From IMG/VR virus record IMGVR_UViG_3300044961_000356: DNA of 44,570 nt; one strand, written 5' to 3'. The position numbers were made by a program, and so were the translations under genes. The notes beneath the pieces are model-generated. The model did not search any database, had not been told where the DNA came from, and worked only from the letters and a program-made list of their open reading frames with translations. This stretch comes from a virus. Shown one piece after another: positions 1 through 44,570 of the stretch (within the stretch, counting starts at the first letter, position 1; the number at the start of each line of letters is the position of its first letter).

Positions 1-6165: not shown

Positions 6166-6333
6166 GTCGGCGGAAATTTCACTCTTCCTCCCAAAAAACC
6201 AGCGCCAGTTCAAAAAGTTTATTCTCTTCAACACAGAAAACTTGGCGGTAAATCACTTAAAACAAAACGAATAAGATCTGAAACTCCTCGAGGTTTTGCA
6301 GAAGCTGTTTATCAAAAATATGGAGTCAATTAA
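6166..6333 (+). other. In-frame continuation (55 codons, no stop) of the methyltransferase reading frame after TGA 6163-6165
   Basis: Manual translation VGGNFTLPPKKPAPVQKVYSLQHRKLGGKSLKTKRIRSETPRGFAEAVYQKYGVN. It ends with TAA overlapping the helicase ATG (TAATG), as a full-length gene would. Confidence 0.6.
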
Positions 6334-8642
6334 TGCACAGCCTTACCCCTGAGCAAGCCGCAATCATTGAAGCAACCATACAAACCACAGATAATCTCAT
6401 TGTGAGCGCATTAGCCGGCGCAGCTAAAACTTCAACTCTCGTCATGCTTGCAAATGAACTGGCTAAAGTTAAGCCTGGTATGGAAATCCTCTGCCTTGCG
6501 TTCAACAAAAAAATAGCCATTGAAATGCAGAGCCGCCTTCCCTCAACCTGCCGCGCTATGACGCTTAATTCCCTCGGCTACCGAACTTGGGCATCTGCAC
6601 TTGGTAAATCTCGCCTCAAAGTCAACTTCAAGAAAAACTACGAGATCATGCAGGCGGTGATCGAAGAGCAAACCAAGAGCGACCAGAGAGAACTTTACCC
6701 CCGCATGACAGAACTCATGCGCATTGTTTCGTTCGGCAAAGCTTGCGGTTATATTCCATCTGGCGAGTGGGAAAATCGCGCTAAACGCCTTATGGACGAC
6801 TCAGAATTTTTTGCTCACATCGACCAAAAGCTTTCTTCTCTAGAGCAATCCATCATTCGGGAATGCAGCATCCGAAGCATCAAACTCGCTTTAAAAGGTG
6901 AGTGCGATTTTGACGATCAAATCCTGATGCCCACCTTGTTCGGCGGCAGCTTTCCTCTTTACAAGCTGACACTTGTAGACGAAGCTCAAGATCTGTCCGC
7001 ACTAAACCACGAAATGCTCCGAAAAATCTGCGGCAGTCGTAGACTAATTGCTGTAGGCGATCAATGCCAACCAGCCGGGACAAAAGTTACTGTTGTGGAC
7101 AGGCCTGGTGATCGTTGGAACGCGCCTAAGCTGCGTCAAGTTAATATCGAAGACCTTCAGGTAGGAGATAAACTGCTTGGCTATACCGGCGAAGGCTCCT
7201 TCACGTTCAACAGAACTGTCGAAGGCATTAGCCAGAATTACTACGAAGGCGAGCTTACGATAGTTGAAGTAGCTGGTAACACTTCCATCTATACAGAAAA
7301 CCATCACTGCTATGCATCCTTTGAGCCTTTTCGAGAACACTTCGCACTCTACCTCATGCGTAAAGGAAAATACTTTCGCCTCGGGCGCTGTAAGATGAAT
7401 TACGAATGTGGCGCCGGGCCAACGCGAAGAGCAATTGCAGAAGGCGCAGACGCTTACTGGCTTCTCGGCGTTTATCCAACAGAGCGCGAGTGTGCGATCG
7501 AAGAAGCGGTAGCGCAGGTGCAGTTCGGTTTGCCTGACATTACTTTCGTATGCCCCAACACCAACAGTGGCTTTGCGACCCAAAAGTTTCTCGATGAGGC
7601 GTGGGCATATATTTCTGCGTCAGTGGATCTCGAAGAGCGAGCGCATCAATGCCTTTCCTACTATAAGCGAATACCTGACTATCCCATCTGGAAGAAAGGC
7701 GCAGCGGCCAAGTTCAGTCTGCTTCGTCCGTCAATTGTTCATGCTTGCAATTTGATTACAGGTTGCCTCATGCTTCCTTACCGTGGACGGAGTAAAATCT
7801 TTGCCGAGCAATGGACGCCAGCAAACATAACGCGACAATGGGTCAAAGATCTCCCAGTCTATTCACTTACTGTAAGCCACAACAACCTTTACGTGGCTGA
7901 CAACATCGTTACGCACAACTGCCAGGCTATCTACGGTTTTCGAGGTGCGCATGAAAATGGCATGGAAGAACTGAAGCATAAGTTTTCCATGCGAGAACTT
8001 CATTTAACTACCAGTTTTCGATGTGCCAAAGAAGTTGTGAAAGCAGCTCAATGGCGAGCTCCCCTTATGCGCGCTCCAGAGTGGGCGGATGAAGGAAGTG
8101 TCACCACTCTTAATGCATGGCGGGCATCTGACTTGGCTGAAGACGCAGCAATTATTTGCCGCAATAACGCTCCGCTTTTTAGTCTCGCAATAAAGCTGTT
8201 AAAAGTCGGTCGCCCAGCAGAACTCGGCGGTAAAGATGTAATTCAACTGATCACTAAAATCATGGCAAAGTTTGGCGATCACAAAATGAAGCGGCAAGAG
8301 GTGCTCGACAACATTAACGCTTGGCTTGCGAAAGAAAAGTCTAAGACAAAAGAGCGCGCTCATGCAGCCCTGGAGGACCGCGCTAAGTGCATGGAAATCT
8401 TTGCGTTGCAAGGAGAAACTTTGGGCGATGCTTTGCACTACGCAAATCACAGTGCTGAGTTACATAGCCCCCTGAAACTTCTTACTGGCCACAAGTCTAA
8501 AGGTTTGGAGTTTGAAAACGTCTACTTTCTCGACGAACACCTAATCGGTCAAGAGGAGCAAGAGCCGAATATTCGCTATGTCATTATCACTCGTGCCAGG
8601 CGCAATCTTACCTACATCCAATCCGAAGGATATCGGGTTTGA
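6333..8642 (+). CDS. SF1 UvrD/PcrA-like DNA helicase precursor (769 aa) containing an intein
   Basis: Walker A AGAAKTS, motif II LVDEAQD, motif III split (VGDQ / CQAIYGFRGA), TSFRC, GHKSKGLEFENV, VIITRARRNL. Confidence 0.85.
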   Translation: MHSLTPEQAAIIEATIQTTDNLIVSALAGAAKTSTLVMLANELAKVKPGMEILCLAFNKKIAIEMQSRLPSTCRAMTLNSLGYRTWASALGKSRLKVNFKKNYEIMQAVIEEQTKSDQRELYPRMTELMRIVSFGKACGYIPSGEWENRAKRLMDDSEFFAHIDQKLSSLEQSIIRECSIRSIKLALKGECDFDDQILMPTLFGGSFPLYKLTLVDEAQDLSALNHEMLRKICGSRRLIAVGDQCQPAGTKVTVVDRPGDRWNAPKLRQVNIEDLQVGDKLLGYTGEGSFTFNRTVEGISQNYYEGELTIVEVAGNTSIYTENHHCYASFEPFREHFALYLMRKGKYFRLGRCKMNYECGAGPTRRAIAEGADAYWLLGVYPTERECAIEEAVAQVQFGLPDITFVCPNTNSGFATQKFLDEAWAYISASVDLEERAHQCLSYYKRIPDYPIWKKGAAAKFSLLRPSIVHACNLITGCLMLPYRGRSKIFAEQWTPANITRQWVKDLPVYSLTVSHNNLYVADNIVTHNCQAIYGFRGAHENGMEELKHKFSMRELHLTTSFRCAKEVVKAAQWRAPLMRAPEWADEGSVTTLNAWRASDLAEDAAIICRNNAPLFSLAIKLLKVGRPAELGGKDVIQLITKIMAKFGDHKMKRQEVLDNINAWLAKEKSKTKERAHAALEDRAKCMEIFALQGETLGDALHYANHSAELHSPLKLLTGHKSKGLEFENVYFLDEHLIGQEEQEPNIRYVIITRARRNLTYIQSEGYRV
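7065..7919 (+). mobile_element. Intein (285 aa) inserted in helicase motif III
   Basis: It starts CQPAGTKVTV (Cys1), has TENH (TxxH) at intein residues 77-80, and ends IVTHN followed by Cys+1. Excision restores VGDQCQAIYGFRGA. Confidence 0.8.
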
Positions 8643-8679
8643 GTTATGAGCCATATCCGGCATATCGTGCCCGATATGG
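8641..8679 (-). repeat. Copy of the conserved intergenic element (minus orientation), also a near-perfect palindrome CCATATCCGG-N9-CCCGATATGG
   Basis: The reverse complement ends GGATATGGCTCATAACTC, compared with GTATGGCTCTAAACTC at 25512-25527(rc) and 44463-44478. It overlaps the helicase stop codon. Confidence 0.65.
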
Positions 8680-8699
8680 ATCAAATCTCACAAAACAAT

Positions 8700-8728
8700 T
8701 TGACAATTTGGCTATTTTGTGCAAATAT
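8700..8728 (+). promoter_or_regulatory. sigma70-like promoter (TTGACA - 17 bp - TGc AAATAT)
   Basis: Consensus -35 at 8700-8705, 17-bp spacer with an extended -10 TG, -10 at 8723-8728, and 42 nt upstream of ATG 8771. Confidence 0.5.
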
Positions 8729-8770
8729 GACCCCGGCAAAATCGCCGTTATCCCATAAGGAGAATATCAA

Positions 8771-9304
8771 ATGCCCGAAGCAAAGTCCAAAGTCATTGAT
8801 GGTGACAGCTACATGATCTCTCAGCCGTATGAAGCTGGTCACGTCATCAATGAAATTGAAGCTCGTGTCCTGAACCAGACTCGCGCCGAGAATATTGGCA
8901 ACAATGTTCGCTCTACGCTGAAAGAACTTAAAGCGCAAGCCGAAGCGGAAGGCTGGACCGAGAAGAAGTTGACCAACGCCCTGGTCAAGGTCGTCGAAGA
9001 ATTGGACGCATCGTACGTGTTTACTGCAGCTGCTACTCGCAGCTCGGCTAAGCTTGATCCTGTGGAGAAGGAAGCGCGCAAGCAAGCTCGTGAACTGCTC
9101 AAGGAATATCTTGCTCAAACTGGACGCAAGCTTACTGTGCCGCCGGAAGGTATCACCGAGGAAGAATGGGCAGAGACTATTGAGAGTGAAGTGGATCGTA
9201 TTGCGGCTATCCCCGAAGTCATGGAAGCTGCACGTGAAACTGTCATGGCTCGTCAGTCGCGGACCGAAAAGATGCAGGCTGTGATCGGCAAAATATCCGC
9301 TTAA
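8771..9304 (+). CDS. Hypothetical charged alpha-helical protein (177 aa) in its own promoter-terminator cassette
   Basis: ORF track; AAGGAG upstream. It is flanked by the promoter at 8700 and the terminator at 9329. Confidence 0.65.
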   Translation: MPEAKSKVIDGDSYMISQPYEAGHVINEIEARVLNQTRAENIGNNVRSTLKELKAQAEAEGWTEKKLTNALVKVVEELDASYVFTAAATRSSAKLDPVEKEARKQARELLKEYLAQTGRKLTVPPEGITEEEWAETIESEVDRIAAIPEVMEAARETVMARQSRTEKMQAVIGKISA

Positions 9305-9328
9305 GAGCGCACAGAAGGTCGCGCTCGG

Positions 9329-9372
9329 CTCCCCGACATTGCCTGACTCCCAATGTCGGGGAGTTTCTTCCT
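9329..9372 (+). terminator. Rho-independent terminator
   Basis: Perfect 13-bp stem ctccccgacattg / caatgtcggggag, 9-nt loop, then tttcttcctt. Confidence 0.8.
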
Positions 9373-9427
9373 TCTACCATGCGGATATTTGGTCTCGAAC
9401 CTGATCTTACGCACCGGAAATTATTCT

Positions 9428-9643
9428 ATGAAATCTGAGTTGCTCGCGCTTCTTTACAGCGCAATCAACAGTCCGTTTGGCATTGTTGTAGAGACAGATG
9501 CGACTGAGCTGCTTCGTCAAAAACTTTATGCTCTTCGCAAAGAATATGCGCCAGAGTTTGAGCACCTTTCTTTCGTTGTAAGTCCTATCAATGGTGCTGA
9601 TCTATGGATACTGAACAAGGAACAAACCAGTGCCGAAGAATGA
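9428..9643 (+). CDS. Hypothetical protein (71 aa)
   Basis: Internal ATG of track ORF 9353..9643. The upstream part of that ORF overlaps the terminator hairpin. Confidence 0.55.
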   Translation: MKSELLALLYSAINSPFGIVVETDATELLRQKLYALRKEYAPEFEHLSFVVSPINGADLWILNKEQTSAEE

Positions 9644-9809
9644 AGAGTTGCAAAAGCATACGCTAAACCTGCGGGCCGGTGATGTTGAAAAGCTACGGGA
9701 TTTTTTCCCGGACATTCCTGCATCTAACCTAATCCGCACCATTATTAGCCGCTATGTCGATGACCTCGAGGGCGAGCGGAAACAACTCAACGTAAAGGTT
9801 TCCATATGA
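9630..9809 (+). CDS. Possible ribbon-helix-helix (Arc/CopG-like) DNA-binding protein (59 aa, GTG start)
   Basis: Manual translation VPKNEELQKHTLNLRAGDVEKLRDFFPDIPASNLIRTIISRYVDDLEGERKQLNVKVSI. AAGGA lies 8 nt upstream. The pattern is beta-strand then two helices. The stop overlaps the next ATG. Confidence 0.45.
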   Translation: MPKNEELQKHTLNLRAGDVEKLRDFFPDIPASNLIRTIISRYVDDLEGERKQLNVKVSI

Positions 9810-10018
9810 CAGACATTACTGAACTTTTCAGCCGCGATCCACTTGATCTGTCTCGTCAAGACATTGAGACAATCATAGCTAAGTTTCGGGAAAGTCGTAA
9901 GGCTTTCAACCTGGGCAACAAGCGCGCTGGTTCAACGAAGCCGCCGACAGCCAAGCAAAAGAAAACGTCGGCTTTGTTGGACAGGCTAAAACAGGCTGAC
10001 GTTAAAATCAGCATCTAA
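9806..10018 (+). CDS. Hypothetical protein (70 aa)
   Basis: ORF track. Confidence 0.55.
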   Translation: MTDITELFSRDPLDLSRQDIETIIAKFRESRKAFNLGNKRAGSTKPPTAKQKKTSALLDRLKQADVKISI

Positions 10019-10042
10019 GCAACAGCTACAAAGGAGTCATCT

Positions 10043-10984
10043 ATGCTTAATCTTAAATCTTTCGATGCTGACGGCATTCAATATGGATGGGACAGCACAA
10101 GTATAAAAGCGGTAGAGAAATGTCTCCGCTACTATTTCTACAAGCACATTGAAGGTTGGCAGCCTCGTCGCAAATCTGTTCACCTTCTCTTTGGCGGCTG
10201 GTATGCCAGTGCTCTTGAGTCCTATCACAGCTATGTTGCCGCGGGCATGGATAGTGAAGATGCGCTGATTGAAGTAGTAGCCGAAGCCCTTCAAGAGACT
10301 TGGGAATACGAAGAAGATGAGTCTGGTGAACCTATTCCGGGCACAGGTCATCCTTGGCAAAGCGATCACAACACCAAGACACGAGAGAACCTTATCCGCA
10401 CAATTGTCTGGTATATAGATCAGTTTGGTGATGATGACAATTGCAAGACTGTCATTTTGTCGAACGGCAAAGCTGCTGTTGAGCATAGCTTTCAACTTGA
10501 TGCAGATAATGGCATCATCCTTTCTGGTCACATAGATCGGCTTGTGGAGTTCTCCGGCAAAGTCTATGTCCAAGATCAGAAAACTACAGGTAACACAATC
10601 ACAGCCAAGTTTTTTGACAGCTTTAACCCCGACACACAAATGTCGCTTTACAGTTTTGCTGGTCGAGCGCTATTCGGCAATCCGGTTTCTGGCGTGATGA
10701 TTGATGCAGCGCAAATCGCTGTAGGTTTCACTCGATTTGAGCGCGGTTTCAGTTTTCGTGATGAAGCATCACTTAACGAGTGGTATGATGATGCTATGTA
10801 TCACATCTCTAACGCGCAACAAGCTACACGTGAGCGTTTTTTCCCCAAAAACACTACAAGTTGCGGCAACTATGGCGGCTGCGAATTTCGCAATGTATGC
10901 AGTCGTAGCCCATCTGTGCGTGAACAGTTTCTCAAGGCAGATTTTGAACGTCAACCTCAATGGGACCCGTTGGAGAGCCGGTGA
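10043..10984 (+). CDS. PD-(D/E)XK exonuclease, Cas4/RecB-like with a C-terminal Cys cluster
   Basis: GHIDRLVE...VYVQDQKT (D...D-x-K) and SCGNYGGCEFRNVC (Cx5Cx5C). AAGGAG upstream. Confidence 0.8.
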   Translation: MLNLKSFDADGIQYGWDSTSIKAVEKCLRYYFYKHIEGWQPRRKSVHLLFGGWYASALESYHSYVAAGMDSEDALIEVVAEALQETWEYEEDESGEPIPGTGHPWQSDHNTKTRENLIRTIVWYIDQFGDDDNCKTVILSNGKAAVEHSFQLDADNGIILSGHIDRLVEFSGKVYVQDQKTTGNTITAKFFDSFNPDTQMSLYSFAGRALFGNPVSGVMIDAAQIAVGFTRFERGFSFRDEASLNEWYDDAMYHISNAQQATRERFFPKNTTSCGNYGGCEFRNVCSRSPSVREQFLKADFERQPQWDPLESR

Positions 10985-11157
10985 TGACCGAAGTATTTAT
11001 TCACGTAAACTGGCCCGAATATAACATTTGCATAAACATTCGATGCCAGCGGGACAAAAACGTTTCGCCCCTTACTCCCGACGATATTGGGGACGCCGTT
11101 TGCGAAACGCTTTACACAATAATTTCAGCTGGAGGTGACCGATGCAGCGTGAATTGA
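10984..11157 (+). CDS. Hypothetical protein (57 aa)
   Basis: ATG 10984 overlaps the upstream TGA; part of track ORF 10960..11157. Confidence 0.45.
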   Translation: MTEVFIHVNWPEYNICINIRCQRDKNVSPLTPDDIGDAVCETLYTIISAGGDRCSVN

Positions 11158-11309
11158 CTATCCGCCTCTCACCTTTATCTCCAGCCCTTGAAGGTAAAAT
11201 TGTGCAGCTCGTCAAGCAAGAGTATAAAATCTTAGACGTAATTAAACAGCGTTTTGGGCAAGAGTCTTATATCTACCTTAAATTGGAGTCCAAAAATGCC
11301 AACTCTTGA
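11142..11309 (+). CDS. Hypothetical protein (55 aa)
   Basis: Manual translation MQRELTIRLSPLSPALEGKIVQLVKQEYKILDVIKQRFGQESYIYLKLESKNANS. GGAGG lies 6 nt upstream. Confidence 0.4.
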   Translation: MQRELTIRLSPLSPALEGKIVQLVKQEYKILDVIKQRFGQESYIYLKLESKNANS

Positions 11310-12060
11310 CCAGCATCAATCCGCAAATTATACTAAAATTCTCTACATGGGAGATAGCGGTAGTGGCAAAACCGGGAGCCTTACATCTTTGCTTGATGCT
11401 GGTTACAGTTTCCGTATTCTTGATATGGACAACGGCCTCGACTCCCTTAAGGCTTTCACCAAGAAAGAGAATTTAAAGCGCGTCATATTTGAAACTGTGC
11501 GTGACAAATATAAGTCTTCAAAAACTGGCCCTAAAGTTGATGGGACACCTAAAGCTTTTGTCAACGCAATGGACATTATGACAGAATGGTCAGAGATTGA
11601 AGACCCCAAGTGTATCTTTGTCCTCGACAGTCTTTCCGCGCTAGGTCGAGCAGCTTTTGCTTGGGCCAGTCACCTTAACCCAACTGCTAGAGACAAGCGG
11701 CAGGTTTATGGTGTCGGCATGAGTGCCGTTGAAGATGTAATCGCTATGCTTACTGGCGATAGCTTTAAAATGAACGTCATCGTTATTACTCACATTAAGT
11801 ATGACGAGGGCGAGGAAGGCACCGGCAAAGGTTTCGCTAATGCTCTCGGCAAGGCACTCGGTCCTATTATCCCGCGCTACTTCAATACCGCTATAATGGC
11901 AGAAAAATCTGGCAGCGGCGATAACATTAAGCGCAAGATTAAAACGATGCCAACTAATCTCGTGGATTTAAAAATCCCTGTTCCCGGCATTCAGAAAGAG
12001 TTTCCTCTCGAGTCAGGCCTGGCACAAATTTTTGCCGCGCTTCGAGGAGAAAAGGGTTAA
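11296..12060 (+). CDS. RecA-like P-loop ATPase (AAA_24 / Sak4-like)
   Basis: Walker A GDSGSGKTG and Walker B IFVLDSLS. Internal ATG 11296 has GGAG 8 nt upstream. It sits next to an exonuclease and an SSB-like gene. Confidence 0.75.
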   Translation: MPTLDQHQSANYTKILYMGDSGSGKTGSLTSLLDAGYSFRILDMDNGLDSLKAFTKKENLKRVIFETVRDKYKSSKTGPKVDGTPKAFVNAMDIMTEWSEIEDPKCIFVLDSLSALGRAAFAWASHLNPTARDKRQVYGVGMSAVEDVIAMLTGDSFKMNVIVITHIKYDEGEEGTGKGFANALGKALGPIIPRYFNTAIMAEKSGSGDNIKRKIKTMPTNLVDLKIPVPGIQKEFPLESGLAQIFAALRGEKG

Positions 12061-12105
12061 TTGGTTCTACCCTGCAGCCAAACGAACCAACCTAGGAGAA
12101 TACAT

Positions 12106-12561
12106 ATGGTTGATTTTGCGAGTATCCTCAACAAGAAGTCGAATGAAATTGAAAAGCCGCCTCTTCCTCCGCAGGGGACTTATCGTTTCAAGATCACCAA
12201 AATTCCCGAGTCTAAGGAAGTTGGTAATGGCGATTGGGATATGCTGAGTATTCCTTGCGTGGCTGTCGAGGCAATGGACAACGTTGATCTCGATGATTAC
12301 AAAGGCGAAGTTACCAGCATTCGTTTGACCAAAACTTTCTTGTTCAACAAGAACGACGAGGTTGAATTTGCTAAGACCGAATACGCCCTCAAGAATTTTC
12401 TTGAGCACCATGTCGCCGTCCTCGAAGAGGGAATGTCTATCGGCGAAGCTATCAATGCTTGCAAGGGCGCTGAATTCTTGGGCGATGTAACCTGGCGCGA
12501 GGACACTCGCGAAGAAGGTGAGTTCCAAGCAAATATCGGACGGACTGCTCCGATCGACTAA
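12106..12561 (+). CDS. DUF669-like putative single-stranded DNA-binding protein
   Basis: N-terminal PPLPPQGTYRFKI pattern, and a position directly after the AAA_24 ATPase. AGGAG upstream of ATG 12106. Confidence 0.55.
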   Translation: MVDFASILNKKSNEIEKPPLPPQGTYRFKITKIPESKEVGNGDWDMLSIPCVAVEAMDNVDLDDYKGEVTSIRLTKTFLFNKNDEVEFAKTEYALKNFLEHHVAVLEEGMSIGEAINACKGAEFLGDVTWREDTREEGEFQANIGRTAPID

Positions 12562-12605
12562 GTTAGTTGAGGAGGTTTTTCGTTCCCTTCCTCCCCAACC
12601 ACACT

Positions 12606-12652
12606 TGCCGCAGGCATCAGTTCACAAGACAAGTTGCCTGCGGCATCTTTTT
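12606..12652 (+). terminator. Rho-independent terminator
   Basis: Perfect 11-bp stem tgccgcaggca / tgcctgcggca, 18-nt loop, then tcttttt. Confidence 0.75.
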
Positions 12653-12663
12653 CGGAGAACTTT

Positions 12664-12843
12664 ATGCCTACACTTGTTTTCACAAAACATGGCTGGCTTA
12701 CTAGCACTTCTCAATACAGCACCGACCGTAAACAGGCTCGTGTATTCGAGTTTCCTCAAGCTGTTGAGGCCTGCACTCGTCTCTACTCTAACGGAGTGAT
12801 TGCAGTTCCTGTTCGTATTACTGATTTAGGGTATATGAAATGA
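12664..12843 (+). CDS. Hypothetical protein (59 aa)
   Basis: Internal ATG of track ORF 12634..12843, downstream of the terminator. The stop overlaps the next ATG. Confidence 0.5.
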   Translation: MPTLVFTKHGWLTSTSQYSTDRKQARVFEFPQAVEACTRLYSNGVIAVPVRITDLGYMK

Positions 12844-14141
12844 CCAGCGCCCGGTTTACAGCATATCCAATTGCTTCAATATTCATTGATCGTGAAGCTC
12901 GTCAGCGAAAAAAGCTTGCTAATATAGACGAGCTCGCAGACAGCATTGCTCGCCTGGGCTTAATCAACCCAATCGTTATTGACGAGAACGGAACTCTTGT
13001 TGCAGGAGAGCGCCGCCTCACCGCTTGTATTCAACTCGGCTGGGATAATATCCCTGTTCAATTTGCAGAAGACCTTGATGAATACACTCTTCAGTGCATC
13101 GAGTTCGAAGAAAACGTAAAGCGTAGTGACCTCGAATGGCAAGAAGAAGTAGCTGCAGTAGCGAGGCTTCACGCGCTAAAAGTAGCAAACGAACCTGACT
13201 GGTCAATTGAAGATACCGCTGACTTGATTGGCAGTAGTAGAAACTATGTTGGCCAACGAATAGCTGTCGCTAAAGCTCTTGATAATCCTACAGTAGCTAA
13301 AGCAGACACATTTAGCACTGCACTCAACATAACCAAGCGCGATGCTGAGCGGAAAAAATCCAACATATTAGACACCATTTCTGGCAGTCTTCCGGGCATC
13401 ACTCAAAATCAACCTACCGATGAAGAATTGGAAAACTGGGATAAGCCACGTCCGGAAAAAATAATCCCTCTAATCAATGAAAGCTTCATTGACTGGCAAG
13501 CAAGTTACAGCGGAACCAAGTTCAACTTAATCCATTGCGACTTTCCTTACGGCATTAACGTAGCAAATGCTCCACGAATGAAAGCTGCAATTACAGATTA
13601 TTACGAGGATAGTCCTGATATATATTGGACGCTCGTTGCTACATTGGCTGGCGCAATGGAGAATGTAGTTGCAGAAAGTGCGCATTTGATTTTTTGGTTC
13701 AGTCCAAAATACTACGCAGACACAAAAGAGTCTTTGCAGCGCATGGGATGGAAAATTGCGGACTACCCGCTTATTTGGCATAAGAGCGATAACACAGGTG
13801 TAGCTCCTGATCCTCAACGTGGCCCTCGCCAAACTTACGAGATGGCGTTTTTCGGTGTGCGCGGTGACAGAAAACTAACTGCAACAGGCACAAAAGCAAA
13901 TAGCTTTGCTCATCCAGGTAAACGCACTGATGCCATCCATGTAAGCGAAAAACCTTGCGCTATGCTCCGACATTTTCTCTCAATGGTTTGTGACGATTAC
14001 AGCTATGTGCTCGATCCAACTTGCGGAAGCGGCAATGCGATTAAAGTAGCCCAGGACCTCGGCGCAAGTAAAGTTCTGGGAATTGAGCAGTTACCTGAAT
14101 TTTACCAAATTGCTTGCGACAACTGGGACCGTCGGACATGA
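12840..14141 (+). CDS. ParB-like nuclease domain fused to an N6-adenine/N4-cytosine DNA methyltransferase (beta class)
   Basis: N-terminal ParB-like segment LGLINPIVIDENGTLVAGERRL, motif IV IHCDFPYG (DPPY-like), and motif I VLDPTCGSGN placed after motif IV. Confidence 0.85.
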   Translation: MTSARFTAYPIASIFIDREARQRKKLANIDELADSIARLGLINPIVIDENGTLVAGERRLTACIQLGWDNIPVQFAEDLDEYTLQCIEFEENVKRSDLEWQEEVAAVARLHALKVANEPDWSIEDTADLIGSSRNYVGQRIAVAKALDNPTVAKADTFSTALNITKRDAERKKSNILDTISGSLPGITQNQPTDEELENWDKPRPEKIIPLINESFIDWQASYSGTKFNLIHCDFPYGINVANAPRMKAAITDYYEDSPDIYWTLVATLAGAMENVVAESAHLIFWFSPKYYADTKESLQRMGWKIADYPLIWHKSDNTGVAPDPQRGPRQTYEMAFFGVRGDRKLTATGTKANSFAHPGKRTDAIHVSEKPCAMLRHFLSMVCDDYSYVLDPTCGSGNAIKVAQDLGASKVLGIEQLPEFYQIACDNWDRRT

Positions 14142-14323
14142 GCACTTATCCAAAGATGCTTGCTGATCGTTTCACTTTGCAGGCAAAAGCGGCGAATATT
14201 TCGCCTCATCGCTTATTGCTTGACGAGTTCACCAGTCTACAGCAAGCCTATTTCGCTGCGTTGAAACTTTTGCTTGAGGAAAAGCCGAATGAAGATTGCA
14301 ATAGTCGGCGAAGCTCCAAGTGA
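14138..14323 (+). CDS. Possible small protein (61 aa)
   Basis: ATGA overlap with the methyltransferase stop; overlaps the next gene by 35 nt. Confidence 0.35.
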   Translation: MSTYPKMLADRFTLQAKAANISPHRLLLDEFTSLQQAYFAALKLLLEEKPNEDCNSRRSSK

Positions 14324-15269
14324 CCAAGACATTGAAGAAGGCCAATTGTTTACTGGAGCAATCGGCTGGCATCTTGACCAAATGCTTAGTGCTGCCGGCA
14401 TTAATCGTCGTGAGTGCCTAGTTACCAGTGTATTCAATCAACGCTTAATTCGCGGAGACGTTAAGAATTTTTGTGGCCCGAAAGGAGAAGCGGCAGAAGG
14501 TTTACCTCCAATATCACGAGGAAAATATCTTCGGCGAGAATATGCCGGAGAAATATCTCGACTACGAGATGAAATTAATTCTGCCGCTCCGAACCTTATT
14601 CTCGCTCTAGGCTCCACTGCTTTATGGGCTTTCAGCGGTGAAATTGGGATACGACAATACCGAGGCGTCACTCGCCTCAGCACCTGCGGAAAAAAACTTC
14701 TTCCAACCTATCACCCAGCCGCAGTTCTGCGTGAGTGGTCGCTTCGTCCAATCGTCATCGCAGATTTTCATAAAGCCGCGGCGCAAGCTGAGTCTCCAGA
14801 CTACAACCCACCTCGGCGACGAATTCATATAGAGCCGACTATTCGCGATTTGCTTTTATTCGAGGAGAAATATTTTGCCAGTGCCGTCAAACTTGCCTGT
14901 GATATTGAAACGAAACAAGAGCAAATTACTTGCATCGGTTTCGCGCCTAACGCTGAAAACGCAATTGTCATTCCATTCTTTCACCATTCCGGCAAGAATT
15001 ACTGGTCGTCAAAGGAAGAAGAGCTCGAAGCCTGGAAGATAATTCGTCGATGGCTCGCCACTTACCCGACTGTGTTCCAAAATGGCATATACGATATGAG
15101 TTTTCTATGGCGAGTTTATGGTATTCCAGCTCCACGTGCGTGTGATGATACAATGCTTTTACATCATGCGCTTCAGCCTGAGCTGAACAAAGGCCTAGGT
15201 TTTCTAGCATCTCTTTACACTGATGAACCCTCATGGAAACAAATGGGCAAAGGACAAAAGCATGATTGA
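14289..15269 (+). CDS. DNA polymerase fragment 1: UDG-family-4-like domain plus the N-terminal part of the 3'-5' exonuclease domain (ExoI, ExoII)
   Basis: VGEAPSDQDIEEGQLFTGAIG and TYHPAAVLR (UDG family 4 motifs A/B). ACDIET (ExoI) and FQNGIYDMSFL (ExoII). GAGGA lies before ATG 14289. Confidence 0.8.
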   Translation: MKIAIVGEAPSDQDIEEGQLFTGAIGWHLDQMLSAAGINRRECLVTSVFNQRLIRGDVKNFCGPKGEAAEGLPPISRGKYLRREYAGEISRLRDEINSAAPNLILALGSTALWAFSGEIGIRQYRGVTRLSTCGKKLLPTYHPAAVLREWSLRPIVIADFHKAAAQAESPDYNPPRRRIHIEPTIRDLLLFEEKYFASAVKLACDIETKQEQITCIGFAPNAENAIVIPFFHHSGKNYWSSKEEELEAWKIIRRWLATYPTVFQNGIYDMSFLWRVYGIPAPRACDDTMLLHHALQPELNKGLGFLASLYTDEPSWKQMGKGQKHD

Positions 15270-15618
15270 TCTTTTTGACAAAGAGCGTAAGTCAGGCCGT
15301 TGGACTGGCTATGACTTTATTGCGCAAGAGGCAAAGCAATTTAAACGTTTACAGCATTTGTCAGATCATGACGTAGCTTTTCGAATGGCTGTTGACCTAA
15401 ATACAGTTCGTAAAATGCGAGCGGCACGAAACCAAATTAATCGTCCGCTTTACAATACAGGGATTGACTACGGGGTGCGGGTTCTGCTCGGCAAACATAA
15501 TATCACAACAACAGGTGAATTGTTCGCCCTATCCGACGATGACATCCTCGCTATTCCCAAGATCGGCAAAGCTCGGCTTGAGCATATTCGTGAAAAGTTG
15601 CGGGAGTTTTTCTCATGA
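15262..15618 (+). CDS. Helix-hairpin-helix protein (RpoA alpha-CTD-like C-terminus), inserted between the polymerase fragments
   Basis: TTGELFALSDDDILAIPKIGKARLEHIREKL. ATG 15262 overlaps the end of fragment 1. Confidence 0.6.
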   Translation: MIDLFDKERKSGRWTGYDFIAQEAKQFKRLQHLSDHDVAFRMAVDLNTVRKMRAARNQINRPLYNTGIDYGVRVLLGKHNITTTGELFALSDDDILAIPKIGKARLEHIREKLREFFS

Positions 15619-15953
15619 TCTATCTTGCCAGCCCTTATACCTCAGACAGTCCTACTACTATGGAGCGCCGATTTCGCCAAGCTGCGGCAGCAACAGCTGC
15701 ACTTATCAATCGAGGCAAGATAATTTACTCCCCTATCTTGCATTTTCATCCGCTCGCAGAACTTTACGACTTGCCAAAAAACTTTGATTTTTGGCGGGAA
15801 GTAAACCTTAATATGCTTTCTCTCGCATCTGAACTTTGGGTGTTAACAATTGAGGGCTGGCGTGAGTCTCACGGTGTGCAAGCAGAAATTGCTTTTGCTC
15901 ATGAACGCAGTATTCCTGTTAACTACATAAGCAGTGAAATCTGGAAAATCTAA
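15615..15953 (+). CDS. DUF1937-like protein (nucleoside 2-deoxyribosyltransferase-like fold family)
   Basis: MIYLASPYTS...IYSPILHFHP...ELWVLTIEGWRESHGVQAEIAFA matches my recollection of the DUF1937 signature. ATGA and TAATG overlaps on both sides. Confidence 0.65.
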   Translation: MIYLASPYTSDSPTTMERRFRQAAAATAALINRGKIIYSPILHFHPLAELYDLPKNFDFWREVNLNMLSLASELWVLTIEGWRESHGVQAEIAFAHERSIPVNYISSEIWKI

Positions 15954-17557
15954 TGCGAGTTATCGACACAATCGAAAGCGATCTTTCAGTCCTTAACGAG
16001 GACGAAAACTATTGGGTTTATAATGGACTTGACAACTGCCTTACGCATGAAATTGACAGCGTGTTGCAAGGGCAGCTTGATGATGTAAGTCGTAATATAT
16101 ACAATCTGTCTCTTGCTTTGCAGGCTCCGGTCCTTGAAATGAACCTGCGCGGTTTACTCGTTAACCAGCGTCGTAAGTATGCTATCGTCAAAGAGTTTGA
16201 AGCGCAGGTCGCTCGTATAGAAGAGCAATTTTATCGCATTGTGCATGAAGGAGTGGGCATGACTCACTTCGACAATTGGCGTTCGCCTACACAAACTAAA
16301 GAGTTGTTTTATGATGTGCTCGATCTTCCTGTGCAAAAGAAGCGAAACGCTAACGGAATATTTATGCCGACTACAGACGAGCAGGCGTTGGAGCGTCTGT
16401 CTATGTATTTCCTCGGCGAGCCTCTAGCAAATCATTTACTCGCATTGCGGGGACTCGGCAAAATGCTTGGTTTTCTTCGAACCAAGATTGACAATGACGG
16501 AAGAATGCGCACGCAGTTTAATATTGCGGGCACCAACACCGGTCGTTTTGCCTCGAGCGAAACAGATTTTGGCACAGGCACAAACTTACAAAATGTAACA
16601 TCTTCTTTGCGGAGCGTATTTATTGCAGACCCTGGCCGCATTCTTTGTAATATTGACTTAGAACAAGCCGACAGCCGAAACATGGGCGCACTGGCTTGGG
16701 AAAAACTTTACGATGCTGATGCGAGTCGTATTACTGATTTACTTGCTCGTCGAGCAAAAAACATTCCACACTGGAACCCTTCGCTTCCTTGGCGCGGTCC
16801 AGTTGGGCCTGAGTTTGCAGGCGCTTATTTAGACGCCTGCGAGTCAGGTGACCTCCACACTACTGTAACTAAGATGGCACAGCCAGATTTGCCCTGGGGT
16901 AGAGGCCAAACTGATCGTGAAGTAGCCGATAAGTTAGCCTTTAAAAATAAATCTCACCGAGATTTATCAAAGGGTATTGGTCACGGCAGCAATTACATGG
17001 GAACCCCACCCACTATTGCTAAACAATCTCGTTTACCAACCGCGCTGGTTAAAGAGTTTCAAGTCAAGTATTTCAACGCATTTCCTTGCATCCCTGCAGT
17101 TCAGCAAATTATCATTGACGAATTGAAGCAGTCAAGTTGCTTAACCACTCCACTTGGTCGCCGTCGATTTTTCTTTGATCGACCTGAAGCTGGCGCTACC
17201 CAACGAGAAGGTGTTGCGTATATGGGGCAGTCTATGACAGCCGATGAATTAAACTACGGCTTGCTTCGTCTCTGGCGCACAGGACTTGTTGAACTTCTTG
17301 TTCAGGTTCATGACAGTATCCTCTTCCAGTTTGACGAACGTCGGATTAATGAAATTTTGCCTGTTGCGTTAGAGGCTTTATCGACCAAAATGACGTTGCG
17401 CGGAGGTCGGATTTTCACTGTCGGCACAGAAGCAATGCTTGGCTGGAATTGGGGATATTATTCGGAGGACAATCCTGACGGACTTCGCAAATGGAAAGGA
17501 GTTGAAACACGTAAGCGCCAAGAAAAATCTTTCAAACTCAGCGTTCAGGATTTGTGA
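15953..17557 (+). CDS. DNA polymerase fragment 2: ExoIII-like motif plus the family-A polymerase domain
   Basis: YNGLDNCL (YxxxD), TGRFASSE...NLQNV, motif A IDLEQADSR, motif B RDLSKGIGHGSNYMG, motif C VQVHDSILF. Confidence 0.9.
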   Translation: MRVIDTIESDLSVLNEDENYWVYNGLDNCLTHEIDSVLQGQLDDVSRNIYNLSLALQAPVLEMNLRGLLVNQRRKYAIVKEFEAQVARIEEQFYRIVHEGVGMTHFDNWRSPTQTKELFYDVLDLPVQKKRNANGIFMPTTDEQALERLSMYFLGEPLANHLLALRGLGKMLGFLRTKIDNDGRMRTQFNIAGTNTGRFASSETDFGTGTNLQNVTSSLRSVFIADPGRILCNIDLEQADSRNMGALAWEKLYDADASRITDLLARRAKNIPHWNPSLPWRGPVGPEFAGAYLDACESGDLHTTVTKMAQPDLPWGRGQTDREVADKLAFKNKSHRDLSKGIGHGSNYMGTPPTIAKQSRLPTALVKEFQVKYFNAFPCIPAVQQIIIDELKQSSCLTTPLGRRRFFFDRPEAGATQREGVAYMGQSMTADELNYGLLRLWRTGLVELLVQVHDSILFQFDERRINEILPVALEALSTKMTLRGGRIFTVGTEAMLGWNWGYYSEDNPDGLRKWKGVETRKRQEKSFKLSVQDL

Positions 17558-18765
17558 TGAAAAGAGCGCTTAAATCTTTTGTTGATGGGTTTGTAGAGTA
17601 TACGGAAGGTCGAGGTTCTCCTCGGCTTTACCGTAAGTGGACAGCAATATTTCTAGTTGCTGCTGCACTTGAACGTAAATGCTGGGTCACTACGACCAAA
17701 GGCCAGTTATTCCCCAACAAATACATCATTTTGACCGGCCCGGCTGGTGTAGGCAAATCCCTTTGCACTCGGCTTGCTCATGACTTGCTTGAAAGTTTGC
17801 GAAGTCCTGAAACACCGTTTCACCTAGCACCAACAAGTGTTACTAAAGCGTCACTTATTGATCGGCTCGCCGAAGCTGAACGCCGCATCATGCGCCCAAT
17901 GGAAGACCCCGCGCTGGTTAAGTTTAATTCCCTCCACATTGTAGCTAATGAATTCGGTGTTTTCCTTCCATCTTGGGAAGCAGAGTTTATGAATACCCTC
18001 ACCGATCTTTGGGATTGCGGACGCTATGCAGAAAGTCGTAGAACAGGTAACACTAATCTCGAAATTCCGTGCACACAGCTAAACCTTTTAAGCGCAACAA
18101 CACCAAGCCAGCTCATAAATTTGCTGCCTGAAGGCGCATGGGAGCAAGGTTTCATGTCAAGAGTTCTTCTTGTCTATTCTGGCGAGACAGATTTTACTGA
18201 TTTATTTGCTACGCTGGACAGTGATGGTAAGTTGTGGGATGCTCTTGTCCGTGACCTTAAATCAGTGTATAAAATGTATGGCGAGTTTTCTGTAGATATT
18301 GAAACGCAGGAAGCATTAAATGAATGGGGCCGAGCTGGCGGCCCACCAATTCCAGATCATCCTCGCTTAATAACATATCGACAGCGACGGATCGCGCATT
18401 TGCTAAAACTGTGCATTATAAGCGCAGCCGCTTGTGATGACGAGCGTATTATTACACTGGAAAATTTTGCAGAAGCACTTGACTGGCTTGTAGAGTTAGA
18501 AAGTGCTATGCCAGATATTTTCAAATCACTGAAGATTGGCGGCAGCGCAAGAGCAATTGAGGAATGCTACGACTTTGTATACCAGCGTTTTCACAAGCTG
18601 GGTAAAAAGCCAGTGCCAGAACATCTTATTGTCGCATTTCTGCAAGAGCGCGTGCCGATCCATGATGTAGATAAAATTCTCGACACCATGGAACGTGCAC
18701 ATTTGCTTGAAAAACAATTTGCAGGTGCAGGTAAAGGCTACGTGCCTATGGTTAAGCAAGAATAA
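17557..18765 (+). CDS. P-loop NTPase, putative SF3-type replicative helicase (DUF3987-like)
   Basis: Walker A GPAGVGKS and Walker B-like LHIVANEFG. It is the last gene of the replication arm and is coupled to the polymerase stop (TGATG). Confidence 0.65.
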   Translation: MKRALKSFVDGFVEYTEGRGSPRLYRKWTAIFLVAAALERKCWVTTTKGQLFPNKYIILTGPAGVGKSLCTRLAHDLLESLRSPETPFHLAPTSVTKASLIDRLAEAERRIMRPMEDPALVKFNSLHIVANEFGVFLPSWEAEFMNTLTDLWDCGRYAESRRTGNTNLEIPCTQLNLLSATTPSQLINLLPEGAWEQGFMSRVLLVYSGETDFTDLFATLDSDGKLWDALVRDLKSVYKMYGEFSVDIETQEALNEWGRAGGPPIPDHPRLITYRQRRIAHLLKLCIISAAACDDERIITLENFAEALDWLVELESAMPDIFKSLKIGGSARAIEECYDFVYQRFHKLGKKPVPEHLIVAFLQERVPIHDVDKILDTMERAHLLEKQFAGAGKGYVPMVKQE

Positions 18766-18767
18766 GT

Positions 18768-19067
18768 TTACTTTGGCTCACACCAGTTTTTGGAGTATCG
18801 AGCACCTTTTCGAACAGCATCTTGGCAAATCAACTTTACTCGACTCCAACCTTCCTCACCCCAGGCTTCAAGCAAGCTTTCATAAAGATTAGCAGCTTGT
18901 TCGCTTGTCAACGTATCAACACTCGGCACAGGTTTTTTAATCGGGCGCACCAGTTCGGCAGGCGGGAAACCCATCAAGATTGGCTCCGGCTGCCCGCAAG
19001 CGCTCACAGTTAAGAGCAATCCGAGAACGGGAAGGCGAAACATCGGGGACTGAAACAATAACTTCAT
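18768..19067 (-). CDS. o-spanin (outer-membrane lipoprotein), overlapping the i-spanin gene
   Basis: MKLLFQSPMFRLPVLGLLLTVSAC with lipobox VSAC, and a Pro-rich mature part. AAGGA SD. The start lies inside the 3' part of the i-spanin gene in another frame. Confidence 0.7.
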   Translation of the reverse strand: MKLLFQSPMFRLPVLGLLLTVSACGQPEPILMGFPPAELVRPIKKPVPSVDTLTSEQAANLYESLLEAWGEEGWSRVKLICQDAVRKGARYSKNWCEPK

Positions 19068-19305
19068 CGCGGCTTTCCTTTCGTTCAGCAATTTTTGCCT
19101 GTGAAATTTCCTTATCTGCAATTGCAATAGCATTGCTTTCTTCGGTGACAATGCGAGCTGCTTCAATCAAACGTGATTGCTTGGCTTCACAGCTATCGTA
19201 ACCATGATTGCGCCCTACAAAGTAAATCGTGCTGGAATAAATAACAACGACTGCCAGCACAATTTTCCAGTTCGTCACAACAGCTTTTATATCAGGCAAT
19301 TTCAT
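18937..19305 (-). CDS. i-spanin (N-terminal TM helix plus a coiled-coil periplasmic domain)
   Basis: TM helix WKIVLAVVVIYSSTIYFV, then a charged helical region. ATGA overlap with the upstream gene. Confidence 0.7.
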   Translation of the reverse strand: MKLPDIKAVVTNWKIVLAVVVIYSSTIYFVGRNHGYDSCEAKQSRLIEAARIVTEESNAIAIADKEISQAKIAERKESRDEVIVSVPDVSPSRSRIALNCERLRAAGANLDGFPACRTGAPD

Positions 19306-19520
19306 TTTTCATCCTCCAGTGTTTGCGGCGCTGTCCGGCTGCCAAGCGCCACATTTTCGATCTTGCTCATAATCTCGCGCACCGAAAGCCAACCCGCCAG
19401 CGTCCAGCCTACGGCCTCGCGCAGCGTCATAGCCTCGTGGTAAGCCATGAAGCCCATCAACCCGAGGATCGCTGCACCAAGCACGCCAAGGATGCGGACG
19501 GCTTCGCGGCGGAGCGTCAC
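19302..19520 (-). CDS. Holin-like small membrane protein (72 aa, GTG start)
   Basis: Hydrophobic segment AVRILGVLGAAILGLMGFMAY plus a second weaker one. It sits between the endolysin and the spanins with GTGA/ATGA overlaps. Confidence 0.6.
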   Translation of the reverse strand: MTLRREAVRILGVLGAAILGLMGFMAYHEAMTLREAVGWTLAGWLSVREIMSKIENVALGSRTAPQTLEDEK

Positions 19521-20158
19521 GATTGTCCTCTATACATACGCGCCTCGGCCTCCCGGCGGCGGATCAGTCCCCGCATCACCTTGCCCCCGGCACGGTTCCA
19601 GCGGACAAACTCAAGTGCCGCTCCTTCATAGTCACCTGCGCGGTGCTTACGAACAAGCGTTGACTTTCGGAACGCTGCGCACCCGATATTGTAGGCCAGC
19701 GAAACCATCGCATCAAACTGGTTTTGTGTCACGGGCGCATCGCCCAGCGCGTCCCGGACTTCCTGCTCAAATTGAACAAGGTGCTTCCGAAACCGCGCAT
19801 CGGCGCGCTCGCGCGTCCATACTGTGCCCGGCTCAATCGGCCTTCCCTGTTCATCTGTGGTGCTGCCCCATCCGATAGTCCACGGCTTGCCACCTGTGCC
19901 GGGGTCAGGATAGGCCTTAAGCCGCAAGCCTTCAAAGCTGTGAATTAAATCGATCCCCGCTTGACTAGTTCGCATGACGGGATGCGTCACTGGGGGCAGA
20001 TCGTTCAACGCAGGCGCCAGCTCGTTCAATGCCTCGTTAGCAGCCTTGATGGTTGGCGCTGTCTTGACCGGCTCGGGCACGGGAAAGTCCCGCTTTGCCA
20101 CGCTGGCATTGCTGACAATTTCCTTAAAGCGGCGAACGAATTTGGACAAAAATTTCAT
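19517..20158 (-). CDS. Endolysin, GH24 (T4/lambda-type) lysozyme with a ~65-aa N-terminal extension
   Basis: IDLIHSFEGLRLKAYPDPGTGGKPWTIGWGST...QFDAMVSLAYNIG...GLIRRREAEARMY. Confidence 0.85.
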   Translation of the reverse strand: MKFLSKFVRRFKEIVSNASVAKRDFPVPEPVKTAPTIKAANEALNELAPALNDLPPVTHPVMRTSQAGIDLIHSFEGLRLKAYPDPGTGGKPWTIGWGSTTDEQGRPIEPGTVWTRERADARFRKHLVQFEQEVRDALGDAPVTQNQFDAMVSLAYNIGCAAFRKSTLVRKHRAGDYEGAALEFVRWNRAGGKVMRGLIRRREAEARMYRGQS

Positions 20159-20439
20159 TTAAAAATCTCCTGCAATGCTTTAATAATAGCAGAAATAGAC
20201 GCGCCAATCGCGCCGCCAGCAAGCCCAACGCCAATCAGAATACCACTTCCTTTATCTTTAAGAGTGGCAAGTTCAGCTTTGTCTTTTTCAAGATCAGTTT
20301 TGATGTCCTTGATGTCTTTGGCCATCGCGTCAATCTTCTCCCGCATTGACTCTCTATCTTCTTGGCGCTGTAAAAGAGCCTGTCCCAGCAGGGTTTCAAT
20401 GCGCGTAAGGCGCTCGGCTTGAGTTAATGGTCTAGTCAT
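20155..20439 (-). CDS. Coiled-coil protein with a C-terminal TM helix (possible holin/antiholin partner)
   Basis: C-terminal GILIGVGLAGGAIGASISAIIKAL. ATGA overlap with the endolysin. GAGG SD. Confidence 0.55.
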   Translation of the reverse strand: MTRPLTQAERLTRIETLLGQALLQRQEDRESMREKIDAMAKDIKDIKTDLEKDKAELATLKDKGSGILIGVGLAGGAIGASISAIIKALQEIFK

Positions 20440-20471
20440 CGTCGCGCCTCAAAATTCTCGCATTGCGCTGC

Positions 20472-23400
20472 CTACGGCTGAACGTCCATCAGGATCAGTT
20501 CATCCAGATTGGTTATGAACATGAACACGCGGTTCACCCCTGTCAGGCTGCGCCGAAGAACAAGTGCTCCGTTGCCATTGAGGCCTACCCATCTGTGCTC
20601 GTTTCCGCTGTAGCGTGGCTTCCATGAAGTCCCTTTGATCTTGGCTGTCTCAAGCAACGTCTCCGGCACGAACCGCTCAAACCTGCGAACCGCAATGGTG
20701 TCGCCTACCAGAACCGTCGCCGGGTTCACCGTGACAATGAAGTCCGGGTCGCGCTGCCACTGCATCAGCCAATCGACCAGCGGCTTGAACCGCAAGCCGG
20801 TCTGGATGCTTTCGCGCCACAGCTTGTTCCCGGGGATGCCGGTCAGAGCCTCAAAGTAGGGCGTGAACGGCCCTTCGAGTTCCTTGAGCGGGTCGATCAG
20901 GCTTTGATCGAAATGCCCAGTCGTGGGGTCGAGATACTCCTCTTTGATGCAGTGCGTCGCGCTGGGAACGCCGGGGTAGTTGGTAACGACCCCTGCCGTA
21001 ATGCCATTCGCTCCGATGTTGTTGTGCGCCCCGGTCAGGGTCCCGCCGCCGATTATCTCGATCTTGTTCGAGATATTCTCTTCACCTGCCCGCGTAGGGA
21101 GCCAGACGTTATTCAGGGTCAGGCTCATCTGCGGAACGTCTACGGAGACCAGCCCCATGACCTGATCGGACTTGTTCGCCAGCAGCCGCTTGAAGTGGTG
21201 AGGGATGGCGGCATAGTTCGTCACGCTGAACATCGTCGGCGCACCAGGGTTGGTGCTGCTCTTGGCCAGCAACTGGTTGCGGAAGCTGCTCATGTGAACG
21301 TGGTTCTCGACTGTCACATTGCCGAAAACTCCGGTGTTCATCTGGAGAAAGACCGGCTGGGTCGGCGAGACGCTGATCCACGACCCGATATAGGTGTTTG
21401 GCAGGTTCACATCCGCAAGGTTTGTTTGAATGCCGTCATGGTGCGTGGCGATGTTGTAAATCGCTGGGCCGCTTCCGTTCGACCAGACGTTGTTCGTCCA
21501 AGTGCCGTAGCGGCAGTAGAGGCGCACCCAAGGTGTCGTAGGGGAGGGCGCAAACTTTTGGGCGATGACAAAAACATCGCCGTCATCCGGAGCGGCTTCG
21601 AGAGTGCCATTCCCAATCAGCATACCATTATAGGCGAACTGGAAATTGGGCCTGTTCTGATTGGCGTTCCCGAAAAACTGCGAGTAGTGGGCGACCATGA
21701 TCCGGCGACCCCGGATAGCCGCTGCCTCGTTCAGCGTGTTGGTGGTGTAATCGTAGACCCCAGCGTGATAAGCCCACAGGCCGCGAGGAAGATCGGCCGC
21801 CGCACTAAGGCCCGCCGCAGTGACGTTCTGCCAGATCGGGCGATTATTGCTGTCCACACTCACCGCGACTTCGATCTCCTTGGTGCTCTGCATCAGGTCC
21901 AGCCTCATGCCGGTTGAGCGCCCAAGGAATACGTTGTTCGTTGAGTAGGTGATCGTTCCGCCGTGCAGGTAAGTGGCATCATTCCATACGCGGTCGAGAT
22001 AGAAGTTTTCTTGGCTCCAGGTGAATGTCCTGCCGGACGGGCCGTTCGGGCTGAGGCCGCGAGGGACCATCTGGCAGGACGAATTATCGACGTTCACGCT
22101 GGAGCCGTTTGGCGCCTCATTCATGTTGATCGTCAGGTAGCCCTGAAAGATCGAGAGCGTCAGGTCGTCCATGTCATCCTGAACCGTGACATTGCGCCGG
22201 TTCCGGGTATGCGTCGGGATCGTGCCAAGCTGGATCGAATGATTGAAGTTGAAGTTCCCTGCCGGGCGCAGCGTATGGGTGTTGCTTGTCCCAAGCTGCG
22301 TCTGCGAAACAAGTTCGCCCTCGTTGCTGCTCAAGGGAAAGATGCAGATGTAATCCATCTTGGTCAGGCCGGTCAGGTTGGTCTGACCAGTCTGCGCTCC
22401 TACAGCATTGAGCAAGCGGCTGATCCAGCCATAAAGCCGAACGTCGTTCTTGAATGCGGAAGTGAGCGTGAAATTGTGCAGGTTCGGGCGAAACCAGCCG
22501 CCAGACGTTGAAGGCAGGCACTCCTGCGTGAAGCGCCCCGGCCCCAAATTCAGCGTATAGTCGTCCACCCGGTTCGAGTTGGCGGCCGTCTGCGGCCCGA
22601 AGTCGTAGCGGTCAGTGCTATTCGGAAGGATGCCATAGGTATCCGTCGTCTCATTGGACGCCACAATCTCGATGCAAGGCACTAGCGGAAACCAGTCGCC
22701 CCCGCTCATGTAGCGGCTGTTGAGCAGCGCCAGCTTGCCATCTGTGATTGCCGTCCGACAGCGAGCGACACCGTGAAACAGCGCACCGATCTTTCCGTCA
22801 ATGTCGGTGTTGATCGTCTCGGCAACAAAGTCCTTGTAGTAAGGCGCGCTCCCGGTTGTCGGGGTGATAAGCTGCGGAGTGCCCGAAGGCGGTGCTTCCA
22901 GATTGTTGCCCGCCGTCCAGTCGTGGATCATCATTTGGACGCCGACTGGGACATTGGCGAGGTTCACGAGAGGAAAGAAGTTTGTCGAGGCTGCAATGCC
23001 GTCGAACTGCGCCCACACCAGCCAAACATCGTTCCCCGCGCTGTCCTGATAGGGCATTTTGGAGACGCCGGTAACGTATTGGCGAGTGGCGTTGATGGCC
23101 GAGGAAATGGTAATCTCACCAGCCGCGTCCACGGCAAAAGACACGCTGCTGGAAGCCCAACCAATTGAGAAGCTCCACGTTGACCCTTTGACAGGCAAGG
23201 AGATAAGCATACTGGTGCGGCACCGATTGCCGAGCGCCGGATTGGCAAAGCCGATGTTATCGGCCCTGATAACGGTGTTAGTCGGGGTGTTCTGGAGGCT
23301 AGTCAGCAGCACGCCCTTCCCGGTGCCGCCGTGAATGTCGGGGCCGCTGTGCTCGCCAGCGTAAGCGCGAGAAATCCAGGACGGTCCATTGTTGAACAGA

Positions 23401-23852
23401 TATGCTGCGTCGGTGTTTGCATGAGGCGCGTCGGTCTTGTGCCACGGCGCGCCGTATATCCGGCGGGCTGGTTCCATGAGCGCACCCGCGTAGACACCAT
23501 TTTGATCGTGAAAGGAGCGCTCTGTATTTCCTGCAATTTGGGACCACGCGCCATTACGACCTCGCTCCCATGCTCCCTCTGTGCTTGTCCAAGTCGCGTG
23601 AGCAGGCAAGTCAATTTTGTCATCAGATGAAAGCAGCTTAAGTAAAACTTTGGTTCCTACTAAAGCTTGTGCTTCAGCTCTAGCCGCCTCGGCTCGGTCC
23701 GCTTCCGCCTGAGCCAAAGCCACTTGTGCCGCACCATTAGCAGTAGCATCACTTGCAGCTTGTTCAGCCGCATCCACAAGAACCTGGACTGCCGCGACAG
23801 TTTCGTCTCGAAGTTCATTTCTCAAGCGCGTAGCAAAAAGAGGAATTGTCAT
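20472..23852 (-). CDS. Large tail fibre / tail spike protein (1126 aa)
   Basis: Track ORF 20472..23870. ATG 23852 overlaps the upstream stop (TAATG). Ala-rich coiled N-terminus, and the last and largest virion gene. GC is about 60% over 20472-23600. Confidence 0.7.
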   Translation of the reverse strand: MTIPLFATRLRNELRDETVAAVQVLVDAAEQAASDATANGAAQVALAQAEADRAEAARAEAQALVGTKVLLKLLSSDDKIDLPAHATWTSTEGAWERGRNGAWSQIAGNTERSFHDQNGVYAGALMEPARRIYGAPWHKTDAPHANTDAAYLFNNGPSWISRAYAGEHSGPDIHGGTGKGVLLTSLQNTPTNTVIRADNIGFANPALGNRCRTSMLISLPVKGSTWSFSIGWASSSVSFAVDAAGEITISSAINATRQYVTGVSKMPYQDSAGNDVWLVWAQFDGIAASTNFFPLVNLANVPVGVQMMIHDWTAGNNLEAPPSGTPQLITPTTGSAPYYKDFVAETINTDIDGKIGALFHGVARCRTAITDGKLALLNSRYMSGGDWFPLVPCIEIVASNETTDTYGILPNSTDRYDFGPQTAANSNRVDDYTLNLGPGRFTQECLPSTSGGWFRPNLHNFTLTSAFKNDVRLYGWISRLLNAVGAQTGQTNLTGLTKMDYICIFPLSSNEGELVSQTQLGTSNTHTLRPAGNFNFNHSIQLGTIPTHTRNRRNVTVQDDMDDLTLSIFQGYLTINMNEAPNGSSVNVDNSSCQMVPRGLSPNGPSGRTFTWSQENFYLDRVWNDATYLHGGTITYSTNNVFLGRSTGMRLDLMQSTKEIEVAVSVDSNNRPIWQNVTAAGLSAAADLPRGLWAYHAGVYDYTTNTLNEAAAIRGRRIMVAHYSQFFGNANQNRPNFQFAYNGMLIGNGTLEAAPDDGDVFVIAQKFAPSPTTPWVRLYCRYGTWTNNVWSNGSGPAIYNIATHHDGIQTNLADVNLPNTYIGSWISVSPTQPVFLQMNTGVFGNVTVENHVHMSSFRNQLLAKSSTNPGAPTMFSVTNYAAIPHHFKRLLANKSDQVMGLVSVDVPQMSLTLNNVWLPTRAGEENISNKIEIIGGGTLTGAHNNIGANGITAGVVTNYPGVPSATHCIKEEYLDPTTGHFDQSLIDPLKELEGPFTPYFEALTGIPGNKLWRESIQTGLRFKPLVDWLMQWQRDPDFIVTVNPATVLVGDTIAVRRFERFVPETLLETAKIKGTSWKPRYSGNEHRWVGLNGNGALVLRRSLTGVNRVFMFITNLDELILMDVQP

Positions 23853-24211
23853 TACAGAACCTCGTTCCAAATAAGTGTGATAGTTATTTCTTTTACGGCA
23901 GTTGCGTTTGTTGCGTCAGTAACAGTAACTCTCCACACGGCAATTTCTGGAGCAAGCTCATTTACAATAGCACTCCAAGTCGGATTAGCTATTCCAGTAA
24001 ATGTAGGTTCAACAATCATTGATCCGCTTACATAAGCCCAGTTGTAAGTGAACGGAGAAGTTCCTCCAATTGGTGTAGTATTTGGAAGTTGAGTAGTAGT
24101 TACTAAACCACTACTGCTGCGTCCAAATTGAGCTCGAGTAACATCATTCGCCAGAACAGAAAATTCTGAAGAAGATACCGTTCCTACAAGAGCAGTTAAA
24201 ATTCCACTCAT
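23852..24211 (-). CDS. Hypothetical tail-fibre-associated protein (119 aa)
   Basis: ORF track; coupled on both sides between the two fibre genes. Confidence 0.55.
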   Translation of the reverse strand: MSGILTALVGTVSSSEFSVLANDVTRAQFGRSSSGLVTTTQLPNTTPIGGTSPFTYNWAYVSGSMIVEPTFTGIANPTWSAIVNELAPEIAVWRVTVTDATNATAVKEITITLIWNEVL

Positions 24212-25494
24212 GAGATATTACCTGAAATAACCCACTCGGTTGCAGCAACTTTTACAAGCGTAGCAAATCCTCGTTGACTAATTGTTCGTGTTCCGGTGTT
24301 TGCTGTTCCTGCTTGACGTAGAGTATCTGAAGTTATTGTAACAGATTGCGAATTTCCGCTATTGTTATACAAAACGCAAGTTGTTCCAATCGGAAAAGGA
24401 ACCGCTGCGTTTGCCGGGATAATCCAGCCTCCAGTCGTATTCTGAACCATGCGACCACTGTCATTGAGACTAAGTGTAATCGCACTTCCGCCGGCTTGTG
24501 CTGATAGAGGCAATCCGCGGAAGCCTAGTGAATTTGCTGTTGGAGTGCCAACTGAAGTAATTGTAACGCTCTGACGAAGAGATGTAATATCTTCGTTTGC
24601 ATCAGAAGCTGCTGCACCTAAATTAGACCTTGCAGCTGAAGGATTGACTGCTCCAGTTCCTCCGTGCTCAATTGCAAGAATTCCTCCGAGCGTCAAGGTT
24701 CCAGATGCAGTAATTGGACCACCACTTAGAGTAAGTCCAGTATTTCCTCCACTACCGTTAACACTTACAACTGTTCCGTTGCCAGGCCCGCCAGTATCTG
24801 CAAGTGCTCGAGTAAGTAGTTCAAATTTTACATCAGGAGAACCGCCGTCGTTAATCGCGCCAAAGACTCTACCATCCAAAACATAAACGTAGCCATCTCC
24901 TTCGGCAACACCTTCTGGTGGCGTAGAGTCTTCAATCCCGATATATCCAAACGTATAAGTTACTAGTGCGGCAACAAATCCTTGCGCTGCATTTGCAGCA
25001 TCAATAGCAGGCTGACTTGCTTCTGCAATACTTATTCCATTCAGTTTGTTGTTGCGAAACTGAATAATGTCATTTTCTTCCAACCGCCCAAGAGAATACG
25101 TAGGGTCTCCAATATCACTAGTAATTGCTCGATTAAGTTGTTCTCGAAGTTGTTGGACCTGCATTACAATAAGGTCAAGTTGTTTTTCTATAACTTCCGG
25201 AAAAAACCCGCCTTGATTTACAATGTCAGTGTCTTGAGTGACCGGCACTCGACGAAGAATAACAAGTTCATGGTCTGCTGGAGGCGCAGGAATTATTGTA
25301 ACTGAACCGCTATTTTGCCCAAGACCAGAAACTCCTAGTTCATTTTGCGCGTATTCTTTTACAACAACTCCGTCAAGATCGCGGAGAAAAACTTCAAGAT
25401 GATTTGCACTGAACACGATGAAGGGATAAGGAAACTCTGTTGCGAGTCCATCCGTTAACAGTTTTGCAACATTTGTTGTAGTGCCTACTGTCAT
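24208..25494 (-). CDS. Tail fibre protein (428 aa)
   Basis: N-terminal LTDGLATEFPYPFIVFSANHLEVFLRD and C-terminal IEHGGTGAVNPSAARSNLGAAAS resemble conserved podovirus fibre motifs. AGGAA SD. Confidence 0.65.
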   Translation of the reverse strand: MTVGTTTNVAKLLTDGLATEFPYPFIVFSANHLEVFLRDLDGVVVKEYAQNELGVSGLGQNSGSVTIIPAPPADHELVILRRVPVTQDTDIVNQGGFFPEVIEKQLDLIVMQVQQLREQLNRAITSDIGDPTYSLGRLEENDIIQFRNNKLNGISIAEASQPAIDAANAAQGFVAALVTYTFGYIGIEDSTPPEGVAEGDGYVYVLDGRVFGAINDGGSPDVKFELLTRALADTGGPGNGTVVSVNGSGGNTGLTLSGGPITASGTLTLGGILAIEHGGTGAVNPSAARSNLGAAASDANEDITSLRQSVTITSVGTPTANSLGFRGLPLSAQAGGSAITLSLNDSGRMVQNTTGGWIIPANAAVPFPIGTTCVLYNNSGNSQSVTITSDTLRQAGTANTGTRTISQRGFATLVKVAATEWVISGNIS

Positions 25495-25511
25495 TTCAGT
25501 TTCCTACGTTT

Positions 25512-25560
25512 GAGTTTAGAGCCATACCCGGCACCCCATGCCAGAGCCATACCTAAACTC
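25512..25560 (-). repeat. Conserved intergenic element (two TATGGCTC cores, flanked by the 8-bp inverted repeat GAGTTTAG/CTAAACTC)
   Basis: The reverse complement ggtatggctctggcatggggtgccgggtatggctctaaactc aligns with 44437-44478 (about 35 of 42 identical, last 16 identical). Confidence 0.85.
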
Positions 25561-25561
25561 A

Positions 25562-27994
25562 TCAACCGCCAAAAGCGGTCTCAAGACGAAGCGCCTGAGG
25601 ATCTTCTCCACGGCCCCACCACATTCCTTCTTCATGATCTCGCTGATATTGCAACGCGCGCCGGTATCCTTCAGGATCATATTCTCTTTGCACTGCGTCG
25701 AGAATAGCACGTTCCATCAAAACTTTTGAGTGCCAAAACTTAGGAACAAGCTGATTTCCAAGATTAAACACATCAGCAGGGATATCCGCAGGCCGCCCTT
25801 GTGCTACATCAATTAAATTATCTACAGTAACTTTATGCACTGCTTTTAGCAGTTCTGTGGTTGGGTCACCTGGGCTGTAGCTACTGTTGTTGATGTTGAT
25901 ATAATTCATCATCAAGTCACCTAGTATCCCCATGCTACCACCATTTAACATGGCCCTGCCCCAAAAGTCAAGGTTTGTTGGAGCCATATCATACAACTGC
26001 TGGCCAGATACCAATGCTTTAGCTTGCGTAATTATTGCTCCGCCAAGAGTCATGAAGGTAAAATATGCCGCGCCATAAGTCATCTTATCTCGGATATTCG
26101 GTAGTGAAGCAATACGACGAAGTTGGTTAAAATGCAGTGCCATAGGGAAAGCAAGCAAACTAAGCATAGTGCGGTTAAACTGCCCAAGCGCGCTGTTCGG
26201 ATCAATAGCTTCGCCCATAGCCCGGCGCGATCGAAGATCAGTATCCGGGATAGCCCCTCGAATATAATTTTGCATCAGCGCGCCAAATTTCTCCGCTACC
26301 TCTTGCTCATCTTTATTGCCTATTTTCATCAAGTCGATTGGGCGCAAAAACTTCGCGCCTTGCACGTCATAAGAACCAATGCTCCGCATCACATCCCAGT
26401 CTTTTGATGTAATACCCATTTCAAGCATAACTGGCGCAAGCGGATGATCGTCAAACTTTATGTTCTTTGTGTCATGAAGAAAGCCCAAGAACTGTTTACC
26501 AACAGCGTTTCTCGCATCTTGCGTATGTTTTGAAGCCAGTCCAATGCGATAAACTTGATCGCTAAATACGCGAGCTATATGCGGCCCGTCCATTGCGCCA
26601 AAGTAACGAACTCGGCTACTAGCAAGGTTAGTCGCATTTTCATAGATAATCCCGGACCGAATTAACTCAGCTTTACTTATTTTACCAGAAGCTACTTCTG
26701 AGATATAATTGCGAATTAGTCCCGCTTGCGGCAGGCCATAAACTTTGCTCATAATTTTTGCATTCATCAAATCGCCGATAATCGAAGGAATAAGCACTCC
26801 ACCAAGTTTACTTCCAACAGCCATTGTGCGGAAACCCGAAATAGCTTGAACAGCCCAATTTCCATCCGCACTTGTCACTCGCCTATCATGTATATCAAAC
26901 ATATCATTGAAAAGTTTAACACCTCGTTGCGCTCTTTTAGCTTCTGCTTGCACATTCTTACCCGCAGCTTTTGCTCGCTTTGTAGCTTCATGCTCTGCAA
27001 AGCGTCCAGCAAATTCTCTCATTGAGCCCGGACTAGTTCCAAAAGTTTGAAGCATCGAAATTTCTTTCGCCATATGCTCAACCATTCCGATAGTTTGCTC
27101 GTAAAGGTTGCCCGCTCCATACTTACCCTGCATTTCAATCCATGCGTCAGAGCTTTTATAATGCAAAAACCTATCTCGAGTAAGTCTGTTTGCGAGATTG
27201 CCTTCAACCCCGCCTTCAGTCAAATACTTATCTCGCATTTTTCCCTCAGAAATAATACCCTCATACATAGACATAAGAGCTTCGCGGCGTTTTTCTACCG
27301 GAATAGCAACACCATCTAGCCTCATAATATCCCAATCAACAATACCTTCTCGCAGATGATCTTCAACCCAGGTATTTGTTTCAGTGCCGTCATTCAATTT
27401 ATATACTCGCGCGCGCGAAACTTTAACTGCATCGTGCGTCTGAAACAGCCGGTTATGTGGACTATCAGGAATTGTAGCCCCATGCCGGTTTGCCCACTTA
27501 CGCAGAAAATCAAGCATCTCACGAATTGCTTTTGCATCAGCTTCTGCTTCTGGAAAAGTTGACTTTCCAAAAGCTGCGTGAGCAATATCATCTAGACCAT
27601 CAGTTCTACTGCCAACAAAAGCCCGAGGTTTATATTTCAATAATATGTTATCGAGAAAAGAGAGTGCAACACCTATTACGTTTTCATAATGATTTTCCAC
27701 TCGAAGCATAATATTTTCAAGTTCTCGGACAGGGTCTTTAGCCGCAAGTAGCCTTTGCTGAATATCGTGCATAGCTCGAATATCTTTGATTCTCTGCCAC
27801 CGCCGAATTCCATTTACAGATGAAATAGCATCAACAGCTTTTTTAGCCGCAGCAGTATCAGCTGTTATAGGATCAATGCCTTCAAGCAATGCGCGCTCAT
27901 AGTCTTCCTTATAAGCCCGCTTTGCTTTTTCAACACGTTCTTTATTAACACGATCAGCAGTTACTTGACCATCAAGGCAGTCCAAAAAACTCAT
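25562..27994 (-). CDS. Internal virion / ejection protein (810 aa)
   Basis: Track ORF 25562..28003; ATG 27994 overlaps the upstream stop (ATGA). Position is analogous to the T7 core proteins. Confidence 0.55.
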   Translation of the reverse strand: MSFLDCLDGQVTADRVNKERVEKAKRAYKEDYERALLEGIDPITADTAAAKKAVDAISSVNGIRRWQRIKDIRAMHDIQQRLLAAKDPVRELENIMLRVENHYENVIGVALSFLDNILLKYKPRAFVGSRTDGLDDIAHAAFGKSTFPEAEADAKAIREMLDFLRKWANRHGATIPDSPHNRLFQTHDAVKVSRARVYKLNDGTETNTWVEDHLREGIVDWDIMRLDGVAIPVEKRREALMSMYEGIISEGKMRDKYLTEGGVEGNLANRLTRDRFLHYKSSDAWIEMQGKYGAGNLYEQTIGMVEHMAKEISMLQTFGTSPGSMREFAGRFAEHEATKRAKAAGKNVQAEAKRAQRGVKLFNDMFDIHDRRVTSADGNWAVQAISGFRTMAVGSKLGGVLIPSIIGDLMNAKIMSKVYGLPQAGLIRNYISEVASGKISKAELIRSGIIYENATNLASSRVRYFGAMDGPHIARVFSDQVYRIGLASKHTQDARNAVGKQFLGFLHDTKNIKFDDHPLAPVMLEMGITSKDWDVMRSIGSYDVQGAKFLRPIDLMKIGNKDEQEVAEKFGALMQNYIRGAIPDTDLRSRRAMGEAIDPNSALGQFNRTMLSLLAFPMALHFNQLRRIASLPNIRDKMTYGAAYFTFMTLGGAIITQAKALVSGQQLYDMAPTNLDFWGRAMLNGGSMGILGDLMMNYININNSSYSPGDPTTELLKAVHKVTVDNLIDVAQGRPADIPADVFNLGNQLVPKFWHSKVLMERAILDAVQREYDPEGYRRALQYQRDHEEGMWWGRGEDPQALRLETAFGG

Positions 27995-29781
27995 AGCACA
28001 CAACTCCTCATTGCAGCGTCAAGGCGCTGATCTTCTTTCAAATCTTCCAATAACTCTCGAACAGTAATTGAATTTCCACTGTCATCGAATATTGTCATAT
28101 CAAGAGAAATTTCTTCACCTAAATCAATAGTTTTTGCGTCATCCGAAAAACGAGAAAGCAATGCATCAGCTTCAGAAATTAAATCCTCGGGCAACTCCTC
28201 AAACCGTCGAGCCACTGCTTCAGCCGCACCGCCATTAAGTCGCATCATTTGAACTGGGGTTCGGCCAGAAGCTACAGCGTCAACGAGGCTGTTTGCAACT
28301 TTCAAGGTTTCTAACTTTTCAACTGCTGCTTGTTCAATCCGAAACCGTTCACGTGCAGCTTCTACCTCAGCCATTGCTTTTTTGTATTCTTTATTAGCAC
28401 TCCGCAAGCTATTGCGTTGAGTTTTCAGCATTTTTCTTGGCATAATCTGAAGATCATTCATTCGAGCTTCAATAGCTTCTACTGAAATACTCTGAGTTAT
28501 AATATCAAGTTGTTTTTCAATTTCTCTGCGTTTAGCTGTTGTAAGACCAGGTTTTTCTAGTTCCTTTAAATACCCCCGAACAATTGCTCCAGTATCAGGA
28601 TCAATTGACTCAATGGCGTCTTCAAAAGTCGGCATATTAGCTTCAATATCATCAAGTCTTGCTTGTGCCCGAGCCAATTTATCTCGCGCTCGATCTAACC
28701 TAGCAAACACTTCCGGCTCTTTTGCTCGAACAATATCAAAATCTGCTAGTTTTTCAAGTTCATCTGCGGGTATCGGAGGAAGCACTCGCGCTATTGCAGT
28801 TTCTCCCGCAAACAAGCTGCGAATTTCTTCTAATTCTGCTGTAAATCGGCGTAATCCTTCTCTAGTCGTTCCGTATGGGGAAGCTTTAATAACAACTTCT
28901 TCCATATCCATTATGTGTGCAGCACCACGCGCGCGAGGATCATCAATTTCATCGAGAGACTCACGAAGCTGATCTCGAGTTGCAGCACGATCAATTTTTT
29001 CTGCTGCTTGTGCGCGCAGTTGCCTATCTCGTAGCAATCTTGCCGCTACCACTCCAATGCCTTCAAACACCCCGCCCGCCGCTGCAGATACTGCAACATC
29101 AAATAAAGGATCGCGTTCAGGTAACCCGGCTAATTCTCTATTAGGTATCACTGAACCAAATTCAGTCGCAGCAGTAATTGCGCCGCTAGCCGCCGCGCTG
29201 GTTGCAATCCGAGTAGCAATTGATCGACCAATACCTCCAACGCCAAGAGTTGCTAAAGCGAGAGGGTCTCTAATAGTAAGCGTTCCAGCAGTTGCCCCGA
29301 TAAATTGCCCGATAGCGCCACTGATACCACCTGTTTCACCCATTAGTGCAGTTTGTTTTTCTACACTTTTTTGCAACTCAAAAACTTCTTCAAGCACAGT
29401 CTCAAAAGATTTAAGACGTGGATCATTCATCGCCTTAATTTCTTCATTAAAAGCTTTAAAGGCCGTAATGCTTTGCTGAAGGTCTGGCGTTATTTCTCCG
29501 CTAATATCGCGTTGCCAAAAAGAAACATCTTCACCCTGAATGACTCGAGCGTAGCTATTAAGCGCGGCCATATCTCGTCGAAAATTAGGTTTCTTCCCAG
29601 TTATTTTTTCATATTCTAGCAGCGTAGATTTCCAAGCATTTTCAACTTCTGACTCAAGCGAATAAGGAGAGTCAACAACAAATTGTTGCCGATACCCTTG
29701 AATAAGGTTTTCGAAAAAACCAGTTGGCTTGCCTAAGGCAGGCGTAAAGTTTTGAGTCATATCTGAAGAAAAAAGTCCCAT
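27991..29781 (-). CDS. Internal virion protein (596 aa)
   Basis: ORF track; coupled to its neighbours. Helical and charged, with a Gly/Ala-rich hydrophobic central segment. Confidence 0.5.
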   Translation of the reverse strand: MGLFSSDMTQNFTPALGKPTGFFENLIQGYRQQFVVDSPYSLESEVENAWKSTLLEYEKITGKKPNFRRDMAALNSYARVIQGEDVSFWQRDISGEITPDLQQSITAFKAFNEEIKAMNDPRLKSFETVLEEVFELQKSVEKQTALMGETGGISGAIGQFIGATAGTLTIRDPLALATLGVGGIGRSIATRIATSAAASGAITAATEFGSVIPNRELAGLPERDPLFDVAVSAAAGGVFEGIGVVAARLLRDRQLRAQAAEKIDRAATRDQLRESLDEIDDPRARGAAHIMDMEEVVIKASPYGTTREGLRRFTAELEEIRSLFAGETAIARVLPPIPADELEKLADFDIVRAKEPEVFARLDRARDKLARAQARLDDIEANMPTFEDAIESIDPDTGAIVRGYLKELEKPGLTTAKRREIEKQLDIITQSISVEAIEARMNDLQIMPRKMLKTQRNSLRSANKEYKKAMAEVEAARERFRIEQAAVEKLETLKVANSLVDAVASGRTPVQMMRLNGGAAEAVARRFEELPEDLISEADALLSRFSDDAKTIDLGEEISLDMTIFDDSGNSITVRELLEDLKEDQRLDAAMRSCVL

Positions 29782-32453
29782 CAGAAAGCATTCCTTTTAA
29801 CTTCTGGAAGTCCGCTTGATTTACGAATACTCGGAGCACTATTAATGTCTTTAGCACGAATACGAAGTTGCAAAGGGTTTCCATCTGCACCATATGCAAC
29901 TTCATCAATTCCGTTTTTAGACTGAAACTTAACTACGTATACTCCAGGCTCAAGCAGAACAAGCACACCTTCACTTGCAATATCTCGCGCACGAATTGGT
30001 TCACCAGTTGCATATTGCGGTTGACCGTTCAATGACAAGGAAAGAAGCTGTTCATCAGTCATTGAATAAAGCCAATCATCAAATTTACGAGAAGTAACTC
30101 CAGGAGGAAAAATTGTCAAATCTTGAACGCCGTTCTTTTGATAATTTCCCCAGCCAGTTGAACTGTCTCCAAATGTGCCACCAACAGCCTGTCGTAAAGA
30201 CTCTCGATAGAGTGTAGGGTCTGGCGCGGCAGGATCGCCGTTACGTGCTACGTAAATAGCTGCAGCCGCATTTTGAATTGAACGACTAAAGTTTGGGTTT
30301 GTGCTACGAATACCGCCAAGTAAATTAGCTTGAAACTCAACCAGCATTTTTTCTGCTGGAGGTCTGCGAGCTGGGTCTCTGCGTATAGCTTCCATACCCT
30401 GCAATGCAAGAGGAAGATTACGCTCAAACTTTGATGCCGGCAGTATATTATACATCATATTCGCAATTAGTATGTCATCGTAAGCAGCCGAGCCTTCAAA
30501 CTCAGCAGCAAAGTTTGCAAATTCAGCCGCATTTGCCCCACGCATATGACGAAGCATCCAGTCATAACGTTGCCGAATCGACAACCGCTCATAATTCGCT
30601 TTCTCTCCCGCAATATATTCTTTAGGCCAAGGATTGCGCTGATTAGGTGGAATGCCGAGACGAGCTTGCTCAGTTCGTTGAAGTTTGTAATAAGCAAATG
30701 AGTCACCTGCGTTAACTGCTTCGGCCAATTTTGGATTAACGCTTAAAGCATAAGCAGCCGGGTCTTTCAGTCTTTCCTCAATAATTCTATCCCGCACTTG
30801 GAGCGCTTCTTGAAAAATTTTCATTTTAACAGGCAATGCGGGATCAGTCTGTGCAGGACGCAATGCTTCTATTTCTCGATTAATTTCATCAACACTACTC
30901 GTCTGCCAGTCGCGCATAAAGGTTGCCCGTTTCTGGAGTGTTTCAATCTCCGCCATGATTTGAGGAGTTGCTACTTCTCCATAGATAGGAAGCAGCTCTT
31001 CCATGGTAGGAATAGGTTCAGTAACCACTCCTTTATTAGTGTCAATCTGAGTTCGAATAATATCAAGCCGAAGGTCCATTTCAGCTTTTGCGTTAGAGCG
31101 ACTTTGTTGTGTTTTTTCGTAGGACAAACGAAGAAGTTTCAATCGCTCAGGTCCTGTTAAATCTCGAAGAACAGGATGCAAACTTTCTGGCTTAACTACA
31201 ATTTCATTCTCTTCTGGAAGATTGGTGCGCGACAAATTGTTATCTTGTCCTGCCTCACTCTGCGGCAATGCTACAGAAATTACATCACCAGGTTGCGGCA
31301 CACGTTCTCCGCCGCCAACAAGATCAGAGTTAATCCCGAGAAATTCTCGCGCTTTTTGAAAATGCTCCCGTTCTATTCTTGCATAATGTTCAGCTTGCGT
31401 TCCATTTACATCTGCGACATTGACAGACGCGCCAGGATTACCCGCATTAATGGTGGTGTAAAGTTTTTGCCACCCCATTCCGGGCGTGTAACCTCGATCT
31501 TTTGCAAAGCGAACAAGAGCTTTAACTTGGTCAGAAAAACTACTTTCGCGAGTCACGCCATATTTGCGTTGCTCTTCTGGACCAAACTGAAAAATGCCGA
31601 CATAGCGTCCACCAGCTCCTCCTACGATAGAAGGTTGCATAGTTCCCGCGCTTTCATAATTAGCGATAGCTGCCAATTCTGTTGGCGTAACTCCAAGTTC
31701 TTCTGCTGCTTCACGAATAGCCTCCGGCCCTTCTCCAACAGCAGTGCCTTTCTCAGAACCAGCTTGCTTCGCCTCTCGCTGGCTTACCCAGCGGCCAGTT
31801 GGATCAAGCTGACTAATAACAAATTCAGGCCGCTCCATAGCCAAAGACTCAGCACCAGCTTGCGAAAGTGTTGGACGCAGAGCATTAATGGCGCGAGTGC
31901 GATCTTCATCAGTTAAATCAGGATTAAGTCTAATTGTATCTTCGATGAAAGAAACATACTTTTCGTAGTTATCAGGATCAATAACAACCTGTCTAGTTCC
32001 TTCATCAAGAAGCTTTCCAGTTTCAACAACCGCCCGCTGGTTTAACGCAGAAAGCTGATACGTAGTAGCTTTCTCGGTTAGGTTATTCCGAATTCGCGTC
32101 ATACCAAGAGCAAAATCATCTACAAGATCGGGATCAAAGCCAAGCTTTCTAAATTGTTCTACAACTTCATTTGCTCTGTTGGTATAATCGCTATCAACAG
32201 TCACTGAAAATGTGAACGGGTCCATATTAGGATCGCGGCGACGAGTTTCTAAATCAGCTTCAAGATTATTGTTTTCTTCAAGCAGCCGTTTCTGAAGTTC
32301 GAAAGACTGCCGCTCGCGACGAACAACGTCAACAGTTTGTTGAATATCTCCAAGTCCTTTGGTAATTGGAGAAAAATCAAGCTGTTGAGTTTGGACAAAC
32401 TCTCGACGTCCGCCAAAGCTTGCTTGAGTTCGAACACTGCGACGAATTTCCAT
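29781..32453 (-). CDS. Internal virion protein with a peptidoglycan-hydrolase (phage tail lysozyme-like) domain (890 aa)
   Basis: ANYESAGTMQPSIVGGAGGRYVGIFQFGPEEQRKYGV resembles the ES...G.fQf signature of phage tail lysozymes and lytic transglycosylases. Confidence 0.6.
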   Translation of the reverse strand: MEIRRSVRTQASFGGRREFVQTQQLDFSPITKGLGDIQQTVDVVRRERQSFELQKRLLEENNNLEADLETRRRDPNMDPFTFSVTVDSDYTNRANEVVEQFRKLGFDPDLVDDFALGMTRIRNNLTEKATTYQLSALNQRAVVETGKLLDEGTRQVVIDPDNYEKYVSFIEDTIRLNPDLTDEDRTRAINALRPTLSQAGAESLAMERPEFVISQLDPTGRWVSQREAKQAGSEKGTAVGEGPEAIREAAEELGVTPTELAAIANYESAGTMQPSIVGGAGGRYVGIFQFGPEEQRKYGVTRESSFSDQVKALVRFAKDRGYTPGMGWQKLYTTINAGNPGASVNVADVNGTQAEHYARIEREHFQKAREFLGINSDLVGGGERVPQPGDVISVALPQSEAGQDNNLSRTNLPEENEIVVKPESLHPVLRDLTGPERLKLLRLSYEKTQQSRSNAKAEMDLRLDIIRTQIDTNKGVVTEPIPTMEELLPIYGEVATPQIMAEIETLQKRATFMRDWQTSSVDEINREIEALRPAQTDPALPVKMKIFQEALQVRDRIIEERLKDPAAYALSVNPKLAEAVNAGDSFAYYKLQRTEQARLGIPPNQRNPWPKEYIAGEKANYERLSIRQRYDWMLRHMRGANAAEFANFAAEFEGSAAYDDILIANMMYNILPASKFERNLPLALQGMEAIRRDPARRPPAEKMLVEFQANLLGGIRSTNPNFSRSIQNAAAAIYVARNGDPAAPDPTLYRESLRQAVGGTFGDSSTGWGNYQKNGVQDLTIFPPGVTSRKFDDWLYSMTDEQLLSLSLNGQPQYATGEPIRARDIASEGVLVLLEPGVYVVKFQSKNGIDEVAYGADGNPLQLRIRAKDINSAPSIRKSSGLPEVKRNAF

Positions 32454-32992
32454 CAGGAAAACCTCTTTTTAATCGGGCTTTTGTTGATAAGTGAAGCTGC
32501 TTGCGGACTTCGAGCAAATTTATTGCCAAGCTCTATAATGTTACCAGCCGCTCCAAGCATTCCTTGCATTTTGGCATTACGAGCTTCACCTCGAAAATTT
32601 GCCGCTTGTTGCATACTAGCTTGAGAACGATCAGCTCCTGCACGGGCAGCATCTCGCGCTTCCATTGCACCGATACGAGTTTCTAGTGCACGACCGCCAA
32701 CAAATCCTCCGCTTTGTAGCGATAAACCACTAGCAGCTTGATCTGCAGTAAGTTGAGCAACTCGCCCAGCATTTTCTTGGGACAACCGCATAGACTCAGT
32801 TTGACCCGCCATAGACTCGCGCGCAGCATTGGCCTCAGCAATTTTTGCGTTTTGCTTAGCTATAGCAGCTCGATAGTTTCCTTGAGAAATTGCAGTCGCG
32901 GCACCCAGCGCAGCCCCAGTTGTAGCAACAATGCCAGAAGCACTCCCGAAAAAACTACCAAGTGCAGGAAGAATTGGTGCAACAAAAGCCAT
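32453..32992 (-). CDS. Small internal virion protein (179 aa), Ala/Gly-rich
   Basis: ORF track. Hydrophobic N-terminus, with a position like T7 gp14. Confidence 0.45.
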   Translation of the reverse strand: MAFVAPILPALGSFFGSASGIVATTGAALGAATAISQGNYRAAIAKQNAKIAEANAARESMAGQTESMRLSQENAGRVAQLTADQAASGLSLQSGGFVGGRALETRIGAMEARDAARAGADRSQASMQQAANFRGEARNAKMQGMLGAAGNIIELGNKFARSPQAASLINKSPIKKRFS

Positions 32993-33372
32993 TACACTTT
33001 CCTCATCAATAAATACAACTGCCCTTCATGCTCAACTTCATGTCCAGTTTGCACAAACCCGAAAAACGAGGCGAAACGATACGCAACTTTATCCGCATCT
33101 TCAACTGCCGCAAAAGTTCCTGGCGGGATAAGATTTTGCATACGGCGAAAGTCAATTAAATCTCGCATAGTTACATTCTTTGCAAGCGCAAACCAAAGCC
33201 ATGGTGGTGAGAGCAGCGAACCATAAATAAGACCAATCACTCCAGCATTGCCGAGACGATACGCGACATGACTCATGTTAATAAGTGCGTTCCCGCCAGC
33301 AGCATCAATTTGTCGTCGCGCCCGATCTGTCCAGTCTAAATTAGGGAGTTTATTAATTTCCTTCATCGCCAA
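32992..33372 (-). CDS. Hypothetical virion-module protein (126 aa)
   Basis: ORF track; overlaps the end of the nozzle-like gene. Confidence 0.5.
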   Translation of the reverse strand: MAMKEINKLPNLDWTDRARRQIDAAGGNALINMSHVAYRLGNAGVIGLIYGSLLSPPWLWFALAKNVTMRDLIDFRRMQNLIPPGTFAAVEDADKVAYRFASFFGFVQTGHEVEHEGQLYLLMRKV

Positions 33373-36088
33373 CCTCCACAGATTGCACGAGACTTAGCAA
33401 TGTCGCAGGTAAAGGATCGTCAAGCAAGAAATACGTAAAACTATCTTCATCCCAAGACGAACCAACCGGAGTATGAGCAATCCCGCTTAATGGTCGAATA
33501 GGATTTCCCCAAGGTTCATCCGATCGAGCAGGAAACTCATATACTGTATCATAGCTATCGCCAACTTTAAGAGCTCGACTGTTGGTAAGCCGCATTGTTA
33601 CAGCTATGATCCGCTTTCGCTTAGCCTCAATATTTTCTTCGGGAGCAATAAGCGGCAAAGTTTTTGCTTTGCAAGTAAAACGAAGACCGACAATAATGCG
33701 AGAAGCTGGTTCTTCCAGATGAATTTGACCATCGACAACACGCTGTCTTGCTACCATATTACCATCAGCGAGAATAGAAACCATCTCACCTTCAAGGTGA
33801 TGTAAGCCGCTTACAGAATTAACGGGCATGGTAAGTGACCACTCACCTTCGGTGGCTGGAAAAGTATACGCTTTGTCGGTCTCAGGAACCCAAGTTGTAG
33901 GTTCAATCAGTTGAATTAACTCCGCTCTTGTTGAGGTGTGAGAAGTTACTCGCCACAGCCCATTACCAAGTCGAAGTGCCGCACCAGTGCAATCAGAAAA
34001 ACTTCCGCCTTCAATTGTCGCGTAGTTTCCTTTATGCACAGTTACAGTGCCCGGAGGATATTGAAGCGGGTATTGAAGACCACAGTCAACGCACCAAGCA
34101 TCTTCAATATTTGTAAACTGGCGAAGGTCCATACGTTCGACAAACTTTGTCCACCGGCCAGCGATAAATCGCTCTGCCATGAGATAAACTCGATCTTCAG
34201 TTCCTTCACGAATTACTACGAGATCAGTAAATCTGCCCTGTGTCTCAGATGAAGTCCAAGCAAAAACATCTTCATCAGGAACTGTGGTGAAAGCTAGCAA
34301 CTTTCCATCTCTGCGGATTGACCAGACAACTTTATATGGAGACTCTTGAAATCCCCAAGCTATAATTTCCTTTCCTGGGCCGAAAAGATGATTGGCAAGA
34401 ATGCTTCGATCTTGGCCGCTATATACTCGAGAAAATTCATTATAAAGCAACTCTCGGACAGCATAGCCTTTACCTTCAGTGTAAAGAATTGACGTGCCGA
34501 CACGAATAGGTTGCAACTTACTTGCGCCAGTATAAGTCTGAGGTTCGGCCAAAGCATTCGTCGGCGTTAAGCTTTGATTATTATTTCCGCCACTAAGCAA
34601 CCAAATGTTTTCAGCGGTCATAACCATAAGCCCGCCTCGCATCTGAAATAAATGACGGATAGGACTGACGCCGCTGGAGTCAAGCGTGAAGTCATACGCA
34701 TCAGTAGCAAGAACCAATTCACTACGATTAAAGTTATCAAATCGCCCGATCTGACTTCCCCAAATTGTAATTGGCTGTTCGAGTGAAGCCGCATAAAGTT
34801 GGCGTTGCTGAAAAATAATACTTAGTGACGGGTAAGTTCCGGTGAGCGCTCGTGCCGTTGCCGTTGCTGTTGCTCCACTGCCTCCGCCGCCGGTAAAGGT
34901 AATGGTAGGATTAACATAACCAGCGCCGCCGTTTTCTATCAGCACATTTACAACTTTTCCTGCGTCGTCAATAATTGCACGAGCAGTGAAGCCAGTTCCT
35001 CCTCCAGTAGCGGATACAGTAGGAGGCGAAGTGTAAGAATTTCCTCCGTCAGTAATTCTAACGCTTGTAATTGCGCCTGGAGTAAACGGCGAGCGATTTA
35101 ATGAAGGTGCGCGACCAAAGTCAGGCACAATGTTTGGGTCAGTAAACTTAGTCCCTTTTGTTCGACCAACATAGCCAAGTTCACTCCCAAAAGACAGCAC
35201 TTCATTTGTGCTCACAATAGAGCGATATACACTGTAAGACACTGCGTCATCCGCAGGTGCCCAAGAAATGCTGACAGACCCTTCAGTTGCAGTATAATTT
35301 ACGATGTTAGAAAGCTTAAAAGGATTTCCAGATATGCTTTCCGTTCCATCTTCCAGCGTCTTAGTTACCGCAAAAATAACCTGCGCGTTTCCGCTGCTAC
35401 TACTTGTGCCGCCAGTTATTGACGGCCCTTTTGCAAACTTGCTTATATCAGCTTCAGTCAGCGTCCAATCCGCTTCTCCAAGTCGCGTAAGATCATGAGG
35501 CGGAAAGTATGGCGAAGTTATTTTTACTACATCACGATACTGGTTAAAATGCAAATCATCTAAGTCAGTTTCACTGAAAGGAGAAGCAATCTCATAAACA
35601 GGCTGGTAAGAAGTAAAGCTAACGGATGATGCAATTTCGTCGTGCGGAATTGTGTAGATGTTGAAAGTATCTGAAGTTACATCTCCTACTCGATAGGAAA
35701 TACCTCCAGATTTAATCCATCGACCTTCTGTAAGTCCGTGGCCTACAGCAGTAACTGTTCCGCCCGCCGTTGTGCAAGCGACAGCTGCCGACAAAATATA
35801 ATTTCCTCCTTGAAGAAATCGAATATAATTATGGCCAAAGAGGATTATGTGAGTATCTTCTTCTTCAACTGAAAATGTAAAAGGGAAGTATCGCGTCTTC
35901 CGCGCATCCTCTTTCACATACTCAAAGAATTCAGTTCCGGGTCGAGTGCTCAGTCCCCCGCGATAATCCACAAAAAAATTTGTGGCTTCAGCCATGCCAA
36001 AGTCAAACTTGGTAAGGTCAGTCCGACCAAACAGCGTCGGAGAAATTTCCCCCGCAATAAACGCAAATTTTACCAAATCAACTGACAT
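33353..36088 (-). CDS. Tail tubular protein B-like (nozzle), 911 aa
   Basis: N-terminus AGEISPTLFGRTDL...NFFVDYRGGLSTRPGTEF follows the T7 gp12-type pattern GG-S-QP..R.D....N.....G..RP. Confidence 0.55.
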   Translation of the reverse strand: MSVDLVKFAFIAGEISPTLFGRTDLTKFDFGMAEATNFFVDYRGGLSTRPGTEFFEYVKEDARKTRYFPFTFSVEEEDTHIILFGHNYIRFLQGGNYILSAAVACTTAGGTVTAVGHGLTEGRWIKSGGISYRVGDVTSDTFNIYTIPHDEIASSVSFTSYQPVYEIASPFSETDLDDLHFNQYRDVVKITSPYFPPHDLTRLGEADWTLTEADISKFAKGPSITGGTSSSSGNAQVIFAVTKTLEDGTESISGNPFKLSNIVNYTATEGSVSISWAPADDAVSYSVYRSIVSTNEVLSFGSELGYVGRTKGTKFTDPNIVPDFGRAPSLNRSPFTPGAITSVRITDGGNSYTSPPTVSATGGGTGFTARAIIDDAGKVVNVLIENGGAGYVNPTITFTGGGGSGATATATARALTGTYPSLSIIFQQRQLYAASLEQPITIWGSQIGRFDNFNRSELVLATDAYDFTLDSSGVSPIRHLFQMRGGLMVMTAENIWLLSGGNNNQSLTPTNALAEPQTYTGASKLQPIRVGTSILYTEGKGYAVRELLYNEFSRVYSGQDRSILANHLFGPGKEIIAWGFQESPYKVVWSIRRDGKLLAFTTVPDEDVFAWTSSETQGRFTDLVVIREGTEDRVYLMAERFIAGRWTKFVERMDLRQFTNIEDAWCVDCGLQYPLQYPPGTVTVHKGNYATIEGGSFSDCTGAALRLGNGLWRVTSHTSTRAELIQLIEPTTWVPETDKAYTFPATEGEWSLTMPVNSVSGLHHLEGEMVSILADGNMVARQRVVDGQIHLEEPASRIIVGLRFTCKAKTLPLIAPEENIEAKRKRIIAVTMRLTNSRALKVGDSYDTVYEFPARSDEPWGNPIRPLSGIAHTPVGSSWDEDSFTYFLLDDPLPATLLSLVQSVEVGDEGN

Positions 36089-36740
36089 AAAGAAGACTTC
36101 CTGATGGGTAGAAGAATTGATTGCGAGACTCGTGTCGATAGCCGCGCCCAGTGATCCAATCAGGCAAAACGTTAAACTGCTGTTGTGGCAGATTTGCGCT
36201 ACTCACTCTTGCGGCTAAAATCATATCATTAGCCCGCTCGATCAGCGCATTAGTCAAACTTGTTTTTCCGGTTAATGGTTGCGAAATATGAGCTGCAAGT
36301 CCATAGACAATTGCCATCAGCAAATTATTCGACCACAGCGCCACATTTTCCTGCACGTAAGTATACCGCAGAATAGGCCTGCTTGTGTTGCAGTGGAGTA
36401 GTTTTACTTCGTTTTCCGTGCTTAACTCAAATGGCAAAAAATCTTCCAGATGTTGCGGGCGAAGGCAATCTGCGGGAAGAGCAAAAACATGACTATAACC
36501 TGGCATTGGATGCCCGACAGCCCATTCTCCTTCCGCAACTGCACTAAGCGCAAGACGTCTGGTTTGAGTTGCTTCGGGCCAAGGTGCCGCCTCTAACACT
36601 TGGTCACGAACCAAGTGATACCAGAGTTGACAAACCTCAGCCCGACGCGAGTTTTCAGTTGGTGAAGATATATTAGCGCGCTCACCTACAGCGTTAAGGG
36701 CTAGGTTATATACGCCAATTTCTGAATTTATCTTCACCAA
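36078..36740 (-). CDS. Tail tubular protein A-like (adaptor), 220 aa
   Basis: ORF track (TTG 36740 or GTG 36737). Its position between the head genes and the nozzle supports the call. Confidence 0.45.
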   Translation of the reverse strand: MVKINSEIGVYNLALNAVGERANISSPTENSRRAEVCQLWYHLVRDQVLEAAPWPEATQTRRLALSAVAEGEWAVGHPMPGYSHVFALPADCLRPQHLEDFLPFELSTENEVKLLHCNTSRPILRYTYVQENVALWSNNLLMAIVYGLAAHISQPLTGKTSLTNALIERANDMILAARVSSANLPQQQFNVLPDWITGRGYRHESRNQFFYPSGSLLYVS

Positions 36741-36748
36741 CCGAGTCC

Positions 36749-36898
36749 TTACTTAACCGCCGGTTTTTTCGGCAGTTCAGGTTCTTCAATCACTTCTACG
36801 CTAGAGGGCAACAACCAATCGTCAGGAACATCATGTATCCCCGCTTTCAGCAGCCGATTATCTGGCGTAAACCAGCTCTTGATAACTTTGACCTTCAT
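36749..36898 (-). CDS. Hypothetical small protein (49 aa)
   Basis: Manual translation MKVKVIKSWFTPDNRLLKAGIHDVPDDWLLPSSVEVIEEPELPKKPAVK. TAATG overlap with the upstream gene. Confidence 0.4.
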   Translation of the reverse strand: MKVKVIKSWFTPDNRLLKAGIHDVPDDWLLPSSVEVIEEPELPKKPAVK

Positions 36899-37341
36899 TA
36901 GTTATTCCCCTCCGGATAAGCTTGCCAACCGGCTGGATCAAGAGTAAGGCCGGCAGTCACAACCAGATCGGCAAGCGGACTACCTCCAGTATTAACGACT
37001 TGCAATCCAAGAAACTGCCTATATGCCGCGCCTTCGAGAGGAAGAGCGTATACAAAGCGTTTCTTGGCTGGGAGCGAAGCAATCGGAAGTGCGCCAGTGC
37101 TGATATGCGTTGTTGCACTTCCGTTTGTTGCAGGCACTCCAGTGTTATCCGACACAAGCCGGAACTCCACTGTAGTTGCTCCAGTCGGTGCAGCGTCCAC
37201 CAAAAAGTAAACATACACCGGCTGACCGTTGCCAAGGTCGCGAGCGAAACCGAGAGGAATGGTATCGCCTACGTTGCGCGTTCCAGCTGCGCCAGAAACG
37301 GCTACGCTATCCGCAAACTCAGTTCTTTTATCCAAGATCAT
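36898..37341 (-). CDS. Putative capsid decoration/cement protein (Bbp16-like), 147 aa
   Basis: It lies immediately downstream of the major capsid gene. It is predicted beta-rich, and the pattern VGDTIPLG...GQPVYVYFLV...TVEFRLVSDN recalls the BPP-1 cement protein family. Confidence 0.45.
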   Translation of the reverse strand: MILDKRTEFADSVAVSGAAGTRNVGDTIPLGFARDLGNGQPVYVYFLVDAAPTGATTVEFRLVSDNTGVPATNGSATTHISTGALPIASLPAKKRFVYALPLEGAAYRQFLGLQVVNTGGSPLADLVVTAGLTLDPAGWQAYPEGNN

Positions 37342-37353
37342 GTCACGTTCTCC

Positions 37354-38355
37354 TTATGCCGGAACCAGCGCTTCGTCAGCCGAAAGCGCATCAACTCGGT
37401 GAATGGGAATACCCTGCCAAGTATCCACGCGAATACCAGCAACTTCTTCCACGGTAATGTTGTCCTTGAGCGTAGCAAGTTGCTTCCGGAACATCGACTT
37501 TATGCCTCGATCCATATAGAACACAGGTCGTCCCAGCGAAAGATTGGGGATACGCTCAATTGCATCAAACATCAGCGACGGCAGATTTGCACTGTTGCCG
37601 GTGATTGCAGCATTCAGTTCCGAACGGTCGATATTGCAAATGCGGACAAAATACCGCCAGTCACGAATAGTCAAACCCGCATCCCAGCGATAATGCGACC
37701 GATACGCTTCCATTCGGCCATTGTTTCCATCAGCATTTTCGATGGTCACTTGGCCCTTGTCCTGCATCTGCAAACCAGCCGTGCTGCCCTTGGGAACAAT
37801 CCCAAAACCAGTATTCGGCCCCCAAACACAAAGCCAAATACTAGCGTTGTCAGCGCCGGAACCACCGCCATGAATGACGTTTTCTGCTGCAGGATGACCG
37901 GAACGTTTGTTATATCGCGGAGCAAGTCCAGTGAACCGCTCCGGATACACAGTTTCATCGCCGTAGAAAATAGTCTCCGCCATCGCCTGATTCATGCCTT
38001 CGATGTGAGGCAAGTCTTCAGACAGACGCCACGCAGCAGTGTTGCCGTTAAGGTCAGCCAGCGCCTTATCTACCTCAGCATAGGCTTCAAGCATACCAGT
38101 GTTGTCAGTGACCTGTGCGGTCGTAGACTTGGTAGGCTGGACGCCACCGTAAAGCTTACGCCAAGTCGGTTCGGGAATACCAGTGCGAATAGTCGTCCGG
38201 TGCCCCGTGGTCAAGTTACCCTCTTGGAATGTCATGTCCATGAGGATTTCGTTTGTCTCGTTCAGAATTTCGACAATATCTGCGATCGAGCCGTCAGGAT
38301 TGCTCCGCTTGGCAAGATCGAGAAGAGTCGGATTTGTGTTGGCAAGCACAGCCAT
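37354..38355 (-). CDS. Major capsid protein (HK97 fold, epsilon15/BPP-1-like family), 333 aa
   Basis: NPTLLDLAKRSNPDGSIADIVEILNETNEILMDM...GNLTTGHRTTIRTGIP...WRKLYGGV...FTGLAPRYN...IRDWRYFVRICNID. Confidence 0.85.
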   Translation of the reverse strand: MAVLANTNPTLLDLAKRSNPDGSIADIVEILNETNEILMDMTFQEGNLTTGHRTTIRTGIPEPTWRKLYGGVQPTKSTTAQVTDNTGMLEAYAEVDKALADLNGNTAAWRLSEDLPHIEGMNQAMAETIFYGDETVYPERFTGLAPRYNKRSGHPAAENVIHGGGSGADNASIWLCVWGPNTGFGIVPKGSTAGLQMQDKGQVTIENADGNNGRMEAYRSHYRWDAGLTIRDWRYFVRICNIDRSELNAAITGNSANLPSLMFDAIERIPNLSLGRPVFYMDRGIKSMFRKQLATLKDNITVEEVAGIRVDTWQGIPIHRVDALSADEALVPA

Positions 38356-38359
38356 TTAC

Positions 38360-38950
38360 TTATCCTTTCATACTCGGGAACATACGGGAAGCGGCATCCT
38401 CTGCTTGTGCAGAAGGACTGCCAGAGATCGGCCCGCCTTCATTCATGCGCTGAGCAATCTGATGGAAAAAACGAACAACATGAATATTGTTGCCCGCACC
38501 AGTCATTGCCATGACATTTACAAAGTCTTCATTGCCGAACTGATCGACAAGGCGTTGAATGCCGCTAAGGGTTTGTGTAAATTTTACGCCCCCCAATTCC
38601 GGATCATTCTTCACCTCATCTTGCCACTGCCGTTGTTGGTCAGCGAACTGCTGGCTTGCCGTTTCCGACGCCTGTTCAGCTACCTTCGCTTGCAGATCAA
38701 TCAGAGCTTGTGCTCTTTCTTTGGGAGTCATCTCGGCGTTTAGCACGGACAAGAAGTCGTCCCGAAGCTCGTCAGAGACTATCAGTCCCTCAGGAATAGT
38801 AATATCTTCTGCTGTGAGCGGCTCAACAGGTTCCGGAGGCGGAGCTTCACTTTCCGCTGGTTTATTTTCAGCTTCCGGTGTCGATGAAATCAGACTCGGC
38901 GTTTCCGTTTCTTGCGGCGGCAAGTTCGGCGTCTCTGTTTCTTCGTTCAT
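38360..38950 (-). CDS. Scaffolding protein (196 aa)
   Basis: Acidic, Pro/Glu-rich N-terminus and a helical remainder. It lies directly upstream of the capsid gene. Confidence 0.6.
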   Translation of the reverse strand: MNEETETPNLPPQETETPSLISSTPEAENKPAESEAPPPEPVEPLTAEDITIPEGLIVSDELRDDFLSVLNAEMTPKERAQALIDLQAKVAEQASETASQQFADQQRQWQDEVKNDPELGGVKFTQTLSGIQRLVDQFGNEDFVNVMAMTGAGNNIHVVRFFHQIAQRMNEGGPISGSPSAQAEDAASRMFPSMKG

Positions 38951-39218
38951 CAGCGTTTTCCTTCATCATTTCAATATAACCTTCGGGCGAAACCCTCAGG
39001 AGTTCTTCAAGAATTTGGTTGCCTACGTTCAGTGTTCCGCAATTAAATGACGTCTGCAATGCATTACTCGCGTAAGGTTGTAGACCAACACCTCCGAGAC
39101 GAAGAAGCCACCACAAAAATTTGCGGCCTTGTCTATGCTTCAGTAGTGCGTGAATAGCTTCCTCAATTGCAGCGTCATCTTCTCTAGCCCACCGCCGTTT
39201 CAATATGTTTTCGTTCAT
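38868..39218 (-). CDS. Hypothetical head-module protein (116 aa)
   Basis: ORF track. Its 3' end overlaps the scaffold gene by 83 nt in another frame. Confidence 0.5.
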   Translation of the reverse strand: MNENILKRRWAREDDAAIEEAIHALLKHRQGRKFLWWLLRLGGVGLQPYASNALQTSFNCGTLNVGNQILEELLRVSPEGYIEMMKENADERRNRDAELAAARNGNAESDFIDTGS

Positions 39219-39259
39219 ATCATGCCTCTATGGGATTGTAAAGAAGCCATACACCACAC

Positions 39260-40924
39260 TCAGCTTTGCGCCAACATAACCTGCAGCGCATTTACACCGC
39301 CCCCTACATCTGTCTCAGAAAGTTGTTGCGCTGCGCCGGCAGCTTGATTTATTTGTTCCAAAGCCTGTGCTGCTGCTTGTGCTTCAGCCGCAGCCTGTTC
39401 TTCGGCTTGAATTTGCTCCGGCGACTTCATATTCCGTGCTTCAACTCCAATGTCAATACCATAGTTGCGGATCAGTGCGTTCCAATCAGGAACCTTCCCG
39501 ACTTCCGGAGCGACTTGGAGAAGATTACCGATAAGCTGAAGCCACCGTTCTGTTGGTGCCGCGGACACAGCGCGTTGAGCAGTAGACAAAATACTAACGT
39601 ATTCTATATCAACAGGAGTTCCCGCTTCCAATTCAACGGGCGGTTCAGGCAACAAGCCACGCCGATCCATGATGGAATAGACTCGATTGATTGCGGGAGA
39701 CAAAGCTTCTTTCTCAAAACGATCCAGAACACTGCCGAGAAGCACCAGTTTCTCTTCACGCCGAGCGTCAATTTCAGTTGCGCTACGAACAGTGTCGAGT
39801 TGAGAAATCATCCGAAACAAATCGTTATGTAGAGTTTCTCTAATACGAGTTTGAATTTCCCGAATGTCCTCCACCATTTCTTGTAGTGGTGGTTGGATTT
39901 GATAAAGTGGCTTTGCTCCGACATTATTTTGTCCGCTCACATAAGTAATGCCGTTAGGAAGTAGTGCCATAGGGCGATGCTGAAGTTGAACATCTGCTAC
40001 AATTGGAGGGTTTACAACTTTGTCAATACCTTGCGCTTTTCGCTTAGTTTCAAGTTGTAGCTGGATTACATCAGCCAACGCATCCATTGCCGGACTGGTT
40101 CCGTAAGCATCGTTTGCTGTGACTTCCCAACGAGGAAAAATGCCAGGCAATTCGTTGAAACCTCGACGAGCCAACACTTTGCCTTTTGCTACTTCCGAAG
40201 TTTCCCAATACGTTTCCATATAAGCGAAAGACTGGGAAATGCCACTATCGGGCCGGTTAGGCTCGATCAGATGTGTGATTTTATGTAGCTTAAGAGCATT
40301 AGCCCCGCCACCTTTTGCCGCCGCTGCAATTATGTCACTGCAGTTTTCGGCACCAAACCTTTGCACAAGTTGCTTGGCGCTGTTTTGAAATTCGCGCGCA
40401 AAGGTATCGACAGTTAAGCGATAAGACTGACCAAAATAAAATTCACCCAGTGCGGGGTTATAGCAGTGAATGACGTTCTCGTCATCTTCGTAGATCAAAG
40501 AAGCTGCGCTTCCAAAAGTGCAGAGATCGAGGTAAAGCGTAGCCATACTACTGTAGAAGTTACTTTCCGCCATTACAGAAAGCATTCGGCGCGCAACTTC
40601 TTCCTGCCAGCGCGCCACTTCATTTGATGCCTGCTGATAACCAGAAACTTTTAGCTTGAACCAAGGCCGAGATGGACTGGTAATGCCGTTCATCATGCCG
40701 GAGGCAAGAGTGCGAACAGCCAGCGTTCCTGTGCTGTCTAAGATATGCGGATTTTTGGCATTCTGAGCGCGCCGGTTCTCGTCCCCGCTTTCCAGCCAGA
40801 CGTAACGTTTAGGGAGGAAATAGTCTGCAACCTCCCGCCACAAATGCCAGAAAGGAGCGCGCGAAAGCTTAAGCTCCGCGAGCACTTCTTGCAGCCTTCG
40901 ACCTTCCTCAAAAGAGATGTTCAT
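39260..40924 (-). CDS. Portal (head-to-tail connector) protein, T7 gp8-like family
   Basis: Length 554 aa. WREVADYFLPKRY...GMMNGITSPSRPWFKL is typical of podovirus connector proteins. It lies after terL. Confidence 0.8.
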   Translation of the reverse strand: MNISFEEGRRLQEVLAELKLSRAPFWHLWREVADYFLPKRYVWLESGDENRRAQNAKNPHILDSTGTLAVRTLASGMMNGITSPSRPWFKLKVSGYQQASNEVARWQEEVARRMLSVMAESNFYSSMATLYLDLCTFGSAASLIYEDDENVIHCYNPALGEFYFGQSYRLTVDTFAREFQNSAKQLVQRFGAENCSDIIAAAAKGGGANALKLHKITHLIEPNRPDSGISQSFAYMETYWETSEVAKGKVLARRGFNELPGIFPRWEVTANDAYGTSPAMDALADVIQLQLETKRKAQGIDKVVNPPIVADVQLQHRPMALLPNGITYVSGQNNVGAKPLYQIQPPLQEMVEDIREIQTRIRETLHNDLFRMISQLDTVRSATEIDARREEKLVLLGSVLDRFEKEALSPAINRVYSIMDRRGLLPEPPVELEAGTPVDIEYVSILSTAQRAVSAAPTERWLQLIGNLLQVAPEVGKVPDWNALIRNYGIDIGVEARNMKSPEQIQAEEQAAAEAQAAAQALEQINQAAGAAQQLSETDVGGGVNALQVMLAQS

Positions 40925-40925
40925 A

Positions 40926-41114
40926 TTAACCGCCGATTAAAGAAGTGCGCTGGGTTTCAGGCTTTCGTTTCAATCCCTGCCCGCTTGTAGTGATAAAAGA
41001 GCTTGGACCGCGCATAGGCTCTTGATTTTCCAACCCAGCTGAAGCCTGAATAGGAGAAACTGCCGCGTTAGCTGGCGGTGGAGCAGCGGGGATTTTAGGA
41101 CGCATAAAGGACAT
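40926..41114 (-). CDS. Hypothetical Pro/Ala-rich small protein (62 aa)
   Basis: ORF track; between terL and the portal gene. Confidence 0.45.
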   Translation of the reverse strand: MSFMRPKIPAAPPPANAAVSPIQASAGLENQEPMRGPSSFITTSGQGLKRKPETQRTSLIGG

Positions 41115-41123
41115 TGCAAACTC

Positions 41124-42629
41124 CTAAAGATAAATATTTTCACGGGCAAAAGGGTTATAGTCTGGTGCGACTACAGGCTTCTGCGCTTTAAAAGCTTCAG
41201 ATGCTGTGGAGAATTGAAACTCGTAAGACGGGTAGGCGAATGTGCAAGCAAGTGCGTCAGCAGCATTTGGCGAAGCTACACCACGCCGTCGCATCTCTTT
41301 TTTGCTCTCAAGTTGAATAGCTTCTTTCGCATTCAGGCCGTAAGTCGGGCCGGCTAACTCATCGACAAGAGTAATGTCATCGCCTGTGCTGATATTTGGA
41401 ATTGCGCCAATCGGAAGCCAGTCACGAACCGCGCCCCAAATTTCAGCGCGTTTATTTGCGTAGCGAGTGCTCTCGCCGTAGAAATAATCAGGCTTGCTGC
41501 CAAAATCTACACCGATGACAGGGATGCGAAGTTGCCGGAGGCGGTCTACCACACCACCTCCGACACCTCCCTCATCCACCATGCACACGGTGGCCCCATG
41601 ACGAAGGAAGGCTGCAGCCACTTTACCTGCCAACGTCATAGTATCGAGCCCGTAAAAAATTTCAATTGGGCGGCTCAAAGCATCGCGACCTTGACGAGGA
41701 TAAATAACGCTAGGATCGTCACCAAAGCGTCCGACGTCTACGCCAAGAATAACTGGCCCGCCTTGTGGAACAATTGGACGCTCAACAGCTTCAGCCGCCA
41801 GATTAAAGCTAATAAAGCTTTCAGCATCAACGCGAGGAAAGATGCCGCGCACGCGAATACGGACAAAATCGCTGTCCTCCCCGTAGTCATCTACCCAACG
41901 CTGAAGTTGCTTTTTATTGCTAATGGGAACTGTCCGGCTGTCAATCGCAGCAGCTTGCCAGCGATGTGCAAATTTGCCGCCGGGAAAACAATCGCGGAAG
42001 CGTCCGGTGTTTCGAGTTGGGTTGCCAAAAACTGCCCAAATGATTTGAGTATTTCGGTCAGTTAATGCGCCTTCCGTCACTTCCCAAATTGTGTCGGGAA
42101 TAGCAGAACCTTCATCGAAAATGACAAGAATGCGTTTACCTTGGTTGTGCAAACCAGCGAACGCCTCGGTATTTTTTTCGCTCCAAGGAACCATGTCGAT
42201 CCGCCAAGTTTTCTCGTGGTCAGGATCAACAGAAAATAGTGCGGTGGCAGTTAGCTTGAACAAATCGCGCCCAATGAATAGGCGATACCACTTAGCGACC
42301 TCGGCCCAGGTTTTTGTTTTCAACTGGTTTTCTGTGTTGGCAGTAACCACTCCTTTTGTATCTTCATAGGTGCTAATGGCCCACAAAATAATCCAGGCTA
42401 CCAACGCGGACTTACCAATACCGTGGCCTGATGTGCGAGCGATAAGAATTGCCTCGTCAATGGTTGTAAGGCCAGCAGATAAGTCTTTCAAAACTTCAAT
42501 TTGCCAGTCTAGCGGCCCATCGTGGTCAGCTAGTTCGCTGGGCTCGCCCCAAGGAAAGCTAAAAAGCACGAAACCGTAGGCGTCGTTACTAAACTCTGCT
42601 AGTTGTTCTATAAGGTTAATTTCAGTCAT
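41124..42629 (-). CDS. terL: Terminase large subunit
   Basis: Walker A TSGHGIGKS and Walker B ILVIFDEGS, followed by a nuclease-like C-terminal half. ATG 42629 lies 2 nt after the terS stop. Confidence 0.85.
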   Translation of the reverse strand: MTEINLIEQLAEFSNDAYGFVLFSFPWGEPSELADHDGPLDWQIEVLKDLSAGLTTIDEAILIARTSGHGIGKSALVAWIILWAISTYEDTKGVVTANTENQLKTKTWAEVAKWYRLFIGRDLFKLTATALFSVDPDHEKTWRIDMVPWSEKNTEAFAGLHNQGKRILVIFDEGSAIPDTIWEVTEGALTDRNTQIIWAVFGNPTRNTGRFRDCFPGGKFAHRWQAAAIDSRTVPISNKKQLQRWVDDYGEDSDFVRIRVRGIFPRVDAESFISFNLAAEAVERPIVPQGGPVILGVDVGRFGDDPSVIYPRQGRDALSRPIEIFYGLDTMTLAGKVAAAFLRHGATVCMVDEGGVGGGVVDRLRQLRIPVIGVDFGSKPDYFYGESTRYANKRAEIWGAVRDWLPIGAIPNISTGDDITLVDELAGPTYGLNAKEAIQLESKKEMRRRGVASPNAADALACTFAYPSYEFQFSTASEAFKAQKPVVAPDYNPFARENIYL

Positions 42630-43203
42630 GTTCAATGATCGCCTGTGATGCTTGGCGCTGAGCAAGACGAACCCGCGCTTGTTCTAGTCTCGAGGCAATC
42701 CCGACATTAACGTTTACATTCTGGCTAGTTTGTGGACCGTAACCAGTTCGGTCCGCGCCTAGCTTCGTAATTTCAAGCAATTGCCCAATGCTAATCGACT
42801 TTTCTTCCGACTGCATATCCTCCTCAAGTCTTGCATGAAGTTCTTCAGCCGCATCGCGAGAAAGTCCAGCCAAACGCTCATGCATATCCCTATAGACTCG
42901 ATTTGTGTTTTCACGATAGAGGGCAAGCAGTTCTTTAAACGCTGGATCAGATTTTAAAACACTAACCCGGCTAATCACGTAACCGCAAGCAAGTGCCGCG
43001 TCACCATCGCTCATGCCGGAAGCGAGGCAACGAGCTAGTGCGTGGTGTCGATCTCCGAGCCTTTTAAGCGGCGGCGGCCGACTACCTTTTTCGGCGGCAA
43101 GAAGTTCCATATCGGAAGCTTCTAATTGCCGCACTTCCGCCGCAACAATCCGGCGCCCGGCTCGTCCAACAGTCCGGAATGGTATGTCAAGGGGCTGGCT
43201 CAT
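42622..43203 (-). CDS. terS: Terminase small subunit (HTH-containing)
   Basis: HTH-like LARCLASGMSDGDAALACGYVISRVSVL. It lies immediately upstream of terL and is the first gene of the late arm. Confidence 0.6.
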   Translation of the reverse strand: MSQPLDIPFRTVGRAGRRIVAAEVRQLEASDMELLAAEKGSRPPPLKRLGDRHHALARCLASGMSDGDAALACGYVISRVSVLKSDPAFKELLALYRENTNRVYRDMHERLAGLSRDAAEELHARLEEDMQSEEKSISIGQLLEITKLGADRTGYGPQTSQNVNVNVGIASRLEQARVRLAQRQASQAIIEHD

Positions 43204-43209
43204 GCGCCA

Positions 43210-43238
43210 ACTATATCACGACCTACAGGGGTTGGCAA
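43210..43238 (-). promoter_or_regulatory. Strong sigma70-like promoter of the late arm (TTGCCA - 17 bp - TGa TATAGT), 6 nt from the terS ATG
   Basis: The minus strand reads ttgccaacccctgtaggtcgtgatatagttggcgcATG. There is no SD, and the predicted start site coincides with the A of the ATG. Confidence 0.55.
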
Positions 43239-43250
43239 TAGTGGGTATCG

Positions 43251-43258
43251 GAGCCATA
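43251..43258 (-). repeat. TATGGCTC core motif copy in the divergent promoter region
   Basis: The plus strand reads gagccata. It lies about 13 nt upstream of the -35 of the late promoter. Confidence 0.5.
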
Positions 43259-43409
43259 TAGGTGCTCAGCCACAAAATTTGGTGGGGTGTAAGTATAGGC
43301 CGGGCCCCCTCCCCTCCGCCAAAATACCCCTAGGGCCTCACGTCAATTTCGCGCATCCGTTCATGCAGCTCGGCTGAAATATGAACAAAAAATTTTTCTT
43401 TTCGATGGG

Positions 43410-43438
43410 TTGACATTGCGGGCGAGTTGTGGGAATAA
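43410..43438 (+). promoter_or_regulatory. sigma70-like promoter (TTGACA - 17 bp - TGg GAATAA)
   Basis: Consensus -35 at 43410-43415, extended -10 TG, and about 48 nt upstream of ATG 43486, which has an AGGAG SD. Confidence 0.5.
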
Positions 43439-43485
43439 AAATGCATCCGGCGCAATGGTGCGGCGGACTACATTAGGAGTCTAAT

Positions 43486-44001
43486 ATGTCGATTACCATC
43501 AACCTTCCCGCCTCGCAGACAGTCTATAAGGGACCGCGCGACAAGTCATGGGCTGCCTCGGTTACGATTGACGTGACCAAGCTTTCCGCGGATATCGTCG
43601 CCCATCTCGCGATGCATGGCCTTAAGCAAAAGCTCGCTGACGCCGCGAGCCAATACAAAACGCTCGACGAGGCTCAGGCCGCCATGGACAAGGCGGCGGA
43701 CGCTCTGCTCGCCGGGCAATGGACACACCGAACTTCGGGTGGTGCGGGTCTGACCGAACGCGACAAGGTCGCGCGCATCATCGTGGGCGAATGGTTCCGC
43801 TCCATTTTCGCCAAGAACAATCCGAAGCACGCCAAGGTCAAGGCATACAAGGAGGCGGATGCGGCGGGCCGCGCGGCAATCCTCGATGAAATCTTCGCGG
43901 ACAACGAGGACATCTTTGCGGACGAGGTGGAAGCGGAAATGGCCGCGCGCAAGGCCAAGGCTGAAAAGCTCGGCGCGGTCAAGGTCACAATCAAGGCTTG
44001 A
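43486..44001 (+). CDS. Hypothetical early protein (171 aa), Ala/Lys-rich
   Basis: ORF track; AGGAG 7 nt upstream; GC-rich. Confidence 0.65.
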   Translation: MSITINLPASQTVYKGPRDKSWAASVTIDVTKLSADIVAHLAMHGLKQKLADAASQYKTLDEAQAAMDKAADALLAGQWTHRTSGGAGLTERDKVARIIVGEWFRSIFAKNNPKHAKVKAYKEADAAGRAAILDEIFADNEDIFADEVEAEMAARKAKAEKLGAVKVTIKA

Positions 44002-44011
44002 TTGCAACACT

Positions 44012-44037
44012 GGCGGCACGGGACGACTCGTGCCGCC
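44012..44037 (+). terminator. Stem-loop (9-bp perfect stem ggcggcacg/cgtgccgcc) after the gene, no clear T-tract
   Basis: Read directly. It may be an attenuating hairpin rather than a full terminator. Confidence 0.35.
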
Positions 44038-44069
44038 TATGATGCAATCATGTATCTGGGAGTCCGGTT

Positions 44070-44225
44070 ATGTATATTGTCTGTGTTGTGCGCCAATCAT
44101 CCATTATCGCCGCTTATGGTCCATGGGCTAACAAGGACACTGCCCGCGAGTTTTGTGATTGCTACTTGAATCACGAGTCCAATGTGCAAATAGTTCCCAA
44201 TTACGGGACTATCACAAACGAATAA
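44070..44225 (+). CDS. Hypothetical protein (51 aa)
   Basis: Manual translation MYIVCVVRQSSIIAAYGPWANKDTAREFCDCYLNHESNVQIVPNYGTITNE. GGAG lies 8 nt upstream, and a strong terminator follows. Confidence 0.45.
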   Translation: MYIVCVVRQSSIIAAYGPWANKDTAREFCDCYLNHESNVQIVPNYGTITNE

Positions 44226-44252
44226 GCCCCGCGCGAGCCGCAAGCTATATCC

Positions 44253-44290
44253 CGCCCCCCGATGACCTAGCGTTATCGGGGGGCGTTTTC
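44253..44290 (+). terminator. Rho-independent terminator
   Basis: Perfect 11-bp GC-rich stem cgccccccgat / atcggggggcg, 11-nt loop, then ttttc. Confidence 0.8.
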
Positions 44291-44360
44291 ATGCCCGTAG
44301 GATTGCATCGCGCCCGCGCCATGCCGTATCCAAGCTCGATGCCGCAGCCCGTTATGCGCC

Positions 44361-44380
44361 GTCCGCCCGCGTCCGCCCGC
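44361..44380 (+). repeat. Tandem 10-bp repeat GTCCGCCCGC x2 (contains GTCCGC, the reverse complement of the GCGGAC repeats at 144-173)
   Basis: Read directly. It is flanked by GTTATGCGCC ... GTTATCGCC. Confidence 0.8.
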
Positions 44381-44436
44381 GCCCGCGCCGGTTATCGCCT
44401 CGCATGACTGGGGGGCCGTGCTTTCCGCAATCGAGG

Positions 44437-44478
44437 GATATGGTTCCGGCATGGTGTGCCACGTATGGCTCTAAACTC
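44437..44478 (+). repeat. Conserved intergenic element, plus-strand copy
   Basis: gatatggttccggcatggtgtgccacgtatggctctaaactc. The last 16 nt are identical to the reverse complement of 25512-25527. Confidence 0.85.
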
Positions 44479-44522
44479 TAGCAAGGCTATGTCCTTCCGC
44501 AGTTTTTTGCGCTTTGTTCTTT

Positions 44523-44570
44523 TCCCAGTTTTTTCCCTTTCTTCTTTTCTAAGAGTTTTTTTTTTTTTTT
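44523..44570. repeat. Terminal direct repeat, right copy (identical to 1-48)
   Basis: See the left copy. Confidence 0.9.

Follow-up and report, generated by a model that had tools for sequence, protein, structure and literature searches.

The UvrD-like helicase gene of the window (the whole 44,570-nt stretch of viral DNA analyzed here, IMG/VR record IMGVR_UViG_3300044961_000356) is interrupted by a 285-aa insert that is a canonical class-1 intein, and its match to this type is far beyond chance. The insert lies in helicase motif III (VGDQ/CQAIYGFRGA, where the slash marks the insertion point), and we consider it probable that it is a functional intein of the SPO1 gp34.33 family whose central domain is a homing endonuclease. 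The intein itself is not new: helicase ATPase motifs are well-known sites of inteins, and the SPO1 relative has been annotated since 2009. The noteworthy part is the central domain, in which a handful of polar residues are invariant across about two thousand sequence clusters. The coordinates of the gene, the intein, and its domains are given in Table 1.

Table 1. Features of the intein-containing helicase gene, with positions numbered from the first letter of the window.
Feature	Position	Strand	Basis
Precursor ORF, 769-aa UvrD-like SF1 helicase including the intein	6333..8642 (stop codon included)	+	ORF list, Pfam, PHROG
N-extein, helicase residues 1-244	6333..7064	+	Pfam UvrD-helicase and AAA_19 matches stop at residue 246
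Intein, class-1 type, 285 aa (precursor residues 245-529)	7065..7919	+	motifs, HMMs, model
Hint N-terminal lobe, intein residues 1-87	7065..7325	+	profile against solved inteins (residues 19-87); all-beta in model
Cys1 codon	7065-7067	+	
Block-B TENH	7293-7304	+	
Central domain, putative homing endonuclease, intein residues 88-222 (~135 aa)	7326..7730	+	model, conservation
Conserved codon Y96	7350-7352	+	
Conserved codon R105	7377-7379	+	
Conserved codon G107	7383-7385	+	
Conserved codon R122	7428-7430	+	
Conserved codon E126	7440-7442	+	
Conserved codon E147	7503-7505	+	
Hint C-terminal lobe, intein residues 223-285 (His-Asn codons at 7914-7919)	7731..7919	+	TIGR01443; profile against solved inteins (residues 250-285)
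C-extein, helicase residues 530-769, from the +1 Cys (7920-7922)	7920..8639	+	UvrD_C at residues 693-764

The precursor ORF matches Pfam UvrD-helicase (E 4e-16), UvrD_C, and PHROG 1967 “DNA helicase” (E 4e-79), which bears out its initial annotation as an SF1 helicase of the UvrD/PcrA type. An identical 769-aa protein (P0155) is found on public contigs whose lengths reach 44,758 nt. A megablast comparison of the gene with 50,697 phage records gave no match, and its relatives were reached only by tblastn. As read from the sequence, the N-extein contains the Walker A region, motif II (LVDEAQD), and the first half of motif III (ending in VGDQ), and the C-extein opens with the second half of motif III (CQAIYGFRGA).

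The ORF translation confirmed the proposed boundaries of the intein, its splicing residues, and the restoration of motif III upon its removal. The insert begins with CQPAGTKV at precursor residue 245 and ends with NIVTHN/C, the sequence CQAIYGFRGA following at residue 530. All 4 splicing features are present: (i) Cys1; (ii) the block-B TxxH motif (T77-E-N-H80, TENH at intein residues 77–80); (iii) the terminal His-Asn (H284-N285); and (iv) the +1 Cys. Among 139 relatives, C1, H80, and N285 are conserved in 100%, T77 in 97%, and H284 in 91%. The block-F position, which is often Asp elsewhere, is Ser267 in this intein and Ser in 99% of the family. Deletion of the insert restores motif III as VGDQCQAIYGFRGA, and the 484-aa protein left after the deletion reads ...LIAVGDQCQAIYGFRGA... 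across the junction. The TGCCA(A/G) repeat, which had been taken as consistent with a homing site, is indeed present at both junctions because Cys-Gln is encoded at both, but it is not informative on such a site; family members begin with a conserved CQP at every insertion site, including the sites with a +1 Ser. The GC content shows no anomaly across the insert.

Both Hint lobes were recovered by comparison of the family profile with solved inteins and by structure prediction. The AlphaFold (AF2) model of the intein, which was calculated from a 46-sequence alignment, has a pLDDT of 95.9; a run from only 3 sequences was poor (pLDDT 63). Foldseek comparison of the whole-intein model retrieved the BIL2 domain (6tmm, E 1e-5) as well as Prp8 inteins and those of DnaB and gp41-1; target TM-scores ranged from 0.6 to 0.78. 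The family profile matches solved inteins in both lobes (Mja KlbA intein 2jmz, E 1.3e-8). The C-terminal lobe, which contains blocks F and G (...PVYSLTVSHNNLYVADNIVTHN), scores 20.7 bits with NCBIfam TIGR01443 (intein C-terminal splicing region), above the cut-off of 15.6. Pfam Intein_splicing reaches 15.2 bits on this intein alone, which is under the gathering score of 35.8, and matches 45 of 46 family members (best E 2e-10). The N-terminal intein models gave no match to this intein. On the strength of these matches of its 2 outer lobes to solved inteins and to Hint domains, the insert is assigned to the canonical class-1 inteins.

Comparison with helicase homologs revealed the empty site that the initial annotation had anticipated. 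The insert is absent from 115 of the 120 closest homologs, each of which is uninterrupted and about 485 aa long, and the motif reads exactly AVGDQCQAIYGFRGA in 27 of these 115. The DNA of one empty allele reads ...GTAGGCGATCAG/TGCCAAGCCATCTATGGC..., and that of the intein-less P0157 gene reads ...GTAGGCGATCAG/TGCCAAGCCATCTATGGCTTCCGA... at the same site. The distribution of the intein among these homologs is sporadic: only 5 of the 120 carry it, and the 3 nearest helicases (76–81% identity) do not. The carriers are old relatives, with nucleotide identities of 57–78%. Between carriers, the identity of the intein is 72–85%, compared with 61–76% for the exteins, and its non-synonymous divergence is 0.08–0.17, compared with 0.20–0.28 for the exteins, synonymous sites being saturated. 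Recent transfer and co-conversion tracts around the junctions were sought among the carriers, and none was seen. Because the carriers are old and show no recent transfer, the higher identity of the intein could reflect constraint instead of mobility.

The intein belongs to a large family that is visible only by profile search. An exhaustive profile search retrieved 1,965 clusters (50% identity) at E≤1e-3 and 746 at E≤1e-30; a word-indexed protein search gave 3 matches for the intein and 3 for the central domain. The insertion site in 139 full-length matches is GDx/CQ (70 matches), GDxxQ followed by Ser or Cys (53), GDxxQxIY/ (4), motif II (3), or elsewhere (9). Adenine methyltransferases of S. 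suis prophages, a non-helicase host, also carry family members. Members were also seen in unannotated helicases of cultured coliphages. Cultured carriers include SPO1 and CampHawk (B. subtilis) and the Justusliebigvirus phage muut (E. coli). A literature search found no experimental work on any member of the SPO1 gp34.33-type intein family.

The central domain is predicted in the pLDDT 95.9 model to have a β-β-α-β-α core, composed of 2 strands (residues 93–100 and 103–110), a helix (residues 118–125), a third strand (residues 130–137), and a second helix (residues 140–154), which is followed by 2 further helices. This domain is modeled at pLDDT >90. Conservation within the family is highest here, and most of the invariant columns fall in this domain, with Y96, R105, and G107 conserved in 100%, E147 and W132 in 99%, E126 in 97%, M98 in 95%, and R122 in 90% of members. 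Its non-synonymous divergence is 0.11–0.14, about half the helicase value. The central domain is thus under strong purifying selection, and the earlier description of the nuclease module as possibly degenerate does not hold.

Searches with the central domain of 48 members and their consensus against Pfam, PHROGs, NCBIfam, and PDB sequences returned nothing beyond chance. The LAGLIDADG_1/2/3, Hom_end, and HNH models had no match in this intein or in 46–48 relatives (E up to 1–10), in agreement with the first reading of the sequence, and the invariant columns include no conserved His/Cys metal-binding set. In the whole-intein fold searches, the Hint matches dominated, and the fold of the central domain was not identified. 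We also considered a 179-aa antisense ORF (7044–7583) as a hidden endonuclease gene. Across related inteins, the length that stays open drops from 185 codons to 123 and then to 37; the ORF is not conserved, and an endonuclease gene in an alternative frame was therefore rejected.

The central segment had also been noted to resemble a GIY-YIG hairpin vaguely. GIY-YIG nucleases are characterized by a domain of ~100 aa in which helices flank 3 β-strands (a β-β-α-β-α core). According to the model and the conserved residues, the central domain appears to share with the GIY-YIG domains of I-TevI, UvrC, Hpy188I, and UPF0213/YhbQ (i) a Tyr on strand 1; (ii) an x-I/V-G motif on strand 2; (iii) an Arg on the next helix; (iv) a Glu on the helix that follows the third strand; and (v) the order of secondary structures, as laid out in the family definition (PMC1564403). 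Y96, R122, and E147 sit on the elements expected for this family, and G107 is invariant. The domain differs in that the position of the YIG Tyr is occupied by the invariant Arg105, a replacement by a basic residue that has a precedent in Lys73 of Hpy188I (PMC3045582), and in that sequence and profile similarity is not significant. None of the 48 members, nor their consensus, matched the Pfam families of the GIY-YIG clan. With hhalign, in which I-TevI-like and UPF0213 alignments built from fetched loci were used, comparison with 25 I-TevI-like sequences gave a probability of 0.2% (not significant), and comparison with UPF0213/YhbQ gave P values of 0.005–0.07 and probabilities of 1–7% (not significant), though in the expected register. 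A motif scan of the first 50 kb of phage T5 found no T5orf172-type sequence. The layout of elements and residues therefore fits the GIY-YIG resemblance, but the profile comparisons do not establish it, and we treat it as provisional.

We tentatively suggest, with less than even confidence, that the central domain may represent a homing endonuclease family uncatalogued for inteins, either a minimal GIY-YIG domain with Arg for the YIG Tyr or a new fold. If so, an in-frame GIY-YIG domain within an intein would be a combination that has been reported as not known (PMC1564403; PMC2677866), and an uncatalogued nuclease would be the driver of a very large family of inteins at multiple sites in helicases and methyltransferases, and would also persist in free-standing, HO-like genes next to helicase genes.

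Free-standing copies of the family bear on the function of this domain. Two independent free-standing ORFs (loci L134 and L136) adjoin uninterrupted UvrD-like helicase genes. In these ORFs C1, T77, H80, or the terminal His-Asn is lost and all invariants of the central domain are kept, which suggests a splicing-independent, probably homing-endonuclease, function. Two other candidates were rejected. P0152 is a broken relic instead of a free-standing central domain, as it consists of an unrelated N-terminus joined to the middle of the intein, a stop, and then a C-terminal piece of the intein with the C-terminal part of the helicase. The match to the central domain only in phiBsKO1-1 is a frameshifted SPO1-type intein.

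Judging from the splicing residues and the fold, splicing would start with an N-S acyl shift at Cys245 of the 769-aa precursor, after which the thioester would pass to Cys530; cyclization of Asn529, aided by His528, and an S-N shift would then yield the 484-aa helicase, its motif III intact, and set the 285-aa intein free. The central domain, as a putative nuclease, would cut helicase alleles that lack the intein, carried by co-infecting relatives, near the motif-III codons, and recombinational repair after the cut would copy the intein into the empty allele.

A real splicing intein could also contain a central domain that is not a nuclease and has a DNA-binding, regulatory, or structural role, the intein being inherited by vertical descent or mobilized by a nuclease from elsewhere. 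The failure of any nuclease model or solved nuclease to match the domain by sequence, the non-significant hhalign comparisons with GIY-YIG families, and the lack of signs of recent intein transfer are in line with such a role, which we nevertheless judge unlikely. The invariant Tyr, Arg, Arg, and Glu resemble an active site and not a scaffold, and the presence of the family at no fewer than 6 insertion sites (at least 6) in at least 2 unrelated host genes requires repeated mobility. Moreover, the free-standing copies, which keep the domain and lose the splicing residues, follow the pattern of a free-standing homing endonuclease gene. These observations, together with the sporadic distribution of the intein, give indirect support to a homing endonuclease.

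A length of 285 aa, which is below that of typical LAGLIDADG inteins, and the lack of a known endonuclease motif would be expected of a former large intein that is decaying into a mini-intein with a non-functional endonuclease remnant. This decay is already contradicted by the conservation data, and we regard it as very improbable: the length is tightly held across the family (269–316 aa, median 286), the central domain diverges at non-synonymous sites about half as much as the helicase while holding most of the invariant columns, and it is confidently folded in the model. We give almost no credence to the view that the insert stays in the helicase for good as an accessory domain. The only point in its favor is that splicing is here a prediction from sequence and model; against it, the invariant motif III is broken by the insert, which has a Hint fold with the 4 splicing residues, the motif is seamless in the insert-free 115 of 120 closest homologs, and the same element also occurs in a methyltransferase. 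The interpretation of the insert as an intein, made in the initial annotation, is therefore supported overall, with qualifications on degeneracy, the TGCCA(A/G) repeat, and the GIY-YIG resemblance.

Should the central domain prove to be a nuclease, it would offer a compact sequence-specific endonuclease module that is open to characterization, and an example from nature of exchange between an intein and a free-standing gene. Phage annotation would also improve, because many such helicases have been deposited without the intein being marked.

The closest described system is the intein of SPO1 gp34.33 (also found in CampHawk), which is annotated as an intein in GenBank (FJ230960) and described in PMC3868849; the nature of its central domain is stated in neither source. 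By tblastn, the 2 inteins are 30% identical along all 285 aa (E 1e-24), and they are alike in their UvrD-type helicase host, their insertion in motif III, their CQPxG start, their VYLM...FRVG...R...E...W.L...E central domain, and their VTHN end. The SPO1 insertion site is located 2 residues downstream, with a +1 Ser (GDDDQ/C...HN/SMYSFRGA), in contrast to the +1 Cys of the present intein (GDQ/C...HN/CQAIY). Phage inteins with endonucleases other than in-frame LAGLIDADG domains, and free-standing endonuclease genes linked to inteins, have been described in actinobacteriophages (non-canonical endonucleases; Gosselin et al. preprint, 10.1101/2025.01.02.630785) and as “fractured genes” (Dassa et al. 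2009). Those endonucleases are of HNH, antisense LAGLIDADG, VSR-like, or endonuclease-VII-like types and are often out of frame or between the halves of split inteins, whereas the central domain here is of none of those types and is in frame and contiguous, the other frames not being conserved.

In large LAGLIDADG or HNH inteins such as PI-SceI/VDE, as in the present one, an inserted domain divides the Hint domain, the splicing residues are those of class 1, and the insertion site is a catalytic motif that is conserved in an enzyme of DNA metabolism; they differ from it in the inserted domain, which here comprises only ~135 aa with a β-β-α-β-α core. The Foldseek target-side TM-scores of the present model to PI-SceI-type chains are low (~0.25). 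Yeast HO contains a LAGLIDADG domain, whereas the domain retained in the L134 and L136 ORFs is the unclassified one. In being intein-derived, non-splicing, and located beside an intact gene of the target type, these 2 ORFs resemble yeast HO and the free-standing homing endonucleases of phages (T4 seg/mob type).

The insert interrupts a UvrD-like member of the SF1 helicases (Pfam UvrD-helicase, E 4e-16; AAA_19; UvrD_C) that matched PHROG 1967 "DNA helicase" at E 4e-79. The Pfam N-terminal helicase match broke off exactly where the insert lies, at residue 246, and deletion of the insert left a 484-aa protein reading ...LIAVGDQCQAIYGFRGA..., which restored motif III as the initial annotation had proposed. 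Sequence reading confirmed the intein boundaries, the TENH motif (intein residues 77–80), the His-Asn pair of the C-terminal end ...NIVTHN, and Cys+1. GC content did not distinguish the insert. The TGCCA(A/G) repeat at both junctions, previously read as consistent with a homing site, is real and carries no homing-site information, because Cys-Gln is encoded at both places; a target-site duplication was rejected for the same reason. CQP is the conserved N-terminus of the family at every insertion site, including sites with Ser at +1.

The splicing-domain signal was weak in the single intein sequence and clear in the family. Alone, the sequence gave a C-terminal signal only (TIGR01443, 20.7 bits; cut-off 15.6) and matched Pfam Intein_splicing at E 0.019, whereas 45 of 46 sequences, a subset of 139 full-length family copies that we aligned, matched Intein_splicing (best E 2e-10), and some also matched Hint, Hint_2, and Hom_end_hint. 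The profile of this subset matched solved inteins on either side of the middle region, with the Mja KlbA intein (2jmz, E 1.3e-8) followed by BIL2 and the DnaX mini-intein. An AlphaFold model built with the same subset (pLDDT 95.9, pTM 0.90) retrieved exclusively Hint-fold proteins as top Foldseek matches in the PDB: BIL2 (6tmm, E 1e-5), Prp8, DnaB, gp41-1, RecA, and the hedgehog autoprocessing domain (target-side TM-scores 0.6–0.78). The splicing residues C1, T77, H80, H284, and N285 were conserved in 100%, 97%, 100%, 91%, and 100% of 139 relatives. By every feature visible in its sequence and predicted fold, the insert is a genuine class-1 intein and apparently intact; the large family to which it belongs is already annotated but uncharacterised.

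The window is a tailed-phage genome that encodes terminase, portal/adaptor, and tail proteins, a family-A DNA polymerase, primase, exonuclease, and methyltransferases; no second intein was present in it. An identical helicase protein occurs on public contigs, the longest of 44,758 nt, and no GenBank phage was similar to the helicase gene at the nucleotide level. The polymerase is split over separate ORFs. The ORF just upstream of the helicase, without a Pfam match, matched only positions 15–163 of 247 of PHROG 757 (DNA methyltransferase) and may be a truncated or split methyltransferase. An antisense ORF inside the intein is probably spurious, because it is not conserved (open stretches of 185, 123, and 37 codons in related inteins).

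Coordinates of the features discussed, in the window or, where an L-number is given, in fetched loci
Feature	Position	Strand	Remarks
169-aa ORF	5656-6165	+	partial methyltransferase match
Helicase precursor ORF	6333..8642	+	769 aa
Antisense ORF	7044-7583	-	179 aa
Intein insert	7065..7919	+	285 aa; residue 245 begins CQPAGTKV, residue 530 begins CQAIYGFRGA
Central domain	intein residues ~88-222	+	between the Hint lobes
433-aa protein	12840-14141	+	ParB-like N-terminal region; DNA methyltransferase matches (PHROGs 498, 4715, 67)
Split family-A DNA polymerase	14274-17557	+	
UDG + 3'-5' exonuclease ORF	14274-15269	+	first of the split polymerase ORFs
RNA-polymerase alpha-CTD-like small ORF	15223-15618	+	between exonuclease and polymerase ORFs
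DUF1937 small ORF	15615-15953	+	between exonuclease and polymerase ORFs
Polymerase domain ORF	15953-17557	+	
1,132-aa ORF	20472-23870	-	no Pfam/PHROG match at E<=1e-3
Decayed copy (P0152)	L001:2611-3915		
Helicase of phage muut	L132:1700-4474		924 aa
Intein of phi-SsuJS7	L133:1501-2355		in adenine-specific DNA methyltransferase
Helicase + free-standing ORF	L134:71-2462		272-aa ORF; JGI contig, also in an ENA sample
Free-standing ORF + helicase	L136:685-3228		296-aa ORF

Three inteins served as seeds for an exhaustive profile search, which at E<=1e-3 returned 1,965 proteins, each representing a cluster at 50% identity; 746 of them had E<=1e-30. The top 150 proteins yielded 139 full-length copies of 269 to 316 aa (median 286), with two copies in several proteins. 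The site of the window, GDx/CQxIY (the slash marks the junction), was used by 70 of the 139, and GDxxQ/(S/C)IY, two residues downstream, by 53; the remaining insertions lay after GDxxQxIY (4), in motif II (DExQD/ or DE/xQD; 3), or elsewhere (9). Cultured phages are among the members: the record of Bacillus phage SPO1 gp34.33 annotates an "apparent intein, 275 aa" (GDDDQ/C...THN/SMYSFRGA), and the CampHawk intein was described likewise (PMC3868849). Foldseek against viral models recovered the entire architecture in a Siphoviridae helicase (query-side TM-score 0.87) and a Myoviridae methyltransferase (0.82). Streptococcus suis prophage adenine methyltransferases carry the same element (QHEP/C...THN/CLFGWK), which about 15 prophage records leave unannotated; the copy of Streptococcus phage phi-SsuJS7 (MN270270.1; ...QWQHEP/CQPAGT...GIVTHN/CLFGWK) was 27% identical over its full length. 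The "DNA helicase" of Escherichia phage muut (NC_052657.1, YP_009985785) contains a longer, divergent, unannotated member of ~370 aa (GDEFQ/CVSEN...ILSHN/CIYQFRGS), and about 25 Escherichia phage records gave the same partial match. A 467-aa metagenomic helicase fragment apparently has two inteins, one ending ...YIVTHN/TTTIVG in what we read as the Walker-A region and the other a family member (GDSCQ/CQPAGT...VTHN/SIFGFKGG).

The spliced helicase had 4,057 relatives at E<=1e-10. Among the best 120, 115 had a seamless motif III (~485 aa); 27 read AVGDQCQAIYGFRGA, the exact predicted splice product and the empty site sought in intein-less homologues, and others read GDPCQ or GDPNQ. Only 5 carried the insert (P0155, the protein of the window itself, and P0167, P0168, P0179, and P0272), and the three closest helicases (76–81% identity) lacked it. 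The carriers are old relatives at the DNA level (57–78% identity), with saturated synonymous sites and no visible co-conversion tract. Their inteins were 72–85% identical, compared with about 65–72% for the exteins, and non-synonymous divergence was 0.08–0.17 in all three intein parts versus 0.20–0.28 in the exteins. Therefore, the intein is more strongly constrained than its host gene and patchily distributed, and its transfer was not recent.

The best-supported mechanism is that splicing of the precursor would restore VGDQCQAIYGFRGA in motif III, and that the released Hint plus central-domain protein would act as a homing endonuclease cutting empty helicase alleles. The splicing part, as judged from sequence and model, is close to certain. 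We infer the nuclease from the conservation of the central domain, the spread over multiple sites and hosts, and free-standing derivatives. The majority of the invariant columns of the family fall in the central domain (Y96, R105, and G107, 100%; W132, L134, and E147, 99%; E126, 97%; M98, 95%; R122, 90%), which is modeled as strands 93–100 and 103–110, helix 118–125, strand 130–137, and helices 140–154, 173–186, and 189–199. The intein nucleases listed in a 2025 survey are of the LAGLIDADG, HNH, VSR-like, and endonuclease-VII-like types (10.1101/2025.01.02.630785). All four are excluded as far as HMMER sees, because only chance-level matches were obtained with 48 members against Pfam, PHROGs, and NCBIfam, with the consensus against Pfam, and with the profile against all PDB sequences; the earlier reading that the insert has no LAGLIDADG or HNH motif agrees with this.

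The suggested GIY-YIG resemblance fared less evenly. That superfamily is defined by the GIY and YIG motifs, then an Arg and a Glu, carried by three strands with flanking helices (PMC1564403), and the whole-intein model mirrors this order, with a strand-1 Tyr, x-I/V-G in strand 2, an Arg on the next helix, and a Glu on the helix that follows strand 3. The central domain differs in having Arg where the YIG tyrosine stands, a position at which Lys73 of Hpy188I is a non-Tyr precedent (PMC3045582). However, profile–profile comparison failed, both with 25 I-TevI-like sequences (probability 0.2%) and with UPF0213/YhbQ (P 0.005–0.07, probability 1–7%), the latter aligned in the expected register (Tyr-Tyr, Gly-Gly, Glu-Glu). 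GIY-YIG domains inside inteins are reported as not known (PMC1564403; PMC2677866). Judged on sequence and model, a GIY-YIG nuclease is a tentative and rather doubtful identification.

Two candidate central-domain-only proteins were rejected as products of decay. P0152 is a decayed copy, in which an unrelated N-terminus (MNYYIFHHNDLDG..., which we take to resemble a DHH phosphoesterase) is fused to mid-intein; a stop follows, and then a C-terminal intein piece fused to the C-part of the helicase (ACN...ITHN/CIFTFSG). The protein is present on 5 contigs, which come from at least 4 sequencing runs. In phage phiBsKO1-1, the match was to an SPO1-type copy that carries a frameshift.

Free-standing Hint plus central-domain ORFs with mutated splicing residues were found at two loci. 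In L134, a hairpin-plus-T-run lies between a 490-aa UvrD-like helicase that is uninterrupted (motif III VGDKSQCIYTFTG) and, downstream of it, an ORF that aligns with the whole intein with the changes C1 to S, T77 to L, H284 to N, and N285 to G. In L136, the ORF (H80 to T, H284 to L, N285 to S), which has upstream stops in every frame, lies before a 531-aa helicase that is likewise uninterrupted (VGDDFQSIYGFTG). Both retain Y96, M98, R105, G107, R122, E126, D129, W132, L134, E147, P157, and N229. These ORFs amount to a natural loss-of-splicing experiment: loss of the splicing residues with retention of the central-domain residues argues that selection maintains the central domain for a function independent of splicing. 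Both adjoin the type of gene that the intein invades, an arrangement that is that of free-standing homing endonuclease genes, such as yeast HO and the T4 seg and mob genes.

Follow-up and report, generated by a model that had tools for sequence, protein, structure and literature searches.

A phage family-A DNA polymerase encoded by two genes, with the break inside the exonuclease domain and changing genes at the junction

Introduction

The fission of PolA genes is already known in T7-like cyanophages and in OM43 phages, at sites other than the one described here. The first report of a divided family-A replicase dates from 2023 and concerns the S-SBP1-like T7-like cyanophages (Czernecki et al. 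2023, NAR, PMC10201439). AlphaFold predicts that these halves come together again in the canonical fold and leave their new termini in contact with the solvent (PMC10201439). In the Aeromonas phages 25 and 44RR, the family-B polymerase is carried by the cistrons gp43A and gp43B, at whose junction one finds, depending on the phage, either a seg homing endonuclease or a spacer that is not translated (Petrov et al. 2010, reviewed in PMC2988022). The reviewers suggest that the gene may have been split before the endonuclease entered it, and the two halves from phage 25 are active and purify together (PMC2988022). The UDG-PolAs (N4-like cluster #17 and SPO1/SP-10-type; PMC10201439) are known as single polypeptides formed, in this order, by a family-4 UDG-like domain, a 3'-5' exonuclease domain and the PolA domain.

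The window analyzed here is the whole stretch of 44,570 nucleotides of viral DNA deposited as IMG/VR record IMGVR_UViG_3300044961_000356. It contains a family-A polymerase in two pieces, ORF1 and ORF4, separated by two small genes, ORF2 and ORF3 (Table 1). No description of this specific split was found in the literature searched (DUF1937/polymerase, Kuura, virioplankton PolA).

Table 1. Coordinates of the divided polymerase, its motifs and the surrounding genes in the window
Feature	Position (nt)	Strand	Length	Domains or location
ParB-N + DNA methyltransferase fusion gene	12840..14141	+		Pfam ParB_N, N6_N4_Mtase; upstream of ORF1
ORF1, polymerase subunit 1	14289..15269	+	326 aa	Pfam UDG + DNA_pol_A_exo1
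ExoI (D205-I-E207-T)	14901-14909 (D205/E207)	+		ORF1
ExoII (N265-G-I-Y-D269)	15081-15095	+		ORF1
ORF2, passenger gene 1	15262..15618	+	118 aa	Pfam RNA_pol_A_CTD/HhH
ORF3, passenger gene 2	15615..15953	+	112 aa	Pfam DUF1937
ORF4, polymerase subunit 2	15953..17557	+	534 aa	Pfam DNA_pol_A
ExoIII (Y23-N-G-L-D27)	16019-16033	+		ORF4
Motif A (D235/E237)				ORF4
Motif B (R336/K340/H344/Y348)				ORF4
Motif C (H453/D454)				ORF4
DUF3987 primase/helicase-like gene	17554..18765	+		Pfam DUF3987, PHROG 14296 (E 1e-43); directly abuts ORF4

Domain organization of the two polymerase genes

ORF1 starts with a UDG domain (aa 2-152, Pfam PF03167, E 2.9e-19), and the family-4 UDG structures 1l9g, 1vk2 and 1ui0 match it with E 2e-11 to 1e-9 in a PDB comparison. 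The GEAPS and HPA residues are present, and Ser47 stands where 210 of 270 relatives keep the Asn of family 4. This N-terminal domain, unmentioned in a first-pass annotation of the window, assigns the enzyme to the UDG-PolAs. The DNA_pol_A_exo1 domain follows at aa 200-314 (Pfam). The first two-thirds of the 3'-5' exonuclease domain, counted from its N-terminus, belong to ORF1 and include ExoI and ExoII; the protein closes with a conserved C-terminal tail (...KGQKHD).

ORF1 is without the final helix of a DnaQ-like fold. This helix is present in ORF4, which opens with a conserved N-terminal strand (MRVIDT) and continues with the ExoIII helix and the complete polymerase domain. ORF4 matches Pfam PF00476 (DNA_pol_A) with E 1.7e-28 (100 bits, cut-off 34.3) and the Pol I large fragments of the PDB with E 1e-15. 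Its DNA_pol_A domain has motifs A (DxE), B (Rx3Kx7Y) and C (HD) of family A. All three Exo motifs of a DnaQ-like exonuclease domain are present, but spread over two ORFs, and the single UDG, exonuclease and polymerase chain of the UDG-PolAs is interrupted by a stop codon at 15267-15269 followed by 683 nt of other genes.

The PHROG 17 (DNA polymerase) profile is matched by ORF1 at positions 480-789 (E 2.5e-23) and by ORF4 at positions 804-1238 (E 4.6e-47). Judged by this match, which lies far beyond chance, ORF1 and ORF4 correspond to adjoining halves of a single protein family. The first-pass annotation had proposed one family-A polymerase in two pieces, with an exonuclease site assembled from both, and the four ORFs, the placement of the motifs and the overlaps at the junctions were all recovered by ORF, Pfam and junction inspection. 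The cut falls between ExoII and ExoIII; ORF1 has no ExoIII motif of its own and ORF4 retains the exonuclease residues YNGLD, which are invariant, so that the predicted site needs both polypeptides.

Position of the break and continuity of the chain

The break precedes the ExoIII helix by ~20-25 residues, and the YNGLD motif itself by about 22. It falls in a loop of variable sequence, with '...SLYTDEPSWK' on one side and 'W-YNGLD' on the other. The alignment of fused relatives of about 30-35% identity (MW202489, Mel-JY34, a Desulfofustis phage, vir526 and a sister clade of 774-795 aa) runs across it without interruption. Within the 3'-5' exonuclease domain, this loop lies at the surface. The alignment contains no intein-sized extra sequence at the break, and the termini exceed the fused homologues by about 10 residues only.

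A single chain might nevertheless be restored by a group I intron, by an intein or split intein, or by programmed frameshift or readthrough. Introns and inteins are frequent in the polymerase genes of phages; in the relative P0152, motif B is interrupted by a LAGLIDADG intein (away from the break); and in four loci an in-frame ATG follows the stop. 'Fractured genes' with split inteins are also known (PMC2677866). However, an Rfam E-value search of positions 14000-18000 retrieved no intron family, and the stretch between the halves is fully taken up by two coding genes that are conserved. Neither ORF1 nor ORF4 has an intein domain in Pfam, the break has no Cys/Ser/Thr +1 or HN signature, and the ten or so extra residues leave no room for intein halves. 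In addition, the relative frame of the halves varies among loci (-4, -1, 0 or +2 nt, or hundreds of nt with coding genes) and therefore no single recoding mechanism can apply. The restoration of one chain is very improbable, in agreement with the first-pass annotation, which had seen no intein or intron hallmarks.

Conservation of the split among related phages

The IMG/VR survey gave 443 relatives, from which the best 80 were taken and 76 loci were scorable. The polymerase is split at the same site in all 76. The same break is found in the isolated Caulobacter phage Kuura, whose halves are 37% and 34% identical to those of the window. In every related locus, the two halves keep their order and stay neighbors. 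The comparison of contiguous and split versions, suggested with the first-pass annotation, gave the split version in all 76 scorable loci; fused forms appear among the relatives of about 30-35% identity named above.

The lengths of the relatives point in the same direction. The top 120 90%-identity clusters of ORF1 relatives span 289-348 aa, and the top matches of ORF4 are almost all 502-534 aa long, the exceptions being fragments and two intein-bearing or intein-sized proteins. At 50% clustering, the best 150 representatives of ORF1 measure 254-397 aa, apart from a single protein of 512 aa. By these lengths, the short, split form is present in at least 150 50%-identity ORF1 clusters, and the split is common to a very large group of uncultured phages. 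A scan of genome contigs gave neither a host assignment nor prophage evidence, and only two MAG contigs (~47-48 kb) were retrieved, which are probably phages themselves.

The view that this one contig carries a pseudogene, an assembly error or a recently acquired disruptive insert has only the bare fact of the gene interruption in its favor. It is refuted by the survey of loci, since the same architecture recurs in 76 independent viral contigs, in Kuura and in at least 150 50%-identity clusters, and both halves are intact and strongly conserved. This reading can be set aside, as the first-pass annotation had already done for a recent insertion.

The catalytic residues are equally constant. D205 and E207 of ExoI and D269 of ExoII are invariant in 270 of 270 ORF1 relatives. 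The catalytic residues of ORF4 are invariant in 119-120 of 120 relatives, with the ExoIII Tyr and Asp kept in 119 of 119 and no variation in motifs A, B and C. These counts bear on the alternative that ORF1 and ORF4 are independent, non-associating enzymes, namely a free UDG-like protein or degenerate nuclease and a polymerase without proofreading. The halves are separate cistrons, up to 1.6 kb apart in relatives, and PolAs without an exonuclease exist, such as Taq. On the other hand, ExoI and ExoII in one gene and ExoIII in the other are invariant across hundreds of diverged sequences. Such invariance would be unexpected were the active site never assembled, which makes this alternative unlikely. 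The transfer of the last DnaQ-like helix to ORF4, the fixed order and adjacency of both genes and the joined structural model, which reproduces the full Klenow architecture, also count against it.

Genes between the halves

In the 76 loci, the halves are spaced by -4 to 1628 nt. They abut directly in 15 loci, through junctions of the ATGA/TAATG type; the spacing is up to 300 nt in 8 loci, 300-700 nt in 33 and more than 700 nt in 20. The ORFs of the gap fall into about 43 unrelated sequence clusters, including DUF1937, MazG-like, HNH endonuclease and methyltransferase proteins. The content of the gap differs even between near-identical polymerases, and neither of the two genes that separate the halves in Kuura is related to ORF2 or ORF3. 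Among the 76 loci, HNH_3 genes lie between the halves in no more than 3 (L033, L061 and L075), and none is found in the window. The first-pass annotation had described the polymerase as broken by ORF2 and ORF3. This description does not hold, as the same break is seen in all 76 loci and in Kuura with other genes or no genes in between.

In the window, the start of ORF2 lies within the last codons of ORF1 (ATGATTGA), ORF2 and ORF3 overlap by ATGA, and ORF3 and ORF4 by TAATG. The start of ORF2 at 15262 is favored over that of a longer ORF from 15223, since 15 homologues all begin at the overlap with the ORF1 stop. ORF2 is composed of an N-terminal HTH-like module of ~60 aa and a C-terminal helix-hairpin-helix resembling the RNAP alpha-CTD (RNA_pol_A_CTD/HhH at aa 76-115, Pfam E 6e-6, 26.3 bits, cut-off 23.8; alpha-CTD in the PDB, E 0.02). 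It has no match among 50,697 deposited phage records. The ORF2 family occurs in 16 of the 76 loci, the window included, always immediately after ORF1. Nine of these loci have the N-terminal module alone and seven (six close relatives and the window) have the form with the HhH domain. ORF3 matches DUF1937 (Pfam, E 1.5e-16), PHROG 355 and PDB 1t1j (E 1e-9), and its fold is nucleoside 2-deoxyribosyltransferase-like. Its family is present in about half of the related loci.

The HhH protein had been proposed to act as a bridging or processivity subunit of the polymerase, and ORF3 might be a further subunit. The overlaps between all four genes, the DNA-binding alpha-CTD-like domain of ORF2 and the start of ORF2-family proteins at the ORF1 stop in those 16 loci are consistent with this proposal. 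However, the 15 loci with abutting halves have no gene in between, the slot is filled in Kuura and across the other clusters by unrelated genes, and the HhH domain is restricted to 7 of the 76 loci. ORF3 is absent from the close relative L005, whose polymerase is 79% identical, and its homologues in unrelated phages occupy unrelated positions. The proposal is quite improbable and does not stand as a general one. On sequence grounds, the HhH protein of ORF2 is lineage-specific and not a general bridging subunit. The ORF2 family may have a lineage-specific role with the polymerase, because its N-terminal module recurs in the 16 loci directly behind ORF1.

The genes around the polymerase are partly constant. 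Of 64 related loci, 62 have ORF4 and the DUF3987 gene tightly joined. The ParB-N/methyltransferase neighbor likewise stands beside the fused polymerases of Mel-JY34, the Desulfofustis phage and MW202554. The junction from the methyltransferase to ORF1 is variable too (0-947 nt in relatives) and, for this reason, the junction inside the polymerase is not a uniquely special hotspot. Neither direct repeats nor mobile-element ends flank ORF2 and ORF3, where only one weak inverted repeat of 18 nt is present, and a promoter and terminator scan of positions 11000-19500 gave nothing above the shuffled expectation.

Structural model of the joined halves

ORF1 and ORF4 were joined as an artificial single chain and modeled with AF2. 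The MSA-based model reaches pLDDT 90.4 and pTM 0.84. The UDG-like domain has pLDDT above 90, and the ExoIII helix (residues 342-367 of the joined model) about 90. Residues 283-326 of ORF1 fall below 50 because the query columns stood unaligned (private) in the MSA; the confident part of the model leaves out the interface at the break. From a single sequence, AF2 gave the concatenated halves a pLDDT of 33.6 only. In Foldseek, the joined model aligns over the whole Klenow and Bst large fragments (8oo6, 1xwl and 1kfs; TM 0.70-0.72 by target, probability 1.00) as well as over entire single-chain viral PolAs, including N4-like ones. The paired alignment of the exonuclease region, used as a profile against the PDB, had ExnV1 (7r0t) as its sole match, weak (E 6e-4), and Klenow was not reached.

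Proposed origin and significance

An ancient fission of a UDG-PolA gene, which produced a two-subunit enzyme with a proofreading site across both chains and later a slot for accessory genes, is a probable explanation of the locus. The replicative polymerase gene would have been divided long ago in the surface loop of the exonuclease domain. The first subunit would provide the UDG-like domain and the exonuclease part with ExoI and ExoII, whereas the second would contribute the ExoIII helix (Tyr23 and Asp27) joined to the whole polymerase domain. Both chains would be made, probably by coupled translation, from one tightly packed block of genes on the same strand. They are expected to reassemble non-covalently into a Klenow-like enzyme, active as an exonuclease, whose proofreading site is composed in trans. 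The junction would subsequently have behaved as an ordinary boundary between genes, where small accessory genes are gained, lost and swapped. Many of the slot genes are linked to nucleotide metabolism (DUF1937, DUF7768, NDT-like and MazG-like), and homing endonucleases are occasional. In the window, the putative HTH+HhH DNA-binding protein and the DUF1937 protein would both be passengers and not parts of the polymerase.

A further and rather doubtful suggestion is that the trans-assembled site is obligatory and was long kept as useful. Proofreading and UDG-like editing could be tuned or switched through the stoichiometry or exchange of the subunits. In addition, the junction could give a replication-timed, translationally coupled slot that co-expresses with the replicase genes for the nucleotide pool and for DNA modification (DUF1937/NDT-like, MazG-like and methyltransferases) and, in the lineage of the window, the HTH+HhH factor.

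The locus would represent a second, independent and much older fission of a family-A polymerase, present in at least 150 50%-identity clusters. The catalytic carboxylates of one exonuclease site appear to come from two polypeptides. The break offers a natural split point, validated by evolution, for the engineering of two-piece PolA enzymes and a case in which to study what keeps the parts of a divided active site in contact, a role for which the conserved tail of ORF1 and the extra N-terminal strand of ORF4 are candidates. It also indicates that the junction of a split essential gene acts as any other inter-gene boundary of a phage and gathers accessory genes. As a practical matter of annotation, databases currently name the first half 'hypothetical protein' or 'uracil-DNA glycosylase' (Kuura_029, JGI names).

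Comparison with described split polymerases

The closest relatives of the window polymerase are the UDG-PolAs of ~40-44 kb ParB-MTase/DUF3987 phages. The fused relatives, of 774-859 aa, are encoded by syntenic phages of that size and have the same order of domains. The clade of the window differs from the known UDG-PolAs in its two polypeptides.

As in the S-SBP1-like PolAs (PMC10201439), a family-A replicase is carried by two adjacent genes of the same strand, through fission and not recoding. The S-SBP1-like enzymes belong to the T7-like cluster, have no UDG domain and were described as the result of a recent event, whereas the window encodes a UDG-PolA and the event is old, being common at 34% identity. 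The T7-like lineage, with its thioredoxin-binding domain, is not that of the window polymerase. In the S-SBP1-like phages, the exonuclease and the polymerase are split as whole domains, at their boundary, by overlapping genes with nothing in between. In the window, the cut lies one helix inside the exonuclease domain, ExoIII goes with the polymerase gene, and the junction usually holds one to four unrelated genes.

The OM43 phages MEP401/402 (PMC10580990) and the Vibrio phage VS-ABTNL-3 (MF497422) are also similar, as podophages of ~43 kb with a split family-A polymerase and a small unidentified ORF between the pieces. Their break is inside the polymerase domain, with the exonuclease and the N-terminal polymerase part on one side and the C-terminal polymerase part on the other, and not in the exonuclease domain. 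The gp43A/gp43B polymerases resemble the present system in the two cistrons and in inserts that vary between phages. They differ in the polymerase family (B), the phage group, the position of the break and the few lineages known. Homing endonucleases, one of the inserts at that junction, are a minority (3 of 76 loci) in the group to which the window belongs.

Organization of the split polymerase

The four same-strand ORFs lie exactly where the first-pass annotation had placed them, and the overlaps that it reported at their junctions (ATGATTGA, ATGA and TAATG) are all found. ORF1 and ORF4 are the halves of one protein family and match contiguous stretches of a single phage DNA polymerase profile, PHROG 17 (positions 480-789, E 2.5e-23, and 804-1238, E 4.6e-47, respectively).

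Coordinates of the features of the split polymerase locus and of related loci
Feature	Sequence	Position	Strand	Assignment
ORF1	window	14289-15269	+	first part of DNA_pol_A_exo1 domain, aa 200-314
UDG-like domain of ORF1	window	14289-14760	+	aa 1-157
ORF2	window	15262-15618	+	C-terminal RNA-polymerase alpha-CTD-like helix-hairpin-helix (HhH), E 6e-6
ORF3	window	15615-15953	+	DUF1937; PHROG 355 'nucleoside 2-deoxyribosyltransferase'; PDB 1t1j, E 1e-9
ORF4	window	15953-17557	+	DNA_pol_A domain
Motif B of ORF4	window	16958-16996	+	aa 336-348
ParB-methyltransferase-ORF1 junction	window	12840-14289		variable junction
1132-aa ORF	window	20472-23870	-	within the 19-24 kb block
Gap gene	L033	1548-1985		HNH_3 homing endonuclease
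Gap gene	L061	8183-8659		HNH_3 homing endonuclease
Gap gene	L075	7008-7604		HNH_3 homing endonuclease
P0152, P0221	L022	7363-9792		ORF4 homologues (probable location)
MW202554 polymerase	L087	1228-3865		cut at the exo/pol boundary, past ExoIII
Vibrio phage VS-ABTNL-3 (MF497422) polymerase	L002	2873-6007		cut inside the pol domain, 184-aa ORF between the pieces

The catalytic residues are distributed over both chains. All 270 sequences of the ORF1 family have ExoI (D205/E207) and ExoII (D269); in the ORF4 family, ExoIII (Y23/D27) is found in all 119 sequences and polymerase motifs A, B and C in 119-120 of 120. ORF1 has no ExoIII motif of its own, so the two separate enzymes that the first-pass annotation named as its refuting case are not what is seen here. 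The invariant Exo residues of the two chains are what is expected if one proofreading site is still assembled from ORF1 and ORF4.

ORF1 and ORF4 were joined and modelled with AlphaFold2 on a 137-row MSA of fused homologues and both halves; the model has a pLDDT of 90.4 and a pTM of 0.84. In Foldseek searches its alignment extends over the full length of the Klenow and Bst large fragments (target-normalised TM 0.70-0.72; 8oo6_A, 1xwl and 1kfs_A) and of single-chain viral PolAs, N4-like ones among them. The ExoIII helix (model residues 342-367, ORF4 16-41) has a pLDDT of about 90, and a short beta-strand is predicted for ORF4 residues 2-5 (conserved 'xIIDT'). Model residues 283-326 are of low confidence solely because their query columns were unaligned in the MSA, so that the model is silent on contacts at the break. 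We infer that the ORF1 and ORF4 products would assemble as subunits with exonuclease activity, which is supported by two precedents: reassembly is predicted for S-SBP1-like PolA halves (PMC10201439), and in Aeromonas phage 25 the two pieces of the split polymerase gp43A/B purify together and show activity (PMC2988022).

Position and nature of the break

Alignment to fused relatives places the end of ORF1 directly after the conserved '...GLGFLASLYTDEPSWK' and the start of ORF4 about 22 residues upstream of the ExoIII motif 'W-YNGLD'. The break falls in a loop of variable sequence in the fused proteins, where the split forms carry no more than about 10 extra residues. Intein halves would not fit there, and an Rfam search of window 14000-18000 found no intron. 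A common recoding mechanism that joins both halves is ruled out, because the reading frame of ORF4 relative to ORF1 varies between loci.

Age and breadth of the split

The first-pass annotation read the locus as a polymerase broken in its proofreading domain by two genes. The split and the shared proofreading site stand, but ORF2 and ORF3 are not the cause of the break: by comparison of the related loci, the split is old and independent of both. The nearest deposited phage, the culturable Caulobacter phage Kuura (OQ067476; ORF1 identity 37%, ORF4 identity 34%), has the same gene order, with Kuura_029 ('hypothetical'), two small genes (Kuura_027/028) and Kuura_026 ('DNA polymerase'), and its small genes have no similarity to ORF2 or ORF3. 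IMG/VR contains 443 ORF1 relatives, of which the best 80 were retrieved, with both halves scorable in 76 loci. In 76/76 the ORF1 C-terminus is at the same place ('...KHD*' or '...TIKK(D/E)(D/E)*') and the N-terminus of ORF4 reads 'M(R/K/A)x(I/V)I(D/N/Q)T'. In the best 120 clusters at 90% identity ORF1 measures 289-348 aa, and ORF4, in its best clusters at this level, is almost always 502-534 aa long. The best 150 representatives of 50%-identity clusters have an ORF1 of 254-397 aa, with a single exception of 512 aa; an E-value of <=1e-30 is reached by 1131 such representatives.

Unbroken polymerases are found only at about 30-35% identity, in MW202489 (779 aa), Microcystis phage Mel-JY34 (810 aa), a Desulfofustis phage (826 aa), vir526 (859 aa) and a large sister clade (774-795 aa). 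The first four genomes are syntenic and of ~40-44 kb; ParB-methylase lies upstream of the fused polymerase in Mel-JY34 and the Desulfofustis phage, and a DUF3987 primase lies downstream in these two and in vir526. Other relatives are cut at other positions, so the wider group has undergone fission repeatedly. The related UDG-PolAs (PolAs with an N-terminal family-4 UDG-like domain) of MW202554 and VS-ABTNL-3 were split independently, and the polymerase of OM43 phages MEP401/402 is cut inside the polymerase domain.

Among 185,579 species-representative genomes the split ORF1 family has two matches only, both MAG contigs (Terasakiella sp., L088, 47.2 kb; Scandinavium sp., L089, 48.2 kb). As phage-sized contigs binned into MAGs, they are likely to be phage genomes rather than prophages.

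Genes at the junction

The distance between ORF1 and ORF4 ranges from -4 to 1628 nt over the 76 loci. The halves abut directly in 15 (ATGA, TAATG or TAAATG), and the other gaps measure up to 300 nt (n=8), 300-700 nt (n=33) or >700 nt (n=20). The gap ORFs group into about 43 sequence clusters. tblastn places DUF1937 genes in about half of the loci (23 by stricter ORF clustering), and the ORF2 family is present in 16, window included; the remainder encode DUF7768, NDT-like proteins, MazG/PRA-PH-like pyrophosphohydrolases, methyltransferase-like proteins, many orphans and, in 3/76 loci, HNH_3 homing endonucleases. The latter may hint at the route of slot invasion or at the origin of the fission. 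Near-identical polymerases can have unlike gaps, empty in L034/37/38 and with different ~80-aa ORFs in L029/30 and L035/36; L005 (79% identical) has no DUF1937 gene. The ParB-methyltransferase-ORF1 junction is likewise variable (0-947 nt, 49 loci), so the polymerase junction behaves like an ordinary accessory-gene slot and not a unique hotspot. The junction of ORF4 with the DUF3987 primase is tight in 62/64 loci.

The conserved final codons of the ORF1 homologues read AAGAAGGAGGAyTGA (K-K-E-D-stop) in many relatives, L026, L032 and L074 among them, and supply the gene that follows with a perfect Shine-Dalgarno sequence. In the subclade to which the window belongs, the ATG of the following gene lies inside the K-H-D codons (AAGCATGAyTGA).

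ORF3 (DUF1937) is a widespread, free-standing accessory gene of phages that also turns up in unrelated genomic places in jumbo Caulobacter phages, in Vibrio phages and in others. ORF2 is built of two modules, an HTH-like one of ~60 aa at the N-terminus and the C-terminal alpha-CTD-like HhH. The N-terminal module occurs by itself in nine other loci of the 'KHD' subclade (61-90 aa proteins), its start always within the ORF1 stop overlap. The HhH domain is found in 7/76 loci only, window included, and ORF2 has no match among 50,697 deposited phage records. On this distribution, ORF2 is a lineage-specific DNA-binding passenger and cannot be a general means of keeping the halves together, contrary to the bridging role proposed in the first-pass annotation. 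It may serve as a regulator or accessory factor.

Other features of the polymerase and the genome

ORF1 also contains a UDG-like domain that the first-pass annotation did not mention. It has GEAPS in place of GE(A/G)PG and Ser47 at the site of the Asn found in family-4 UDGs and 210/270 relatives, and it keeps HP(A/S). The domain may be inactive in this phage.

Motif B of ORF4 reads R336-x3-K340-x3-H344-x3-Y348 (RDLSKGIGHGSNY). Its His, kept as 'GHG' in the split clade as well as in its fused sister clade, occupies the counterpart of Klenow F762 / T7 Y526. This position controls discrimination against ddNTPs, and the residue there in the PolA groups described is F, Y or L. P0152, a split-clade homologue of ORF4, carries a ~287-aa LAGLIDADG intein exactly in motif B (GHG|C...N|SNY), so the polymerase genes of the clade are targeted by classical mobile elements as well. 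Another homologue, P0221 (804 aa), has an extra segment of similar size.

The G+C content of the window is 54-58% at 19000-24000, 1000-3000 and 43000-44000, against about 45% elsewhere, which suggests that part of the genome is mosaic in origin.

Comparison with known systems

Literature searches found no description of this particular polymerase split. Czernecki et al. 2023 (PMC10201439) described UDG-PolAs as well as, in T7-like cyanophages, an exo/pol gene fission that they termed the first observed in PolAs. The split of the window differs from the latter in lineage, which is that of the UDG-PolAs, in the position of the cut, which lies inside the exonuclease domain and sets ExoI and ExoII apart from ExoIII, in age and breadth, and in the variable gene cargo at its junction. 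The nearest analogy is PolB gp43A/B of T4-related phages, a split polymerase with differing inserts at the junction (PMC2988022).
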